Assembly: GCF_965118875.1 (NCBI RefSeq) | Contig: NZ_CBCPJD010000009.1 | Coordinates: 109,688 to 149,687, forward strand | Length of the DNA stretch: 40,000 nucleotides | Source of the DNA: Morganella psychrotolerans | Lineage (GTDB): Bacteria; Pseudomonadota; Gammaproteobacteria; Enterobacterales; Enterobacteriaceae | Reading direction: 5' to 3' | Part shown: one piece after another, positions 1 to 40,000 of the stretch | How positions within the stretch are numbered: position 1 is the stretch's first letter | How the letters are laid out: every line of letters starts with the position of its first letter | Notes under the pieces: model-generated | The model's input: only the letters and a program-made list of their open reading frames with translations | Told to the model about the DNA's origin: nothing | The model's database searches: none | Position numbers and translations under genes: made by a program

Positions 1-46
1 AATGATACGGGCTTGTAAAAAAGACTGAGAATATTCTTAATTTTAC

Positions 47-565
47 TTAGTGGTAAGGGAAAGAGTGAATTTGTACTGTGTTCAGTTGTCGTGCCTGCGG
101 CGCATTATCATTATGCCATTTCTGAGGCCGCATAATAAAGCCCAGGCAGCGACCCTGCTGTGCAGCCCGCTGCAACCGGTAATTTTCCTGTTCAGTTAAT
201 ACCGGCAACCAGCCAAGAACAACACTGTAATTACCACTGGCGAGCGCTTTCTCCATCGCATCGACACTGTTGATTACCGGGATACGGGAAAGTTGCATTA
301 TTTTATCACGGGGCAGCTGATTTTGTGCCAGCCACCGGCGGCTGAGTTTTTCGCCGGGTGAGAGCCAGAGTAACCAGCGCGGTTCACCGGCAAGCTGACG
401 TAACAACGGAAGCAGGATATGAGTCAGGATCATATCATTATTGCGATAGACCAATTCGCTGACCATACCGGTTGTGCCTGTTTGTGAGTGACCTGCCTGC
501 GAAAGGGCTGGTGACACGGATGCAGACGTAGCAGGGAGATATTCCCGGATTGATTGCTGGCGCAT
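47..565 (-). CDS. sulA: SOS cell-division inhibitor SulA
   Basis: ORF 47..646(-). From MRQQSIREYLP onward it reads as enterobacterial SulA (blocks LLWLSPGEKLSRRWL, NYSVVLGWLP, CLGFIMRP). Start trimmed to ATG 565 because a LexA box (585-604) lies inside the longer ORF. Synteny sulA-sxy-yccS-helD matches E. coli. Confidence 0.85.
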   Translation of the reverse strand: MRQQSIREYLPATSASVSPALSQAGHSQTGTTGMVSELVYRNNDMILTHILLPLLRQLAGEPRWLLWLSPGEKLSRRWLAQNQLPRDKIMQLSRIPVINSVDAMEKALASGNYSVVLGWLPVLTEQENYRLQRAAQQGRCLGFIMRPQKWHNDNAPQARQLNTVQIHSFPYH

Positions 566-584
566 AGTTGACCTCACATAGTGA

Positions 585-604
585 TACTGTATGAATGTAC
601 AGTA
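585..604 (-). promoter_or_regulatory. LexA (SOS) box upstream of sulA
   Basis: tactgtatgaatgtacagta is a perfect CTGT-N8-ACAG palindrome. It sits 20 bp upstream of the proposed sulA ATG. Confidence 0.85.
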
Positions 605-788
605 CAATTCAATTTCCCTTAGATCAAGTAAATTTTTTCCAAGCAACTCGCAAATTTCAGGATTGCTGTGCGTAAATACGAATTTATCGTTGGCAATTGC
701 AGAAACATTCCTTATTTTGTGGCGACGCTGAGCTCAGTCACGGAATGACATAACGATACATTTAACCTGCTTTCAAGGGACTGATAAT

Positions 789-1400
789 ATGAAGGATTAT
801 TTGAAATTGTCAGATGTTCAGTTTGATCGTCTTCAACGCAGCACACAGCCGTTTGGCCGGATCCGGTTAAAATCACAGTTCGGATGTATGGGGTTATCAA
901 TTGACGGGGTAACCTTTGCACTCATTGCCAACAGTCAGCTCTGGCTGAAAAGCACAGAGGCGACCCGGGATCTTTTTTGTCAGATGGAGTTATATGACAG
1001 GTTCACGTATCCGAAAAGGATACTGCCGATGCGGATTAATTATTACCGGGTGACTGACGCCGTGTGGCTGTGTCCTCAGCAGTGCGAGTCTCTTTTTTAT
1101 CAGGCCTATTTCCATGTACGTGCATTTGCACTTTCACAGCAACGGCTTCCGTCACGGATTAAAGATTTACCTAATGTGGACAGAGCATTAGAGCGCCGCC
1201 TCTGGCAGGCGGGTATCCGCCAGGTGGATGATCTCTATTTATTAGGGGCGAAAGCAAGTTTTCTGAAGGTAAAAGCGCGTCCGAAAAATGAACTGAAGCT
1301 GTTATTTGCCCTCGCCGGTGCTATTGAAGGTTGCCATAGTGCGGTATTACCGAAAGCACTGCGCGAGGATCTTATTCACTGGCATGACCGTTTAAATTAA
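789..1400 (+). CDS. sxy: Competence regulator TfoX/Sxy
   Basis: 203 aa. Recalled Sxy/TfoX blocks are present: INYYRV, IKDLPN, LGAKASFLKV, LAGAIEGCHSAVLP. Position next to sulA and yccS matches E. coli. Confidence 0.85.
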   Translation: MKDYLKLSDVQFDRLQRSTQPFGRIRLKSQFGCMGLSIDGVTFALIANSQLWLKSTEATRDLFCQMELYDRFTYPKRILPMRINYYRVTDAVWLCPQQCESLFYQAYFHVRAFALSQQRLPSRIKDLPNVDRALERRLWQAGIRQVDDLYLLGAKASFLKVKARPKNELKLLFALAGAIEGCHSAVLPKALREDLIHWHDRLN

Positions 1401-1413
1401 GGCAGGTGCTTAT

Positions 1414-1451
1414 ACCCCGGGGAACAGGGTTATCTGTTTTGTCCCCGGGGT
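1414..1451. terminator. Bidirectional hairpin between convergent sxy and yccS
   Basis: accccgggga ... tccccggggt forms a perfect 10-bp GC-rich stem (1414-1423 / 1442-1451). An inner acag/ctgt pairing extends it. It lies between two convergent stop codons. Confidence 0.6.
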
Positions 1452-1459
1452 CCGGCTGA

Positions 1460-3685
1460 TTATGATGACGGATTACCGGGCTCTGTGCTGTCAGTTGTGG
1501 CTTTCGGTCTGTTCCGTCTTTTTGTACCCTGCTGCCTGTTATGCTCTTTTTCAGTTATCTGGCGGATAAGCATCACAATATCAGGGATTAAATTGAGTAA
1601 CAGGCGGATTTGCTCTGCAACCAGCTGCTCTGCACTGTTGTTTTCACACTTACATTTATCAAGACGTTGTGCCAGTGCATCAGCAATAGCATGGATCTGC
1701 AATTCGCCCTGACGACCCTGTTGCAGTGCGGCTTCGGTGTAACGGATAGTGTCATTCAGCAGACGCAGAACCGTATCATCAGTCAGCTTTGTCCGGTGTG
1801 CGCCCAGACCTGAAATATAGCTCAGCAGTGTGTGGTTCAGGCAAAGCAGGCGGAACGCTTCATCATGAGATGTCCGGTAACTGCTGGGCTCCGATGAGAT
1901 ATTTGCCACAACAGAGGCAAATTCGCCGTCGCTGATATGCGCATCCCGTCGGGCAACCCGGTAATCCAGTCCGTCGTTTTTACCGTCATAGTACTGGCGC
2001 AGAATTTGCTCAAGATAACGACCGTTTGCCTGCATCGTGCGGTCAATAACCAGAGGAAGCTGACGGTATTTCCAGTCCGGCCAGATATAACTGACGGCAA
2101 ACCAGGCAAGGCCACAGCCGATGATGGTATCAACAATACGGTGAAGAGCGATATCAAACCCTTCGCCCAGCAAATTAAAGCTGAACAGAACGAGCAGGGT
2201 AATAAAGATAGTCGCCTGAGCATACTGGCTGGTACGGAAAACAAAAAACATCAGCCCCGAAATCACCATCAGAATTAACTGTCCTTCATAGGACGGTACA
2301 AAGTACATGATTGGCAGGCCGATCAGTATCCCCGCGAGTGTCCCGGTTATCCGCAGCATCAGGCGGCGTTTGGTGGCGCTGTAATTCGGCTGACAGACAA
2401 AAAGGCTGGTCAGCATAATCCAGTAGCCCCGGTTTAAATCAAACAGCTGGATAATGGCGTAACCGGCACACAGCAGTACGGACATCCTGATAGCATGACG
2501 GAACAGCGCGGAGCGTGGTGTCAGGTTCTGCCGGAAACGCGACCAGATATCGCGCAGCCCCTGAAGGTTTTCATTGGAAAGTCTCGCATCTTCCTGCAAT
2601 TTTTCTGCCGGTAATTTGGTCTGTTCCGCACTGAGACCTTTAAGCTGAGAATCCACGCCCCGCAAATTGCTCAGCAGATGGCGCAGTGCCATCACGCTGC
2701 TGTTACCGGGCTTTTGCTGCTCCAGAAGATTCAGGGAGTTTTCCAGATAGGAGAATACCCGCTCAAAGCGCGGATTATGCTCATATTTTTTCCGCTGTAA
2801 GATAGCCTGTGCAACGGCGGCACAAGCCCGCCCCTGCATTGACATCAGGCGCTGAAAACGGAACATGATGTCGCTGTAACGCAGTTCATTACTTAAATTC
2901 TGATACTGAATATGGGATGAACTGGCCCGCTCATGAATATCCTGGGCGACAAAATAATAGTGCAGTGCGTGGCGGGTACCACGCTGCCCGCGGTCACCTT
3001 TCAGCCGCGAGAACAGCGTAGTTTTTGCCTGATTCATTGATGTGGTGAGGGCACTGTTTGCCATCGCCAGTTCAAATACCGTCTGCTGATAATCTTCTTC
3101 AATATCCGGATCAAACAGGTTCGCTTTGGCTTCCAGATAATTTGACAGTTGCAGGTAATAGCGGGAGAGGTTGTCCTGCAACGGACGTATCGGAAACAAC
3201 AGGTGTCCGGTCAGTGTCAGCAGGTTGTACCAGACCGCCCCGGCCAGCAACAGCAGCGGCTGCTGATACCAGTCATCAAACAGATTTTTCCCCAGCATAG
3301 TGTAAATGGCGATCAGCAGTGCGCCAAACGCGATAGTCGCGTAGCGCTGCCCCAGCGCACCCAGCAGAATAAATCCGCTGGTTGACAGTGCAAGACCCGC
3401 CATAAAGAGAATGTGGTGATCAAACAGCAGCTCGATAGATGCTGAAGCGACAAAGAAGGAGATAAGTGTGATAAACAGGTTACGCAGACGGCCGACCAAC
3501 CGGTCATCCAGGTCAGTCAGGGCGGCCGCAACCATCCCGAGTGTCAGAGCGATAGTGACTTTCGGCGGCATGTGCAGCAGCCACGGCACCAGTGTGGTTC
3601 CTGTCAGCGCAATGAATATGCGGGTATAGTAAAGAAAATGGCTGTTATAAATATAACGGCTGAAGCCGCGAAACGCTGCAAGCAC
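1460..3685 (-). CDS. yccS: YccS/YhfK-family inner membrane protein
   Basis: 741 aa with many hydrophobic segments in two clusters. The N-terminus (YYTRIFIALTGTT) resembles E. coli YccS. Synteny supports the call. The exact start is uncertain. Confidence 0.8.
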   Translation of the reverse strand: MLAAFRGFSRYIYNSHFLYYTRIFIALTGTTLVPWLLHMPPKVTIALTLGMVAAALTDLDDRLVGRLRNLFITLISFFVASASIELLFDHHILFMAGLALSTSGFILLGALGQRYATIAFGALLIAIYTMLGKNLFDDWYQQPLLLLAGAVWYNLLTLTGHLLFPIRPLQDNLSRYYLQLSNYLEAKANLFDPDIEEDYQQTVFELAMANSALTTSMNQAKTTLFSRLKGDRGQRGTRHALHYYFVAQDIHERASSSHIQYQNLSNELRYSDIMFRFQRLMSMQGRACAAVAQAILQRKKYEHNPRFERVFSYLENSLNLLEQQKPGNSSVMALRHLLSNLRGVDSQLKGLSAEQTKLPAEKLQEDARLSNENLQGLRDIWSRFRQNLTPRSALFRHAIRMSVLLCAGYAIIQLFDLNRGYWIMLTSLFVCQPNYSATKRRLMLRITGTLAGILIGLPIMYFVPSYEGQLILMVISGLMFFVFRTSQYAQATIFITLLVLFSFNLLGEGFDIALHRIVDTIIGCGLAWFAVSYIWPDWKYRQLPLVIDRTMQANGRYLEQILRQYYDGKNDGLDYRVARRDAHISDGEFASVVANISSEPSSYRTSHDEAFRLLCLNHTLLSYISGLGAHRTKLTDDTVLRLLNDTIRYTEAALQQGRQGELQIHAIADALAQRLDKCKCENNSAEQLVAEQIRLLLNLIPDIVMLIRQITEKEHNRQQGTKRRNRPKATTDSTEPGNPSS

Positions 3686-3852
3686 AGTAACCTCAATAAG
3701 TCAGAAATACCCTTAACGGGAATTTGGCAGTAAACTAATCGTGTCTTTTCTGTAATATGGCAATGGTATGGCGCAGGCACAGGTTTTACCACATCTGCTT
3801 TTATCACATATTGATTTCAATCTTGTATCAGTAACGTAACGGTGCGTAACTC

Positions 3853-5907
3853 ATGGAATTAAAATCAACACAAATGGGGCAGACATTAGCCCGGCATCCT
3901 TACAATCGCGTACGGTTACTTAACGCCGGTATCGAAGTCAGCGGGGAAAAACACCGGTATGTTATTCCTTTCAATGAGTTAATCAATATCCAATGTAAAC
4001 GGGGCATTGTCTGGGGCGAGATGGAATTCGAGCTTCCGGATGAACAGGTTGTCCGTCTGCACGGCACACAATGGCAGGAAACTCAGCAATTTTATCATTA
4101 CCTGACGGATGTCTGGACCCGCTGGAGTGAAGAAATGAGTGTGGTCAGTGCGCAGGTACTGGAGAAGCAGGAAGGTGAAATCACCGCCGCCATTCAGGCG
4201 GATCGCTGGCTGACACAGCCTGAAAGCCGGAAGCTGCGCGATAACATCATAAAATCATTCAGCGCGCTTCCGTTGCCACAGGTGCGTTTAAGCAGGTTTG
4301 AAAATTGTGCTTCGGCGTATCAGTTCTGTCTGGACTGGCTGGATAACACAGATAAGAAGCGCCGTCAGCGCAATCGTGACTGGACACAGCAGTGTCTTGA
4401 AACCTATGCTGACTTTTTTGCCGATATTGAGTCCTCCCCGCTGAATCAATCACAAAGTGAAGCGGTGATAAATGGTGAGCCGTCGGTACTGGTGCTGGCA
4501 GGCGCGGGGAGCGGAAAAACATCGGTACTGGTGGCCCGTGCGGGCTGGTTGTTACGCCGGCAGCAGGCATTACCGGAACAAATTCTGATGCTGGCTTTCG
4601 GGCGGCAGGCGGCAGATGAGATGAATGAACGCATTCAGCGTTGCCTGCATACTGATGAGATCCGCAGCAAAACATTTCATGCGCTGGCACTGCATATTAT
4701 CCGCGAAGCAACCAATAAATCACCGGTTATCAGCGCTCTGGAAAGTGATACAGCTGCCCGCCATGAACTGATTAAATCGGTCTGGCAAACACAGTGCCGT
4801 GAGAAAAAAGCGCAGGCGAAAGGCTGGCGGGAACTTATCAGTACCAGTCTGAACTGGCTGCTTGATGAGGGCGAATATTGGGAGGATGAAGCACTGTGTC
4901 GCCGCATTGTCCCGAGAATAGATCGCTGGCTGAGCCTGATGCGGATGAATGGCGGCAGTCAGAAAGCAATGATTGAGTCCGCAGAACCGGATATAGCACC
5001 TGAATTTACAAAGCAAATCAAACTGATGGCGCCGTTTTTAAAAGCATGGAAAAGTGCGCTGAAAGAAGAGGGCGCGACTGATTTTTCCGGGCTTATTCAC
5101 CAGGCTGTCAATCTTATCGAAAAGGGACGGTTTATTTCACCGTGGAAAGTGGTGCTGGTGGATGAATTTCAGGATATTTCACCGCTGCGTGCCAACATTA
5201 TTCATGCATTGCGGGCACAAAATCCGCTGACAACACTGTTTGCTGTCGGCGACGACTGGCAGGCGATTTACCGCTTCAGTGGTGCCGAACTGACGCTGAC
5301 CACGGATTTCAGTGCTGTATTCAGAGAGGGCGGACAGTGCGCGCTGGATACCACATACCGTTTTAACAGCCGGATCGGTGAGGTTGCGAATCAGTTTATT
5401 CAGCGAAATCCGCAGCAGTTAGTCAAGCTGTTGAACAGCCTGACAAAAGGGAATAAAAAAGACGTTCTGTTATTACCGGATACCCAATTGGACGCATTGC
5501 TCAATAAAATGAGCGGTTACGTCACCGCAGAGGAAACCATTTTAATTCTGGCGCGTTATCATCATCTTAAACCGGACATTCTATCCGTGGCGGCAACCCG
5601 CTGGCCGCAGCTCAATATCCGCTTTATGACAATGCACGGCTCAAAAGGGCAGCAGGCAGATTATGTCATTATCACCGGTCTGACAGATGAAAAAGACGGC
5701 TTTCCGGCTGCTGCGCGGGAATCAGTGATTGAACAGGGATTATTACCCCGCGAGGAAGAATTTCAGCACGCTGAAGAGCGCCGCCTGATGTATGTGGCGC
5801 TGACACGGGCAAAAAAACAGGTCTGGTTGCTGTATGATAATGCATCACCATCCTGTTTTGCCGCCGAGCTGGCTGATATGGGTGTCAGCCGGGTGAAAAA
5901 GCCCTGA
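3853..5907 (+). CDS. helD: DNA helicase IV
   Basis: 684 aa, the same length as E. coli HelD. Walker A is LAGAGSGKTSVL. UvrD-type blocks VLVDEFQDISP and YVALTRAK are present. Synteny agrees. Confidence 0.9.
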   Translation: MELKSTQMGQTLARHPYNRVRLLNAGIEVSGEKHRYVIPFNELINIQCKRGIVWGEMEFELPDEQVVRLHGTQWQETQQFYHYLTDVWTRWSEEMSVVSAQVLEKQEGEITAAIQADRWLTQPESRKLRDNIIKSFSALPLPQVRLSRFENCASAYQFCLDWLDNTDKKRRQRNRDWTQQCLETYADFFADIESSPLNQSQSEAVINGEPSVLVLAGAGSGKTSVLVARAGWLLRRQQALPEQILMLAFGRQAADEMNERIQRCLHTDEIRSKTFHALALHIIREATNKSPVISALESDTAARHELIKSVWQTQCREKKAQAKGWRELISTSLNWLLDEGEYWEDEALCRRIVPRIDRWLSLMRMNGGSQKAMIESAEPDIAPEFTKQIKLMAPFLKAWKSALKEEGATDFSGLIHQAVNLIEKGRFISPWKVVLVDEFQDISPLRANIIHALRAQNPLTTLFAVGDDWQAIYRFSGAELTLTTDFSAVFREGGQCALDTTYRFNSRIGEVANQFIQRNPQQLVKLLNSLTKGNKKDVLLLPDTQLDALLNKMSGYVTAEETILILARYHHLKPDILSVAATRWPQLNIRFMTMHGSKGQQADYVIITGLTDEKDGFPAAARESVIEQGLLPREEEFQHAEERRLMYVALTRAKKQVWLLYDNASPSCFAAELADMGVSRVKKP

Positions 5908-6372
5908 TTATCTTAATTGTGTGCGCTCATTTAAATAGCGGGCGTAATCCGGGATGACAATATCCACATCTTTGTCAAAATCCGGGGAGTGAATAATAAA
6001 ATCAGCTGTAGACATATTCGTGGCGACCGGGATATTCCAGACGGTCGCCAGGCGCAGCAGTGCTTTGACATCCGGGTCGTGCGGTACCGCATTGAGCGGG
6101 TCCCAGAAAAAAATCAGCACATCAATTTTTGCCTCAGCAATCATTGCGCCAATTTGCTGATCGCCACCCATCGGTCCGCTCAGCATCCCGGTAATCTCCA
6201 GCCCTGTTTCCCGGCTGATAAGCAGCCCGGTGGTGCCGGTGGCAAAGAGCTGGTGTTCCTGTAATGCTGCCAGATTGCGTTTAACCCAGTCCAGTAATTT
6301 GGTTTTGTAATGGTCATGCGCCACAAGGGCAATTTTTTTATGCTTGGTCAGTACACGGGTTGTGGATTCCAT
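5908..6372 (-). CDS. mgsA: Methylglyoxal synthase
   Basis: 154 aa. Blocks [56 protein letters not shown] are near-identical to E. coli MgsA. Confidence 0.92.
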
Positions 6373-6586
6373 AACACTCTCTTTTTGCGGCGAATAAGAC
6401 GAATAAAATATTATTCAATAACATAAGCGAAAAAAACCATCCCGCCAACAGGTGATTATCCCTCTGTTATGCTATACCCTTATTCATTCAAACTGCAGGT
6501 TCGTTGGCGGCAAGCTCTGACTGCGTCTTGAATAATGTCGGGTACATAACCCAGATTAGTTTGCGGGCTTGTGATAAGGGGCATAT

Positions 6587-7000
6587 ATGAATGATACCGT
6601 TTTGACAGATATTCTTCAGCAGGTAAAAACAATTGCGGTTGTCGGCGCGAGTGATAAACCGGATCGCCCGGTTTTTCATGTGATGGAATATCTGCTGGGT
6701 CAGGGCTACCGGGTAATCCCGGTCAGTCCGAAGCTTGCAGGTAAGACACTGATAGGCCAGATGGTTTACGCCACACTTGCCGATATTCCGGAACCGGTTG
6801 ATATGGTGGATGTGTTTCGCAATGCTGATGCAGCACCCGGTATTGCACAGGAAGCCATTGCTGTTCATGCAAAGGTGTTGTGGTTACAGCAGGGTGTTAT
6901 CAGTGAGGAAGCAAAATTAGTGGCGGAAAATGGTGGGCTGCGTTTTGTCATGGACAGATGTCCGAAGATTGAAATTCCGCGTCTGGGATTGGAAAAATAA
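6587..7000 (+). CDS. yccU: CoA-binding protein YccU
   Basis: 137 aa. Blocks IAVVGASDKPDRP, VIPVSPK, DMVDVFRN, MDRCPKIEIPRLGL match E. coli YccU. Confidence 0.88.
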   Translation: MNDTVLTDILQQVKTIAVVGASDKPDRPVFHVMEYLLGQGYRVIPVSPKLAGKTLIGQMVYATLADIPEPVDMVDVFRNADAAPGIAQEAIAVHAKVLWLQQGVISEEAKLVAENGGLRFVMDRCPKIEIPRLGLEK

Positions 7001-7039
7001 GAAAAAAATAAAGCCCCGGCATGTGAGTGGCGGGGGCTT
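7001..7039 (-). terminator. Rho-independent terminator of hspQ (weakly bidirectional)
   Basis: Stem aagcccc (7011-7017) pairs with ggggctt (7033-7039). On the minus strand the stem is followed by TTTATTTTTTTC (7001-7010). It lies between convergent yccU and hspQ. Confidence 0.7.
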
Positions 7040-7053
7040 GTCTGTATTAAGCC

Positions 7054-7374
7054 CTAATTCCGCAACCGGGGCGATAACAGTTGGTTGCGGATAGATTCAG
7101 CCAGATCGTCCATAGTGATATTGTCGGGGTGGTCTTTATCCATCTCATAAGTAATCTGAGCTTCAGCCAGATAACTATGGATAGGCTCACCTTCATCATC
7201 TTCCATCACGACGTGATACCAGGGCGCAGAGCGCAGGTTCATATTGGATGCGATATCGTCCTCTTCCGGCTGATCCAGTGAGTATTCAGGATCAATGTCA
7301 ACAATTACGCCCAGGTAGCCAAGCAGCTTATGGCGAACTTGTTGTCCGATACCGAATTTACTTGAAATCATCAT
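7054..7374 (-). CDS. hspQ: Heat-shock protein HspQ (hemimethylated-DNA-binding family)
   Basis: [28 protein letters not shown] matches E. coli HspQ. The ORF-track start at 7380 is a GTG inside the Shine-Dalgarno GGAGGTG. ATG 7374 (or 7371) follows that SD at proper spacing. Confidence 0.85.
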
Positions 7375-7622
7375 AATCACCTCCGAAGAAACGTTGCTCT
7401 GTTACTAATATGGGGGTTACTGATAACAGATTCAATCCCTTTATAGATTGGTATTACCTATTTCTGTAATCAGTGGTATCTGACTATTTCAGGTTATCGG
7501 CGGCTGCGGTAAATTACAACCGGCGGATAACGATAAAGATTAAAATAGTGATAATTACATGAAAAGGAGTGACATAATGAATACAGGACGCGATTTTCCG
7601 GTTCGTTGCGAACCGGCCGGTG

Positions 7623-7952
7623 TCAGATACATCTTACCGGCTTAGGTAAACCTGCAAGTTTTGTCGCCTGCTTAGCCGGACCTTTCGGGAACAAGCGGTA
7701 CAAATAGCGACTGTTTCCCCGATCTTCGCCATACTTTTGTGTGATGGCTTTCACCAGCATACGGATAGCCGGTGACGTGTTGAATTCCAGATAAAACTCC
7801 CGCACAAACCGGATGACTTCCCGGTGCTGCTCTGTCAGAGATATTTCTTCCTGCTCAGCCAGCAGCGGGACCATACCTTCCTGCCAATCCTGAACATTGA
7901 GCAAATAGCCCTGAGCATCGGTGGCGATTTCACGCCCTTCAAACACAAACAT
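7623..7952 (-). CDS. tusE: Sulfurtransferase TusE (DsrC-like)
   Basis: The last 109 aa of ORF 7623..8069 read [12 protein letters not shown]...[17 protein letters not shown]...[30 protein letters not shown]. This is near-identical in blocks to E. coli TusE, including the C-terminal Cys. Confidence 0.88.
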
Positions 7953-8153
7953 AATCGGAACCTGATAAACCTGATAAGTGGTGAGACTGAAAATGTAGCA
8001 AAAAACAGGGAGTATCCCAAGCCTTCGGACAGATAAATCGGTAATGATGATGAAAAATGGAGCTAACACATTGAGATATGACTAAATTTTCAACATTCAG
8101 ACCCCCCGGGACTTTACAGAACCCGGAGAGAGGTCTATAGTGCACGTCATTGC

Positions 8154-8241
8154 GGAGGGGTGGCCGAGCGGCTTAAGGCAGCGGTCTTGAAAACCGCCGA
8201 TGGGTAACCATCCGAGAGTTCGAATCTCTCCTCCTCCGCCA
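8154..8241 (+). tRNA. serT: tRNA-Ser (anticodon UGA)
   Basis: Hand-folded, 88 nt. Acceptor GGAGGGG/CTCCTCC (one G-U pair), discriminator G, encoded CCA. D arm GCCG..GGCA. Anticodon stem GCGGT/ACCGC with loop CTTGAAA. Long variable arm GATGG-GTAA-CCATC. T arm GAGAG-TTCGAAT-CTCTC. Confidence 0.92.
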
Positions 8242-8343
8242 TTTCAACGTCTCCCACCATCCTGTGAAGTCTCTCCAGCCCTGATAAATCAATAGTTACG
8301 GCAAAATTAGCGTCTCCTGACATCTCCTACTATCTTCCTAAAT

Positions 8344-8404
8344 CTCTACAATCTATTGTATAGTTTCTTGTATAGAATTATCTCTACAATTTCCTCTATA
8401 CAAT
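8344..8404. repeat. Five copies of the 9-bp motif CTMTACAAT (candidate arm-type Int sites / int promoter region)
   Basis: Direct copies: ctctacaat 8344-8352, ctctacaat 8382-8390, ctatacaat 8396-8404. Inverted copies: attgtatag 8355-8363, cttgtatag 8367-8375. All lie between the tRNA and the int start codon (8416). Confidence 0.6.
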
Positions 8405-8415
8405 ATTGGTGACTT

Positions 8416-9603
8416 ATGAAGCTAACAGACATGGCAATCAAGCGGGCAAAGCCAAAAGAAAAGGCTTATACATTGGCAGATGGCAATGGTCTGTCTTTGT
8501 TAGTGGAAACGAACGGCTCGAAAGGCTGGCGGTTTCGTTACCAGTTCGCCGGCAAGACTAAAATGATCTCTCTTGGTATTTATCCTGTAGTGACATTAAA
8601 TGAGGCCAGATCTAAAAGAGATGAAGCCAGAAAGCTGGTGGCTAACGATATCAATCCAAGTGAAGCCAGAAAAGCAGAGAAAGCGGCATCAATCAGCCAA
8701 TCTGAAAATACCTTTAAAAATATCGCACTTGAATGGTTTGGCGGGCGTAAAGACCGCTGGTCTGTCGGATATCGTGACGACATGATGGACGCATTTGAAA
8801 AAGATGTATTTCCTTATATAGGTGATCGCCCGATCACTGATATCAAGCCCCTGGAATTATTAGAAGTGCTTTCCATTATGGAAAAGCGTGGCGCTACAGA
8901 GAAACTAAAGAAAGTTCGTCAACGCTGCGGGGAAGTATGGAAATACGCCATTATTACCGGACGGGCAGAATATAACCCGGCACCGGATTTAGCGGGTGCG
9001 TTTATCCCGCACAAACGTGAACATTATGCTCATTTGATGGTTAGTGAATTACCTGATTTTCTGAGTTCCATTGATAAATACATGGGCAGCCAAATTGTCA
9101 GAACTGCACTGAGAGTTTTAATTTTGACAGGCGTTCGCCCTGGTGAATTACGCAAAGCGGAATGGTCGGAAATTAATTTTGATAAGGCAATATGGGAAAT
9201 ACCCGCTGAAAAAATGAAGATGCGGCGTCCTCATATTGTGCCACTGTCGGAACAGGTTATTGAGTTACTGAAACAAATACACCCGATTAGCGGCAGTTAC
9301 CAATATATTTTCCCGAGCCGTACCGATTACAAAAAGCATATATCGGATATGGCACTGAATACCATGATCCGCCGGATGGGTTACGGGGGCAGGGCTACCG
9401 GTCATGGCTTTCGTCATACCATGAGCACCATTCTACATGAGCAAGATTACAATACCGCATGGATTGAAACACAGCTTGCTCATGTAGATAAAAACAGTAT
9501 CAGGGGCACGTATAACCATGCCCTTTATTTGGATGGACGAAAAGAAATGCTCCAGTGGTACGCAAACTACATGAATGATCTCGAATCCGGGAAAGTGCAA
9601 TAA
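8416..9603 (+). CDS. int: Tyrosine integrase, P4-like (N-terminal DUF4102/arm-binding type)
   Basis: 395 aa. The N-terminus (KAYTLADGNGLSLLVETNGSKGWRFRYQFAGK) is typical of P4-family integrases. Catalytic blocks are LTGVRPGELR, HGFRHT and the Tyr in IRGTYNH. It is adjacent to a tRNA gene. Confidence 0.9.
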   Translation: MKLTDMAIKRAKPKEKAYTLADGNGLSLLVETNGSKGWRFRYQFAGKTKMISLGIYPVVTLNEARSKRDEARKLVANDINPSEARKAEKAASISQSENTFKNIALEWFGGRKDRWSVGYRDDMMDAFEKDVFPYIGDRPITDIKPLELLEVLSIMEKRGATEKLKKVRQRCGEVWKYAIITGRAEYNPAPDLAGAFIPHKREHYAHLMVSELPDFLSSIDKYMGSQIVRTALRVLILTGVRPGELRKAEWSEINFDKAIWEIPAEKMKMRRPHIVPLSEQVIELLKQIHPISGSYQYIFPSRTDYKKHISDMALNTMIRRMGYGGRATGHGFRHTMSTILHEQDYNTAWIETQLAHVDKNSIRGTYNHALYLDGRKEMLQWYANYMNDLESGKVQ

Positions 9604-9625
9604 ACCGTTCATCTGAGGCTATAAT

Positions 9626-9829
9626 TTAAACATGTTTATTTTGGGAGCGGGATTCATTAACCCGCTGCTCAATCCAGTCATTGATTTCACTCTCTATAAA
9701 GGCAATGGAGCGGGAGCCGGTTTTAATTGGTTCAGGAAACTCTCCTTTATCTATTAATTTATATGTCCATGATCTGCTGTAGCCTGTTCTTTTCAGAACC
9801 TCGGGTAACCTAATTAATCTGTATGTCAT
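9626..9829 (-). CDS. AlpA-family HTH regulator / excisionase
   Basis: 67 aa. LIRLPEVLKRTGYSRSWTYKLIDKGEFPEPIKTGSRSIAFIESEINDWI is the classic AlpA/Xis MerR-like HTH pattern. It is convergent with int. Confidence 0.78.
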   Translation of the reverse strand: MTYRLIRLPEVLKRTGYSRSWTYKLIDKGEFPEPIKTGSRSIAFIESEINDWIEQRVNESRSQNKHV

Positions 9830-9831
9830 GA

Positions 9832-10143
9832 TTAGCTCCCCACCTTATACCCGTTCACCAATACTGCCTTTGCCACTGCCTCAGGTGAGCCTTCCCACTT
9901 TGCTTCAAAGATGACTGTATTCAGCTCATACTGACTGAGGTCGTCGAGTGTCTTCGGTAGCTGGGCTGCCGGTAATTTATTCAGCAAAATGTCAGCAGAC
10001 TGGCTCACCGCCATTTTGATAATTTGCTCAGTGGTAAAATTCGTTTTCCGGTAACCGGCCGCCCAGACTGCATCCGTGATGTCAGACGGATCGTGACCGG
10101 CGGTTGTGATAATTTGCACCAGGTGCAGATCAGTCGTCTCCAT
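9832..10143 (-). CDS. Hypothetical early-left protein (103 aa)
   Basis: Tightly packed in the leftward operon, 2 nt from the next gene. No recognisable motif. Confidence 0.55.
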   Translation of the reverse strand: METTDLHLVQIITTAGHDPSDITDAVWAAGYRKTNFTTEQIIKMAVSQSADILLNKLPAAQLPKTLDDLSQYELNTVIFEAKWEGSPEAVAKAVLVNGYKVGS

Positions 10144-10384
10144 TTATCACCTTCCTGTTTTTCTGAACTTTCTTTTTCTTCTTCATTGCCGGCGTTAATT
10201 TTGGTGCAACGACCTGTGGTGCTGGTGGGCGGGGAAGATAGATCCCCGCTCTGATGTAATACCGCTGGCGCATGTCGTAAATAATCCGCTGGCTGTAATC
10301 ACGCCCATCGTCCACATGATGGATAGCTTTAATCAGCGGGTCGTCATACACACTGACTTCGTAGTCTTCTTCCTGCTGGCTCAT
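10130..10384 (-). CDS. Hypothetical early-left protein (84 aa)
   Basis: Overlaps both neighbours (14 nt and 4 nt), consistent with translational coupling. The C-terminus is Lys-rich. Confidence 0.5.
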   Translation of the reverse strand: MSQQEEDYEVSVYDDPLIKAIHHVDDGRDYSQRIIYDMRQRYYIRAGIYLPRPPAPQVVAPKLTPAMKKKKKVQKNRKVINGDD

Positions 10385-10602
10385 AATGACGCCTCCCTGC
10401 TGATAATTTTGTAAGCGCGGCGGATGTGATTCTGTTTGCCGTAAATCACCGTAGTCCTGAAAAATACACCTGCAGATGTTTCGTGTACCGGTGCATGGAG
10501 CAGGGCCGCATCAACCAGGCGGATCAGCTCCCGGCGTTCGGTGATGAAGGAATGGATCACCACCTTGGCTGTGTTGCCATCGGGAATAAATTCGATATTC
10601 AT
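10381..10602 (-). CDS. Hypothetical early-left protein (73 aa)
   Basis: 4-nt overlaps with both neighbours. No recognisable motif. Confidence 0.5.
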   Translation of the reverse strand: MNIEFIPDGNTAKVVIHSFITERRELIRLVDAALLHAPVHETSAGVFFRTTVIYGKQNHIRRAYKIISREASL

Positions 10603-11207
10603 TCATCCCCCATAACTTCGTCACGGGCAGTGCTGCATGAATCGAAATATCCCGGCTGAACTGCCATAGCAATTAACTGAGGGTCGCCGAATATTTCACT
10701 GGTCAGCGCTCCCATTGTGAATAGGACGGTTTTTCGATCTTCAGTACACATGACATCCACAACACTGGTGCCGAACATGAGATAAGGTAACGCCAGGTAT
10801 TTAGCGCTGACCGGCGGCATAGTTATTTCTACAAATTCACTTTTCAGGAAAAAATTCAGATCAGGGTATGGCACTGAAACAGTCGCCAGAACAGATCTTG
10901 CTGTCGGTATAAACTCTTCTTCCTCGGCTTCACGGTAATACACGGCGACATAGATACCATCATCAAGCACTTTGATATCCGCAAACTCAGCATCATCGGG
11001 CACTGGTTCATTAAATTGCACATTGATATCGTGGTAAAATTCAGCGTTATGCTTCATGCGTACCAGAGCGTGACCGTTGGTCGATTCGATAAATTCACTA
11101 TTAATGTGAACAGCCTTTGTCACCGGGCGCGGATCATCATTTGCGGAGATCAGAGTGAGTGCGGCACGCAGCAGGTCGGCATCAATGTATGGTAATTTTT
11201 CTTTCAT
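10599..11207 (-). CDS. Hypothetical early-left protein (202 aa)
   Basis: Long ORF packed in the operon. See the rejected note on its weak beta-clamp-like motif. Confidence 0.6.
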   Translation of the reverse strand: MKEKLPYIDADLLRAALTLISANDDPRPVTKAVHINSEFIESTNGHALVRMKHNAEFYHDINVQFNEPVPDDAEFADIKVLDDGIYVAVYYREAEEEEFIPTARSVLATVSVPYPDLNFFLKSEFVEITMPPVSAKYLALPYLMFGTSVVDVMCTEDRKTVLFTMGALTSEIFGDPQLIAMAVQPGYFDSCSTARDEVMGDE

Positions 11208-11209
11208 GG

Positions 11210-12043
11210 TTATTTTCCCTCTGGTGTATAAATGGCTTTGTCGTGGCTGTATTCACCGTTCCATGTCTTTTTCATGGGTAATTCACCTTTCATGTAGAGT
11301 TGAAATACCCGCTGACATCCTTTCTCCAGTAACACCGGGGTAAATTTGGCAAATTCATCCATGCCGTGCGGGGCAATCTGGGTTTCCTCTTCCGTCAAGT
11401 ACTTGTCACGCGCATACGATGCAACCCGCCATTTAGGGCTTTTGTCCTGGTCGCGGCGTGAGTTAAATACCCAACTGCGCCCGTAAGCCCACCACATAAC
11501 TTTGCTGACATTGACGCCGTTCAGCGATTTGCAGAATGCGGTAATGGTCATGCCTTTGCGGAAGTGCTTCTCAAGGTTTTCAACAGTGGTGTTGAGTTGT
11601 TTGTTTTCTATTGAAAACGCCTCAGCGCGGTCTTCCGCTTCAATCACCATGAGGGCTAATTGTTTACGGCTAACCTCTGCGGGAGCCGGACGGAAATAGG
11701 CATCTTCCATTTTTTCAAAGAATGACCACGCTTCGTCGCTATCAACGATTTTTGACATACGTGCCGCGCCTTTTTCTGTCCATAAAATCTGCTGACTTGT
11801 ATGTTTACTAACCACCCCAATGCTATTGGGTAGGTTCTTAAACTGACGCAACTCGTCACCTTCGAGTTTGAAATAGTGATCACCTTCAATAAACCGGGCT
11901 TTATGGTTGGCCAGATTCATCTGGATACTTTTGACATCTGAGCTATACCCTGCCGCCAATGTTTCGGTGGTGACGACCCGAGCACCTTTCCATTCAATGA
12001 CCGGAAGATCACTGGCATCAATAGTGAGTAATTTATTTTTCAT
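11210..12043 (-). CDS. Phage antirepressor-type protein (ORF6N N-terminal domain + KilAC/ANT C-terminal domain)
   Basis: 277 aa. The N-terminus (VVTTETLAAGYSSDVKSIQMNLANHKARFIEGDHYFKLEGDEL) fits the ORF6N/KilA-N-like pattern. The C-terminal part (TITAFCKSLNGVNVSKVMWWAYGRSWVF) fits KilAC. Confidence 0.7.
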   Translation of the reverse strand: MKNKLLTIDASDLPVIEWKGARVVTTETLAAGYSSDVKSIQMNLANHKARFIEGDHYFKLEGDELRQFKNLPNSIGVVSKHTSQQILWTEKGAARMSKIVDSDEAWSFFEKMEDAYFRPAPAEVSRKQLALMVIEAEDRAEAFSIENKQLNTTVENLEKHFRKGMTITAFCKSLNGVNVSKVMWWAYGRSWVFNSRRDQDKSPKWRVASYARDKYLTEEETQIAPHGMDEFAKFTPVLLEKGCQRVFQLYMKGELPMKKTWNGEYSHDKAIYTPEGK

Positions 12044-12053
12044 GAATCACCTC

Positions 12054-12539
12054 TTAGTGAGTTAAGTTGCCAGCGACTGGTGCTTTAAACAGTTGGAAAC
12101 CTGTAATAAATACGTTATCGATGAAGTTCTGCATCCACTTCTCGCCAGTGTCTTTTTCATGCTGTTCATTCCCGATATAAAACCGCCAGACCGCTAATTC
12201 CCCCTCGTTTTGGCGCTCTTCTAAAATTGGCTTTTCAATTTGATGTTTAAGAAGTGTTTCGATAACTTCATCATCAACAGCCGCGATAGTTTCGTCGTGG
12301 CGGAATGCGTAGGTGCTGTTCACGCCCGGCCCGAACCGATAAAAACAGGACAGTAGATATTCACCGACAATAATTTTTCTGAAGTTTTTAATTAAGTGCT
12401 TCACATACTCTAATTTTTCATCTTCAGTTAATGGCGGATAATTAGTCTTGAGGCGTTCCGTATCTAACAGAAACGACGGTGCGCCTGTATTTTTTAAAAA
12501 TTCAACAATTTCTTCTGGTGTCATTTCTTTATCGTTCAT
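12054..12539 (-). CDS. Hypothetical early-left protein (161 aa), AT-rich
   Basis: Long ORF in operon context. No recognisable motif. Confidence 0.55.
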   Translation of the reverse strand: MNDKEMTPEEIVEFLKNTGAPSFLLDTERLKTNYPPLTEDEKLEYVKHLIKNFRKIIVGEYLLSCFYRFGPGVNSTYAFRHDETIAAVDDEVIETLLKHQIEKPILEERQNEGELAVWRFYIGNEQHEKDTGEKWMQNFIDNVFITGFQLFKAPVAGNLTH

Positions 12540-12581
12540 TACATACCCTCCGAGATTCTAATTTTTTATTTAACCAAGCAA

Positions 12582-12923
12582 CTATTTATTACCAGCGCCT
12601 TTGTGGTGAATCTGCTCAGCAATTAATTCCGTGATAAAGCTGATAAACATCTCCCCGTCCGGTGTGATGTTTCCGTTTTTGTTGTAATAGTCGGCGTAAG
12701 AGTTAATTATTTGCTGCTCTGTATAACCGGCATCCTTACATGCTTTATTTTCATAAAGGGTTATCAGTGCCTGTGTGAATATTTCATTGTCTAAATCAAT
12801 CTGATATTTCACGCCATCAACAGAGCGTTTAAACGATGCTGACTTGCCTTTCTTTTTTAAATGGTCAAAGAAAGCGTTAATGAATGTTTTTCGGCGGTTA
12901 TATAAAAGGTTGTTATTTTCCAT
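12582..12923 (-). CDS. Hypothetical early-left protein (113 aa), AT-rich
   Basis: ORF in operon context. No recognisable motif. Confidence 0.5.
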   Translation of the reverse strand: MENNNLLYNRRKTFINAFFDHLKKKGKSASFKRSVDGVKYQIDLDNEIFTQALITLYENKACKDAGYTEQQIINSYADYYNKNGNITPDGEMFISFITELIAEQIHHKGAGNK

Positions 12924-12996
12924 AATACTATTCCTGAAATTCAGATGTGGAATTCCCCAGCGCAGGCGCTGTAATTTAAATTAACTCAATGTTTTG

Positions 12997-13395
12997 TTAT
13001 TTATGTTGTGCAGCAATAAGTTCTTTTAATATCGATTGTGATTTTGCATTTGCTGCCTGATATTCTTTTTCCAGCCTGGCTATTTCCTTCTCTTGTCTCA
13101 GGCTATCAAGTAAGCCTATGTAGACACCTTCTTTTACCGCCATGAACTGATCTGTTGGCTTACCACGGCGTGGCATCATTTCACCATATCCGTTATCGAC
13201 CATTACATCCGGTTCATTGGTAGGGCGGTCGTCCTTCCGGAATTCACGTTGTGTAATGAGTGACGCCAGCTTGTTCAGTGCTGCCCGTTCGGTCAGGCGG
13301 GCGCATGGTGCACCATTGATGATATACACAGGGCGCATTTCGATAGTGATTTCACCCTTTGATGCTTTTTCGATTGCTTCAAATTTATTAGTCAT
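12997..13395 (-). CDS. Hypothetical early-left protein (132 aa)
   Basis: ORF in operon context. The C-terminus looks coiled-coil (EKEIARLEKEYQAANAKSQSILKELI). Confidence 0.55.
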   Translation of the reverse strand: MTNKFEAIEKASKGEITIEMRPVYIINGAPCARLTERAALNKLASLITQREFRKDDRPTNEPDVMVDNGYGEMMPRRGKPTDQFMAVKEGVYIGLLDSLRQEKEIARLEKEYQAANAKSQSILKELIAAQHK

Positions 13396-13882
13396 GATTG
13401 TTTCCTGCTATTATTTCCAGTTGGTCTAATGAACCACTTAACTTAGATGTCACTAAATCAAGCTGTGCGAATATTATTTCTTTTTCAGGTTCATTTTCAT
13501 ACAGGTCACTTTTAAGTTGCTGTAGTGACAGCTTAGCGTTATTAATGTCGCCAATAACACTGTTAAGTTTATTTGGCTGCTCCTCCGGCTTTTGATTGTG
13601 ATGGGGTGATAAACGGTTTTTACAATCAAGGTCATTAACCTGCTCAGTCAGCGTTCTGGCAATCAAAGCTATTTGCTTTATCATCAGACCGATGTTTGCG
13701 TTATCATCGCGAAAGTCTGAGTAATCGTCATTAGCTGAAACCCAAAACATGATATTACCTAATGAAGCAATTCCGGATAATATAGAATCAACAGTGAACT
13801 CCATGTTATTCATCGCTTTTTGAATTTCTATTGAATTAAGTCCTGAGAAATCCAAGTGAGAAATAACGTTTTGAATATCCAT
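13388..13882 (-). CDS. Hypothetical early-left protein (164 aa), AT-rich
   Basis: 8-nt overlap with the downstream gene. Helical, Asn/Asp-rich sequence. Confidence 0.55.
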   Translation of the reverse strand: MDIQNVISHLDFSGLNSIEIQKAMNNMEFTVDSILSGIASLGNIMFWVSANDDYSDFRDDNANIGLMIKQIALIARTLTEQVNDLDCKNRLSPHHNQKPEEQPNKLNSVIGDINNAKLSLQQLKSDLYENEPEKEIIFAQLDLVTSKLSGSLDQLEIIAGNNHD

Positions 13883-13884
13883 AA

Positions 13885-14280
13885 TTAGCCCCTTGCAGCA
13901 ATATGTTTGCAGATTGATTCCATGTTTATTTTTACGGATGCAATTAATTCAATTAAGGTTGTGCTGTTTATTTTTAATGAATTGCTTTCAAATGACACAT
14001 TTATGTTTTCAATAGCAGTCAGGGTGCCTAGTACTGAGTTAAGCGATGACTCCAAATTCATTCCGTAAAATACATCGGTATCTTCATTGCTGGCTGATGC
14101 CTTTTCCGTATTGATGCTGGCAATTTTTTTAAGAGCGCGGTCTATTTGTTCGACTACGCCCTCGACTGTATTGCATGCGTGTGTATCAAATGGAACATCA
14201 TTATTAATAATTAAAGATAAAGTTGATTTTGCGTAAGTTAAATCATCACAGGCTGCTTCTTTTAATTGGGTATTATTCAT
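13885..14280 (-). CDS. Hypothetical early-left protein (131 aa), AT-rich
   Basis: ORF 13885..14298. ATG 14280 is preferred because GAGGTG lies 8 nt upstream and the start overlaps the previous stop (ATGAATAA). Confidence 0.5.
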   Translation of the reverse strand: MNNTQLKEAACDDLTYAKSTLSLIINNDVPFDTHACNTVEGVVEQIDRALKKIASINTEKASASNEDTDVFYGMNLESSLNSVLGTLTAIENINVSFESNSLKINSTTLIELIASVKINMESICKHIAARG

Positions 14281-14446
14281 TTTCAAGCACCTCATCAATT
14301 TCTGCTTCTGCCTGGCAAAGTAATTCTAATGATAACCGGCGTTCTTCTTTATCGCGTGTCAGGTATTGCGCTGCTACCGTAAATGCTTTCACTCTGGTTA
14401 ATACATCAACAAGCTTTGTACGGTCGATAATTGCGTTCTGTGACAT
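14273..14446 (-). CDS. Hypothetical small early-left protein (57 aa)
   Basis: The internal ATG 14446 of ORF 14273..14563 lies 1 nt after the stop of the upstream gene (TGAcATG). The longer ORF would overlap that gene. Confidence 0.45.
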   Translation of the reverse strand: MSQNAIIDRTKLVDVLTRVKAFTVAAQYLTRDKEERRLSLELLCQAEAEIDEVLENE

Positions 14447-14447
14447 G

Positions 14448-14675
14448 TCACACCGCCTTAACCGGAATCTGTGTCGCCAGCGATAGAATGTAATCGCGAA
14501 TGAGCTGTAATTTTGCAGACCGTAAATCTGCCGCTCGTACTTCTTTGCATTCAGGCTTTGCATTTTGGTCTATACGTTTGATAGCAAAGAACCGAAAAAT
14601 GAACATCTCATTAACCGCTGTATAGTTGTCAGGTTTCGGTACATCATAATTTGGCATACAATGTATATTCGGCAT
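14448..14675 (-). CDS. First gene of the pL operon, hypothetical (75 aa)
   Basis: GAGGG lies 8 nt upstream of the ATG. The gene starts about 25 nt downstream of the predicted pL transcription start. Confidence 0.5.
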   Translation of the reverse strand: MPNIHCMPNYDVPKPDNYTAVNEMFIFRFFAIKRIDQNAKPECKEVRAADLRSAKLQLIRDYILSLATQIPVKAV

Positions 14676-14707
14676 TCTTTAAACCCTCACTTTGTGTTCG
14701 TAAGCTG

Positions 14708-14749
14708 ATTTAAAACTAAAGTTGTATTTATGTCAACAACTAAAGTTGT
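14708..14749 (-). promoter_or_regulatory. pL-like promoter with two 14-bp operators
   Basis: Minus strand reads TTGACA (14736-14731), a 17-nt spacer, then TTAAAT (14713-14708). Operators are ACAAC-TAAA-GTTGT (14736-14749, abutting the -35) and AAAAC-TAAA-GTTGT (14712-14725, filling the spacer). Their centres are 24 bp apart. Confidence 0.65.
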
Positions 14750-14864
14750 TTGATGTCAGAATCGTATACTTTTATTTAGTTAATTGGTTGTTTTTTATTG
14801 CGTGTTTTTTAAAAAAAAATCGGCAGGATTGGACACAGATCACACAGGCGGGGGAATTGTAGGC

Positions 14865-14890
14865 ACAAAAAAGCCCTCGCGGGGAGGGCT
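14865..14890 (-). terminator. Rho-independent terminator of the cI-rex operon
   Basis: Stem agccctc / gagggct (14872-14878 / 14884-14890). On the minus strand it is followed by TTTTTTGTG (A-run 14865-14871 on plus). It lies 10 nt past the rexB stop. Confidence 0.8.
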
Positions 14891-14899
14891 GAGAGATGG

Positions 14900-15328
14900 C
14901 TATTTTTTGTTTGCTAAATTAATCAACTGAATTGTTAAAAGGCATAAGTGTAAAAATGACGTAGTGGATATAATCAACGCCACTGAAGGCAAAAAAACTA
15001 TATCTAAGTTTGAAATCAATAGGATGCCAATAAAAAATAGAATTCCTAATTCAACAAAAATCAGTGCATACAGAGTTATAATAGATAGCATATACCCATA
15101 TCTCTGCATTTTTGCAAAATTGTTGTTTTTTATTCCGAGCATAAATGTTAATGCAGCTATCAGAACCGCAATCAGGGTACCGGAATATGAACTCATTGTT
15201 GCGCCAAGTGCTTCTCTATGAAGAGAAAAAGAAAGTTCAGGTGCGATCCAGTTGTGTGCAAAAATGGTTATTAAGTAAGGAGTGGCAAATAGAATAATAG
15301 CCGAAAAAATTTTGTATAAAGAGTCCAT
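14900..15328 (-). CDS. rexB: RexB-like four-TM membrane protein
   Basis: 142 aa with four hydrophobic segments. Blocks LGATMSSYSGTLIAVLIAALTF and YALIFVELGILFF match my recollection of lambda RexB (144 aa). Strong SD AAGGAGG. It lies directly downstream of the rexA-like gene. Confidence 0.75.
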   Translation of the reverse strand: MDSLYKIFSAIILFATPYLITIFAHNWIAPELSFSLHREALGATMSSYSGTLIAVLIAALTFMLGIKNNNFAKMQRYGYMLSIITLYALIFVELGILFFIGILLISNLDIVFLPSVALIISTTSFLHLCLLTIQLINLANKK

Positions 15329-15358
15329 TCCCCCTCCTTTTTGTCATATTCATCTGAG

Positions 15359-16201
15359 TTAAGAAAGTTCTTCTTTTATTTCTTTGTAACTTTCGATTAT
15401 AACAGGTTTCATGCGGATAAAGGCAGTGTATATCTCATTTGCGATTTCTGCATTAGAAGATTTTTTAGGTAAATTACACCCAACGTGTCCCTTACCATCT
15501 AGATAGTATTCGGTTAATACATCAGCGGCATTTTCTCTTGCCTTTATGTTTATTTGGTCAATAGAGTCATAGGTGCTGCTTATTATTTCCTTAGATATCC
15601 CTTTGATATCCTTTCTCATTTTTGGCTTTAATGTTATTTCAATTGAATTCAATAGTTCATCAGATGCACTGCTAACACCCAAGGTGCGAAGTAGTGTTTT
15701 TATCATGGTTTTATCGGATTCTATTCTCAGTGTTGTTCTTCCGATGAATGTCATATTGAGGGCATCAGCCTTTGTCACTCCTTTCATCAAAGGCTCGACG
15801 ATTAGGCTTTCTGATTCTGAAAGCAACTTTTTACCTTTAACGAAGTCAGGTAATTCCCTGATTTTTGGCCCCAGAAACGAAGAGGCAAAACCAATTACAC
15901 CGTCATCAATAAAAACAAACGATGGGAATCCTAGTAACTCATCGTCAGCCAAGCTGTCGCGGATATCTTTTACTGAGTTGTTTGTTTTATTAATTTTATT
16001 TATTAAATCAGAATCATTCGTTTTTGTGAATAAAAATGATTTAATATCAATGCGATGCATATAGGTGTAGTAATCTTCGCATTGAAATGAGTGGCTAGCT
16101 TTAGAAATGACTAGATCTTCAAATAGCTTGTCAAGATTGACTTTCCTCTTCGCCTTCGTTTTGTCGTCTTGCGCATAGTAAGCCCAAAAACTAACTTTCA
16201 T
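15359..16201 (-). CDS. rexA: RexA-like protein
   Basis: 280 aa counted from ATG 16201 (SD AAGGGA 5 nt upstream). Blocks FLFTKTND, SLADDELLGFPSF, FIGRTT, LTEYYLDGKGH, NAEIANE match my recollection of lambda RexA (279 aa). It is in the cI operon. Confidence 0.75.
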   Translation of the reverse strand: MKVSFWAYYAQDDKTKAKRKVNLDKLFEDLVISKASHSFQCEDYYTYMHRIDIKSFLFTKTNDSDLINKINKTNNSVKDIRDSLADDELLGFPSFVFIDDGVIGFASSFLGPKIRELPDFVKGKKLLSESESLIVEPLMKGVTKADALNMTFIGRTTLRIESDKTMIKTLLRTLGVSSASDELLNSIEITLKPKMRKDIKGISKEIISSTYDSIDQINIKARENAADVLTEYYLDGKGHVGCNLPKKSSNAEIANEIYTAFIRMKPVIIESYKEIKEELS

Positions 16202-16292
16202 AACCATCCCTTTTAAAATAGTAGAGTATTGTTTAGTATCTATTTCTCTGGCATTGTTAAGTTATCAAATTGATATTATTATTTTTTTACCA

Positions 16293-16312
16293 CACCCTAA
16301 AACGTGTCGTCA
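16293..16312 (-). repeat. Distal copy of the 20-bp direct repeat flanking orf96
   Basis: caccctaaaacgtgtcgtca is 19/20 identical to 16606-16625. On the coding strand it begins with TGA, which is the stop codon of orf96. Confidence 0.85.
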
Positions 16313-16600
16313 CTGTTCTGAAATCATGACCATAAACACTCCGGCATCAAGTGGGTCAGCATCAATAGAAAGATTTTCAGACTCCCAATACATCCCGGAA
16401 TCTTCCTCATCTGAAGCCCATTCCTCTGCGTCAGGGTGTATCTCCATTACTATTTCAGGCTTAAGTTTTTCGGCTAAATTTTTTATTTTACCATAATAAT
16501 CAAATAGATACATTTTATGGCGTTCGCCGAACTCAATTTGTAGAGGAAATAAGCGTTCCTGAATAAAGTTTCTTAAGTCATCTCTTGATTTGAAGTTCAT
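16310..16600 (-). CDS. Small strongly acidic protein between cI and rexA (96 aa)
   Basis: ATG 16600 is preceded by AGGGTGAAACC, an SD provided by the proximal repeat. By my count it has 22 Asp/Glu against 10 Lys/Arg. The C-terminal half reads DAEEWASDEEDSGMYWESENLSIDADPLDAG. Confidence 0.6.
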   Translation of the reverse strand: MNFKSRDDLRNFIQERLFPLQIEFGERHKMYLFDYYGKIKNLAEKLKPEIVMEIHPDAEEWASDEEDSGMYWESENLSIDADPLDAGVFMVMISEQ

Positions 16601-16605
16601 GGTTT

Positions 16606-16625
16606 CACCCTAAAGCGTGTCGTCA
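16606..16625 (-). repeat. Proximal copy of the 20-bp direct repeat flanking orf96
   Basis: caccctaaagcgtgtcgtca lies 5 nt after the cI stop and 5 nt before the orf96 ATG (coding-strand order). It is 313 bp from the other copy. Confidence 0.85.
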
Positions 16626-16630
16626 GGCTG

Positions 16631-17338
16631 TCAGCCGTGGAACTTATACTTGATGGACTGACTAACCAGCACCTTAGCCCGAATAGACACACCCTCAATA
16701 CTGGATTCATCAAGGTGCCATGTCTCATATCGCGGATTATCTGATATCACGGCGAGGCGCTTGTACTGCATTTGCAGCCGCTTTATATAAATCTGGTTGT
16801 CCAGCACGAAAACGTAAATCCCGTCACCATCAAAATGATCTACGGTTACATCAACGAATATCTGATCCCGTGGCTCGAACGTCTCAGCCATTGAGTCGCC
16901 ACGAACAGTTATCATCTTGATTGTTTCTGCTGGTCTGCCGCCAAAAAGCCGCTTCGCTTCCTCTGCTGAATACTCAATAGCCGTAATGGTTTCAATGAAA
17001 TCATCCTGAACCATCACACCCGGCCCCGCGCTTGCTTCAACATCGAGTATTTCGACTTTGTAAGTCTTTATAACAGCAGGAATTGTCAGTTCAGCCTTAA
17101 CTGAATAGGTATCGCCGGCCGGAAGTAACGGGTTATCACCATCGCCGTATGCCAGCCATTCTGCAGGTACAGACAGTGCCCCGGCTATCTCAATCAGCTT
17201 TGTTGATGTCTGAGCGCTTCCGGATTCAATTTTCTGGATTGCAGCCTGTGATACGCCAATAGCATCCCCAAGCTCTTTCTGAGAGAGATTAGCGTGCTTC
17301 CTGGCGAGTTTTAATCGTTGTGCAAGTGTCGTTTTCAT
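16631..17338 (-). CDS. cI: CI-type repressor (XRE HTH + S24 LexA-like autopeptidase)
   Basis: The HTH is LSQKELGDAIGVSQAAIQKIESG. The S24 catalytic Ser is in VRGDSM and the Lys in IYIKRL. A candidate Ala-Gly cleavage site is in EASAGPG. ATG 17338 is preferred over the upstream TTG at 17353. Confidence 0.88.
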   Translation of the reverse strand: MKTTLAQRLKLARKHANLSQKELGDAIGVSQAAIQKIESGSAQTSTKLIEIAGALSVPAEWLAYGDGDNPLLPAGDTYSVKAELTIPAVIKTYKVEILDVEASAGPGVMVQDDFIETITAIEYSAEEAKRLFGGRPAETIKMITVRGDSMAETFEPRDQIFVDVTVDHFDGDGIYVFVLDNQIYIKRLQMQYKRLAVISDNPRYETWHLDESSIEGVSIRAKVLVSQSIKYKFHG

Positions 17339-17344
17339 AATCGA

Positions 17345-17373
17345 AATATACAACTTCGGTTGTTTTTAGGCAA
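17345..17373 (-). promoter_or_regulatory. pRM-like promoter with operator; probably gives a leaderless cI mRNA
   Basis: Minus strand reads TTGCCT (17373-17368), a 17-nt spacer, then TATATT (17350-17345). The cI ATG is 6 nt after the -10. The perfect palindrome ACAAC-TTCG-GTTGT (17350-17363) fills the spacer. Confidence 0.55.
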
Positions 17374-17387
17374 TCGGATTTTGGTTG

Positions 17388-17416
17388 TTGATTAAAAACA
17401 ACTATAGTTTTATTAT
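17388..17416 (+). promoter_or_regulatory. pR-like promoter with operator
   Basis: TTGATT (17388-17393), a 17-nt spacer, then TATTAT (17411-17416). Operator ACAAC-TATA-GTTTT (17398-17411) sits in the spacer and -10. A GTTGT half-site (17384-17388) abuts the -35, as at pL. Confidence 0.6.
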
Positions 17417-17439
17417 GTAAAAATAAAACGGAGGTTGTT

Positions 17440-17694
17440 ATGAATGTAGCGATTAAAACCGCAATAGGTTTGCTCGGCACTCAGCAAAAACTTGCAGATG
17501 CTTGTGGCGTGACTCAGCAGGCGGTTTACAAGTGGTTAAAAAATAAATCCCGGGTATCCCCTGAGATTGTCCCTCTGATTGTGAAGTCAACGAATGGCAT
17601 CGTTCGTGCCTGCGAAATCCGCCCTGATTTACCTGAGTTATTTGGGGAATGTCATGTATCCGAACCAAAACACACTGATGAGGTATCACCATGA
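17440..17694 (+). CDS. cro: Cro/YdaS-type HTH regulator
   Basis: 84 aa. GTQQKLADACGVTQQAVYKWLK is a Cro-like HTH. SD GGAGG. It is divergent from cI. Confidence 0.75.
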   Translation: MNVAIKTAIGLLGTQQKLADACGVTQQAVYKWLKNKSRVSPEIVPLIVKSTNGIVRACEIRPDLPELFGECHVSEPKHTDEVSP

Positions 17695-18506
17695 GACCGT
17701 CTGATTTGTTACTGGATTTCGGGCACCCGGTTGCCTACTACCCTGGGTTGGTTAAATCTATGGGCAGTCCCCACGCGGTTATTTTTTTCAGCCAGATCTT
17801 TTACTGGCACGATAAGGCATTTTCAGATTTCGGGGTTCATAAAACCCGGGAAGAGATTGAGCAGGAAACGGGACTGAGTTTTGAACAACAGGCTACAGCC
17901 CGGAAGCAACTGGTATCCCGCGGGATTTTGATTGAAACAAACCGCCGTCTTGAGCACAAAATTTATTACCGTATTGACTGCGAAAAGCTGGATGAAATTA
18001 TCACCGGAAACACACCTGCTTCGCGAAACCATGAAACCACTTTTCCCGAAACAGGGAAACCCGTTTTCGGGGAAGCGGGAAACCCTTCGTCGGGGAGTGG
18101 GGAAACCCCTCGTCGCGGATCGGCAGATCCCGATTTCGATCCTTCAGAGATTACTACAGAGAATACTACAGAGATTACTAATGGCCGCGAAAACGCGGGA
18201 AATAAAAAATCTCAGCCTGCACCAACAAAAAATAAAACAAAAAAACATGTCATGCCAGAGGATTTTTCTCCGACTGAAAAACATCGGGAATTAGCTCAGG
18301 AGACCGGGATGAATTTGCAGGATGAATTTCAGAAGTTCACCGACTACCACCTCAGCAAAGGGTCATTGTTTGCTGACTGGGGGCGGGCACTGAATACCTG
18401 GCTTCGCAACGCAAAGTCATTTCGTGGAGGGTATCAGCGTCAGCAGCCGCAAACGCGGGGAGGTATCTTCCAGTGCCCTGACGGAACAATCATTATCGAC
18501 AGGTGA
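17691..18506 (+). CDS. Replication initiator-like protein (N-terminal winged-helix, C-terminal DnaT-like domain)
   Basis: 271 aa. Its start overlaps the cro stop (ATGA). It contains iterons inside the coding sequence, like lambda O. The C-terminus (FTDYHLSKGSLFADWGRALNTWLRNAKSF) resembles DnaT/replication-protein C-terminal domains. Confidence 0.6.
   Translation: MRPSDLLLDFGHPVAYYPGLVKSMGSPHAVIFFSQIFYWHDKAFSDFGVHKTREEIEQETGLSFEQQATARKQLVSRGILIETNRRLEHKIYYRIDCEKLDEIITGNTPASRNHETTFPETGKPVFGEAGNPSSGSGETPRRGSADPDFDPSEITTENTTEITNGRENAGNKKSQPAPTKNKTKKHVMPEDFSPTEKHRELAQETGMNLQDEFQKFTDYHLSKGSLFADWGRALNTWLRNAKSFRGGYQRQQPQTRGGIFQCPDGTIIIDR
18031..18180 (+). repeat. Candidate ori: 23-bp-spaced iterons plus three tandem 12-mers
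   Basis: The 20-bp iteron GGGAAACCC-N-TTCG-N-CGGGGA occurs at 18054, 18077 and 18100, with a degenerate copy at 18031. Then CAGAGA(T/A)TACTA x3 occurs in tandem at 18145-18180. Confidence 0.65.
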
Positions 18507-18511
18507 TTACC

Positions 18512-18619
18512 ATGAAATCCCGGATTAAGGCGTTGTTGATGTTTGGATATAACCACGGGCTGATCGGGGCTGACACAGTAAGTTTTTGGTTCAGGAAGTT
18601 GGATTTGAGGGCGGCATAG
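18512..18619 (+). CDS. Possible small coupled ORF (35 aa)
   Basis: ATG 18512 is preceded by AGGTGA. It encodes MKSRIKALLMFGYNHGLIGADTVSFWFRKLDLRAA. Its TAG overlaps the GTG of the primase-helicase (TAGTG). It is below the ORF-track size cutoff. Confidence 0.35.
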   Translation: MKSRIKALLMFGYNHGLIGADTVSFWFRKLDLRAA

Positions 18620-20505
18620 TGACACCTAACGAATTATCAGAAAAATTATGGGACAGTGCCGATCGGGTAGCGAAGTATCTGCTGCCGAACGGTCGCGTTG
18701 ATGGTCACGAATGGGTTGCCGGAAACGTCGGTGGTGAATCCGGGAAAAGCCTGAAAATCAATCTGGCCGGCAAAAAAGTCTGGTCTGATTTTGCAACCGG
18801 TCAGACTGGTGATCTGCTGGATCTTTGGGTCGCGACCCGGAGTTGCTCATTGCACCAGGCGATGACTGAGGCGAAGGAGTTTATGGGTATCCGGGATGAG
18901 GATCACCACTTTGCGGCGAAACAGAAAAAAGCGTTTTCAAAACCAGACCGCAAAGCACTGAGTAAAAATCTGCGTAAACCGGATGGGTGCTACGCCTATC
19001 TGGAGGGCCGGGGTATTTCGCGTGAGGTTGCCGAGCTATTCAAGGTCAGTGACGCGGTGGTGTGGTCTCACGATGACAGCCGGGAACTTCCGGCGGTGGC
19101 ATTTCCCTATGAGCGTGACGGTGAGTTGCTGCAGGTAAAGCGGATCGGCACAGAACGTCCGGGCGGGAAAAAAATAATCATGGCAGAAGCAGGGTGTGAG
19201 CCGTGTTTATTTGGCTGGCAGGCACTGAGCCATGATGCACGGGCTGTCATCATTTGTGAAGGTGAGATTGATTGCCTGAGTTACCGGCAGTATGGGTTAT
19301 CGGCGCTGTCGGTCCCGTTCGGCGGCGGTAAAGGGGCGAAGCAGCAGTGGATTGAAACAGAGTTTCACAATCTGGATCGATTTACGGAGATCTGGCTGTC
19401 TCTCGATAACGATGACGTGGGGCGCGAAGCGGCAAAAGAAATAGCTTCCCGGCTGGGTGAGTACCGCTGCCGCATGGTTAACCTGCCGCACAAAGATGTC
19501 AACGAATGCCTTCAGGCCGGAGTGAGTCAGAAGGACATTGTGTCCTGCCTCGAAACGGCTGCCTATTTTGACCCGGAAGAGCTGTTTTGTGCCCGTGAGT
19601 TTTATCAGGACACCTGGGATGCTTTGTACGGAAAAGAGCAGTATTTATTCCGGACACCGTGGGAACCGATGAACTACAACTTTAGTTTCCGGGAATCGGA
19701 GCTGACTGTGCTTAACGGTGTGAACGGACACGGGAAAACAGAAATTGCCGGACACATTGTCTGTGAGGCTATGAGGCAGGGCGTAAGATCCTGTGTAGCT
19801 TCCCTGGAACTCAAACCCGGCATGCTGCTGAAGCGCCTGACGCGGCAGGTTACCTGCCAGGCAAAGCCACCTCAGATTGAGTTTGAGTCGTCCTTCAAAT
19901 TTTATGATGATCGGCTATGGCTGTTTGGACTCACCGGAAATGCGAAAGGTGAGCGCTTGCTTGAAATCTTTTATTACGCCAACCGTCGGTACGGGATCAA
20001 GTTATTTATCGTAGACAGTCTGACTAAGGTTGTTTGCGGGGATGATGATTATAACGGGCAGAAAGCATTCATGGACGCTCTATGTGATTTTAAGAACAAA
20101 ACAAACAGCCACGTAATTTTAGTCACGCACAGCCGGAAATCAGACAGTGAAGATAAGCCCACCGGAAAAATGGACGTGAAAGGGACAGGGGCGATTACTG
20201 ACCTTGCTGACAACGTGATGATTATCTGGCGTAACAAGCGCCGGGAAAAGGCACTGGAAAAACAAAAATACCACAGCCAGCTGACCGACCAGGATCAGGA
20301 AGCTATCGAAAAGCCCGGGTCGATGTTATTGCTGGAAAAACAGCGGAACGGGGAAGGGTGGGAAGGTGGTACCGGATTATATCTTGATTCTGCTTCACAT
20401 CAGTTTCTGACTAAAGAAGATGCTTCACCTTACAACTATTTCGCCAACATGCCGGCTTCAGATTATGACGAGGTGTGGAAAATGCAGAATGTAACTGAAT
20501 ACTGA
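18619..20505 (+). CDS. Bifunctional primase-helicase (Toprim + DnaB/RecA-like ATPase)
   Basis: Toprim-like blocks are VIICEGEIDCLS and WLSLDNDDVGREAA. Walker A is LNGVNGHGKTE and Walker B is LFIVDSL. The start is probably GTG 18619 (SD GAGGG); the ORF-track start at 18586 is a TTG. Confidence 0.8.
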   Translation: MTPNELSEKLWDSADRVAKYLLPNGRVDGHEWVAGNVGGESGKSLKINLAGKKVWSDFATGQTGDLLDLWVATRSCSLHQAMTEAKEFMGIRDEDHHFAAKQKKAFSKPDRKALSKNLRKPDGCYAYLEGRGISREVAELFKVSDAVVWSHDDSRELPAVAFPYERDGELLQVKRIGTERPGGKKIIMAEAGCEPCLFGWQALSHDARAVIICEGEIDCLSYRQYGLSALSVPFGGGKGAKQQWIETEFHNLDRFTEIWLSLDNDDVGREAAKEIASRLGEYRCRMVNLPHKDVNECLQAGVSQKDIVSCLETAAYFDPEELFCAREFYQDTWDALYGKEQYLFRTPWEPMNYNFSFRESELTVLNGVNGHGKTEIAGHIVCEAMRQGVRSCVASLELKPGMLLKRLTRQVTCQAKPPQIEFESSFKFYDDRLWLFGLTGNAKGERLLEIFYYANRRYGIKLFIVDSLTKVVCGDDDYNGQKAFMDALCDFKNKTNSHVILVTHSRKSDSEDKPTGKMDVKGTGAITDLADNVMIIWRNKRREKALEKQKYHSQLTDQDQEAIEKPGSMLLLEKQRNGEGWEGGTGLYLDSASHQFLTKEDASPYNYFANMPASDYDEVWKMQNVTEY

Positions 20506-20514
20506 GGATAAAAA

Positions 20515-21294
20515 ATGAAACTCGAAAGCGCATTAAAACAATTTCATCCGAAATCACCGACATTCAGCGACAGCTCAAACTCTACGGCACCGGACAGACT
20601 GAAAGGCATGGATTCAGCCGCGGCAATGGGGATGGCGTCACAAAAGGCGGCGTTCGGGATGCATGCGTTCTTTGGTAAAAATGATGTCAGCGCGGAAGAC
20701 GATAATATCACTGTCAAAATGCTGACTCTGTATGCAATGAAAACAGCCCCGAAGTTGGTGGTTAAAGCTGCCGGCAATCGTCTGGCTCAGTGTATGGATA
20801 AACTTGCAACGGCTGCCTTTGCCGATTATGCCCGTTCAGCTGGTTCGGCCTGTGAGTGTCAGGACTGTGGCGGAAAGGGATTGATTTATAGCCGGAAAGA
20901 TGTAGTGAAACATCCGGGCATCATCAACATGGAAGGTATAGAGATTGTTGAGCCGATTATCCGTAATGAACTGGTAGGCGAGCTGTGCATGACCTGTAAC
21001 GGGAAAGGACAATTAACCTACCGGTGTCAGTGCAGAGGCCGGGGTAAAGTTCCCGATGAAGAGCAGACGTTGTTACAAGGCGTTCCGGTTATTAAAAATT
21101 GCCCGCGTTGTTCCGGAAGGGGTTACCGGCGGGTGCCATCGTCTGTGGCATACAATGCAATTAAGCACCTGGTTCCTGATTTGACTCAATCCAGCTGGTC
21201 ACGAAACTGGAAACCATTTTACGAGGAGTTAACAGGAAAGTGTTATATTGAGGAGAATAAAGCAGAGATATTTTTCAATAAAGTCACTCGCTAA
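20515..21294 (+). CDS. Q: Late-gene antiterminator Q (zinc-finger type)
   Basis: 259 aa. It is the last gene of the rightward early operon. It has four Cys motifs: CQDCGGKG, CMTCNGKG, CQCRGRG, CPRCSGRG. This fits the phage antitermination protein Q family as I recall it. Confidence 0.65.
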   Translation: MKLESALKQFHPKSPTFSDSSNSTAPDRLKGMDSAAAMGMASQKAAFGMHAFFGKNDVSAEDDNITVKMLTLYAMKTAPKLVVKAAGNRLAQCMDKLATAAFADYARSAGSACECQDCGGKGLIYSRKDVVKHPGIINMEGIEIVEPIIRNELVGELCMTCNGKGQLTYRCQCRGRGKVPDEEQTLLQGVPVIKNCPRCSGRGYRRVPSSVAYNAIKHLVPDLTQSSWSRNWKPFYEELTGKCYIEENKAEIFFNKVTR

Positions 21295-21335
21295 TTATTG
21301 AATGAATTGTACCGGTTTAATGCACTTAACCGGTA

Positions 21336-21364
21336 TTGATATTAATTAACTTAAATGAAATAAT
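21336..21364 (+). promoter_or_regulatory. Candidate sigma70 promoter downstream of Q
   Basis: TTGATA (21336-21341), a 17-nt spacer, then AATAAT (21359-21364). It is preceded by the inverted repeat accggtt-N10-aaccggt (21311-21334). Confidence 0.4.
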
Positions 21365-21390
21365 TATGCATAACTGTGAGGTGGCTAGCT

Positions 21391-21981
21391 GTGAAGAAAA
21401 TTAAACTCTTATTATGTGTATTGATTGGCATTGGCGGAACCCTGGCTTATCAGTGGGTTTTCCCGCCATTTGGTAATCCGTACTATTTTTTATCCCCGAA
21501 AATAACTATCGGCGAACCTATCGATATTCCTATCAAGCTCTATGAGAAGGGTTATGAAGTTGATTTTGTGTTTTGGAATACACCATTACCCGAAGGAAGA
21601 ATGTTTTTTATAACGCCTTTGCAGTCACCATCCCCTCATGTTATCTTGAAGCTAAGTAAAAACAAAGACGTTACTGATACTGATATTTTTTATCCATCTG
21701 ATTTATTTGCAAAGAATGGTATTCTTGGTGACATTAACAACGAACCAATATTCAATGTTGAATTGTATAGAATAAATTCTGATTTAACAGAGAGCATGAT
21801 ATCAAGCAGAATAATAACCAAGAATTCACCTGGTGGGGTAGATTCACTATCTCCATTGACTAGTAACAAGTCTGATTATGGTCAATATCGTATAAAAGTT
21901 AAAGTTATGGGAGACTGGCCGCAATTAAAAATTGACGGATTAAGTTATTTTGTTTCTATTAGCACCTATTTCAATAAATAA
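21391..21981 (+). CDS. Signal-anchored / exported beta-rich protein, unknown function (196 aa)
   Basis: GTG 21391 follows GAGGTGG at 7-nt spacing. The N-terminus (KKIKLLLCVLIGIGGTLAYQ) is a signal peptide or membrane anchor. The rest is rich in alternating beta-type sequence. Very AT-rich: 17 G+C in 21661-21720. Confidence 0.6.
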   Translation: MKKIKLLLCVLIGIGGTLAYQWVFPPFGNPYYFLSPKITIGEPIDIPIKLYEKGYEVDFVFWNTPLPEGRMFFITPLQSPSPHVILKLSKNKDVTDTDIFYPSDLFAKNGILGDINNEPIFNVELYRINSDLTESMISSRIITKNSPGGVDSLSPLTSNKSDYGQYRIKVKVMGDWPQLKIDGLSYFVSISTYFNK

Positions 21982-21986
21982 AAATC

Positions 21987-22943
21987 ATGGAACCAAAAAA
22001 TAAAACTGAAGATTTACTTGTATACATAGCAAATCAGGATGACACAAAGATAGAGCATAAAAAAATACTGATTGAGCACAGTGCTTATCCAAGTAAAAGA
22101 AACAACGCTACCGTGGGTGCTTGTCAAACCTGCTTTCCACCAGATGCGAGGACAGAATTTGTTGAGCATATCCTGCGTTCGTTGGGGACACGATATACGG
22201 TGACAATCTATATTGCTTACCCAGGAACACCGCTAAATGATAATGATGGTGAGCCATATATAAAAAATGGTAAACGAGTTGTTTCAGTTGCTGGGCATAT
22301 GTGGTTTCATGTTCATGAACTAGAGCCAATATCAAAGAAAATAAATTCAGATAAAAGTAAAGCATTCGGCTTTATGCCTAAAACGTCATTACCATTCGGT
22401 GATGGAATGGTTATTAATAAAGACACTATCCATTATGAAAACCCTCATTACCGGAGAATTATTGAAATCAGCGAGGAACAGCATCAACAGTTATTAAATT
22501 ACGGAAAATCAGCACAAGAAGGAACCAACCCGGATTTTAGTTTGCTCTATGTCGGCTCATCGAATAGCTGTATTGATTTCACCTGGAAATCACTTCGCAG
22601 CGCATCATTGCTTCCTGATCCGATTGAGTGCGGTATGTTTGATTTACGGCGCGAACATTGTGATCCCCGCGTGGTGATTGACCATAAGAGAAAAGGCACA
22701 TTTGAGGGGATGATGCTTGTGGGGAATAACATTATTCATGTGAGGTCTATAAAAGATCCCTATCCTCACAGTGAACTAAATATGGAAATTATTAATGACC
22801 TGCCATCTGACAGTATATTACGAGGATCAGACCCAAAATCAGAACCATTAAAAGAGAAGAAAGAAGTTAAAGTTATTGATACACCGCCCAGCCCAAATTA
22901 TGGTGCCGACCAGTTTTTTGGGGATTGGAATAAATATAGTTAG
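21987..22943 (+). CDS. Unknown 318-aa protein with His-then-Cys motif order (possible permuted papain-fold enzyme)
   Basis: No signal peptide. The motifs are VAGHMWFHVHE...AFGF and later LLYVGSSNSCIDFTWKSL. This recalls the PPPDE / LRAT / YiiX pattern (His box, then Y-x4-5-N-x-C-x-x-F). The functional call is tentative. Confidence 0.55.
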   Translation: MEPKNKTEDLLVYIANQDDTKIEHKKILIEHSAYPSKRNNATVGACQTCFPPDARTEFVEHILRSLGTRYTVTIYIAYPGTPLNDNDGEPYIKNGKRVVSVAGHMWFHVHELEPISKKINSDKSKAFGFMPKTSLPFGDGMVINKDTIHYENPHYRRIIEISEEQHQQLLNYGKSAQEGTNPDFSLLYVGSSNSCIDFTWKSLRSASLLPDPIECGMFDLRREHCDPRVVIDHKRKGTFEGMMLVGNNIIHVRSIKDPYPHSELNMEIINDLPSDSILRGSDPKSEPLKEKKEVKVIDTPPSPNYGADQFFGDWNKYS

Positions 22944-23008
22944 TTCCCAGGGGGATATGACACGCTTGTTGGATGTTTAATTTATAGCTGTGCATTTATA
23001 CATGTTAG

Positions 23009-23037
23009 TTGCTTTTTGCATAAATCCGTTATATCAT
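23009..23037 (+). promoter_or_regulatory. Candidate promoter (possible pR'-like late promoter or small-RNA promoter)
   Basis: TTGCTT (23009-23014), a 17-nt spacer, then TATCAT (23032-23037). A second -10-like TAAATA sits at 23041-23046. It lies about 50 nt upstream of a strong terminator. Confidence 0.3.
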
Positions 23038-23085
23038 CTCTAAATAGTGGGCATCTTACGGTTAGCGCACTACGAAAATCCTAAG

Positions 23086-23109
23086 CCTCGCGATCGCGGG
23101 GTTTTTTTA
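23086..23109 (+). terminator. Rho-independent terminator
   Basis: cctcgc-GATC-gcgggg is a 6-bp stem (23086-23101). It is followed by TTTTTTTAT. Confidence 0.8.
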
Positions 23110-23294
23110 TACCTGAAATTTAAAGGTGAGAAATCCCACCTTTAACTATTCTCATGCTGTGAAATGGGCGGCTGGTGGGTGTTGATAGCACCTTCCCAGC
23201 CATTCACCCGTTCTTGACGATCACGGATAAACCAAGGCCCACTGCTTATGTCGACAAAGCGGAGTAAGCCTACCAAAAAAGGTTCTCCTGATCT

Positions 23295-24332
23295 ATGAAA
23301 AACCCTGTTAATTTAAACAGTATAAATTTAGTCAATGATGACTCTCTCTGCTACATAAAGACACTTCCAGACAATTGCATTGACCTAATAGCAACTGACC
23401 CGCCTTATTTCCAAGTTAAAAGCTGTAGCTGGGATAATCAGTGGGAAAATGTCGGCGCATATTTATCATGGCTGGATGAAATGCTGGTGGAGTTCTGGCG
23501 GGTATTGAAGCCGAACGGCAGTCTGTATTTATTTTGCGGATCGCGGTTAGCGTCAGATACTGAATTATTAGTGCGGGCGCGGTTTGATGTCCTGAGCCAC
23601 ATTATATGGGCGAAACCATCAGGACCGTGGCGTAGACAGAATAAAGAAAGCCTGCGTAGCTACTTCCCGTCAACAGAACGGATCTTGTTTGCCGGGCACT
23701 ACCAGGGGCCGGTCATGGGTAAAGGCAGTGAATATCATCAGCGGCGGGAAGAATTGAAGAAAAACGTATTTACCCCGCTGATTGAGTATTTTAAGCAGGC
23801 ACGTGATGCGCTGGGTATTACAGCAAAAGATATTCAGCAGGCGACCGGTAAGCAGATGTCCTCTCATTGGTTTGGGTATAGTCAGTGGCAATTACCGAAT
23901 GAGGCTGATTACCTGAAACTGCAGGTACTGTTTCAACGTGTAGCGGCAGATCATCAACGAAATAACCCGCTAAGCCGTGAACACGGTGACCTGGTCAGTG
24001 AGCAATACGCTCTCCGGCGTGAATATCACGAATTATCAGATCAGTATCAGCTGCTGCGTCGTTACTTTGCGGTATCGGTCGATGTGCCTTATACGGATGT
24101 GTGGACGTTTCCACCGGTTCAGTATTATCCCGGAAAGCATCCGTGTGAAAAGCCATCCGCAATGATGGAGCACATTATAAAAGCCAGCAGCCGTGAAAGT
24201 GATCTGGTCGCTGATTTCTTTATGGGGTCAGGCGCAACACTGAAAGCCGCGCTGAAGCACAACCGGCGCGTTCTGGGTGTGGAAATGGAAACGGAACGGT
24301 TTGAGCAGACTAAGAAAGAGATAATGTATTGA
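23295..24332 (+). CDS. Orphan DNA methyltransferase (beta-class N6-A/N4-C, motif IV before motif I)
   Basis: 345 aa. DPPY (LIATDPPYF) is near the N-terminus. The AdoMet motif FFMGSGATLKAA is near the C-terminus. No adjacent endonuclease-like gene is recognisable. Confidence 0.85.
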   Translation: MKNPVNLNSINLVNDDSLCYIKTLPDNCIDLIATDPPYFQVKSCSWDNQWENVGAYLSWLDEMLVEFWRVLKPNGSLYLFCGSRLASDTELLVRARFDVLSHIIWAKPSGPWRRQNKESLRSYFPSTERILFAGHYQGPVMGKGSEYHQRREELKKNVFTPLIEYFKQARDALGITAKDIQQATGKQMSSHWFGYSQWQLPNEADYLKLQVLFQRVAADHQRNNPLSREHGDLVSEQYALRREYHELSDQYQLLRRYFAVSVDVPYTDVWTFPPVQYYPGKHPCEKPSAMMEHIIKASSRESDLVADFFMGSGATLKAALKHNRRVLGVEMETERFEQTKKEIMY

Positions 24333-24430
24333 TATCATTTAATTCCCGCACAGCTCCGGAGTAGCCCCTGTCATTGGTCATTGATTCAGTGACTAACGAA
24401 CATCATCGATAACATATTGATTTAATTACC

Positions 24431-24472
24431 GGAGGTCACAGTGACCTCCCGTGATACGGGAAAATCTCGTAT
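24431..24472. repeat. 19-bp palindrome followed by a hairpin element also found at 27268
   Basis: ggaggtcac-a-gtgacctcc occupies 24431-24449. atacggg-aaaat-ctcgtat follows at 24454-24472. Confidence 0.6.
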
Positions 24473-24530
24473 GTATGTAACACATTGATATTGTTCCGAT
24501 GCCGGAATTCCGATAGCGAGGTAATGATGC

Positions 24531-24689
24531 ATGACGAATTTGAAGGATTCTAAATATCCGACCAGAGCCGATGCAGCCAAAGCACCGCCTTATACTGAGC
24601 GCGATAGGTTATCGGAAGAAGAACGGGCAGAGCGAAGCCGGAAGTTTAATGCCGCATTGCTGTTTGGTAATGGATATTTTGAGCTTTAA
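24531..24689 (+). CDS. Possible small protein (52 aa) upstream of the holin
   Basis: The ATG is preceded by GAGG (24518-24521). It encodes MTNLKDSKYPTRADAAKAPPYTERDRLSEEERAERSRKFNAALLFGNGYFEL. It is followed by a 9-bp-stem hairpin (24694-24718). It is below the ORF-track cutoff. Confidence 0.35.
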   Translation: MTNLKDSKYPTRADAAKAPPYTERDRLSEEERAERSRKFNAALLFGNGYFEL

Positions 24690-24918
24690 TTCCAACCTGT
24701 AACGATAGCTTACAGGTTCAACTCTCCGGAATTTCCGGATAGTTCGATTTGCTTATTTGGTACCCTCACCGATGAGGGCACCATCCCCACCATATCGAGA
24801 ACATCCTCGTAATGGTTCCAATACGCCGCCACAGAATCCTGAACAAACAAACGTAACCATCGCAGAGATACTGTGCGCGGCACCCTATTAACTGAATCCT
24901 CCACAACAGGGGGCGAGT

Positions 24919-25236
24919 ATGAATCATATGAATAAAACCCCTGAATTTTGGGAGCAGGTACTCAGCTACCTTTCTCAATATAAAGACCAAGGCGTATTTG
25001 CTGCTCTCGCTGGTTTGGTTGCCGGCTTGCGTGGGATGTACAACGGCGGCGGATGGAAGAAGACACTGCTGGACGCCGTTCTGTGTGCAGTCCTCGGTTG
25101 GTTTGCTAAAGACCTGCTGGCATTTATGGGTCTGAATCAGGATCTGGCCTATATCACCAGCGTCATGATTGGCTACTGGGGCGTAGAGAAGGTAAGCGGC
25201 ATGATTAAAGGTAAAGCGGGAGTGAATAATGAGTAA
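24919..25236 (+). CDS. S: Class I holin, lambda S family
   Basis: 105 aa. Blocks LRGMYNGGGWKKTLLDAVLCAVLGWF and LAYITSVMIGYWG parallel lambda S. SD AGGGGG lies 5 nt upstream. Two in-frame Met codons (M1 and M4) allow a possible dual start. Confidence 0.85.
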   Translation: MNHMNKTPEFWEQVLSYLSQYKDQGVFAALAGLVAGLRGMYNGGGWKKTLLDAVLCAVLGWFAKDLLAFMGLNQDLAYITSVMIGYWGVEKVSGMIKGKAGVNNE

Positions 25237-25645
25237 ACCAGCACGCGGCGAACGCAACAATAATCCGGGTAATATCGACTACAATCCACGTAATCCGTGG
25301 CAAGGACAGTTGCCGCATGACCCAAAAATCGAATCCCGATTCTGCCGGTTCCAATCACCTGAGTATGGCATCCGGGCAATCTATAAATTGCTTCAGACAT
25401 ATCAGACAAAATACGGTCTGAGTTCAGTCAAAGCCATCATCAACAAATACGCACCACCGAATGAAAACAACACCGGCGGTTACATCAACCGCGCTGCTGC
25501 TGATATCGGTATCGGCATTAATGACCACCTGAACACCAAAGACAAAAAGACCGGCATTGCGCTGGCGACTGCGATTGTCGGCGTTGAGCTGGGATATCAA
25601 CCGTATGGTGCAGATGTGTTTGAAAAGGCGTGGGGATTGCTTTAA
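25229..25645 (+). CDS. Putative endolysin (small P5-like / RNNNPGNI-motif peptidoglycan hydrolase family)
   Basis: 138 aa. Its start overlaps the end of the holin gene. It carries the ERNNNPGNI motif. The call rests mainly on its position between holin and spanins. Confidence 0.6.
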   Translation: MSKPARGERNNNPGNIDYNPRNPWQGQLPHDPKIESRFCRFQSPEYGIRAIYKLLQTYQTKYGLSSVKAIINKYAPPNENNTGGYINRAAADIGIGINDHLNTKDKKTGIALATAIVGVELGYQPYGADVFEKAWGLL

Positions 25646-25668
25646 CCCGTTAACTGAATACAGCTTAC

Positions 25669-25700
25669 AGCCCTGACATCGTGCAGGGCTTTCTTTTTTT
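25669..25700 (+). terminator. Rho-independent terminator inside the lysis cassette
   Basis: A 7-bp stem agccctg/cagggct (25669-25690) is followed by TTTCTTTTTTT. Confidence 0.75.
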
Positions 25701-25834
25701 CGGCGCACTGACATGCGCGAAATTCATCCGAGTGCTTATAGAAATAGAGCCTGAGAAACATCGCTAAAGGTGGCGACCTCTCTCGGGGCGGTATTTCTAT
25801 GTCAGCAGGTTCTATCTCTATAGGAAATACGTTT

Positions 25835-26524
25835 ATGAAACATTTAATTAAAAAATCAGGCAATCAGCCCGTGGTAAACACAGATGTTATCGCAAGTGAA
25901 TTCGGGCGTGATCACTTTCGTGTAATGAACAGCATCGAATCACTGATAGCGTCTCAGCATTTAGGAGTCTCCGATTTCAGAGCCTCCTCTTATATCACTA
26001 AGCAGAAAAAGGAACTGCCGTGTTATGAGCTGACTGAACGTGGATTTTTGATTGCCATGCCGTTTATCGGCGGCGAAAAAGCAAAGGACGGTCAGGTTCG
26101 CCTGGTCGACAGCTTCATCCGGTTCCGCGAGAAAGCGAAAAAAGAAGAGGAAATCCGGCGTCAGCGTGATGTTGCCAGAATGGAATACCGCCCGATGTCT
26201 GATGCGCTGAAAGTAAGCCGTGAGCAGGAAGGGAAAGAAACGGAGTATTTTCATTACAGTACCGAAGCCGACATGATAAACGGTATTGTTCTGGGTAAAA
26301 AATCAGCCAAATTTAAAAAAGAAAATGATATCGGGAAAGATGAGGCTATCCGTGATTATTTAACCCGGTGGCAGATCAAAGCTATTACTGAGTTGCAGCG
26401 GGCGAATACGGTATTTATCTCTATGGGGTGGGATTATCACCAGAGAAAGGATTCGTTGCAGGGTATCTATAATAAAAACTACCACAAACCGCTGATGGAA
26501 GAACAGGCGAGGTTAAATGAATGA
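25835..26524 (+). CDS. rha: Rha-family phage regulatory protein
   Basis: QPVVNTDVIASEFGRDHFRVMNSIESLI...LPCYELTERGFLIAM fits the Phage_pRha pattern. ATG 25835 (SD AGGAAA 7 nt upstream) is preferred over 25799. Confidence 0.7.
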   Translation: MKHLIKKSGNQPVVNTDVIASEFGRDHFRVMNSIESLIASQHLGVSDFRASSYITKQKKELPCYELTERGFLIAMPFIGGEKAKDGQVRLVDSFIRFREKAKKEEEIRRQRDVARMEYRPMSDALKVSREQEGKETEYFHYSTEADMINGIVLGKKSAKFKKENDIGKDEAIRDYLTRWQIKAITELQRANTVFISMGWDYHQRKDSLQGIYNKNYHKPLMEEQARLNE

Positions 26525-26976
26525 TGACCACGCTAACTAAAGCATTAGTCGGTATCTGCGGTGTGCTGCTCATCGGCTTGTTGTTTACCCTGCATCTTTA
26601 CGGCGGGCTGAAAGATAATTATCAGCTGCTGTTCACACAGTTCAGTGAGCAGGTCGCCATCAACAAAGATTACAAGTCCCGCATTCAGTCATTTCACGAA
26701 CTCGACACTATGTACACGCAGGAGTTAACCAATGCAAAAACTGAGATTGATAGCCTGCGTGATGCTGTTAAGTCTGGCAATAAGCGCGTGTACGTCCGCG
26801 CCGAGTGTCCAAAGACCGGAACCGATACCGCCACCGGCATGGATGATGGCAGACCCGCCACCTTGGCGAGAGACGCTGAACCGGATTATTTTCATCTCCG
26901 CAAGCAGCTTGAAACTTTGGAAAAGCAATACCTTGGTTTGAGGGATTACGTGAGAGCCGAGTTCCCAGCTAAATAG
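26521..26976 (+). CDS. Rz: i-spanin Rz
   Basis: 151 aa with an N-terminal TM segment (ALVGICGVLLIGLLF) and coiled-coil sequence. The block GMDDGRPATLARDAEPDYFHLRKQL parallels lambda Rz. Confidence 0.85.
   Translation: MMTTLTKALVGICGVLLIGLLFTLHLYGGLKDNYQLLFTQFSEQVAINKDYKSRIQSFHELDTMYTQELTNAKTEIDSLRDAVKSGNKRVYVRAECPKTGTDTATGMDDGRPATLARDAEPDYFHLRKQLETLEKQYLGLRDYVRAEFPAK
26732..26941 (+). CDS. Rz1: o-spanin Rz1, embedded in the +1 frame of Rz
   Basis: Signal plus lipobox MQKLRLIACVMLLSLAISAC. The mature part is Pro-rich (PEPIPPPAWMMADPPPW..TLNRII) and parallels lambda Rz1. SD AGGAG lies 7 nt upstream. Confidence 0.8.
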   Translation: MQKLRLIACVMLLSLAISACTSAPSVQRPEPIPPPAWMMADPPPWRETLNRIIFISASSLKLWKSNTLV

Positions 26977-27050
26977 CGGGCAATACGGGAAATTGAACAA
27001 CAACGCCTCGCTAAATAGCGGGGCGTTTTACCATCAGAGGAACAAAAACT

Positions 27051-27257
27051 ATGTTTGAACATGAATTAGGTCAGATTGTACAGGTCACTATCAGTGGTGA
27101 AGAAGGTCACATCAAAGCCCGTGCTGAATATCGCAATGGGCCGAATCAATACTTCATTCACTATTTAACCGCTGATGGTCGTGGTGTTGATGGCTGGTTT
27201 GAAGAGGGTGAGCTGACAGGAAAGCCAGCAGTAATGGTCATGAAGTCAGAGCACTGA
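27051..27257 (+). CDS. Hypothetical small protein (68 aa)
   Basis: ORF downstream of the spanins. No recognisable motif. Confidence 0.5.
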   Translation: MFEHELGQIVQVTISGEEGHIKARAEYRNGPNQYFIHYLTADGRGVDGWFEEGELTGKPAVMVMKSEH

Positions 27258-27267
27258 TTATTTTTAC

Positions 27268-27286
27268 ATACGGGATTTTCTCGTAT
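27268..27286. repeat. Second copy of the ATACGGG-N5-CTCGTAT hairpin element
   Basis: atacggg-atttt-ctcgtat has the same 7-nt arms as 24454-24472. Only the loop differs. No U-tract follows. Confidence 0.6.
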
Positions 27287-27504
27287 CTTATGCGTGCGTT
27301 GTCGCAGTCTCTCTGTGTTAACCATGACCCGTCTATCTTATGCGGCGAGTGCACAGTGAGAATCAAAAACAACGAATCCAGCATTTATCATGTGCGTAGA
27401 CAGGAACGTCAACTGTCGGAGAGTCAGGCGTGACAGCCGGAGAGACGGCGATATTCCAATCATCATTTACGAGTGGTGAGTGGAATGTAAATTCAGGGGT
27501 ATCC

Positions 27505-28164
27505 ATGGCTAATCTTACAGACCTAACCAACCAACTCCGAACTCTGCGAAAGCAAATACCATTCGCGACAGCCCAGGCAATGACCTCAGTCGTCAGGAAG
27601 ATTGAGGGCGCACAGAAAGTGGCAATACAGCGGCATCTGGATAACCCGACACCGTTTACTGTCGGTGGTGTGAGAAGTAAGGGTGCCAGAAAGGCTGATT
27701 TAGCCGCTAAAGTATTTATTCTGCCGACTGCCGCCGGTTACCTTGAGCCATTTGAAACGGGCGGGGTGCATAAACTCAATGGGGCGGCGCTTCTGAACCC
27801 GAAAAGCATCAGACTCAATAAGTACGGGAACTTACCGCGTAACAAGCTAAGCAGCCTTAAGAATAAAGAAAACGTATTTATTGGTGAGCTATCCACTCGT
27901 TACGGCAAAGGTGTCAACGGTGTGTGGGAGCGAAAGAAAGCTAAAAAAGTCAAGAAGAACCGGAAACGACTAAAGCGGTCACCAAACGGAACGCGGCGTG
28001 AACGAATGCCATCCAGACCGCCGAAACTGTTAATCCGGTTCGGTGATGCCCTGCCTGTTGAGCCGGTACTGGGATATCAGGACAGAGCAATGAAGATGAC
28101 ACAGGCGCTATTGCCGCAGGAGATTAACCGGGCGATAGAAGAGGCGATACGGACGGCGAGGTGA
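27505..28164 (+). CDS. Hypothetical protein with a highly basic C-terminal region
   Basis: ORF 27430..28164. ATG 27505 follows AGGGG at 5-nt spacing. The basic tract is ERKKAKKVKKNRKRLKRSPNGTRRERMPSRPPK. Family not recognised. Confidence 0.55.
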   Translation: MANLTDLTNQLRTLRKQIPFATAQAMTSVVRKIEGAQKVAIQRHLDNPTPFTVGGVRSKGARKADLAAKVFILPTAAGYLEPFETGGVHKLNGAALLNPKSIRLNKYGNLPRNKLSSLKNKENVFIGELSTRYGKGVNGVWERKKAKKVKKNRKRLKRSPNGTRRERMPSRPPKLLIRFGDALPVEPVLGYQDRAMKMTQALLPQEINRAIEEAIRTAR

Positions 28165-28167
28165 GCA

Positions 28168-28719
28168 ATGAAAGTAACAGTAGAGCATAACGGTGTAACC
28201 ATCTGGTACCGCGACAGTGAAAGCGGTGAAGGTGTGGCATCCCGTGGATATCTGACAGATGGTACTCAGCAGAAGATTGTCACAGCACTGATTGATGCGC
28301 TGACAAAGGCTAATGGTGAAATGTCATTATCACAGCCATTGCAGCAGGTCAGCTTGACCGCCTCAGATGAACAACTGAAAGAGATAGCTGAAGAACTACG
28401 GACGTTTCGGGCATCTATGCCAGTGTTGTACTTTCCACAGGATACTATCGTAGATAGTCCGAAAATCAAGATAACAACACAGCAGGTATCGTCAGAAAAA
28501 ACAGCGGGTACCAGCATCAACTGTTTAGAGGTGATGCAATTGGAAATCGAATCTGCGCTGAAATATATTAAATCAGAGCAGTGCAAGAACCCCAACGAGT
28601 TGGCAGTTTGCATTACTCAGTCACTGATGGATTACTGCCTGGCTAAGGTTGGTGAGCTGCCGGAAAATAATAAAAAACGTATTGCTTGTCAACGGAATAA
28701 GTGGTGGCGCTGCCCCTAG
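28168..28719 (+). CDS. Hypothetical protein (183 aa)
   Basis: Starts 3 nt after the previous stop. No recognisable motif. Confidence 0.55.
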   Translation: MKVTVEHNGVTIWYRDSESGEGVASRGYLTDGTQQKIVTALIDALTKANGEMSLSQPLQQVSLTASDEQLKEIAEELRTFRASMPVLYFPQDTIVDSPKIKITTQQVSSEKTAGTSINCLEVMQLEIESALKYIKSEQCKNPNELAVCITQSLMDYCLAKVGELPENNKKRIACQRNKWWRCP

Positions 28720-28804
28720 AATTTTTTGGGTCCTTCCCCGCACTTTTGTATGTCACGGGCATTGCGCGCCGCGTTCTGCGTCTAGCTGTGAAATTTTGAT
28801 TTTG

Positions 28805-28959
28805 TGTCCCATGTCCCATGACGGCGGTCAGGTGTTTTTATTTCTGATTCAGTCGGTTACATAAAAAATCGCTGAGTTTTGTGTCCCATGAAATGTGGGA
28901 CATGTCCCACGCAATGTCCCATATGTCCCGATGTCCCACGTCAGCAGGAAAATGTCCCA
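28805..28959. repeat. Array of nine TGTCCCA heptamers (candidate terminase small-subunit / cosB-pac recognition sites)
   Basis: Direct TGTCCCA copies start at 28805, 28812, 28882, 28903, 28915, 28932 and 28953. The variant TGTCCCG is at 28924. An inverted TGGGACA at 28896 forms the palindrome TGGGACATGTCCCA (28896-28909). The array lies immediately 5' of terS and runs into it. Confidence 0.8.
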
Positions 28960-29540
28960 TGACCACGATGAATATTTCCGACTATGCGAATCATGCCGGG
29001 GTGAACCGGAAGACGATCACCCGCTGGATGCAGAGCGGAAAATACATCGTGAAAGTTGGTGATGATATCGATGTGGAAGCCAGCGACAAGAACCTGAAAA
29101 AGTATCGGGACAGTCAGGATCTGCGCACTAAGAATGCGGCGAAAAAAACTGAGGCTCCGGAAAAGAAACCTGCCAAAGATAAAGGCAACTTTCAGCAGCG
29201 CGCCGAATCCGTATATGCCGGACTGGTTTCCGGTGATGAACAGGTTCGCGACCTTGAAGAATCCCGCGCCATCAAAGAACACTATTTTGCGGAGCTGGCC
29301 CGGCTGGAGTATGAAGAGAAATCCGGTCTGGTGCTGCCGTGGCAGGACATGATCGATAAAATCGGTGAAGAGTACCACGCCATGCGGACCCGGCTGATTG
29401 CGATAGCACCGGAGCACGGTCCCCGCCTGCGGTCGCTGGCACTTACCTCCTCAGATGCTGAGTTTGTGGCAGCGGTGCAGGACATTATTCATGAGGCGAT
29501 GGAGGAATTAAGCCTTGATCACAGTGAACAGGGGGGATAA
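28959..29540 (+). CDS. Terminase small subunit (Nu1-like, N-terminal HTH)
   Basis: MTTMNISDYANHAGVNRKTITRWMQSGKY is an HTH comparable to the lambda Nu1 N-terminus. It directly precedes and overlaps the gpA-like gene. ATG 28959 (AGGAAA 8 nt upstream) is preferred over the repeat-derived start at 28881. Confidence 0.75.
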   Translation: MTTMNISDYANHAGVNRKTITRWMQSGKYIVKVGDDIDVEASDKNLKKYRDSQDLRTKNAAKKTEAPEKKPAKDKGNFQQRAESVYAGLVSGDEQVRDLEESRAIKEHYFAELARLEYEEKSGLVLPWQDMIDKIGEEYHAMRTRLIAIAPEHGPRLRSLALTSSDAEFVAAVQDIIHEAMEELSLDHSEQGG

Positions 29541-31488
29541 TGCATGGCAGCAATTCACCCGCGCACTGGGTCATAAACGCGCTGTTATCAGACCTCCGGA
29601 AGCCTTATCGCTGAGCGAATGGGCAAACAAATACGCAGTGTTGTCGAAAGAGAATGCCGCACAGACCGGGCGATTCCGGTCATTCAAATATCAGGACGGC
29701 ATGATGGATGCCATTACTGACCCTGCGGTAACAAAGGTGTCGGTGATGAAATCTGCCCGTGTCGGCTATACAAAGATTCTTGACCACGTTGTCGGCTATT
29801 ACCTTGCACATGACCCGTCCCCGATACTTGTCGTGCAACCGCGTGTGGATGATGCTGAGGACTACAGTAAAGGTGAAATAGCCCCGATGCTGCGTGATAC
29901 CCCTGTACTGAAAGCTATTGCCGGAGAGGCAAAAGCCAAAGACAGCGGGCAGACCATACTTAAAAAGCAATTCTCCAACGGCTCTAATTTAACGCTGGTG
30001 GGTGCGAACTCGCCCGCCGGCTTTCGTCGTATCACCTGCCGGATCATCCTGTTTGATGAAGTGGACGGTTTTCCGTCCGGCGGTGCCGGTTCAGAGGGAG
30101 ATCAGATTGCACTGGGTATCAAGCGCTCAGAGACATTCTGGAACCGTAAAATTGTACTGGGGTCAACGCCGACGGTGAAAAATGTCAGTCGTATCGAAAA
30201 ATCATTCAATGACAGCGACCAGCGTCATTACTGGGTGCCGTGTCCTCACTGCGGTGAATTTCAGATCCTAGAATGGGGCGGACCCGATACCCCTTACGGC
30301 ATGAAATGGGATAAAGACAAAGACGGCAACGGTCTGCCGGAGACCACGTATTACGTCTGCCGTCATAACGGTTGTGTTATTCACGACAGCGATAAATCTA
30401 TGATGATAAAAAAAGGTGAGTGGCGGACTGATCGTCCGTTTACCGGTCATGCCGGGTTTCATATCTGGGCGGCATACAGTCTGTTCCCGAATGCGGCATG
30501 GCCTAATCTTGTGGCTGAGTGGCTGGAAGTGAAAGACGACCCGTTAAGACGGCAGACTTTTATCAACCTGGTACTCGGTGAGCCGTATGAAGACCGGGGC
30601 GAAAAAGCCCTGAGCGAACAGAAATTACTGGAGCGGTGTGAGGTATGGGCGGCTGAAGTACCGGACGGTGTCACGCTTCTGACTGCCGGTATCGATACTC
30701 AGGATGATCGCTTTGAAATTGAAGTTGTCGGCTGGGGGCGCAGTGAAGAGAGCTGGTCAGTTTCGCATGATGTGATTGAAGGGGATCTGGAAACTGATGA
30801 GCCGTGGGAGCGTCTCGATGCCTACCTGAAACAAGTCTGGCGGCGGGCGGATGGTCACGGCTTCGTCATCATGGCGGCCTGCATGGACTCCGGCGGTCAC
30901 CATACTCAAAACGTGTACAACTTTTGTAAAGCGCGGCTCGGTCGCCAGATATGGGCGATCAAGGGTGAGTCGGCGCGGGGTGGCAAACGCTCTCCGATAT
31001 GGCCGACAAAGCGGATCACCTCCCGTTCAAAAACCGGGTTTAAGCCGGTGATTATCGGCGTGAATGCGGCAAAAGATGCCGTGCGCGGTCGCTTACACCT
31101 GGAGCCTCCGGAAGCCGGTGAGCCATCCCCGGCGTATATGCATTTCCCGGCAGATCGTGATTTACAGTATTTCGGGCAGATGCTGGCGGAGCGGTCGGTT
31201 GTTAAAACGGCGGGCGGTCAGCGATACCGCGTGTGGGAACAAATCCCCGGACGGGCAAACGAAGCCCTGGACTGTCGTGTATACAGCTATGCCGCGCTGT
31301 GCGGTCTGATGTATATGGGGCTGAAACTCAATGCCCTGGCTGACAATATTGCCGGTAATCCGGCACGTCTTATTGCGCCGCCGGCAGAGCCTCAGACCAA
31401 AACCAATCTGCGATTTCCCGGGGCAATTATCCCGGAACCAACCGAAGAGAAACCCAGGCGGAAGCGTATGTCTCAGCTTTTGCCATAA
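29515..31488 (+). CDS. Terminase large subunit (lambda gpA family)
   Basis: 657 aa. Blocks VMKSARVGYTK, GSTP, VPCPHCGEFQ, TAGIDTQDDRFE, NEALDCRVYSYAA parallel lambda gpA. It uses a TTG start with GGAGG 9 nt upstream. Confidence 0.9.
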   Translation: MITVNRGDNAWQQFTRALGHKRAVIRPPEALSLSEWANKYAVLSKENAAQTGRFRSFKYQDGMMDAITDPAVTKVSVMKSARVGYTKILDHVVGYYLAHDPSPILVVQPRVDDAEDYSKGEIAPMLRDTPVLKAIAGEAKAKDSGQTILKKQFSNGSNLTLVGANSPAGFRRITCRIILFDEVDGFPSGGAGSEGDQIALGIKRSETFWNRKIVLGSTPTVKNVSRIEKSFNDSDQRHYWVPCPHCGEFQILEWGGPDTPYGMKWDKDKDGNGLPETTYYVCRHNGCVIHDSDKSMMIKKGEWRTDRPFTGHAGFHIWAAYSLFPNAAWPNLVAEWLEVKDDPLRRQTFINLVLGEPYEDRGEKALSEQKLLERCEVWAAEVPDGVTLLTAGIDTQDDRFEIEVVGWGRSEESWSVSHDVIEGDLETDEPWERLDAYLKQVWRRADGHGFVIMAACMDSGGHHTQNVYNFCKARLGRQIWAIKGESARGGKRSPIWPTKRITSRSKTGFKPVIIGVNAAKDAVRGRLHLEPPEAGEPSPAYMHFPADRDLQYFGQMLAERSVVKTAGGQRYRVWEQIPGRANEALDCRVYSYAALCGLMYMGLKLNALADNIAGNPARLIAPPAEPQTKTNLRFPGAIIPEPTEEKPRRKRMSQLLP

Positions 31489-31497
31489 GGAGTGTCA

Positions 31498-31749
31498 ATG
31501 TCACAGGTTACCACGCTGCTTACAGGTATGAGCCCGGAGCAGTTAAAACAGGCACTTAATCAGGCACAGCAGGCGTATATCGATTTATCCACCGGAGCCA
31601 AAGGGGTGTCATTTTCTTATACGCAGGGTGACGGAACGCGCTCGGTGTCTTATCAGCAGACCAGCCTCGGTGATTTACTGGCGCTGATCCAGACGATACA
31701 GGCCATGCTCGGGATCTCCCGGAGACGACCGATAAGGGTGAGATACTGA
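31498..31749 (+). CDS. Head-tail joining protein gpW family
   Basis: It lies between terL and the portal gene, as in lambda. AAGGAG is 5 nt upstream of ATG 31498. The C-terminus (RRRPIRVRY) resembles the gpW tail. Confidence 0.7.
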   Translation: MSQVTTLLTGMSPEQLKQALNQAQQAYIDLSTGAKGVSFSYTQGDGTRSVSYQQTSLGDLLALIQTIQAMLGISRRRPIRVRY

Positions 31750-33410
31750 TGACTGTACAAATCTTAGGGGCGGACGGTCGTCCGCTGCCGCCGTCAGCAC
31801 CGAAAATGAGATACGGGGCATTGTCCGGCAGCAGCCGGGTGCCGTATGACGCAGCGGACTCGTTCAGTGATCAGATGGCAAACTGGCAGCCCGCGCTGTG
31901 GTCACCGGATAACGAGATTAACATCTACCGGGATCGCATCGTGTCACGCATGCGTGATCTGGCACGTAATGACGGGTGGGCCGCCGGTGCCATTACCCGC
32001 GTACTGGATAACGCCGTGGGCGCCTGTTACCGCCCGGTGTTCAAGCCGGATTACCGGATGCTGCAGTTACTGACCGGTAATAAATCATTTGATGCCACCT
32101 GGGCGGCAGAGTACAGCCGGTTTATTACCGCACACTGGCGCTCATGGGCGAATGACAAAGGTCGCTATTGTGATGCGGAGCGAAAGCAGACCGTATCACA
32201 GATGCTGCGCCTCGGGTTTCGTCACAAGTTATTAGACGGTGACGCGCTGGCCGTTCTGCAATACCGGACAGACCGCCTCGGACACGGGAAAGCCCGTTAT
32301 GCGACAACTGTCCAGATTATCGATCCCGACCGTCTCAGCAACCCGCAGCAAAATTTCGATATGCCGAACATACGCGGCGGTGTGGAGATTGATCATGACG
32401 GTGCGCCGGTTGCTTACCACATCCGGGAAGCACACATGGGCGACTGGTGGGCAGGTAAAAAGACCATGACATGGCAACGTGTGCCCCGGGAAACCTCATG
32501 GGGGCGCTCTGTCGTGGTGCATGATTTTGATATGGAGCGCGGGGCACAGCACAGGGGGATCGGCATTCTGGCTCCCATCGTTCAGAAGCTGAAAATGCTG
32601 ATTAAATACGATGAATCGGAGCTGGAGGCGGCGATCTTAAATGCTGTTTTCGGGGCGTATATCGAATCACCTTATGATTCCAATATGGTGGCTTCCGCGC
32701 TCGGGGACAGCAACGGCGGTGGTTTTAATGACGGCGAGGAACTGAGCGCCTATCAGACACAGCGTAGTGAATATTATCAGGACAAACGCCTGGATCTTCA
32801 GAATGGCGCGCGCATACCGCACCTCTTCCCGAATGAAAAAATTGTCACCCTTGACGCTGCGCGGCCGACCAGTAATTTCGCCGGATTTGAAAGCGCGGTC
32901 CTGCGAAATGTGTCATCCGCTACCGGACTATCCGCTCAGCAAATCACTCAGGACTGGTCAGATGTTAACTACTCGTCTGCCCGTGCTGCGATGCTGGAGG
33001 CGTGGAAAACCCTGACCCGCCGCCGTGATGAATTCTCAAGTGGATTCGCTCAGCCAATCGCTGTGGCATTTTCGGAAGAGATCCATGATGTTGAGGATGT
33101 CCCTTTGCCAGCGGGTGCGCCTGATTTTGCAGAGGCATCAGCAGCCTATTGTCGCGCCAGATGGATGGGACCGGGGCGTGGGTGGGTAGATCCGGTCGCA
33201 GAGAAAAAAGGCGCCATCCTCAGTATGGAGGCGGGTTTATCCACACTGGAAATGGAGACGGCTGAAAATCTGGGTGAAGACTGGGAAGAATTGGTAGACC
33301 AGCGTAATTATGAACTTCAGCGGTTTAAAGAACTCGGCTTACCGCCGCCAAGTTGGGCACTGGCAGATGCCTTTGCACCAAATCCGGAAAACAAACAGGA
33401 GGCGAAGTGA
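31749..33410 (+). CDS. Portal protein (lambda gpB family)
   Basis: 553 aa. Blocks YSSARAAMLEAWKTLTRRRDEF and MEAGLSTLEMETAENLGEDWEEL parallel lambda gpB. Its start overlaps the gpW stop (TGATG). Confidence 0.9.
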   Translation: MTVQILGADGRPLPPSAPKMRYGALSGSSRVPYDAADSFSDQMANWQPALWSPDNEINIYRDRIVSRMRDLARNDGWAAGAITRVLDNAVGACYRPVFKPDYRMLQLLTGNKSFDATWAAEYSRFITAHWRSWANDKGRYCDAERKQTVSQMLRLGFRHKLLDGDALAVLQYRTDRLGHGKARYATTVQIIDPDRLSNPQQNFDMPNIRGGVEIDHDGAPVAYHIREAHMGDWWAGKKTMTWQRVPRETSWGRSVVVHDFDMERGAQHRGIGILAPIVQKLKMLIKYDESELEAAILNAVFGAYIESPYDSNMVASALGDSNGGGFNDGEELSAYQTQRSEYYQDKRLDLQNGARIPHLFPNEKIVTLDAARPTSNFAGFESAVLRNVSSATGLSAQQITQDWSDVNYSSARAAMLEAWKTLTRRRDEFSSGFAQPIAVAFSEEIHDVEDVPLPAGAPDFAEASAAYCRARWMGPGRGWVDPVAEKKGAILSMEAGLSTLEMETAENLGEDWEELVDQRNYELQRFKELGLPPPSWALADAFAPNPENKQEAK

Positions 33411-34261
33411 ATTTACCCCACCTGGCACAGAAGCTGTTTAATACGCCTCTTGCCATACACCCGCAAAAAGCGGAAGTGATTGTGTCCTCTCTGACAGAAC
33501 GGCTCGGTATTACGCAGATCCGCAGCACAATGATGGAAGGCGATGACGAATATTTCAGCCGCAAAGCCCGTGAGGACAGCGGTTATGACGTACTGGAAGG
33601 TATCGCGCTTATCCCGGTTTACGGCACCCTGGTTCAGAAACTCGGAACGTTGCGTCCGTACAGCGGCATGACCGGCTATGACGGTATCCGCCGGGTCTTT
33701 CTGACTGCGATGAATGACCCGGAGGTGAAAGGCATCTGTCTGGATATTGACTCTCCCGGCGGCGAAGTGGCTGGCTGTTTCGACCTGGTTGATTTGATTT
33801 ATGCCGAACGCGGCAAAAAGCCGGTTCACGCCATCCTCTCTGAAAATGCCTATTCAGCGGCTTACGCCCTTGCCAGTGCCGCAGACAAAATATACGTCCC
33901 GCGCACCGGCGGTGTCGGCTCGGTCGGGGTGATCGTCATTCACTGTGACTGGTCACAGCACATCAAAGAAGAGGGGTTGAAGGTATCCATTATTACCTAC
34001 GGGAACCGCAAAGCGGAAAGCAACCCGTATGTGTCGCTGAGTGACGAGGCAAAAGCCGCTATTCAGCACGATGTCGATGAAATGGGGCGTCTGTTTGTGA
34101 GCACTGTTTCCCGTAACCGCGGATTGTCTGAGACGGTTGTCCGCAATACACAGGCTGCCTGTTACTTGGCAGTCGAGGGCGTACAGATGGGATTGGCTGA
34201 TGTGGTTGCCAGTCCTGATGTCGCATTTCAGGAACTAATGAAAGAATCCGGAGTAATTTGA
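33407..34261 (+). CDS. Head maturation protease, S49/ClpP-like (lambda gpC family)
   Basis: ICLDIDSPGGEVAG and SAAYALASAADKIY are typical SppA/S49 blocks. GTG 33407 has a perfect AGGAGG upstream and overlaps the portal stop. Confidence 0.85.
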   Translation: MNLPHLAQKLFNTPLAIHPQKAEVIVSSLTERLGITQIRSTMMEGDDEYFSRKAREDSGYDVLEGIALIPVYGTLVQKLGTLRPYSGMTGYDGIRRVFLTAMNDPEVKGICLDIDSPGGEVAGCFDLVDLIYAERGKKPVHAILSENAYSAAYALASAADKIYVPRTGGVGSVGVIVIHCDWSQHIKEEGLKVSIITYGNRKAESNPYVSLSDEAKAAIQHDVDEMGRLFVSTVSRNRGLSETVVRNTQAACYLAVEGVQMGLADVVASPDVAFQELMKESGVI

Positions 34262-34262
34262 T

Positions 34263-34874
34263 ATGGCAGATAATAAGTTTACCTTTGCACACCTTATCGG
34301 GCTGGGTAAAAAAGCCAAAGCCTCAGAAGATGAAGACGACAAAGCTCGTAAAGCCAAAGGCCGCAAAGCGGAAGAGGACGAACGCGAAGAAGATGCGGAA
34401 GACGATGAGTCCGACGCAGAAGACCAGGACGACGAAAAAGAAAACGGTAAAAAAGGCAAGAAAGCCAAAAAAGCCAAAGGTGATGATGAAGATCCTGACG
34501 CCGAAGAGGAAGACGCGGAAGGTGACGACGAAGACGCTGAAGATGATGACGACAACAAAGACGTGAAAAAAGGTCGTCGCGCAGAGCAGAAACGCTGCGC
34601 CCGTATCTTCGGCAGCAAAGCCGCCGCCGGTCGTCCGGATATGGCAGCACATCTGGCATTCAACACCCGCATGTCGTCATCCGAAGCTGTCAGCACACTG
34701 AAAGCAATGGGTGCGGTACAGCCCGCCACGCAGCGCGCATCACTCGACAGCCGTATGCGTGCAGAGCAACAGGTGCGGATTAATCCCGATGCTCAGGCTC
34801 CGGTACGCGGTTCAGCGGATGCATTGGTTCAGCAAATGACCACTCTTTATAACACCAATAAGGGAGCGAAATAA
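34263..34874 (+). CDS. Putative scaffolding protein with a long acidic/lysine low-complexity region
   Basis: 203 aa, located between the protease and decoration genes. About residues 20-100 are almost entirely D/E/K/A. The call rests on position. Confidence 0.6.
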   Translation: MADNKFTFAHLIGLGKKAKASEDEDDKARKAKGRKAEEDEREEDAEDDESDAEDQDDEKENGKKGKKAKKAKGDDEDPDAEEEDAEGDDEDAEDDDDNKDVKKGRRAEQKRCARIFGSKAAAGRPDMAAHLAFNTRMSSSEAVSTLKAMGAVQPATQRASLDSRMRAEQQVRINPDAQAPVRGSADALVQQMTTLYNTNKGAK

Positions 34875-35266
34875 TGGAACAGTTTTCACAAAACCCGTTT
34901 CAGCCAGGCGCACGTCAGGCGGTATTCAATCCGGATCAGCTTATTTCCGGTCCGTTGCAGGTTGTCACTGACACCGGCATTATCGCCAAAGCCGGCATTC
35001 TGAAGCGTGGCACGATTCTCGGTAAGGTCAAGGCCTCCGGCGAATACGTGCTGAGTAAGAAAGCCGCGGAAGACGGCAGTGAAATCCCGTGCGCTATTCT
35101 GGTGGATGATGTTGATACCACGGAAGACAGCGTGTCCGGTGGTGTTTATCTGATGGGCGAGTTTAACCAAAACCGCATTATCTTTGATGCCGCCTGGACT
35201 GCGGCAGAACTGAAAGATGCACTGCGCCCGTTCTCTGTTTTTCTGCGCGACAGTGTAACAGCCTGA
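34874..35266 (+). CDS. Head decoration protein (lambda gpD family)
   Basis: 130 aa, immediately upstream of the major capsid gene. The pattern GTILGKV...DGSEIPCAILVDDVD...VYLMGEFN is typical of the gpD-like family. Confidence 0.75.
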   Translation: MEQFSQNPFQPGARQAVFNPDQLISGPLQVVTDTGIIAKAGILKRGTILGKVKASGEYVLSKKAAEDGSEIPCAILVDDVDTTEDSVSGGVYLMGEFNQNRIIFDAAWTAAELKDALRPFSVFLRDSVTA

Positions 35267-35283
35267 TCCCCTCCCTTTAATAC

Positions 35284-35326
35284 AGACGTCCTGATGTCAG
35301 CAATGGCAGGCATTTTGACGTCTTTT
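35284..35326 (+). terminator. Hairpin with short T-run between the D-like and E-like genes (possible attenuator)
   Basis: agacgtc (35284-35290) pairs with gacgtct (35317-35323) and TTTT follows. The loop is large (26 nt) and has inner pairings. Confidence 0.3.
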
Positions 35327-35340
35327 ATACGAGAAAAAGT

Positions 35341-36387
35341 ATGAATATTTTCGACACTAACGTATTAATCCAGGTTGTCCCGAATCTGATGACCAGTCAG
35401 AACTGGCTGCTGGATAAGTTTTTCCCGAACATCGTGGAATCCGATACTGAAGAAGTTTCCATTGATGTGGATGTCGGTCTGCGCCGCCTGGCACCGTTTG
35501 TTTCTCCGCTGGTGGAAGGCAAGTTGGTTGAATCCCGCAAGTTCCAGACAAACAGCTTTAAACCGGCTTACATCAAAGATAAGCGCGCGCCGGATCTGCG
35601 CAAGCCCATCCGCCGTCAGATTGGTGAGCGTATCGGTGGGCAGTACACCGCTGCTGAGCGTGAAATGCTGAATGTACAGCTTGAACTGGCAGATCAGATT
35701 GACATGATTAACCGTCGCCTGGAATGGATGGCATCCAGCGCACTCCAGACCGGCACGGTAACCGTAACCGGTGACGGGTACGAAACTCAGGTAGTGGATT
35801 TTGGTCGCTCAGCGAACCTGACTATCGCTCTGAGCGGCGCTGATAAGTGGCCGGTAAAAGTGAATATCGGTGAAACCAACACCAAACCGACTGACGATAT
35901 CGAAGACTGGGCGCAGGCCATGCTGAAAGAATCCGGGGCGGTGGCGACAGATATCGTGTTCACCACCAAATCGTGGAAAGCTTTCCGTCTGGACACATCA
36001 ATTAAAGACAGCGCCATTGTATTCCCCGCGCTTTCTCCGTTTGGTAACCAGATTAACCCGGGTACTCAGGTTCAGAAAGGCGCTGTGTATAAAGGCCGCT
36101 GGGGTAACTATGACCTGTGGGTGTACAACGACTGGTTTATCGATCCGCTCGACGGAAAAGAAAAACCAATGATCACGGATGGCTCAGTGATTATGTCCGG
36201 TGCTGACCTGATGGGAACCCGTGCATTCGGCGCAATTATTGACCCGGCATTCAACTATGGCCCGATGGCATACGCGCCAAAGTCATGGCTGGAGCATGAC
36301 CCGGCACAGCGCATGCTGATGATGCAGTCTGCACCGCTGGTTATTCCGAGCCGCGTTAACGCATCATTGTGTGCCGTTGTGGTTTAA
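35341..36387 (+). CDS. Major capsid protein (lambda gpE family)
   Basis: 348 aa. Blocks LAPFVSPLVEGK and MMQSAPLVIPSRVNASLCAVVV parallel lambda gpE (YVSPIVSG, MIQSAPLML). Confidence 0.9.
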   Translation: MNIFDTNVLIQVVPNLMTSQNWLLDKFFPNIVESDTEEVSIDVDVGLRRLAPFVSPLVEGKLVESRKFQTNSFKPAYIKDKRAPDLRKPIRRQIGERIGGQYTAAEREMLNVQLELADQIDMINRRLEWMASSALQTGTVTVTGDGYETQVVDFGRSANLTIALSGADKWPVKVNIGETNTKPTDDIEDWAQAMLKESGAVATDIVFTTKSWKAFRLDTSIKDSAIVFPALSPFGNQINPGTQVQKGAVYKGRWGNYDLWVYNDWFIDPLDGKEKPMITDGSVIMSGADLMGTRAFGAIIDPAFNYGPMAYAPKSWLEHDPAQRMLMMQSAPLVIPSRVNASLCAVVV

Positions 36388-36399
36388 CAGGGGGATTTG

Positions 36400-36816
36400 A
36401 TGGCGAATAAAAAAAATACGCCGGAGAAACCACAGGAACCGGGCGGCCTGCCGCCCGAACTGATGGTACCCGATCAGGTTAATCCGGCGTTACTGCAGGA
36501 CGTTACCGGTGATAATCAGGGTAATGAAACCACATCAGCACAGAATACCGGCATCAAATCCGGCGGTGGGGCGTCTGTTTTTGATCCTGAATCCGACACG
36601 AGACAGGATCAGGACTCAGCCGGTATCTATGTCGTTATTAAAGGCCGCTGTGTTCAGCATAACGGCGTTATGTACCACGAAAACCAGCAGATTACACCGG
36701 ATGAAGACGACGCAGCCCGCCTGCTGAGTCTCGGGGTGATCATGACGCTGGAGGCTGTGCAGGCAAAATTAGCGAAAGCCAATCCGCCCGGCACGGTAAC
36801 CATCAATGGGCGTTGA
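36400..36816 (+). CDS. Hypothetical head-module protein (138 aa)
   Basis: It follows the capsid gene, in the position of lambda FI-type packaging and head-completion genes. ATG 36400 is used because the ORF-track start is a TTG. Confidence 0.55.
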   Translation: MANKKNTPEKPQEPGGLPPELMVPDQVNPALLQDVTGDNQGNETTSAQNTGIKSGGGASVFDPESDTRQDQDSAGIYVVIKGRCVQHNGVMYHENQQITPDEDDAARLLSLGVIMTLEAVQAKLAKANPPGTVTINGR

Positions 36817-37144
36817 CTGGGATAAGCACCTGCTGAACCCGCTGCATAACGTATTCGCTGAAAAAGCCCGGTGGGAGCCGGGTAAAAGTGCCAACGGTAC
36901 TGAGCCTTATGATATCGACGGCATTTTTGACCGCGCTTATTTTCAGAATTACGAAAGCACGGACGACGAAAGCGGCATAAATACCACAAAACCTATCCTC
37001 GGTGTGCGCGATGTGATTTTTAAAGCATCGCCGCAGAAAGGGGATCGGGTATTTATTTACAGCGTCGGCACCCTGTTTGTAGTGTATGACGTGCAGCCGG
37101 ACAGTCACGGTGGAACCCACCTGCTTCTGAATAAGGTGAAATAA
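36806..37144 (+). CDS. Head-tail connector / head completion protein (FII-like)
   Basis: 112 aa. Position and the C-terminal pattern VVYDVQPDSHGGTHLLLNK are typical of the FII-like / Gifsy-2 'ATP-binding sugar transporter-like' family. Confidence 0.6.
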   Translation: MGVDWDKHLLNPLHNVFAEKARWEPGKSANGTEPYDIDGIFDRAYFQNYESTDDESGINTTKPILGVRDVIFKASPQKGDRVFIYSVGTLFVVYDVQPDSHGGTHLLLNKVK

Positions 37145-37683
37145 TGAACGCAGCCAGAGTCCGTGAACTGGTTGTCGCCGCCCTGAAGGGGAAAACTAAC
37201 GCAGAAGACCGCGTGTATTCCCCGCAGGACTGGCCGACAACGGGCGCGGAATACCCCTGCATTATCGTGCAGACACCCTTTGACCACAAAAAATCCCTCG
37301 GGCGCAACGTACCGCAGTTCAATACCGTTACCACGGTGCGCGTTACCGGTCGCCTGGAGGAATTTGACGGTGAGGATTTGGACGGTGCCATAAAAGCTGA
37401 ACTCGCGCTGGAATCCCTGCGTGAACAGATTGAACGGGCGGTGATCAACAGTTATGAATTAACCCGGCAAATCCAGCAATTTCCGGAAGTCCGTTCTCAG
37501 ATAGTCATCAGCGCTGCCGGTGAAGGTCACATGGCGCAGTTGCTGATGGACATCGATATCGAATACTACCAGGGACCGGAAGAATTTTACCCGGTTGACG
37601 GGGATCCGCTCACTGGTATCGACATCAACATTCAGCAGCCGGACGGCTCACCAGAACATCACGTCAGTATTGACCTGCCTTAA
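37144..37683 (+). CDS. Putative neck / tail-completion protein
   Basis: 179 aa. It is translationally coupled (ATAATG) and lies between the connector and tail sheath genes. Confidence 0.5.
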   Translation: MNAARVRELVVAALKGKTNAEDRVYSPQDWPTTGAEYPCIIVQTPFDHKKSLGRNVPQFNTVTTVRVTGRLEEFDGEDLDGAIKAELALESLREQIERAVINSYELTRQIQQFPEVRSQIVISAAGEGHMAQLLMDIDIEYYQGPEEFYPVDGDPLTGIDINIQQPDGSPEHHVSIDLP

Positions 37684-37695
37684 TCAGGAGCAACC

Positions 37696-37863
37696 ATGCT
37701 TGTAAAACCCGTAACAGGCCGCAGCGTCCGCTGTCCGGTCAAAGGGGAGTTTTTGCCTGAATCCGGGCAGGACGTACCCGATAACGTATTCTGGCGCGCA
37801 CGCTTACAACAAGGCGATGTCGTGCCGGTTAATCCTCAGAAAGCGAAGGAGCAAAAAGCATGA
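37696..37863 (+). CDS. Small DUF2635-like protein (Mu-like gp38 type)
   Basis: 55 aa: MLVKPVTGRSVRCPVKGEFLPESGQDVPDNVFWRARLQQGDVVPV. AGGAG lies upstream. Its stop overlaps the sheath start (ATGA). It is below the ORF-track cutoff. Confidence 0.6.
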   Translation: MLVKPVTGRSVRCPVKGEFLPESGQDVPDNVFWRARLQQGDVVPVNPQKAKEQKA

Positions 37864-39350
37864 CAGTGCCATTTGCCAAAATTCCTAATAACCTGCGTAC
37901 CCCGTTGTTTTTCGTTGAGTTCGATAACTCGATGGCAAACACTGCCACCGCCACGCAGCGCACCCTGTTAATCGGACAGATGCTGGATGGTTCAGCAGGT
38001 GAGGACAGTATCCCTGAGCGTATCAGCTCGGGAACACAGGCCGCCGAGCGTTTCGGGCGTGGCTCTGTGCTTCACACGGAAGCCGAAGCCTATTTTCGCA
38101 ACGATACTGCCGGTGAAGTGTGGGCGATACCGCTGAGCGATACCAAAACACAGACAGCAGCAACGGGCAGCCTGAAAATCACCAGTGCCGCCAATAACAC
38201 CGGGGTTATTTCCCTGTATATCGCCGGTATCCGGGTGCAACTCGCCGTTGTGGCCACGGACGATATCAATGTGATTGCCGCCGGATTGGCAACGGTCATT
38301 AACCGCAATGCAGATTTACCTGTCACCGCTGTCGCAGAGACTGACACCGTCACCCTGACCGCCAAAAACAAAGGCGCACACGGTAACGGGATTGATATCC
38401 GCCTGAACTATCGCGGGCAGATGGGCGGGGAAAGCACACCGTCCGGCTTTGAAATGACCATCACGGCAATGACCGGCGGTAACGGTGCGCCGGATCTGCT
38501 CACCGGTCTGGCAAATCTGAAAGACCGGTCCTTTGATTTTATCGTCAACCCGTACACCGATACTGCAGCGCTCGATGCAGTCAAAGACTTTTTGTCGGAC
38601 AACGGCGGTCGCTGGGCGTGGGATCAGCAGTTATATGGTCATAGCTACGGTGCCATTTCCGGCACTTATGGTCAGTTGGCTGATTTCGGTGAAAAACGTA
38701 ATGACCAGCATGCCTCCCTGCTCGGTGTCACGGAATCCCCGTCTCCGGTATATCAGTGGAGCGCGGCGTATGTCGGTGCGATTGCGCAGAGCCTGCGTAA
38801 TGACCCGGGCAGACCACTACAGACTCTGACGGTCAGCGGTGTACTGCCGCCGGACAACACCAAACAGTTAACCCTGACTGAGCGTAATAACCTGCTGTAC
38901 AGCGGGATTTCCACGTTCACAGTGGATGATGACGGCACTGTCCGTATCGAAAACATCATCACCACCTACCAGAAAAATGCATACGGCGACAATGACGACA
39001 GTTATTTACAGGTCGAAACTCTGTATCTGCTGATGTTTGTTTCCCGCTACCTGCGCACTCAGGTGACCAGTAAATTCGGTCGTATGAAACTGGCAGCTGA
39101 CGGCACCCGTTTTGCGCCGGGTGCGGCGATTGTCACCCCGAACATCATCCGCGCAGAACTGATCGCACAGTATGGTTTTCTGGAATTTAACGGGCATGTG
39201 CAGGATGCGAAAGGCTTCGCCAAAGGGCTGAAAGTCGAGCGTAATAGCCAGAACCCGAACCGTGTCGATGTTCTCTGGACCGGTACTCTCATCAATCAGC
39301 TGCGTGTGTTTGCGCTGCTTAATCAGTTTCGCCTGATGCCGGGCAACTAA
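37860..39350 (+). CDS. Contractile tail sheath protein (Mu gpL-like)
   Basis: 496 aa. The N-terminus (VPFAKIPNNLRTPLFFVEFDNS) is typical of Mu-like sheath proteins. The tube gene follows. Confidence 0.85.
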   Translation: MTVPFAKIPNNLRTPLFFVEFDNSMANTATATQRTLLIGQMLDGSAGEDSIPERISSGTQAAERFGRGSVLHTEAEAYFRNDTAGEVWAIPLSDTKTQTAATGSLKITSAANNTGVISLYIAGIRVQLAVVATDDINVIAAGLATVINRNADLPVTAVAETDTVTLTAKNKGAHGNGIDIRLNYRGQMGGESTPSGFEMTITAMTGGNGAPDLLTGLANLKDRSFDFIVNPYTDTAALDAVKDFLSDNGGRWAWDQQLYGHSYGAISGTYGQLADFGEKRNDQHASLLGVTESPSPVYQWSAAYVGAIAQSLRNDPGRPLQTLTVSGVLPPDNTKQLTLTERNNLLYSGISTFTVDDDGTVRIENIITTYQKNAYGDNDDSYLQVETLYLLMFVSRYLRTQVTSKFGRMKLAADGTRFAPGAAIVTPNIIRAELIAQYGFLEFNGHVQDAKGFAKGLKVERNSQNPNRVDVLWTGTLINQLRVFALLNQFRLMPGN

Positions 39351-39360
39351 GGAAAAATCT

Positions 39361-39729
39361 ATGGGCGATACATCAAACCGCCTGGCGGGAACGGCCCATG
39401 TCTCCGTCAACGGTATGTCAATTATGGTGGCGGCTGATTTTACCTACAGCCCGTCAAAAGTGACCCGCGAAACCCTGACCGGGATGGATTCGGTGCACGG
39501 CTATAAAGAAAAGCCGTCACCCGGCTTTATTTCGATGAGTGTCCGCGATTCCGGCGGTACTACGGTCGCTGATTTTAACGACATGACCAATGTCAACGTG
39601 GTGGCAGAGCTGGCGAACGGTAAAACTATCATTGGTGAAGGGCTTTGGGTGGTTCAGACCCAGGAAGTAAAAAGTGAAGATGCCGTATTTGACGTGCGCT
39701 TCGAAGGCAGAACGGTAACGGAGAACTGA
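39361..39729 (+). CDS. Tail tube protein (Mu gpM-like)
   Basis: 122 aa, directly after the sheath gene. Size and beta-rich sequence fit Mu-type tube proteins. Confidence 0.75.
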   Translation: MGDTSNRLAGTAHVSVNGMSIMVAADFTYSPSKVTRETLTGMDSVHGYKEKPSPGFISMSVRDSGGTTVADFNDMTNVNVVAELANGKTIIGEGLWVVQTQEVKSEDAVFDVRFEGRTVTEN

Positions 39730-39731
39730 TC

Positions 39732-40000
39732 GTGGAAACAACTAAAACCATTATTTTGAGTAAAGCACTGGAATCCAATGACGGTAATACCCGTTATGAG
39801 GAAATTAACCTGCGTGAGCCGTGTCTGTTTGAAGTGGAACAGTTTTATAACGAGATGGATAAAACGATTGGCTCTCTTCCGGCTATGCGTCTGCTGATTG
39901 TGCTGGTCAGCGGGGTACCGGATCAGGTAGTTAAGAGAATGGCAATTTCTGACTTTGTGGAATGCCGTGATTTCCTGATGAGTTTTTTGACTTTAACGCC
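39732..40000 (+). CDS. Tail assembly chaperone (partial, continues beyond the window)
   Basis: GTG 39732 opens a reading frame that runs to the window edge. The call rests on its position after the tube gene. Confidence 0.5.
   Translation, partial: METTKTIILSKALESNDGNTRYEEINLREPCLFEVEQFYNEMDKTIGSLPAMRLLIVLVSGVPDQVVKRMAISDFVECRDFLMSFLTLT

What the first reader, a model, noticed from the sequence alone, without database searches (positions are those of the whole stretch)
16293..16625. Acidic 96-aa gene inserted between cI and rexA, bracketed by 20-bp direct repeats
In lambda, rexA follows cI directly. Here a 291-nt ORF sits between them.

- It is flanked by the repeat TGACGACACG(C/T)TTTAGGGTG (coding strand): 16625-16606 and 16312-16293, 19/20 identical, 313 bp apart.
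- The proximal copy supplies the ORF's Shine-Dalgarno (AGGGTGAAACC-ATG).
- The distal copy supplies its stop codon (TGA).

This looks like a cassette that entered by recombination at a pre-existing cI-rexA junction sequence.

The protein is strongly acidic: 22 D/E against 10 K/R by my count, with the tail DAEEWASDEEDSGMYWESENLSIDADPLDAG. Small acidic phage proteins are often DNA mimics or inhibitors. Here the gene would be co-transcribed with cI and rexAB in the lysogen. It could be a Rex modulator, an antitoxin-like partner, or an independent exclusion or anti-defence factor.
Basis: partly seen in the sequence, partly recalled or inferred. Interest (0 to 1): 0.7.

Follow-up and report, generated by a model that had tools for sequence, protein, structure and literature searches.

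The report
Gene cassette at conserved prophage junction
A small acidic gene sits between the repressor and the Rex genes of a Morganella prophage, flanked by two copies of a short sequence that in related Proteus, Providencia and Morganella prophages marks where alternative small genes and anti-phage defence modules are swapped in and out.

Summary
A 96-aa acidic ORF lies at 16310-16600 (-) between a cI-type repressor and rexA/rexB, and is bracketed by a 19/20 direct repeat.

The repeat is not private to this ORF. It is the core of a ~31-bp junction box, CA(A/G)TGGCC-TGACGACACGTTTTAGG-GTGTGG. The box corresponds to the last codons (WPDDTF-stop) of a lambda-type cI gene. It occurs in more than 120 viral contigs and in 21 Morganellaceae genomes, and is absent from E. 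coli.

Most loci carry one copy, immediately after any of about 13 repressor C-terminal types and before at least 37 different downstream gene families. These include BstA, RexAB, HigB, HipA-like and SIR2 genes.

Extra box copies delimit small cassettes: DUF3024 (the PADLOC candidate PDC-S43), mini membrane peptides, or this ORF. An empty site exists, with another cI, one box and a 98%-identical rexA.

The ORF is a real gene: dN/dS is 0.10, the AlphaFold2 model has pLDDT 92, and the family is tiny and largely Morganellaceae-restricted. It is not Rex-linked, because other copies sit before rhuM or bstA. Two of the three independent copies carry a nonsense codon. Its biochemical function remains unknown.

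Best reading: a lysogen-expressed accessory cassette exchanged by recombination at a conserved linker in the known cI-N hotspot.

The parts
16631..17338 (-). cI-type repressor (HTH_3 + Peptidase_S24), 235 aa from the ATG at 17338, ending ...KYKFHG-TGA
   Evidence: - Pfam Peptidase_S24 E 1.5e-18 and HTH_3 E 1.1e-13; PHROG 4 transcriptional repressor.
- The gene call in the identical contig L001 is 235 aa.
- Its own stop lies 5 nt before the box, so the box is non-coding here.
16606..16630 (-). Proximal junction box, CAGCC-TGACGACACGCTTTAGGGTG.
   Evidence: - Repeat family D5; 1 mismatch to the 17-nt core.
- Its AGGGTG lies 7 nt upstream of the ORF96 ATG.
16310..16600 (-). ORF96: 96-aa acidic soluble protein, the cassette cargo
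   Evidence: - ORF list.
- dN/dS 0.10 against the L002 copy.
- Six true relatives in an exhaustive HMMER search, and 13 clusters, mostly Morganellaceae.
- AlphaFold2 pLDDT 92, pTM 0.83.
16289..16312 (-). Distal junction box, TGACGACACGTTTTAGGGTG-TGGT. Its first three bases are the ORF96 stop codon.
   Evidence: -.
- From this box onward the sequence aligns with the single-box locus L029, through the rexA leader.
15359..16207 (-). rexA homologue
   Evidence: - Pfam RexA E 2.8e-56; PHROG 12654 E 2.3e-92.
- 98% identical to the RexA of L029, which has no cassette.
14900..15328 (-). rexB homologue
   Evidence: Pfam RexB E 8.6e-37; PHROG 14878.
14872..14890 (-). Terminator-like hairpin plus T-run just after rexB. 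Probable end of the cI-ORF96-rexA-rexB transcript.
   Evidence: - Consensus scan.
- No terminator-like site lies on the - strand between cI and this point.
17345..17373 (-). PRM-like promoter (TTGCCT-17-TATATT) ending 7 nt before the cI ATG
   Evidence: - Consensus scan. That it is used is an inference.
- It overlaps the operator-like palindrome at 17350-17363.

Best explanation
**The box.** The two 20-bp repeats are copies of a conserved junction box of about 31 bp.
- The box originated as the last six codons, the stop and the first 3' bases of a lambda-type cI gene (W-P-D-D-T-F-stop).
- In lambdoid prophages of Proteus, Providencia, Morganella and Moellerella it persists as the border between whichever repressor gene is present and a hypervariable, lysogen-expressed accessory and defence slot.
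- That slot is the known cI-N mosaic hotspot.

**The cassettes.** Small promoterless ORFs sit there, each closed by another box copy.
- The box gives the upstream ORF its stop (TGA, or TAG in the cI frame).
- It gives the next ORF a U-rich stretch plus the first half of a Shine-Dalgarno sequence (TTTTAGG(A/G)G).

**This window.** It carries cI, box, ORF96, box, rexA, rexB and a terminator.

**Inferred steps.**
- Cassettes, repressor genes and downstream modules are reassorted between co-infecting or resident phages by homologous recombination within the box. Many of these phages encode RecT- or Red-type recombinases.
- ORF96 is transcribed from PRM together with cI and rexAB.

**ORF96 itself.** It is a genuine, purifying-selected small acidic protein. 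It acts independently of Rex.
- The most probable role, by position only, is a stand-alone lysogen-benefit factor: phage exclusion or defence, or protection against a competitor's toxin.
- Its biochemical activity is not established.
For: **Shown**
1. The 17-nt core occurs in at least 120 IMG/VR contigs, with conserved flanks that were not part of the search pattern.
   - It occurs in 21 Morganellaceae species genomes. Four further hits lack the flanks and are chance.
   - It occurs in cultured Proteus and Providencia phages.
   - It is absent from 5,426 complete E. coli genomes.
2. In 59 of these loci the core is the coding end ...SQWPDDTF* of a repressor.
   - That repressor is 50% identical to lambda cI.
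   - Lambda cI ends TGGCCTGAAGAGACGTTTGGCTGA.
   - About a dozen further repressor C-terminal types (roughly 13 classes including the lambda type) have their own stop 4-12 nt upstream of a box that is then non-coding.
3. Box-delimited cassettes:
   - DUF3024, 113 aa, in 37 or more loci (Pfam E 2e-28; PADLOC PDC-S43 E 6e-38);
   - membrane peptides of 35-50 aa;
   - ORF96;
   - arrays with three boxes (L061, L095, L115, and L130 = Providencia phage PSTNGR2lys).
4. Empty site: L029 has another cI (22% identity), one box, then the same rexA leader and RexA (98%).
5. The closest cI (98%, L162) carries a DUF3024 cassette instead of ORF96.
6. The ORF96 cassette occurs behind three different repressors and before rexA, rhuM or bstA.
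7. Free reassortment:
   - 37 clusters of first downstream gene in 114 loci;
   - the same module behind several cI classes;
   - the modules include BstA, SIR2/PDC-S25, HigB, HipA-like and NYN genes.
8. The box is kept while synonymous sites inside the cassette are saturated (dS 1.46).
   - In lambda-type cI, synonymous codon entropy is 0.29 bit in the box against 0.78 bit in the 34 preceding codons.
9. There is no promoter- or terminator-like site on the - strand between PRM and the hairpin after rexB.

**From the literature**
- The cI-N region is a known mosaic hotspot that holds rexAB and bstA, expressed with the repressor (PMC8585504).
- Short conserved boundary sequences have been proposed to mediate module exchange (PMC3029335).
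Against: - No recombination event or intermediate was observed. Breakpoints inside the box are inferred from alignments only.
- The loci are dominated by closely related Proteus prophages. Part of the box's invariance therefore reflects shared ancestry, and the first sample was selected for an exact core.
- In a cI-anchored sample the box is missing after 9 of 46 homologues at 60% identity or more; one further locus (L180) ends at the stop codon and cannot be scored.
- A 17-31-bp homology is short for efficient general recombination.
- That most unrelated cassette ORFs end exactly on the box's TGA is not obviously predicted by random capture.
- Expression of ORF96 is untested.
- Two of its three independent copies carry a nonsense codon, so it may be dispensable.
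- No homology, fold or defence-library match supports any particular function.
Confidence: 0.7

Rival explanations
1. The box is conserved mainly because it is a functional cis-element of the PRM operon mRNA. It would be a compact stop-plus-ribosome-binding linker, or a processing site, that every promoterless gene in this slot needs. On this view the direct repeats exist because each cassette must bring or keep one, and recombination at the box is a by-product.
For: - The box supplies stops in two of three frames, and TTTTAGG(A/G)G 4-8 nt before the ATG of ORF96 and DUF3024.
- A diverged DUF3024 + ORF96-like pair (L123) keeps only the ATTTTAG(A/G)G part.
- Synonymous positions of the box are less variable than the rest of cI.
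- cI homologues without the box are followed at once by a terminator, so they have no co-transcribed slot.
Against: - The terminal box copy is usually followed by 40-270 nt of unrelated AT-rich DNA before the next start codon, so it is not acting as an SD there.
- No stable or conserved RNA structure: z-scores range from -0.5 to +1.0.
- No Rfam match.
- This reading is not exclusive of the main explanation.
Confidence: 0.3
2. The box is the core site of a dedicated cassette-capture system, integron-like or att-like. A trans-acting site-specific recombinase would excise box-ORF circles and insert them at a resident box, producing the exact direct repeats.
For: - The repeats are precisely bounded at 15-20 nt, with cassette-specific sequence starting at the same positions for unrelated cassettes.
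- Arrays hold up to three boxes, and cassette order varies: membrane peptide then DUF3024 in L130, L095 and L115, but DUF3024 then membrane peptide in L161 and L162.
Against: - The box has no inverted-repeat or hairpin character like attC.
- No conserved recombinase gene is adjacent. The locus neighbours are cI, cro and replication genes.
- The box's origin as cI coding sequence explains its presence without a recombinase.
Confidence: 0.1
3. ORF96 is a functional partner of RexAB (modulator, antitoxin-like brake or sensor adaptor).
For: - It lies immediately upstream of rexA in the same predicted operon.
- It is acidic.
Against: - The cassette occurs without Rex, before rhuM in L002 and before bstA in L161.
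- A 98%-identical RexA occurs without the cassette.
- More distant family members lie in non-phage contexts or in a prophage tail region.
Confidence: 0.05
4. ORF96 is an orphan immunity-type protein against an interbacterial toxin (type VI or contact-dependent). It would be carried by the prophage to protect its lysogen.
For: - A 46-49%-identical homologue (P0004, Providencia rettgeri) lies at the end of a VgrG-DUF4123-Tle1-like effector island.
- The family is small, acidic, cytoplasmic and largely restricted to Morganellaceae.
Against: - Only one such context was found.
- No adjacent cognate toxin was identified, and the neighbouring ORFs match no family.
- Other homologues sit next to YjbR or ferritin genes.
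- There is no match to any Pfam family at all, and so to none of its immunity-protein families.
Confidence: 0.12
5. The repeats are a target-site duplication made by transposition of the cassette.
For: Direct repeats flank the insert exactly.
Against: - 17-20 bp is atypically long for a target-site duplication.
- The insert has no terminal inverted repeats and no transposase.
- The same sequence flanks unrelated cassettes in many phages and exists as a single copy at empty sites in a fixed genomic position.
Confidence: 0.02

Closest known systems
Short conserved boundary ('linker') sequences at module junctions of lambdoid phages (the modular theory of Susskind and Botstein; cited as refs 21-22 in PMC3029335)
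   Same: - A short sequence is conserved at a gene boundary, with unrelated DNA on either side in different phages.
- Breakpoints of cI, cassette and downstream-module exchange fall inside it.
   Different: - Here the linker is traceable to the 3' coding end of one repressor family.
- It is retained as non-coding DNA after heterologous repressors.
- It is reiterated to delimit an array of small cassettes.
- Such sequences are reported to be undetectable at most phage mosaic junctions (PMC3029335).
PeSL mobile regulatory cassettes of T4-type phages (PMC2839356, PMC4122927)
   Same: - Reiterated conserved motifs flank small ORFs of unknown function in a hyperplastic region.
- Recombination between the motifs explains insertion, deletion and replacement between relatives.
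   Different: - PeSLs are an early promoter plus a stem-loop terminator, and they form detectable mini-circles.
- The box has neither a promoter nor a hairpin.
- The box lies inside an operon of a temperate phage.
- Circles were not tested.
The cI-N accessory and defence hotspot of lambdoid prophages (rexAB of lambda; bstA of BTP1; PMC8585504)
   Same: - Same position, downstream of the repressor and presumably sharing its promoter.
- RexAB and BstA are among the modules found behind the box.
   Different: - The hotspot is known. The conserved box and the small box-delimited cassettes (ORF96, DUF3024/PDC-S43, membrane peptides) between cI and the main module are not described in the papers read here.
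- No paper in the held library mentions DUF3024.
Morons of lambdoid phages (PMC3594210)
   Same: - An extra gene lies between two genes that are adjacent in a related phage.
- It has lower G+C than cI (37.5% against 47%).
- It is likely expressed from the prophage.
   Different: - Morons are described as independent transcription units.
- No promoter or terminator of its own was found for ORF96.
Integron gene cassettes
   Same: Promoterless single-ORF cassettes in a tandem array, separated by a recurring site and expressed from an upstream promoter.
   Different: - No attC-like imperfect palindrome.
- No IntI.
- The recurring site is a 17-31-bp direct repeat of cI origin.

Membership tests
Lambda Rex exclusion system (ORF96 as a third component) | Obligatory co-occurrence with rexA and rexB | tested here: not met
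   - ORF96 cassettes lie before rhuM (L002) and before bstA (L161).
- rexAB occurs without ORF96 (L029).
Lambda Rex exclusion system (the flanking genes) | RexA and RexB family membership, directly downstream of cI in the same orientation | tested here: met
   - Pfam RexA E 2.8e-56 and RexB E 8.6e-37; matching PHROGs.
- Gene order cI-(ORF96)-rexA-rexB-terminator.
Short conserved boundary (linker) sequence | The same short sequence at a gene boundary, flanked by unrelated sequence on each side in different phages | tested here: met
   - 66 distinct upstream and 95 distinct downstream 30-mers surround the core.
- About 13 repressor C-terminal classes and 37 downstream gene clusters.
Short conserved boundary (linker) sequence | Recombination actually takes place within it | not testable with these tools
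   - Only inferred. Homology with L162 (same cI) ends in the box, and homology with L029 (same rexA) begins in it.
- Crosses or long-read detection of recombinants are needed.
Moron | Inserted between genes that are adjacent in a related phage | tested here: met
   L029 has cI, one box and rexA, with no ORF.
Moron | Own promoter and terminator (autonomous transcription unit) | tested here: not met
   - The consensus scan finds no promoter- or terminator-like site on the - strand between 16207 and 16630.
- This is a weak test based on consensus matching only.
Integron gene cassette | attC site: an imperfect inverted repeat that folds as a hairpin | tested here: not met
   - No inverted repeat at the box.
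- Folding z-scores range from -0.5 to +1.0.
Integron gene cassette | Adjacent IntI integrase and attI | tested here: not met
   - The neighbours are cI, cro and replication genes.
- The only integrase is the prophage integrase at the prophage end.
PeSL-type mobile regulatory cassette | The motif consists of a sigma-70 promoter plus a stem-loop terminator | tested here: not met
PeSL-type mobile regulatory cassette | Reiterated motif flanking small ORFs of unknown function, with insertion, deletion or replacement between relatives | tested here: met
DNA-mimic or anti-restriction proteins (Ocr/ArdA-like) | Fold or sequence similarity to a known mimic, with a surface charge array imitating DNA | tested here: inconclusive
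   - Acidic, pI 4.38, and a confident alpha/beta model.
- No significant match in PDB or BFVD Foldseek, in a PDB sequence search or in Pfam.
Known or candidate anti-phage defence proteins (PADLOC-DB) | Match to a defence-system model | tested here: not met
   - ORF96 matches no family.
- The alternative cassette DUF3024 matches PDC-S43 at E 6e-38 in the same call.
Type II toxin-antitoxin (ORF96 as antitoxin) | Conserved adjacency to a cognate toxin gene | tested here: not met
   The neighbours differ in every context.

The most novel reading that the evidence does not exclude
The box-delimited array behind cI is an active gene-capture device of Morganellaceae temperate phages.
- Box-ORF units would be excised as small circles and re-inserted at any resident box, by a phage recombinase or an unrecognised site-specific activity.
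- The prophage immunity operon would then work like a miniature integron.
- It would continually sample small defence or counter-defence genes: ORF96, DUF3024/PDC-S43 and the membrane peptides.
- ORF96 would be a new single-protein exclusion or anti-toxin factor.
Probability: 0.15. Interest if true: 0.8.

Novelty: new variant of a known kind. Interest (0 to 1): 0.5.

Why it matters
- **Phage mosaicism.** How phage mosaics arise is an old question: recombination at short conserved linkers, or random illegitimate joining followed by selection. Clear linkers are rarely seen.
  - Here one ~31-bp box of identifiable origin (the end of a lambda-type cI gene) joins about 13 repressor types, several small cassettes and at least 37 downstream modules.
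  - These phages are culturable in Proteus and Providencia, so the linker model becomes directly testable.
- **Gene discovery.** The box is a sequence anchor for harvesting lysogen-expressed defence and accessory genes in Morganellaceae. About half of the downstream families found here have no annotation.
- **Candidates for testing.** It flags three untested small-gene families as candidates for prophage-conferred phenotypes: ORF96, DUF3024/PDC-S43 and the 35-50-aa membrane peptides.
- **The ORF itself.** The result is more modest. ORF96 is a real but rare, Rex-independent accessory gene of unknown activity.

Tried and rejected
**Searches for related DNA and protein**
- Megablast of the region against INPHARED phages and all complete E. 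coli genomes: no match. tblastn of ORF96 against phages: none.
- ORF96 relatives in IMG/VR and JGI metagenome contigs: none.

**Family and fold searches for ORF96**
- Pfam, PHROGs, NCBIfam and PADLOC: nothing above noise.
- Foldseek against PDB and BFVD: best E 0.027 and 0.008, all targets uncharacterised or implausible.
- Profile search of PDB sequences: only a weak, partial eIF2-alpha match, E 0.004.

**Tests of relationships between the small proteins**
- ORF96 against DUF3024: hhalign probability 0.4%.
- DUF3024 against the YjbR proteins that neighbour distant ORF96 relatives: probability 0.1%.

**Tests of the box as an RNA element**
- Structured RNA: z about 0.
- Rfam match: none.

**Considered and dropped**
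- Chi-like site: the sequence does not fit GCTGGTGG. This rests on my own knowledge.
- Target-site duplication: dropped, see rival explanations.

**Other**
- Literature searches for DUF3024 and PDC-S43 found nothing informative.
Full report
**1. Checking the observation**

- The ORF is real: 16310..16600 on the minus strand, 291 nt, 96 aa.
- The two repeat copies (16293-16312 and 16606-16625) are 19/20 identical and 313 bp apart.
- Allowing three mismatches to the 17-nt core TGACGACACGTTTTAGG, the window holds exactly these two copies, against 0.04 expected.
- The distal copy begins with the ORF's TGA. The proximal copy ends in AGGGTG, 7 nt before the ATG.
- The protein has 22 D/E and 10 K/R, with pI 4.38.
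- Upstream lies an HTH + S24 repressor. Downstream lie RexA (Pfam E 2.8e-56) and RexB (E 8.6e-37).
- A terminator-like hairpin follows rexB, and a PRM-like promoter ends 7 nt before the cI ATG. No other promoter- or terminator-like site lies on that strand in between.
- Palindromes ACAACT-N3-GTTGT occur twice left of the rexB terminator and three times between cI and the cro-like gene. The whole block therefore lies inside a lambda-style immunity region.
- The host is Morganella psychrotolerans.

**2. The repeat is a widespread junction box, not a private feature of this ORF**

- Sequence outside the search pattern is also conserved. CA(A/G)TGGCC precedes the core in 35 of 66 distinct upstream contexts, and GTGTGG follows it in 51 of 95 distinct downstream contexts.
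- Among one genome per species of 185,579 species there are 25 exact hits.
  - Twenty-one are in Proteus, Morganella, Providencia or Moellerella, and all of these have the flanks.
  - The four others lack the flanks and are chance.
- The 31-mer occurs in cultured Proteus and Providencia phages, where it is annotated only as the end of the repressor gene.
- It is absent from 5,426 complete E. coli genomes.

**3. Origin of the box**

- In 59 of the loci the core is coding. It is the end of a repressor...GKVIKSQWPDDTF-stop.
- That repressor is 50% identical to lambda cI over its length. Lambda cI ends ...GKVIASQWPEETFG.
- Lambda's DNA reads cagTGGCCTGAAGAGACGTTTggcTGA, against caaTGGCCTGACGACACGTTTTAG here.
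- About a dozen further repressor C-terminal types, including the window's ...KYKFHG type, have their own stop codon 4-12 nt upstream of the box, which is then non-coding. Counting the lambda type, resolves about 13 classes.
- In a sample anchored on the window's repressor protein, and so blind to the box, the box or a near copy follows the stop in 36 of 46 homologues at 60% identity or more.
  - Nine that lack it run straight into other sequence; in at least L197, L203 and L206 this is a hairpin-plus-T-run terminator. One further locus (L180) ends at the stop codon and cannot be scored.
  - Homologues at 53% identity or less lack it.
- In a sample anchored on the lambda-type repressor (48 distinct 3' ends), synonymous codon entropy averages 0.29 bit over the five degenerate codons of the box. 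It averages 0.78 bit over the 34 codons before it. For example, Pro is CCT in 46 of 46.
- These sequences are related to one another. This is therefore suggestive, not proof, of nucleotide-level constraint or homogenisation.

**4. Box copies delimit alternative cassettes**

Scanning the loci for further copies gives a set of spacings, each with one small ORF.

- **363 bp.** A 113-aa DUF3024 protein, in 37 or more loci. Pfam E is 2e-28. It is full-length to the PADLOC phage-defence candidate PDC-S43, E 6e-38.
- **114-272 bp.** Hydrophobic peptides of 30-45 aa.
- **313 bp.** ORF96.

Most of these ORFs stop on the TGA of the next box. A 50-54-aa peptide instead stops in the cI frame (...RPDDTF-stop). 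The next ORF starts 4-8 nt after the box's TTTTAGG(A/G)G.

Arrays with three boxes exist in L061, L095 and L115. They also exist in the cultured Providencia phage PSTNGR2lys: cI, box, orf50, box, DUF3024, box. Cassette order is not fixed. The membrane peptide precedes DUF3024 in those loci, but DUF3024 precedes the peptide in L161 and L162.

**5. The predicted empty site, and reassortment**

- L029 (= L242) carries a different repressor (22% identity), one box, and then the window's rexA leader almost base for base, with a 98%-identical RexA.
- The repressor most like the window's (98%, L162) is followed by a DUF3024 cassette rather than ORF96.
- The first gene after the last box falls into 37 families in 114 loci. 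These include:
  - BstA (E 1e-119);
  - a SIR2 protein (PDC-S25);
  - M78/CapP-like peptidases;
  - an NYN protein;
  - HigB;
  - two HipA-like kinases;
  - a ResIII helicase;
  - RhuM;
  - RexA;
  - about as many families with no match.
- The same module occurs behind several repressor classes, and the DUF3024 cassette occurs behind at least five.
- This is the cI-N hotspot already noted in the literature as mosaic and as the home of rexAB and bstA, expressed with the repressor (PMC8585504).

**6. ORF96 itself**

- A word-indexed search of 5.8 billion proteins found only itself and one 71-aa relative.
- An exhaustive HMMER search of 1.84 billion representatives found six true relatives at 30-77% identity.
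- A profile search found 13 clusters. The named ones are mostly Providencia, Morganella and Moellerella, several clusters are unnamed, and one sits on an 823-nt contig labelled Burkholderia.
- The close copies are all box-flanked cassettes:
  - the window (= L001), intact;
  - L002, behind an unrelated repressor and before rhuM, with TGG changed to TAG at codon 72;
  - L161, another M. psychrotolerans prophage arranged cI, box, DUF3024, degenerate box, membrane peptide, box, ORF96, box, bstA, with TAT changed to TAA at codon 36.
- dN/dS between the window and L002 is 0.10, with dS 1.46. It is the same after the L002 stop codon.
- The gene has therefore been under purifying selection, and the nonsense changes are recent.
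- More distant members lie:
  - after a DUF3024 gene, with degenerate boxes (L123);
  - at the end of a VgrG-DUF4123-Tle1-like island in P. rettgeri;
  - next to YjbR in a prophage tail region and in the chromosome;
  - next to ferritin.
- AlphaFold2 on the seven-sequence alignment gives a confident compact alpha/beta model (pLDDT 92, pTM 0.83).
- Foldseek against PDB and BFVD gives nothing significant. Pfam, NCBIfam, PADLOC and PDB sequence profiles give nothing either.
- ORF96 is not detectably related to DUF3024.

**7. What it most likely is and how it works**

*Shown.* ORF96 is one of several alternative small cassettes that occupy a box-delimited slot between the repressor gene and a hypervariable defence or accessory module. 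The box is derived from the end of a lambda-type cI gene. Empty, single-cassette and double-cassette states all exist. The three kinds of module reassort freely, with breakpoints in the box.

*Inferred.*
- Exchange occurs by homologous recombination at the box. These phages carry RecT/YqaJ or related functions, as in L002.
- ORF96 is read from the PRM transcript, using the box's AGGGTG as its ribosome-binding site.
- Its role is independent of Rex.
- By position, among rexAB, bstA and PDC-S43, the most probable role is a lysogen-benefit function such as exclusion of other phages. Protection against a competitor's toxin is a weaker alternative, suggested by one T6SS-island homologue.
- The two nonsense alleles warn that it is often dispensable.

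**8. Rivals**

- A purely regulatory reading of the box (a stop + SD linker) is compatible with several facts. It does not explain the terminal copies, which are followed by long unrelated leaders. No RNA structure or Rfam family is involved.
- An integron-like site-specific system would explain the exact repeat boundaries. It lacks an attC-type structure and a recombinase.
- Target-site duplication and a Rex-partner role are disfavoured by the comparative data.

**9. Comparison with what is known, and novelty**

- The hotspot, RexAB and BstA are known.
- Short conserved boundary sequences have been proposed for lambdoid phages but are said to be undetectable at most junctions (PMC3029335).
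- The closest functional analogue is the PeSL system of T4-type phages, where reiterated promoter-terminator motifs flank ORFs of unknown function and mediate shuffling (PMC2839356).
- This case differs in three ways: the nature and origin of the motif, its operon-internal position, and the phage type.
- I rate it a new variant of a known kind.
Its functional guesses are unsupported or untestable here.

**10. Limits**

- The viral-contig sample is rich in near-identical Proteus mirabilis prophages.
- The first locus set was selected for an exact core.
- Promoter and terminator calls are consensus matches only.
- No expression, recombination or phenotype data exist.
- Two fold libraries were unavailable.

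Noticed in passing
window 14712-14749 and 17350-17438: Palindromes ACAACT-N3-GTTGT occur twice just left of the rexB terminator and three times between cI and the cro-like gene. They look like OL and OR operator sets bracketing the immunity region.
   Followed up: partly
window 17336-17373 (-): The PRM-like -10 hexamer ends 7 nt before the cI ATG (17338). The cI mRNA may therefore be leaderless, as in lambda (inference).
   Followed up: no
L130 2368-2520; L061, L095, L115, L034, L030; L161 3128-3260; L162 3585-3695: A set of 30-50-aa single-helix hydrophobic peptides (MK(R/K)LL...) occupy box-delimited cassettes next to cI, alone or beside DUF3024. They are unannotated and match no family.
   Followed up: partly
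L130 2529-2870 and at least 37 IMG/VR loci (363-bp box spacing): The commonest cassette encodes a DUF3024 protein that matches the PADLOC defence candidate PDC-S43 over its full length (E 6e-38). No paper in the held library mentions DUF3024.
   Followed up: partly
L002 10214-10216; L161 3345-3347: Two of the three independent ORF96 cassette copies carry a single nonsense codon (TGG to TAG at codon 72; TAT to TAA at codon 36). Purifying selection is nevertheless strong (dN/dS 0.10).
   Followed up: partly
L197, L203, L206 (just after the cI stop): Repressor homologues that lack the box are followed immediately by a GC hairpin plus T-run. That means no co-transcribed accessory slot.
   Followed up: no
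L124 1-6357 (Providencia rettgeri): An ORF96 relative (P0004, 118 aa) closes a VgrG-DUF4123-Tle1-like type VI effector island, after three unannotated small ORFs.
   Followed up: partly
L128 4931-5765; L158 6440-7291; L160 45-896: Distant ORF96 relatives (28-30% identity) repeatedly lie about 200 nt downstream of a YjbR-family gene. One of these is inside a prophage tail-gene region.
   Followed up: partly
loci behind the box, e.g. L116 1010-2077, L090 5267-6196, L016 3762-4319, L011 8675-9064: About half of the 37 gene families found immediately after the box have no Pfam, NCBIfam or PADLOC match. They are candidates for new prophage-encoded defence functions.
   Followed up: no
MZ614453.1 28087-28117: A record named 'Salmonella phage MS2 LVA' carries a perfect 31-nt box. 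This is unexpected for a non-Morganellaceae host label. It was not examined further.
   Followed up: no

What the first reader, a model, noticed from the sequence alone, without database searches (positions are those of the whole stretch)
21336..22943. AT-rich two-gene cargo cassette in the Stx-equivalent slot: exported beta-rich protein plus a His-then-Cys enzyme-like protein
Two tightly linked genes (5-nt gap) lie between the Q antiterminator and the late/lysis genes. That is the slot where Stx phages carry their toxin.

- Composition: the block looks foreign. I count 17 G+C in 21661-21720, against 35 G+C in 30001-30060 in the head genes.
- Gene 1 (21391-21981) has an N-terminal signal or anchor (KKIKLLLCVLIGIGGTLA) and a beta-rich body.
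- Gene 2 (21987-22943) has no signal peptide. It shows a His box (VAGHMWFHVHE...AFGF) followed about 90 residues later by LLYVGSSNSCIDFTW. That order and spacing recall permuted papain-fold enzymes (PPPDE/DeSI, LRAT/H-REV107 NCEHF, YiiX C92).
- Expression signals: a candidate sigma70 promoter (TTGATA-17-AATAAT) precedes the pair, and a strong terminator (23086-23109) follows it. The pair could therefore be expressed from the lysogen.

An exported partner next to a cytoplasmic Cys enzyme resembles an immunity/effector pair, a toxin module or a defence pair. I cannot place either protein in a named family with confidence. This is my top candidate for an undescribed system.
Basis: partly seen in the sequence, partly recalled or inferred. 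Interest (0 to 1): 0.78.

Follow-up and report, generated by a model that had tools for sequence, protein, structure and literature searches.

The report
Prophage-borne interbacterial toxin–immunity gene pair
A Morganella prophage carries, just after its Q antiterminator gene, a two-gene module of the kind bacteria use to poison neighbours: a secretion-system-delivered Cys/His toxin and, upstream, its membrane-anchored periplasmic antidote. Acquiring this phage could therefore change who wins bacterial turf wars.

Summary
Two tightly linked, AT-rich genes lie between the Q antiterminator and the methylase/lysis genes of a lambdoid Morganella psychrotolerans prophage. They replace about 0.4 kb found in related phages.

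Gene 2 belongs to a large toxin-domain family that has no Pfam model (659 clusters at 50% identity). Its core is fused elsewhere to PAAR, VgrG, XVIPCD (the signal of the bacteria-killing type IV system) or RTX repeats. In Pectobacterium and Xenorhabdus it sits beside VgrG, DUF4123 and PAAR genes. His104 and Cys195 are nearly invariant.

Gene 1 is a divergent DUF5625 beta-sandwich with an N-terminal membrane anchor. DUF5625-type proteins lie next to 80 of 86 intact toxin genes across many genera.

The pair is therefore an effector/immunity module, most likely an orphan type VI cargo effector with a periplasmic immunity protein, carried as a phage moron. A strong promoter-like site and a backbone-conserved terminator bracket it.

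Profile and fold searches did not confirm it. Whether the host has a matching type VI system is unknown.

Verdict: a new variant of a known kind, of moderate interest.

The parts
20515..21294 (+). Q antiterminator gene (context; upstream boundary of the cargo slot)
   Evidence: PF03589 7e-41 and phrog_127 5e-88. It is 70% identical in DNA to Q of Providencia phage PSTRCR_117lys, and homology ends at 21288.
21336..21364 (+). Sigma-70 promoter-like site TTGATA-17-(TG)AATAAT. It is either a cassette promoter or the phage late promoter pR'.
   Evidence: Best match (10/12, with TG) in 20400-25000. It lies 42 bp after the Q stop. Function is inferred. Homology could not identify it as pR'.
21391..21981 (+). 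Gene 1: predicted immunity protein of 196 aa, with an N-terminal membrane anchor (residues about 2-23) and a periplasmic DUF5625-type beta-sandwich
   Evidence: AF2 pLDDT 83, with helix 2-23 and 8 strands. Foldseek finds 3NKG at E=4e-7, probability 1.0. The family profile finds 3NKG at E=0.002. 25 of 38 family members hit PF18539. Homologues lie next to gene-2 homologues in Proteus (47% identity), Xenorhabdus (37-38%) and others.
21987..22181 (+). Gene 2 residues 1-65: helical N-terminal region, the presumed T6SS loading/adaptor-binding region
   Evidence: It is conserved only in the stand-alone Morganella, Pectobacterium and Xenorhabdus forms, and a PAAR domain replaces it in others. Pectobacterium and Xenorhabdus forms sit beside VgrG+DUF4123+PAAR. 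The loading role is inferred.
22182..22826 (+). Gene 2 residues 66-280: toxin core domain (minimal core about 66-210), with no Pfam model
   Evidence: Profile search: 659 representatives at E<=1e-3, matching profile positions about 69-280. Fusions to XVIPCD, RTX, PAAR, VgrG, Hint and Tox-PAAR-like. AF2 pLDDT is 80-95 over the core.
22296..22298 (+). Codon of His104 (candidate catalytic base), in the motif AGHMW at the start of a beta strand
   Evidence: 143 of 144 representatives have His. Strand 104-112 in the AF2 model.
22422..22424 (+). Codon of Asp146 (candidate third catalytic residue)
   Evidence: Asp or Glu in 144 of 144 representatives. The catalytic role is inferred.
22569..22571 (+). 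Codon of Cys195 (candidate nucleophile), in the motif NSCIDF at the N-terminus of a helix
   Evidence: 142 of 144 representatives have Cys and 2 have Ser. Helix 194-205 in the AF2 model.
22836..22943 (+). Gene 2 residues 284-318 plus the stop codon: disordered C-terminal tail (…NYGADQFFGDWNKYS)
   Evidence: pLDDT below 50 for residues 284-318. The tail is shared with some Pectobacterium and PAAR-fused members.
23083..23110 (+). Intrinsic terminator (9-bp GC-rich stem, 4-nt loop, T7), the first terminator after Q, conserved in the phage backbone
   Evidence: Near-identical hairpins with compensatory stem changes occur in L009 (about 95 bp after Q), L010 and L011 (just after the gene-2 homologue).
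23157..24332 (+). Backbone resumes: a conserved leader and the N6/N4 DNA methylase gene (context; downstream boundary of the slot)
   Evidence: 81-82% DNA identity to Providencia and Morganella phages from 23157 onward. PF01555 9e-41.

Best explanation
The two genes are a cognate immunity/effector pair from a widespread family of polymorphic interbacterial toxins. A temperate lambdoid phage of Morganella psychrotolerans carries them as a 'moron'.

**Gene 2 (toxin).** It has three parts:
- a roughly 65-residue helical N-terminal region, which in relatives goes with VgrG/DUF4123/PAAR loading onto the type VI secretion spike;
- a roughly 215-residue core that most likely works as a Cys195/His104(/Asp146) hydrolase on an envelope substrate reached from the periplasm (membrane lipid, lipoprotein acyl chain or peptidoglycan);
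- a disordered C-terminal tail.

**Gene 1 (immunity).** It is anchored in the inner membrane by its N-terminal helix. It displays a DUF5625 beta-sandwich in the periplasm, where it would bind and neutralise incoming or leaked toxin.

**Expression.** The pair is transcribed rightward from the strong promoter-like site just after Q and stops at the first backbone terminator. The lysogen could therefore express it without turning on the late genes.

**Expected outcome.** The lysogen is protected against this toxin type. If the host has a compatible type VI system, the lysogen is also armed with it.

**Shown:** family membership, domain fusions, gene adjacency, conserved residues, slot boundaries and terminator conservation.

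**Inferred:** catalysis, the periplasmic target, the delivery route in this host and promoter use.
For: **Toxin family**
- 43 close homologues, including PAAR fusions; the Proteus mirabilis form occurs on 196 contigs.
- 659 representative clusters in total.
- Among 40 diverse members: XVIPCD in 16, RTX repeats in 6, PAAR in 4, VgrG in 1. Tox-PAAR-like and Hint fusions also occur.
- 228 loci in species-representative genomes, concentrated in X-T4SS-bearing taxa and Enterobacterales.

**T6SS linkage**
- Pectobacterium: vgrG - DUF4123 - x - toxin - PAAR.
- Xenorhabdus: tandem [partner][toxin] pairs, then vgrG - DUF4123 - PAAR.
- tblastn confirms this in every such locus with enough flanking sequence.

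**Cognate partner**
- Gene-1 homologues lie directly upstream of the toxin in Proteus (47% identity, E=1e-65), Xenorhabdus and M. morganii.
- In the unbiased genome scan, 74 of 86 intact toxins have a DUF5625-type ORF immediately upstream and 6 have one immediately downstream.
- Xanthomonadales lipoprotein partners align to the gene-1 family at 97.9% probability, E=7e-13, over 130 columns. 16 of 26 hit PF18539.
- Gene 1 matches 3NKG by sequence profile and by fold.

**Periplasmic immunity**
- Partners carry a membrane anchor in Enterobacterales and lipoboxes elsewhere.

**Catalytic residues**
- His104 143/144, Cys195 142/144, Asp/Glu146 144/144.
- His starts a beta strand and Cys starts a helix in the AF2 model.

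**Moron status**
- Low GC; breakpoints at 21288 and 23157.
- A second prophage carries the pair in the same slot. An 82%-identical copy lies in another phage background. An orphan chromosomal copy also exists.

**Expression signals**
-.

**Functional analogy**
- Tox-Act1 and TseH are periplasm-acting His-then-Cys T6SS effectors. Tox-Act1 has a membrane-associated immunity protein (PMC12994826).
- X-Tfe effectors are encoded downstream of lipoprotein X-Tfi immunity genes (PMC6759196, PMC6536674).
Against: - No T6SS structural, adaptor or spike gene is present in the 40-kb window. T6SS presence varies in Morganella, and M. psychrotolerans was not surveyed (PMC13129497). Delivery in this host is therefore unproven.
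- Gene 2 itself carries no PAAR, VgrG or XVIPCD domain.
- The enzymatic fold is unassigned. There are no significant Pfam, PDB-profile or hhalign matches and no Foldseek match.
- The immunity gene lies upstream of the effector, which is the less common order for T6SS pairs. It is, however, the norm for X-Tfi/X-Tfe operons and for this family.
- The total number of promoter-like sites in the region is at chance level.
- No homologue was found in 50,697 phage genomes, so there is no phage precedent to lean on.
Confidence: 0.72

Rival explanations
1. Defensive cargo only. The host cannot fire the toxin because it has no matching VgrG or adaptor. The selective value of the cassette is then gene 1, an acquired immunity protein that shields the lysogen from Morganellaceae neighbours (for example Proteus mirabilis) that inject PAAR-fused versions of this toxin. 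Gene 2 is a passenger, or is kept only because the pair moves as a unit.
For: - No T6SS genes in the window.
- Most M. morganii lack a T6SS, and retention of effector/immunity loci in T6SS-negative strains has been read as immunity retention (PMC13129497).
- The PAAR-fused homologue with a 47%-identical partner is very common in Proteus.
- Orphan copies lie far from T6SS genes.
Against: - Gene 2 is intact, with all conserved residues.
- It keeps the N-terminal region shared with VgrG/DUF4123-linked forms.
- At 47% identity, cross-protection between immunity proteins is uncertain.
- This explanation does not exclude the main one.
Confidence: 0.18
2. Lysis-linked weapon or lysis helper. The toxin accumulates in the cytoplasm. 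It reaches the envelope, or the outside, only when the holin fires. It then speeds host lysis, or is released like Shiga toxin or a colicin to act on bystanders.
For: - Its position between Q and the holin/endolysin genes is the Stx slot.
- Gene 2 has no signal peptide.
Against: - A co-expressed periplasmic immunity protein would counteract a lysis-helper role.
- Gene 2 has no receptor-binding or translocation domain for uptake from outside.
- All non-phage relatives are tied to contact-dependent secretion systems.
- The cassette is bounded by a terminator upstream of the late genes.
- The pair also exists outside phages.
Confidence: 0.05
3. Anti-phage defence or abortive-infection pair, or a classical toxin-antitoxin addiction module that stabilises the prophage.
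For: - Prophage morons often encode defence systems.
- The same prophage carries a RexA-like gene.
Against: - No PADLOC match for either protein.
- A periplasm-facing partner does not fit a cytoplasmic antitoxin.
- Family-wide fusions to PAAR, VgrG, XVIPCD and RTX point to export, not intracellular action.
Confidence: 0.04

Closest known systems
Tox-Act1/Imm-Act1 of Salmonella and TseH/TsiH of Vibrio cholerae (T6SS effectors with a permuted NlpC/P60 core; PMC12994826)
   Same: - An antibacterial T6SS effector family with a conserved His upstream of a conserved Cys (Tox-Act1: H43/C151; here: H104/C195).
- Tox-Act1 is toxic only in the periplasm and has a membrane-associated immunity protein.
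- PAAR and Rhs fusions occur.
- Neither core is recognised by ordinary HMM libraries.
- Both give weak Pfam labels of DUF4105/Lnb_N and Peptidase_C97 (the paper's S3 table).
   Different: - The immunity protein here is a DUF5625 beta-sandwich, usually upstream. Imm-Act1 is downstream and has two transmembrane helices.
- The paper's homologue tables contain no Xanthomonas, Stenotrophomonas, Chromobacterium, Hydrogenophaga or Proteus entries, although these genera dominate this family.
- I could not obtain a Tox-Act1 sequence, so there is no direct comparison.
- Foldseek did not retrieve any solved permuted NlpC/P60 structure, TseH included.
X-Tfe/X-Tfi pairs of the Xanthomonadales bacteria-killing type IV secretion system (e.g. 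XAC2609/XAC2610, Smlt3024/Smlt3025; PMC6536674, PMC6759196)
   Same: - Many family members are true X-Tfe-type proteins, with the toxin core at the N-terminus and XVIPCD at the C-terminus.
- They are encoded just downstream of a lipoprotein partner.
- That is the published X-Tfi-then-X-Tfe operon order, and most X-Tfes are predicted to act in the periplasm.
   Different: - The window protein has no XVIPCD, and Morganella is not known to have an X-T4SS.
- This is not the Smlt3024 family. The partner profile does not reach Smlt3025 (6PDK) or FrpD (5EDF).
- The core profile does not hit any PDB chain.
Shiga-toxin and other morons in the Q-to-lysis slot of lambdoid prophages
   Same: - Foreign, low-GC cargo sits between the Q antiterminator and the lysis genes.
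- A terminator lies before the late genes.
- Other phages with the same backbone carry different cargo in the same slot.
   Different: - The cargo is an antibacterial effector/immunity pair, not an AB5 toxin aimed at eukaryotes.
- It lies upstream of the first terminator, not downstream of it.
- Whether it depends on Q is unknown.
Orphan T6SS cargo effectors marked by N-terminal delivery domains (PIX, MIX, FIX, RIX; bioRxiv 10.1101/2023.07.16.549128)
   Same: - A stand-alone effector lies away from T6SS genes, often on mobile elements including prophages.
- The architecture is modular: an N-terminal delivery part plus a C-terminal toxin.
   Different: - PIX is about 140 residues, and its effectors have downstream immunity genes. 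The N-terminal region here is about 65 residues and the immunity gene is upstream.
- No sequence comparison with PIX was possible.
DUF5625 (Pfam PF18539; PDB 3NKG from Sulfurospirillum deleyianum)
   Same: Gene 1 and its relatives share the fold and the sequence profile.
   Different: - DUF5625 has no assigned function, and none of the searchable papers mention it.
- This analysis assigns it a role as the immunity partner of the toxin family.
- The window protein itself falls below Pfam's threshold.

Membership tests
Polymorphic interbacterial toxin / T6SS effector-immunity pair | The toxin domain recurs fused to dedicated delivery domains (PAAR, VgrG, Rhs and others) | tested here: met
   PAAR fusions P0005, P0036, P0038 and P0040. 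PAAR in 4 and Phage_GPD (VgrG) in 1 of 40 members. Tox-PAAR-like fusion.
Polymorphic interbacterial toxin / T6SS effector-immunity pair | Genetic linkage to vgrG, adaptor or PAAR genes | tested here: inconclusive
   Met for Pectobacterium and Xenorhabdus homologues. Not met in the window itself, where tblastn found no hits. The prophage copy is an orphan.
Polymorphic interbacterial toxin / T6SS effector-immunity pair | An adjacent, co-inherited small partner gene (the immunity gene) | tested here: met
   80 of 86 intact toxins in the genome scan have an adjacent DUF5625-type ORF. Pairwise E=1e-65 to 2e-45. Profile-profile probability 97.9%.
Polymorphic interbacterial toxin / T6SS effector-immunity pair | Secretion-system-dependent export, toxicity, and neutralisation by the partner | not testable with these tools
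   Needs toxicity, secretion and competition assays.
Polymorphic interbacterial toxin / T6SS effector-immunity pair | The host encodes a functional T6SS | not testable with these tools
   Only 40 kb is visible. T6SS presence varies in Morganella, and M. psychrotolerans was not surveyed (PMC13129497).
X-Tfe (X-T4SS effector) | C-terminal XVIPCD (PF20410) recognised by VirD4 | tested here: not met
   Gene 2 has no Pfam hit at E<=1. 16 of 40 relatives do carry XVIPCD.
Permuted NlpC/P60 or PPPDE papain-like hydrolases (LRAT/PLAAT, YiiX, TseH, Tox-Act1, DUF4105/Lnb, DeSI) | Conserved catalytic His located N-terminal to the conserved catalytic Cys | tested here: met
   His104 143/144 and Cys195 142/144, 91 residues apart.
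Permuted NlpC/P60 or PPPDE papain-like hydrolases (LRAT/PLAAT, YiiX, TseH, Tox-Act1, DUF4105/Lnb, DeSI) | Cys at the N-terminus of a helix and His on a beta strand, with the element order strands - helix - short strand - Cys helix | tested here: inconclusive
   - In the AF2 model His104 starts strand 104-112 and Cys195 starts helix 194-205. The element order is beta, beta(His), beta, beta, beta, alpha, beta, alpha(Cys).
- The PLAAT3 sequence is verified against 4DOT, and its NCEHF motif can be read from it. The PLAAT3 secondary-structure element order comes from my own recollection and no tool returned it.
- I had no coordinates to check whether His and Cys are close in space.
Permuted NlpC/P60 or PPPDE papain-like hydrolases (LRAT/PLAAT, YiiX, TseH, Tox-Act1, DUF4105/Lnb, DeSI) | Significant sequence or profile similarity to a known member | tested here: not met
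   - No Pfam hit for gene 2.
- Only faint hits among 51 cores: Lnb_N 0.0029 (two members), CHAP 0.02, Peptidase_C97 0.039. None among 42 divergent members.
- hhalign versus PLAAT3 and DESI2 gave probability 0.4%.
- The PDB profile search was empty.
- HHpred against profile libraries was not available.
Permuted NlpC/P60 or PPPDE papain-like hydrolases (LRAT/PLAAT, YiiX, TseH, Tox-Act1, DUF4105/Lnb, DeSI) | Structural similarity of the model to a solved member | tested here: not met
Tox-Act1 clade (PMC12994826) | Retrieved with Tox-Act1 by PSI-BLAST or HHpred; immunity protein downstream with two transmembrane helices | tested here: inconclusive
   - The family's dominant genera are absent from the paper's S3/S4 tables.
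- The partner type and gene order differ.
- No Tox-Act1 sequence was obtainable, so there is no direct alignment.
DUF5625 (PF18539) - gene 1 | Sequence-profile and fold match to PF18539 / PDB 3NKG | tested here: met
   25 of 38 family members hit PF18539, best 1.6e-8. The family profile reaches 3NKG at E=0.002. Foldseek on the gene-1 model reaches 3NKG at E=4.3e-7, probability 1.00. The window protein alone is below threshold.
PIX-class orphan T6SS effectors | An N-terminal PIX domain of about 140 residues and a downstream immunity gene | not tested
   The length (about 65 residues) and gene order do not fit. No PIX sequence was available for alignment.
Known anti-phage defence systems | Match to a PADLOC model | tested here: not met
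   No families at E<=1 for either protein.

The most novel reading that the evidence does not exclude
Gene 2's core is not a papain-like enzyme. It would then be a previously unrecognised Cys/His(/Asp) catalytic fold that defines one of the larger unnamed antibacterial toxin families. That family has at least 659 clusters, is delivered by type I, IV and VI secretion, and has DUF5625 as its dedicated immunity fold. In addition, temperate phages would spread it so that lysogeny itself switches a cell's interbacterial 'friend or foe' identity, with expression wired into the Q/late-promoter region of the phage.
Probability: 0.25. Interest if true: 0.75.

Novelty: new variant of a known kind. Interest (0 to 1): 0.55.

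Why it matters
- **A function for DUF5625.** This fold was solved in 2010 (3NKG), and none of the searchable papers mention it. Here it emerges as the immunity partner of a toxin domain.
- **A large unnamed toxin family.** The toxin domain is widespread but has no Pfam model. It includes many Xanthomonadales type IV effectors of the kind currently listed as 'unknown function', as well as RTX and type VI effectors.
- **A testable catalytic centre.** His104, Cys195 and Asp146 can be mutated directly.
- **Phage-borne interbacterial weaponry.** A temperate phage carries a complete effector/immunity pair in the classic toxin slot after Q. None of the 50,697 deposited phage genomes shows this. Lysogenic conversion could therefore rewire interbacterial killing and kin recognition among Morganellaceae (Morganella, Proteus, Providencia), which share gut, food and wound habitats.
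- **Experiments are cheap.** If the host has no compatible type VI system, the cassette becomes a case of phage-delivered acquired immunity. Toxicity, rescue and competition assays can settle both readings.

Tried and rejected
1. **Direct library annotation.** Pfam, PHROGs, PADLOC and NCBIfam gave nothing for either protein.
2. **Near-identical DNA elsewhere.** Only the downstream flank matches E. coli genomes and phages.
4. **Profile links to known permuted papain folds.**
   - The first PDB profile search was contaminated by XVIPCD tails.
   - The core-only profile found nothing.
   - hhalign against PLAAT3 (sequence verified against 4DOT) and against a recalled DESI2 sequence (it matched the DESI1 structures only as a paralogue at about 1e-9) was not significant.
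5. **Tox-Act1 membership.** The accessions and dominant genera are not in the paper's tables. The E. coli homologue's genome is not in the collection. Left inconclusive.
6. **Smlt3024/FrpC family.** Rejected. The partner proteins do not match Smlt3025 (6PDK) or FrpD, and the core profile hits no PDB chain.
7. **PIX delivery domain.** The length and gene order do not fit.
8. **Identifying the phage late promoter by homology.** An apparent alignment upstream of the terminator proved no better than shuffled sequence (z about 0). I withdrew the idea that pR' lies downstream of gene 2, and I also withdrew the firm claim that the 21336 site is pR'.
9. **RNA elements.** There is no Rfam family in 20400-25000, and the only tRNA is at 8154-8241.
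10. **First gene-1 search.** It found only Morganella homologues because of word-index limits. Pairwise and profile searches recovered the wider family.


Full report
**1. Observation**

- The window is a lambdoid prophage integrated next to tRNA-Ser (8154-8241), followed by an integrase (8416-9603).
- The gene order around the finding is:
  - primase/helicase 18586-20505;
  - Q antiterminator 20515-21294 (PF03589, 7e-41);
  - gene 1, gene 2;
  - N6/N4 DNA methylase 23295-24332;
  - holin 24919-25236 and endolysin 25229-25645.
- Gene 2 is 100% identical to a hypothetical protein of Morganella psychrotolerans.
- The cassette is 37% GC (GC3 31-33%). The flanking genes are 47-48% GC (GC3 49%).
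- Gene 1 most likely starts at GTG 21391:
  - a GAGG lies 9 nt upstream;
  - homologues start at the equivalent residue;
  - gene callers give 196 aa for the identical copy.

**2. The cassette is an insertion into a conserved backbone**

- Providencia phage PSTRCR_117lys and Morganella phage IME1369_02 have the order Q, about 0.5 kb with a 64-aa ORF, methylase, lysis genes.
- Homology to the window covers Q (to 21288) and resumes at 23157. So 1.87 kb here replaces 0.41 kb there.
- The GC-rich terminator at 23083-23104 is a backbone element. Near-identical hairpins, with compensatory stem changes, lie about 95 bp after Q in PSTRCR_117lys, and also after Q in IME1369_02. In a second Morganella morganii prophage, the hairpin lies just after the gene-2 homologue in the same slot.
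- An E. coli prophage with the same backbone (Q, slot, small ORF, leader, methylase, lysis) holds a different, reverse-strand cargo gene in the slot. The slot is therefore a cargo hot spot.
- The promoter-like site at 21336-21364 is the best in the region (10/12, with an extended -10 TG).
- I could not decide whether that site is the phage late promoter pR' or a cassette promoter. An apparent alignment of the sequence upstream of the terminator with the post-Q region of the relative was no better than shuffled sequence.
- Either way, transcripts that start there should end at the first terminator unless they are antiterminated. The pair could then be expressed in the lysogen. This is inference.

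**3. Gene 2 is a polymorphic interbacterial toxin**

*Domain fusions and family size*
- The four profile libraries are silent.
- The large protein database gives 43 homologues in Morganella, Pectobacterium, Xenorhabdus and Proteus. In several of them a PAAR domain replaces the first ~65 residues. The Proteus mirabilis form occurs on 196 contigs.
- A profile search of 1.84 billion representatives finds 659 clusters. The shared core corresponds to gene 2 residues about 66-280, with a minimal core of about 66-210.
- Among 40 diverse members, 16 carry a C-terminal XVIPCD, which is the VirD4 recognition signal of effectors of the Xanthomonadales bacteria-killing type IV system. Six carry RTX repeats, 4 carry PAAR and 1 is a VgrG fusion. 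Tox-PAAR-like and Hint fusions also occur.
- A scan of one genome per species finds 228 loci. They are concentrated in Xanthomonas, Stenotrophomonas, Lysobacter, Luteimonas, Pseudoxanthomonas, Neisseria, Chromobacterium and Hydrogenophaga, plus Enterobacterales.

*Linkage to type VI secretion genes*
- In Pectobacterium the order is vgrG, DUF4123 adaptor, small ORF, toxin, PAAR.
- In Xenorhabdus, tandem partner-toxin pairs precede vgrG, DUF4123 and PAAR.
- tblastn confirms these neighbours in every such locus with enough flanking sequence. It finds none in the window.
- The prophage copy is thus an orphan cargo-type effector. It retains the N-terminal region shared with the VgrG/DUF4123-linked forms.

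**4. Gene 1 is the cognate partner and a DUF5625 protein**

*Adjacency*
- A 47%-identical homologue (E=1e-65) lies directly upstream of the PAAR-fused toxin in Proteus.
- Homologues at 37-38% identity precede both Xenorhabdus toxin copies.
- A 193-aa homologue precedes an orphan chromosomal copy in M. morganii, between glpK and an MFS/glpQ block.
- In the unbiased genome scan, 74 of 86 intact toxin genes have such a partner immediately upstream and 6 have one immediately downstream (for example VgrG, toxin, lipoprotein in Iodobacter).

*Family and fold*
- A profile built from these proteins finds 50 relatives. Some are annotated DUF5625, and 25 of 38 hit PF18539.
- The profile reaches the structural-genomics entry 3NKG (E=0.002).
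- The AF2 model of gene 1 (pLDDT 83) has helix 2-23 followed by eight strands. It matches 3NKG and nothing else convincingly (Foldseek E=4e-7, probability 1.00).
- The roughly 200-aa lipoproteins that precede the Xanthomonadales toxins are the same superfamily. hhalign gives 97.9%, E=7e-13, over 130 columns, and 16 of 26 hit PF18539.

*Localisation*
- The way the domain is sent to the periplasm varies: a membrane anchor in Enterobacterales and a lipobox elsewhere. The export itself is conserved.
- Such conservation is expected of an immunity protein for a toxin that acts in the periplasm.
- It also matches the published X-Tfi-then-X-Tfe operon order (PMC6759196, PMC6536674).

**5. Mechanism of the toxin**

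*Evidence for a Cys/His hydrolase*
- Across 144 representatives, His104 is conserved in 143 and Cys195 in 142 (the other two have Ser). Residue 146 is always Asp or Glu. Ser100 and Tyr150 are each conserved in 143.
- The AF2 model (pLDDT 78, pTM 0.75) places His104 at the start of a strand and Cys195 at the N-terminus of a helix. The element order is beta, beta(His), beta, beta, beta, alpha, beta, alpha(Cys).
- From my recollection of the PLAAT3 structure, this is the same element order as in PLAAT3. No tool returned those PLAAT3 elements.
- The local grammar 'helix ... h-h-Y ... N-x-C-x-x-F' resembles NCEHF of PLAAT3 (sequence verified against 4DOT) and NCNTF of DeSI-1 (shown).
- Faint Pfam hits among family members fall on Lnb_N/DUF4105, Peptidase_C97 and CHAP. 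Weak DUF4105 and Peptidase_C97 labels also appear on some homologues of Tox-Act1, the recently characterised Salmonella effector (PMC12994826).
- That paper reports that Tox-Act1 is a periplasm-acting, His-then-Cys phospholipase with a membrane-associated immunity protein. It reports phospholipase activity for TseH as well.

*Evidence against, and my estimate*
- No test of superfamily membership reached significance.
- I rate a permuted papain-like Cys/His hydrolase at about 0.6.
- Within that reading, an acyl-ester or lipid target is somewhat more likely than a peptidoglycan amide. The basis is analogy with the permuted clades, plus the polytopic membrane ORF that replaces DUF5625 in one Pectobacterium subgroup.

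**6. What it is not**

- It is not an X-Tfe itself, because it has no XVIPCD.
- It is not the Smlt3024/FrpC family. The partners do not match Smlt3025 or FrpD, and the core profile hits no PDB chain.
- It is not demonstrably the Tox-Act1 clade. The partner type and gene order differ, and the family's main genera are absent from that paper's tables.
- It is not PIX-class by length or gene order.
- It is not a known defence system.
- It is not a structural phage protein.
- No homologue exists in 50,697 deposited phage genomes. Two plasmid or megaplasmid hits are RTX-type or hypothetical proteins.
- Close copies of the pair occur in at least three mobile settings:
  - this prophage (identical copy);
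  - a second prophage in the same slot;
  - a phage-like contig, after a DnaD-type replication gene.

**7. Caveats and verdict**

- The window contains no type VI genes.
- A 2026 survey shows that type VI systems vary in Morganella, and it did not cover M. psychrotolerans (PMC13129497).
- The offensive use of gene 2 in this host is therefore inference. A purely protective role for gene 1 is a live alternative, and the two are compatible.
- The kind of system is well known, so this is not categorically new.
- The new elements are:
  - the toxin family is unnamed and uncharacterised;
  - DUF5625 gains a predicted function;
  - the placement of a complete effector/immunity pair in the Q-proximal cargo slot of a temperate phage.
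- I score it as a new variant of a known kind, with interest 0.55.

Noticed in passing
window 14900-17353 (- strand): A lambda-like immunity region. It holds a CI-type repressor (16631-17353; HTH_3 + Peptidase_S24) followed by a RexA-like gene (15359-16207; PF15969, 3e-56). The next ORF (14900-15328) could be RexB. The region sits in a second AT-rich block (12-16.5 kb, GC 0.34-0.42).
   Followed up: partly
window 8154-9603: tRNA-Ser (anticodon TGA) lies immediately before a tyrosine integrase gene. This is probably the attachment site and the left end of the prophage. Host genes (tfoX, yccS-like, helD) lie to the left.
   Followed up: partly
window 21310-21335: A perfect 8-bp inverted repeat, TACCGGTT-N10-AACCGGTA, directly abuts the -35 hexamer of the cassette promoter. 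It could be an operator or a Q-related site.
   Followed up: no
window 23157-23294: An approximately 140-bp non-coding leader before the methylase gene is conserved at 82-88% in Providencia and Morganella phages and at 81% in five E. coli chromosomes (unannotated there). Rfam has no match. The RNA fold z-score is only -1.9.
   Followed up: partly
L096 (E. coli NZ_CP102694.1) 1119-3691: An E. coli prophage has the same backbone (Q, slot, small ORF, conserved leader, methylase, lysis genes). It carries a different cargo in the slot, a reverse-strand 148-aa hypothetical protein. The slot therefore looks like a recurrent cargo site across genera.
   Followed up: no
L004-L006 (Pectobacterium) 5425-5796: In one Pectobacterium subgroup the toxin gene is preceded by a 123-aa ORF with about four predicted transmembrane segments, not by a DUF5625 gene. 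This may be an alternative immunity protein. Other Pectobacterium loci (L022) have the DUF5625 partner.
   Followed up: partly
L063, L072, L093 (Stenotrophomonas): Two or three copies of the toxin domain, each with XVIPCD-length tails and interleaved with lipoprotein partners, lie within about 8 kb. They may correspond to published 'unknown function' X-Tfe clusters such as Smlt0500-0505.
   Followed up: no
protein P0010 (516 aa, metagenomic), C-terminal ~230 residues: A gene-2 homologue carries an extra C-terminal region with its own His-then-Cys grammar (…AGHSYISIH…YGRFG…SSSNCTTH…). It may be a second, different Cys/His toxin domain in the same protein.
   Followed up: no
proteins P0015, P0016, P0021: UniProt names some Xenorhabdus and Pectobacterium family members 'Serine protease'. 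No domain evidence for this was seen here.
   Followed up: no
window 22876-22904: A second TTGATA-17-TATGGT promoter-like site lies inside the 3' end of gene 2, and it is conserved in the M. morganii prophage (L011 814-842). It would give a transcript of about 190 nt ending at the conserved terminator, similar in size to lambda 6S RNA. At 9/12 it is a chance-level match.
   Followed up: partly
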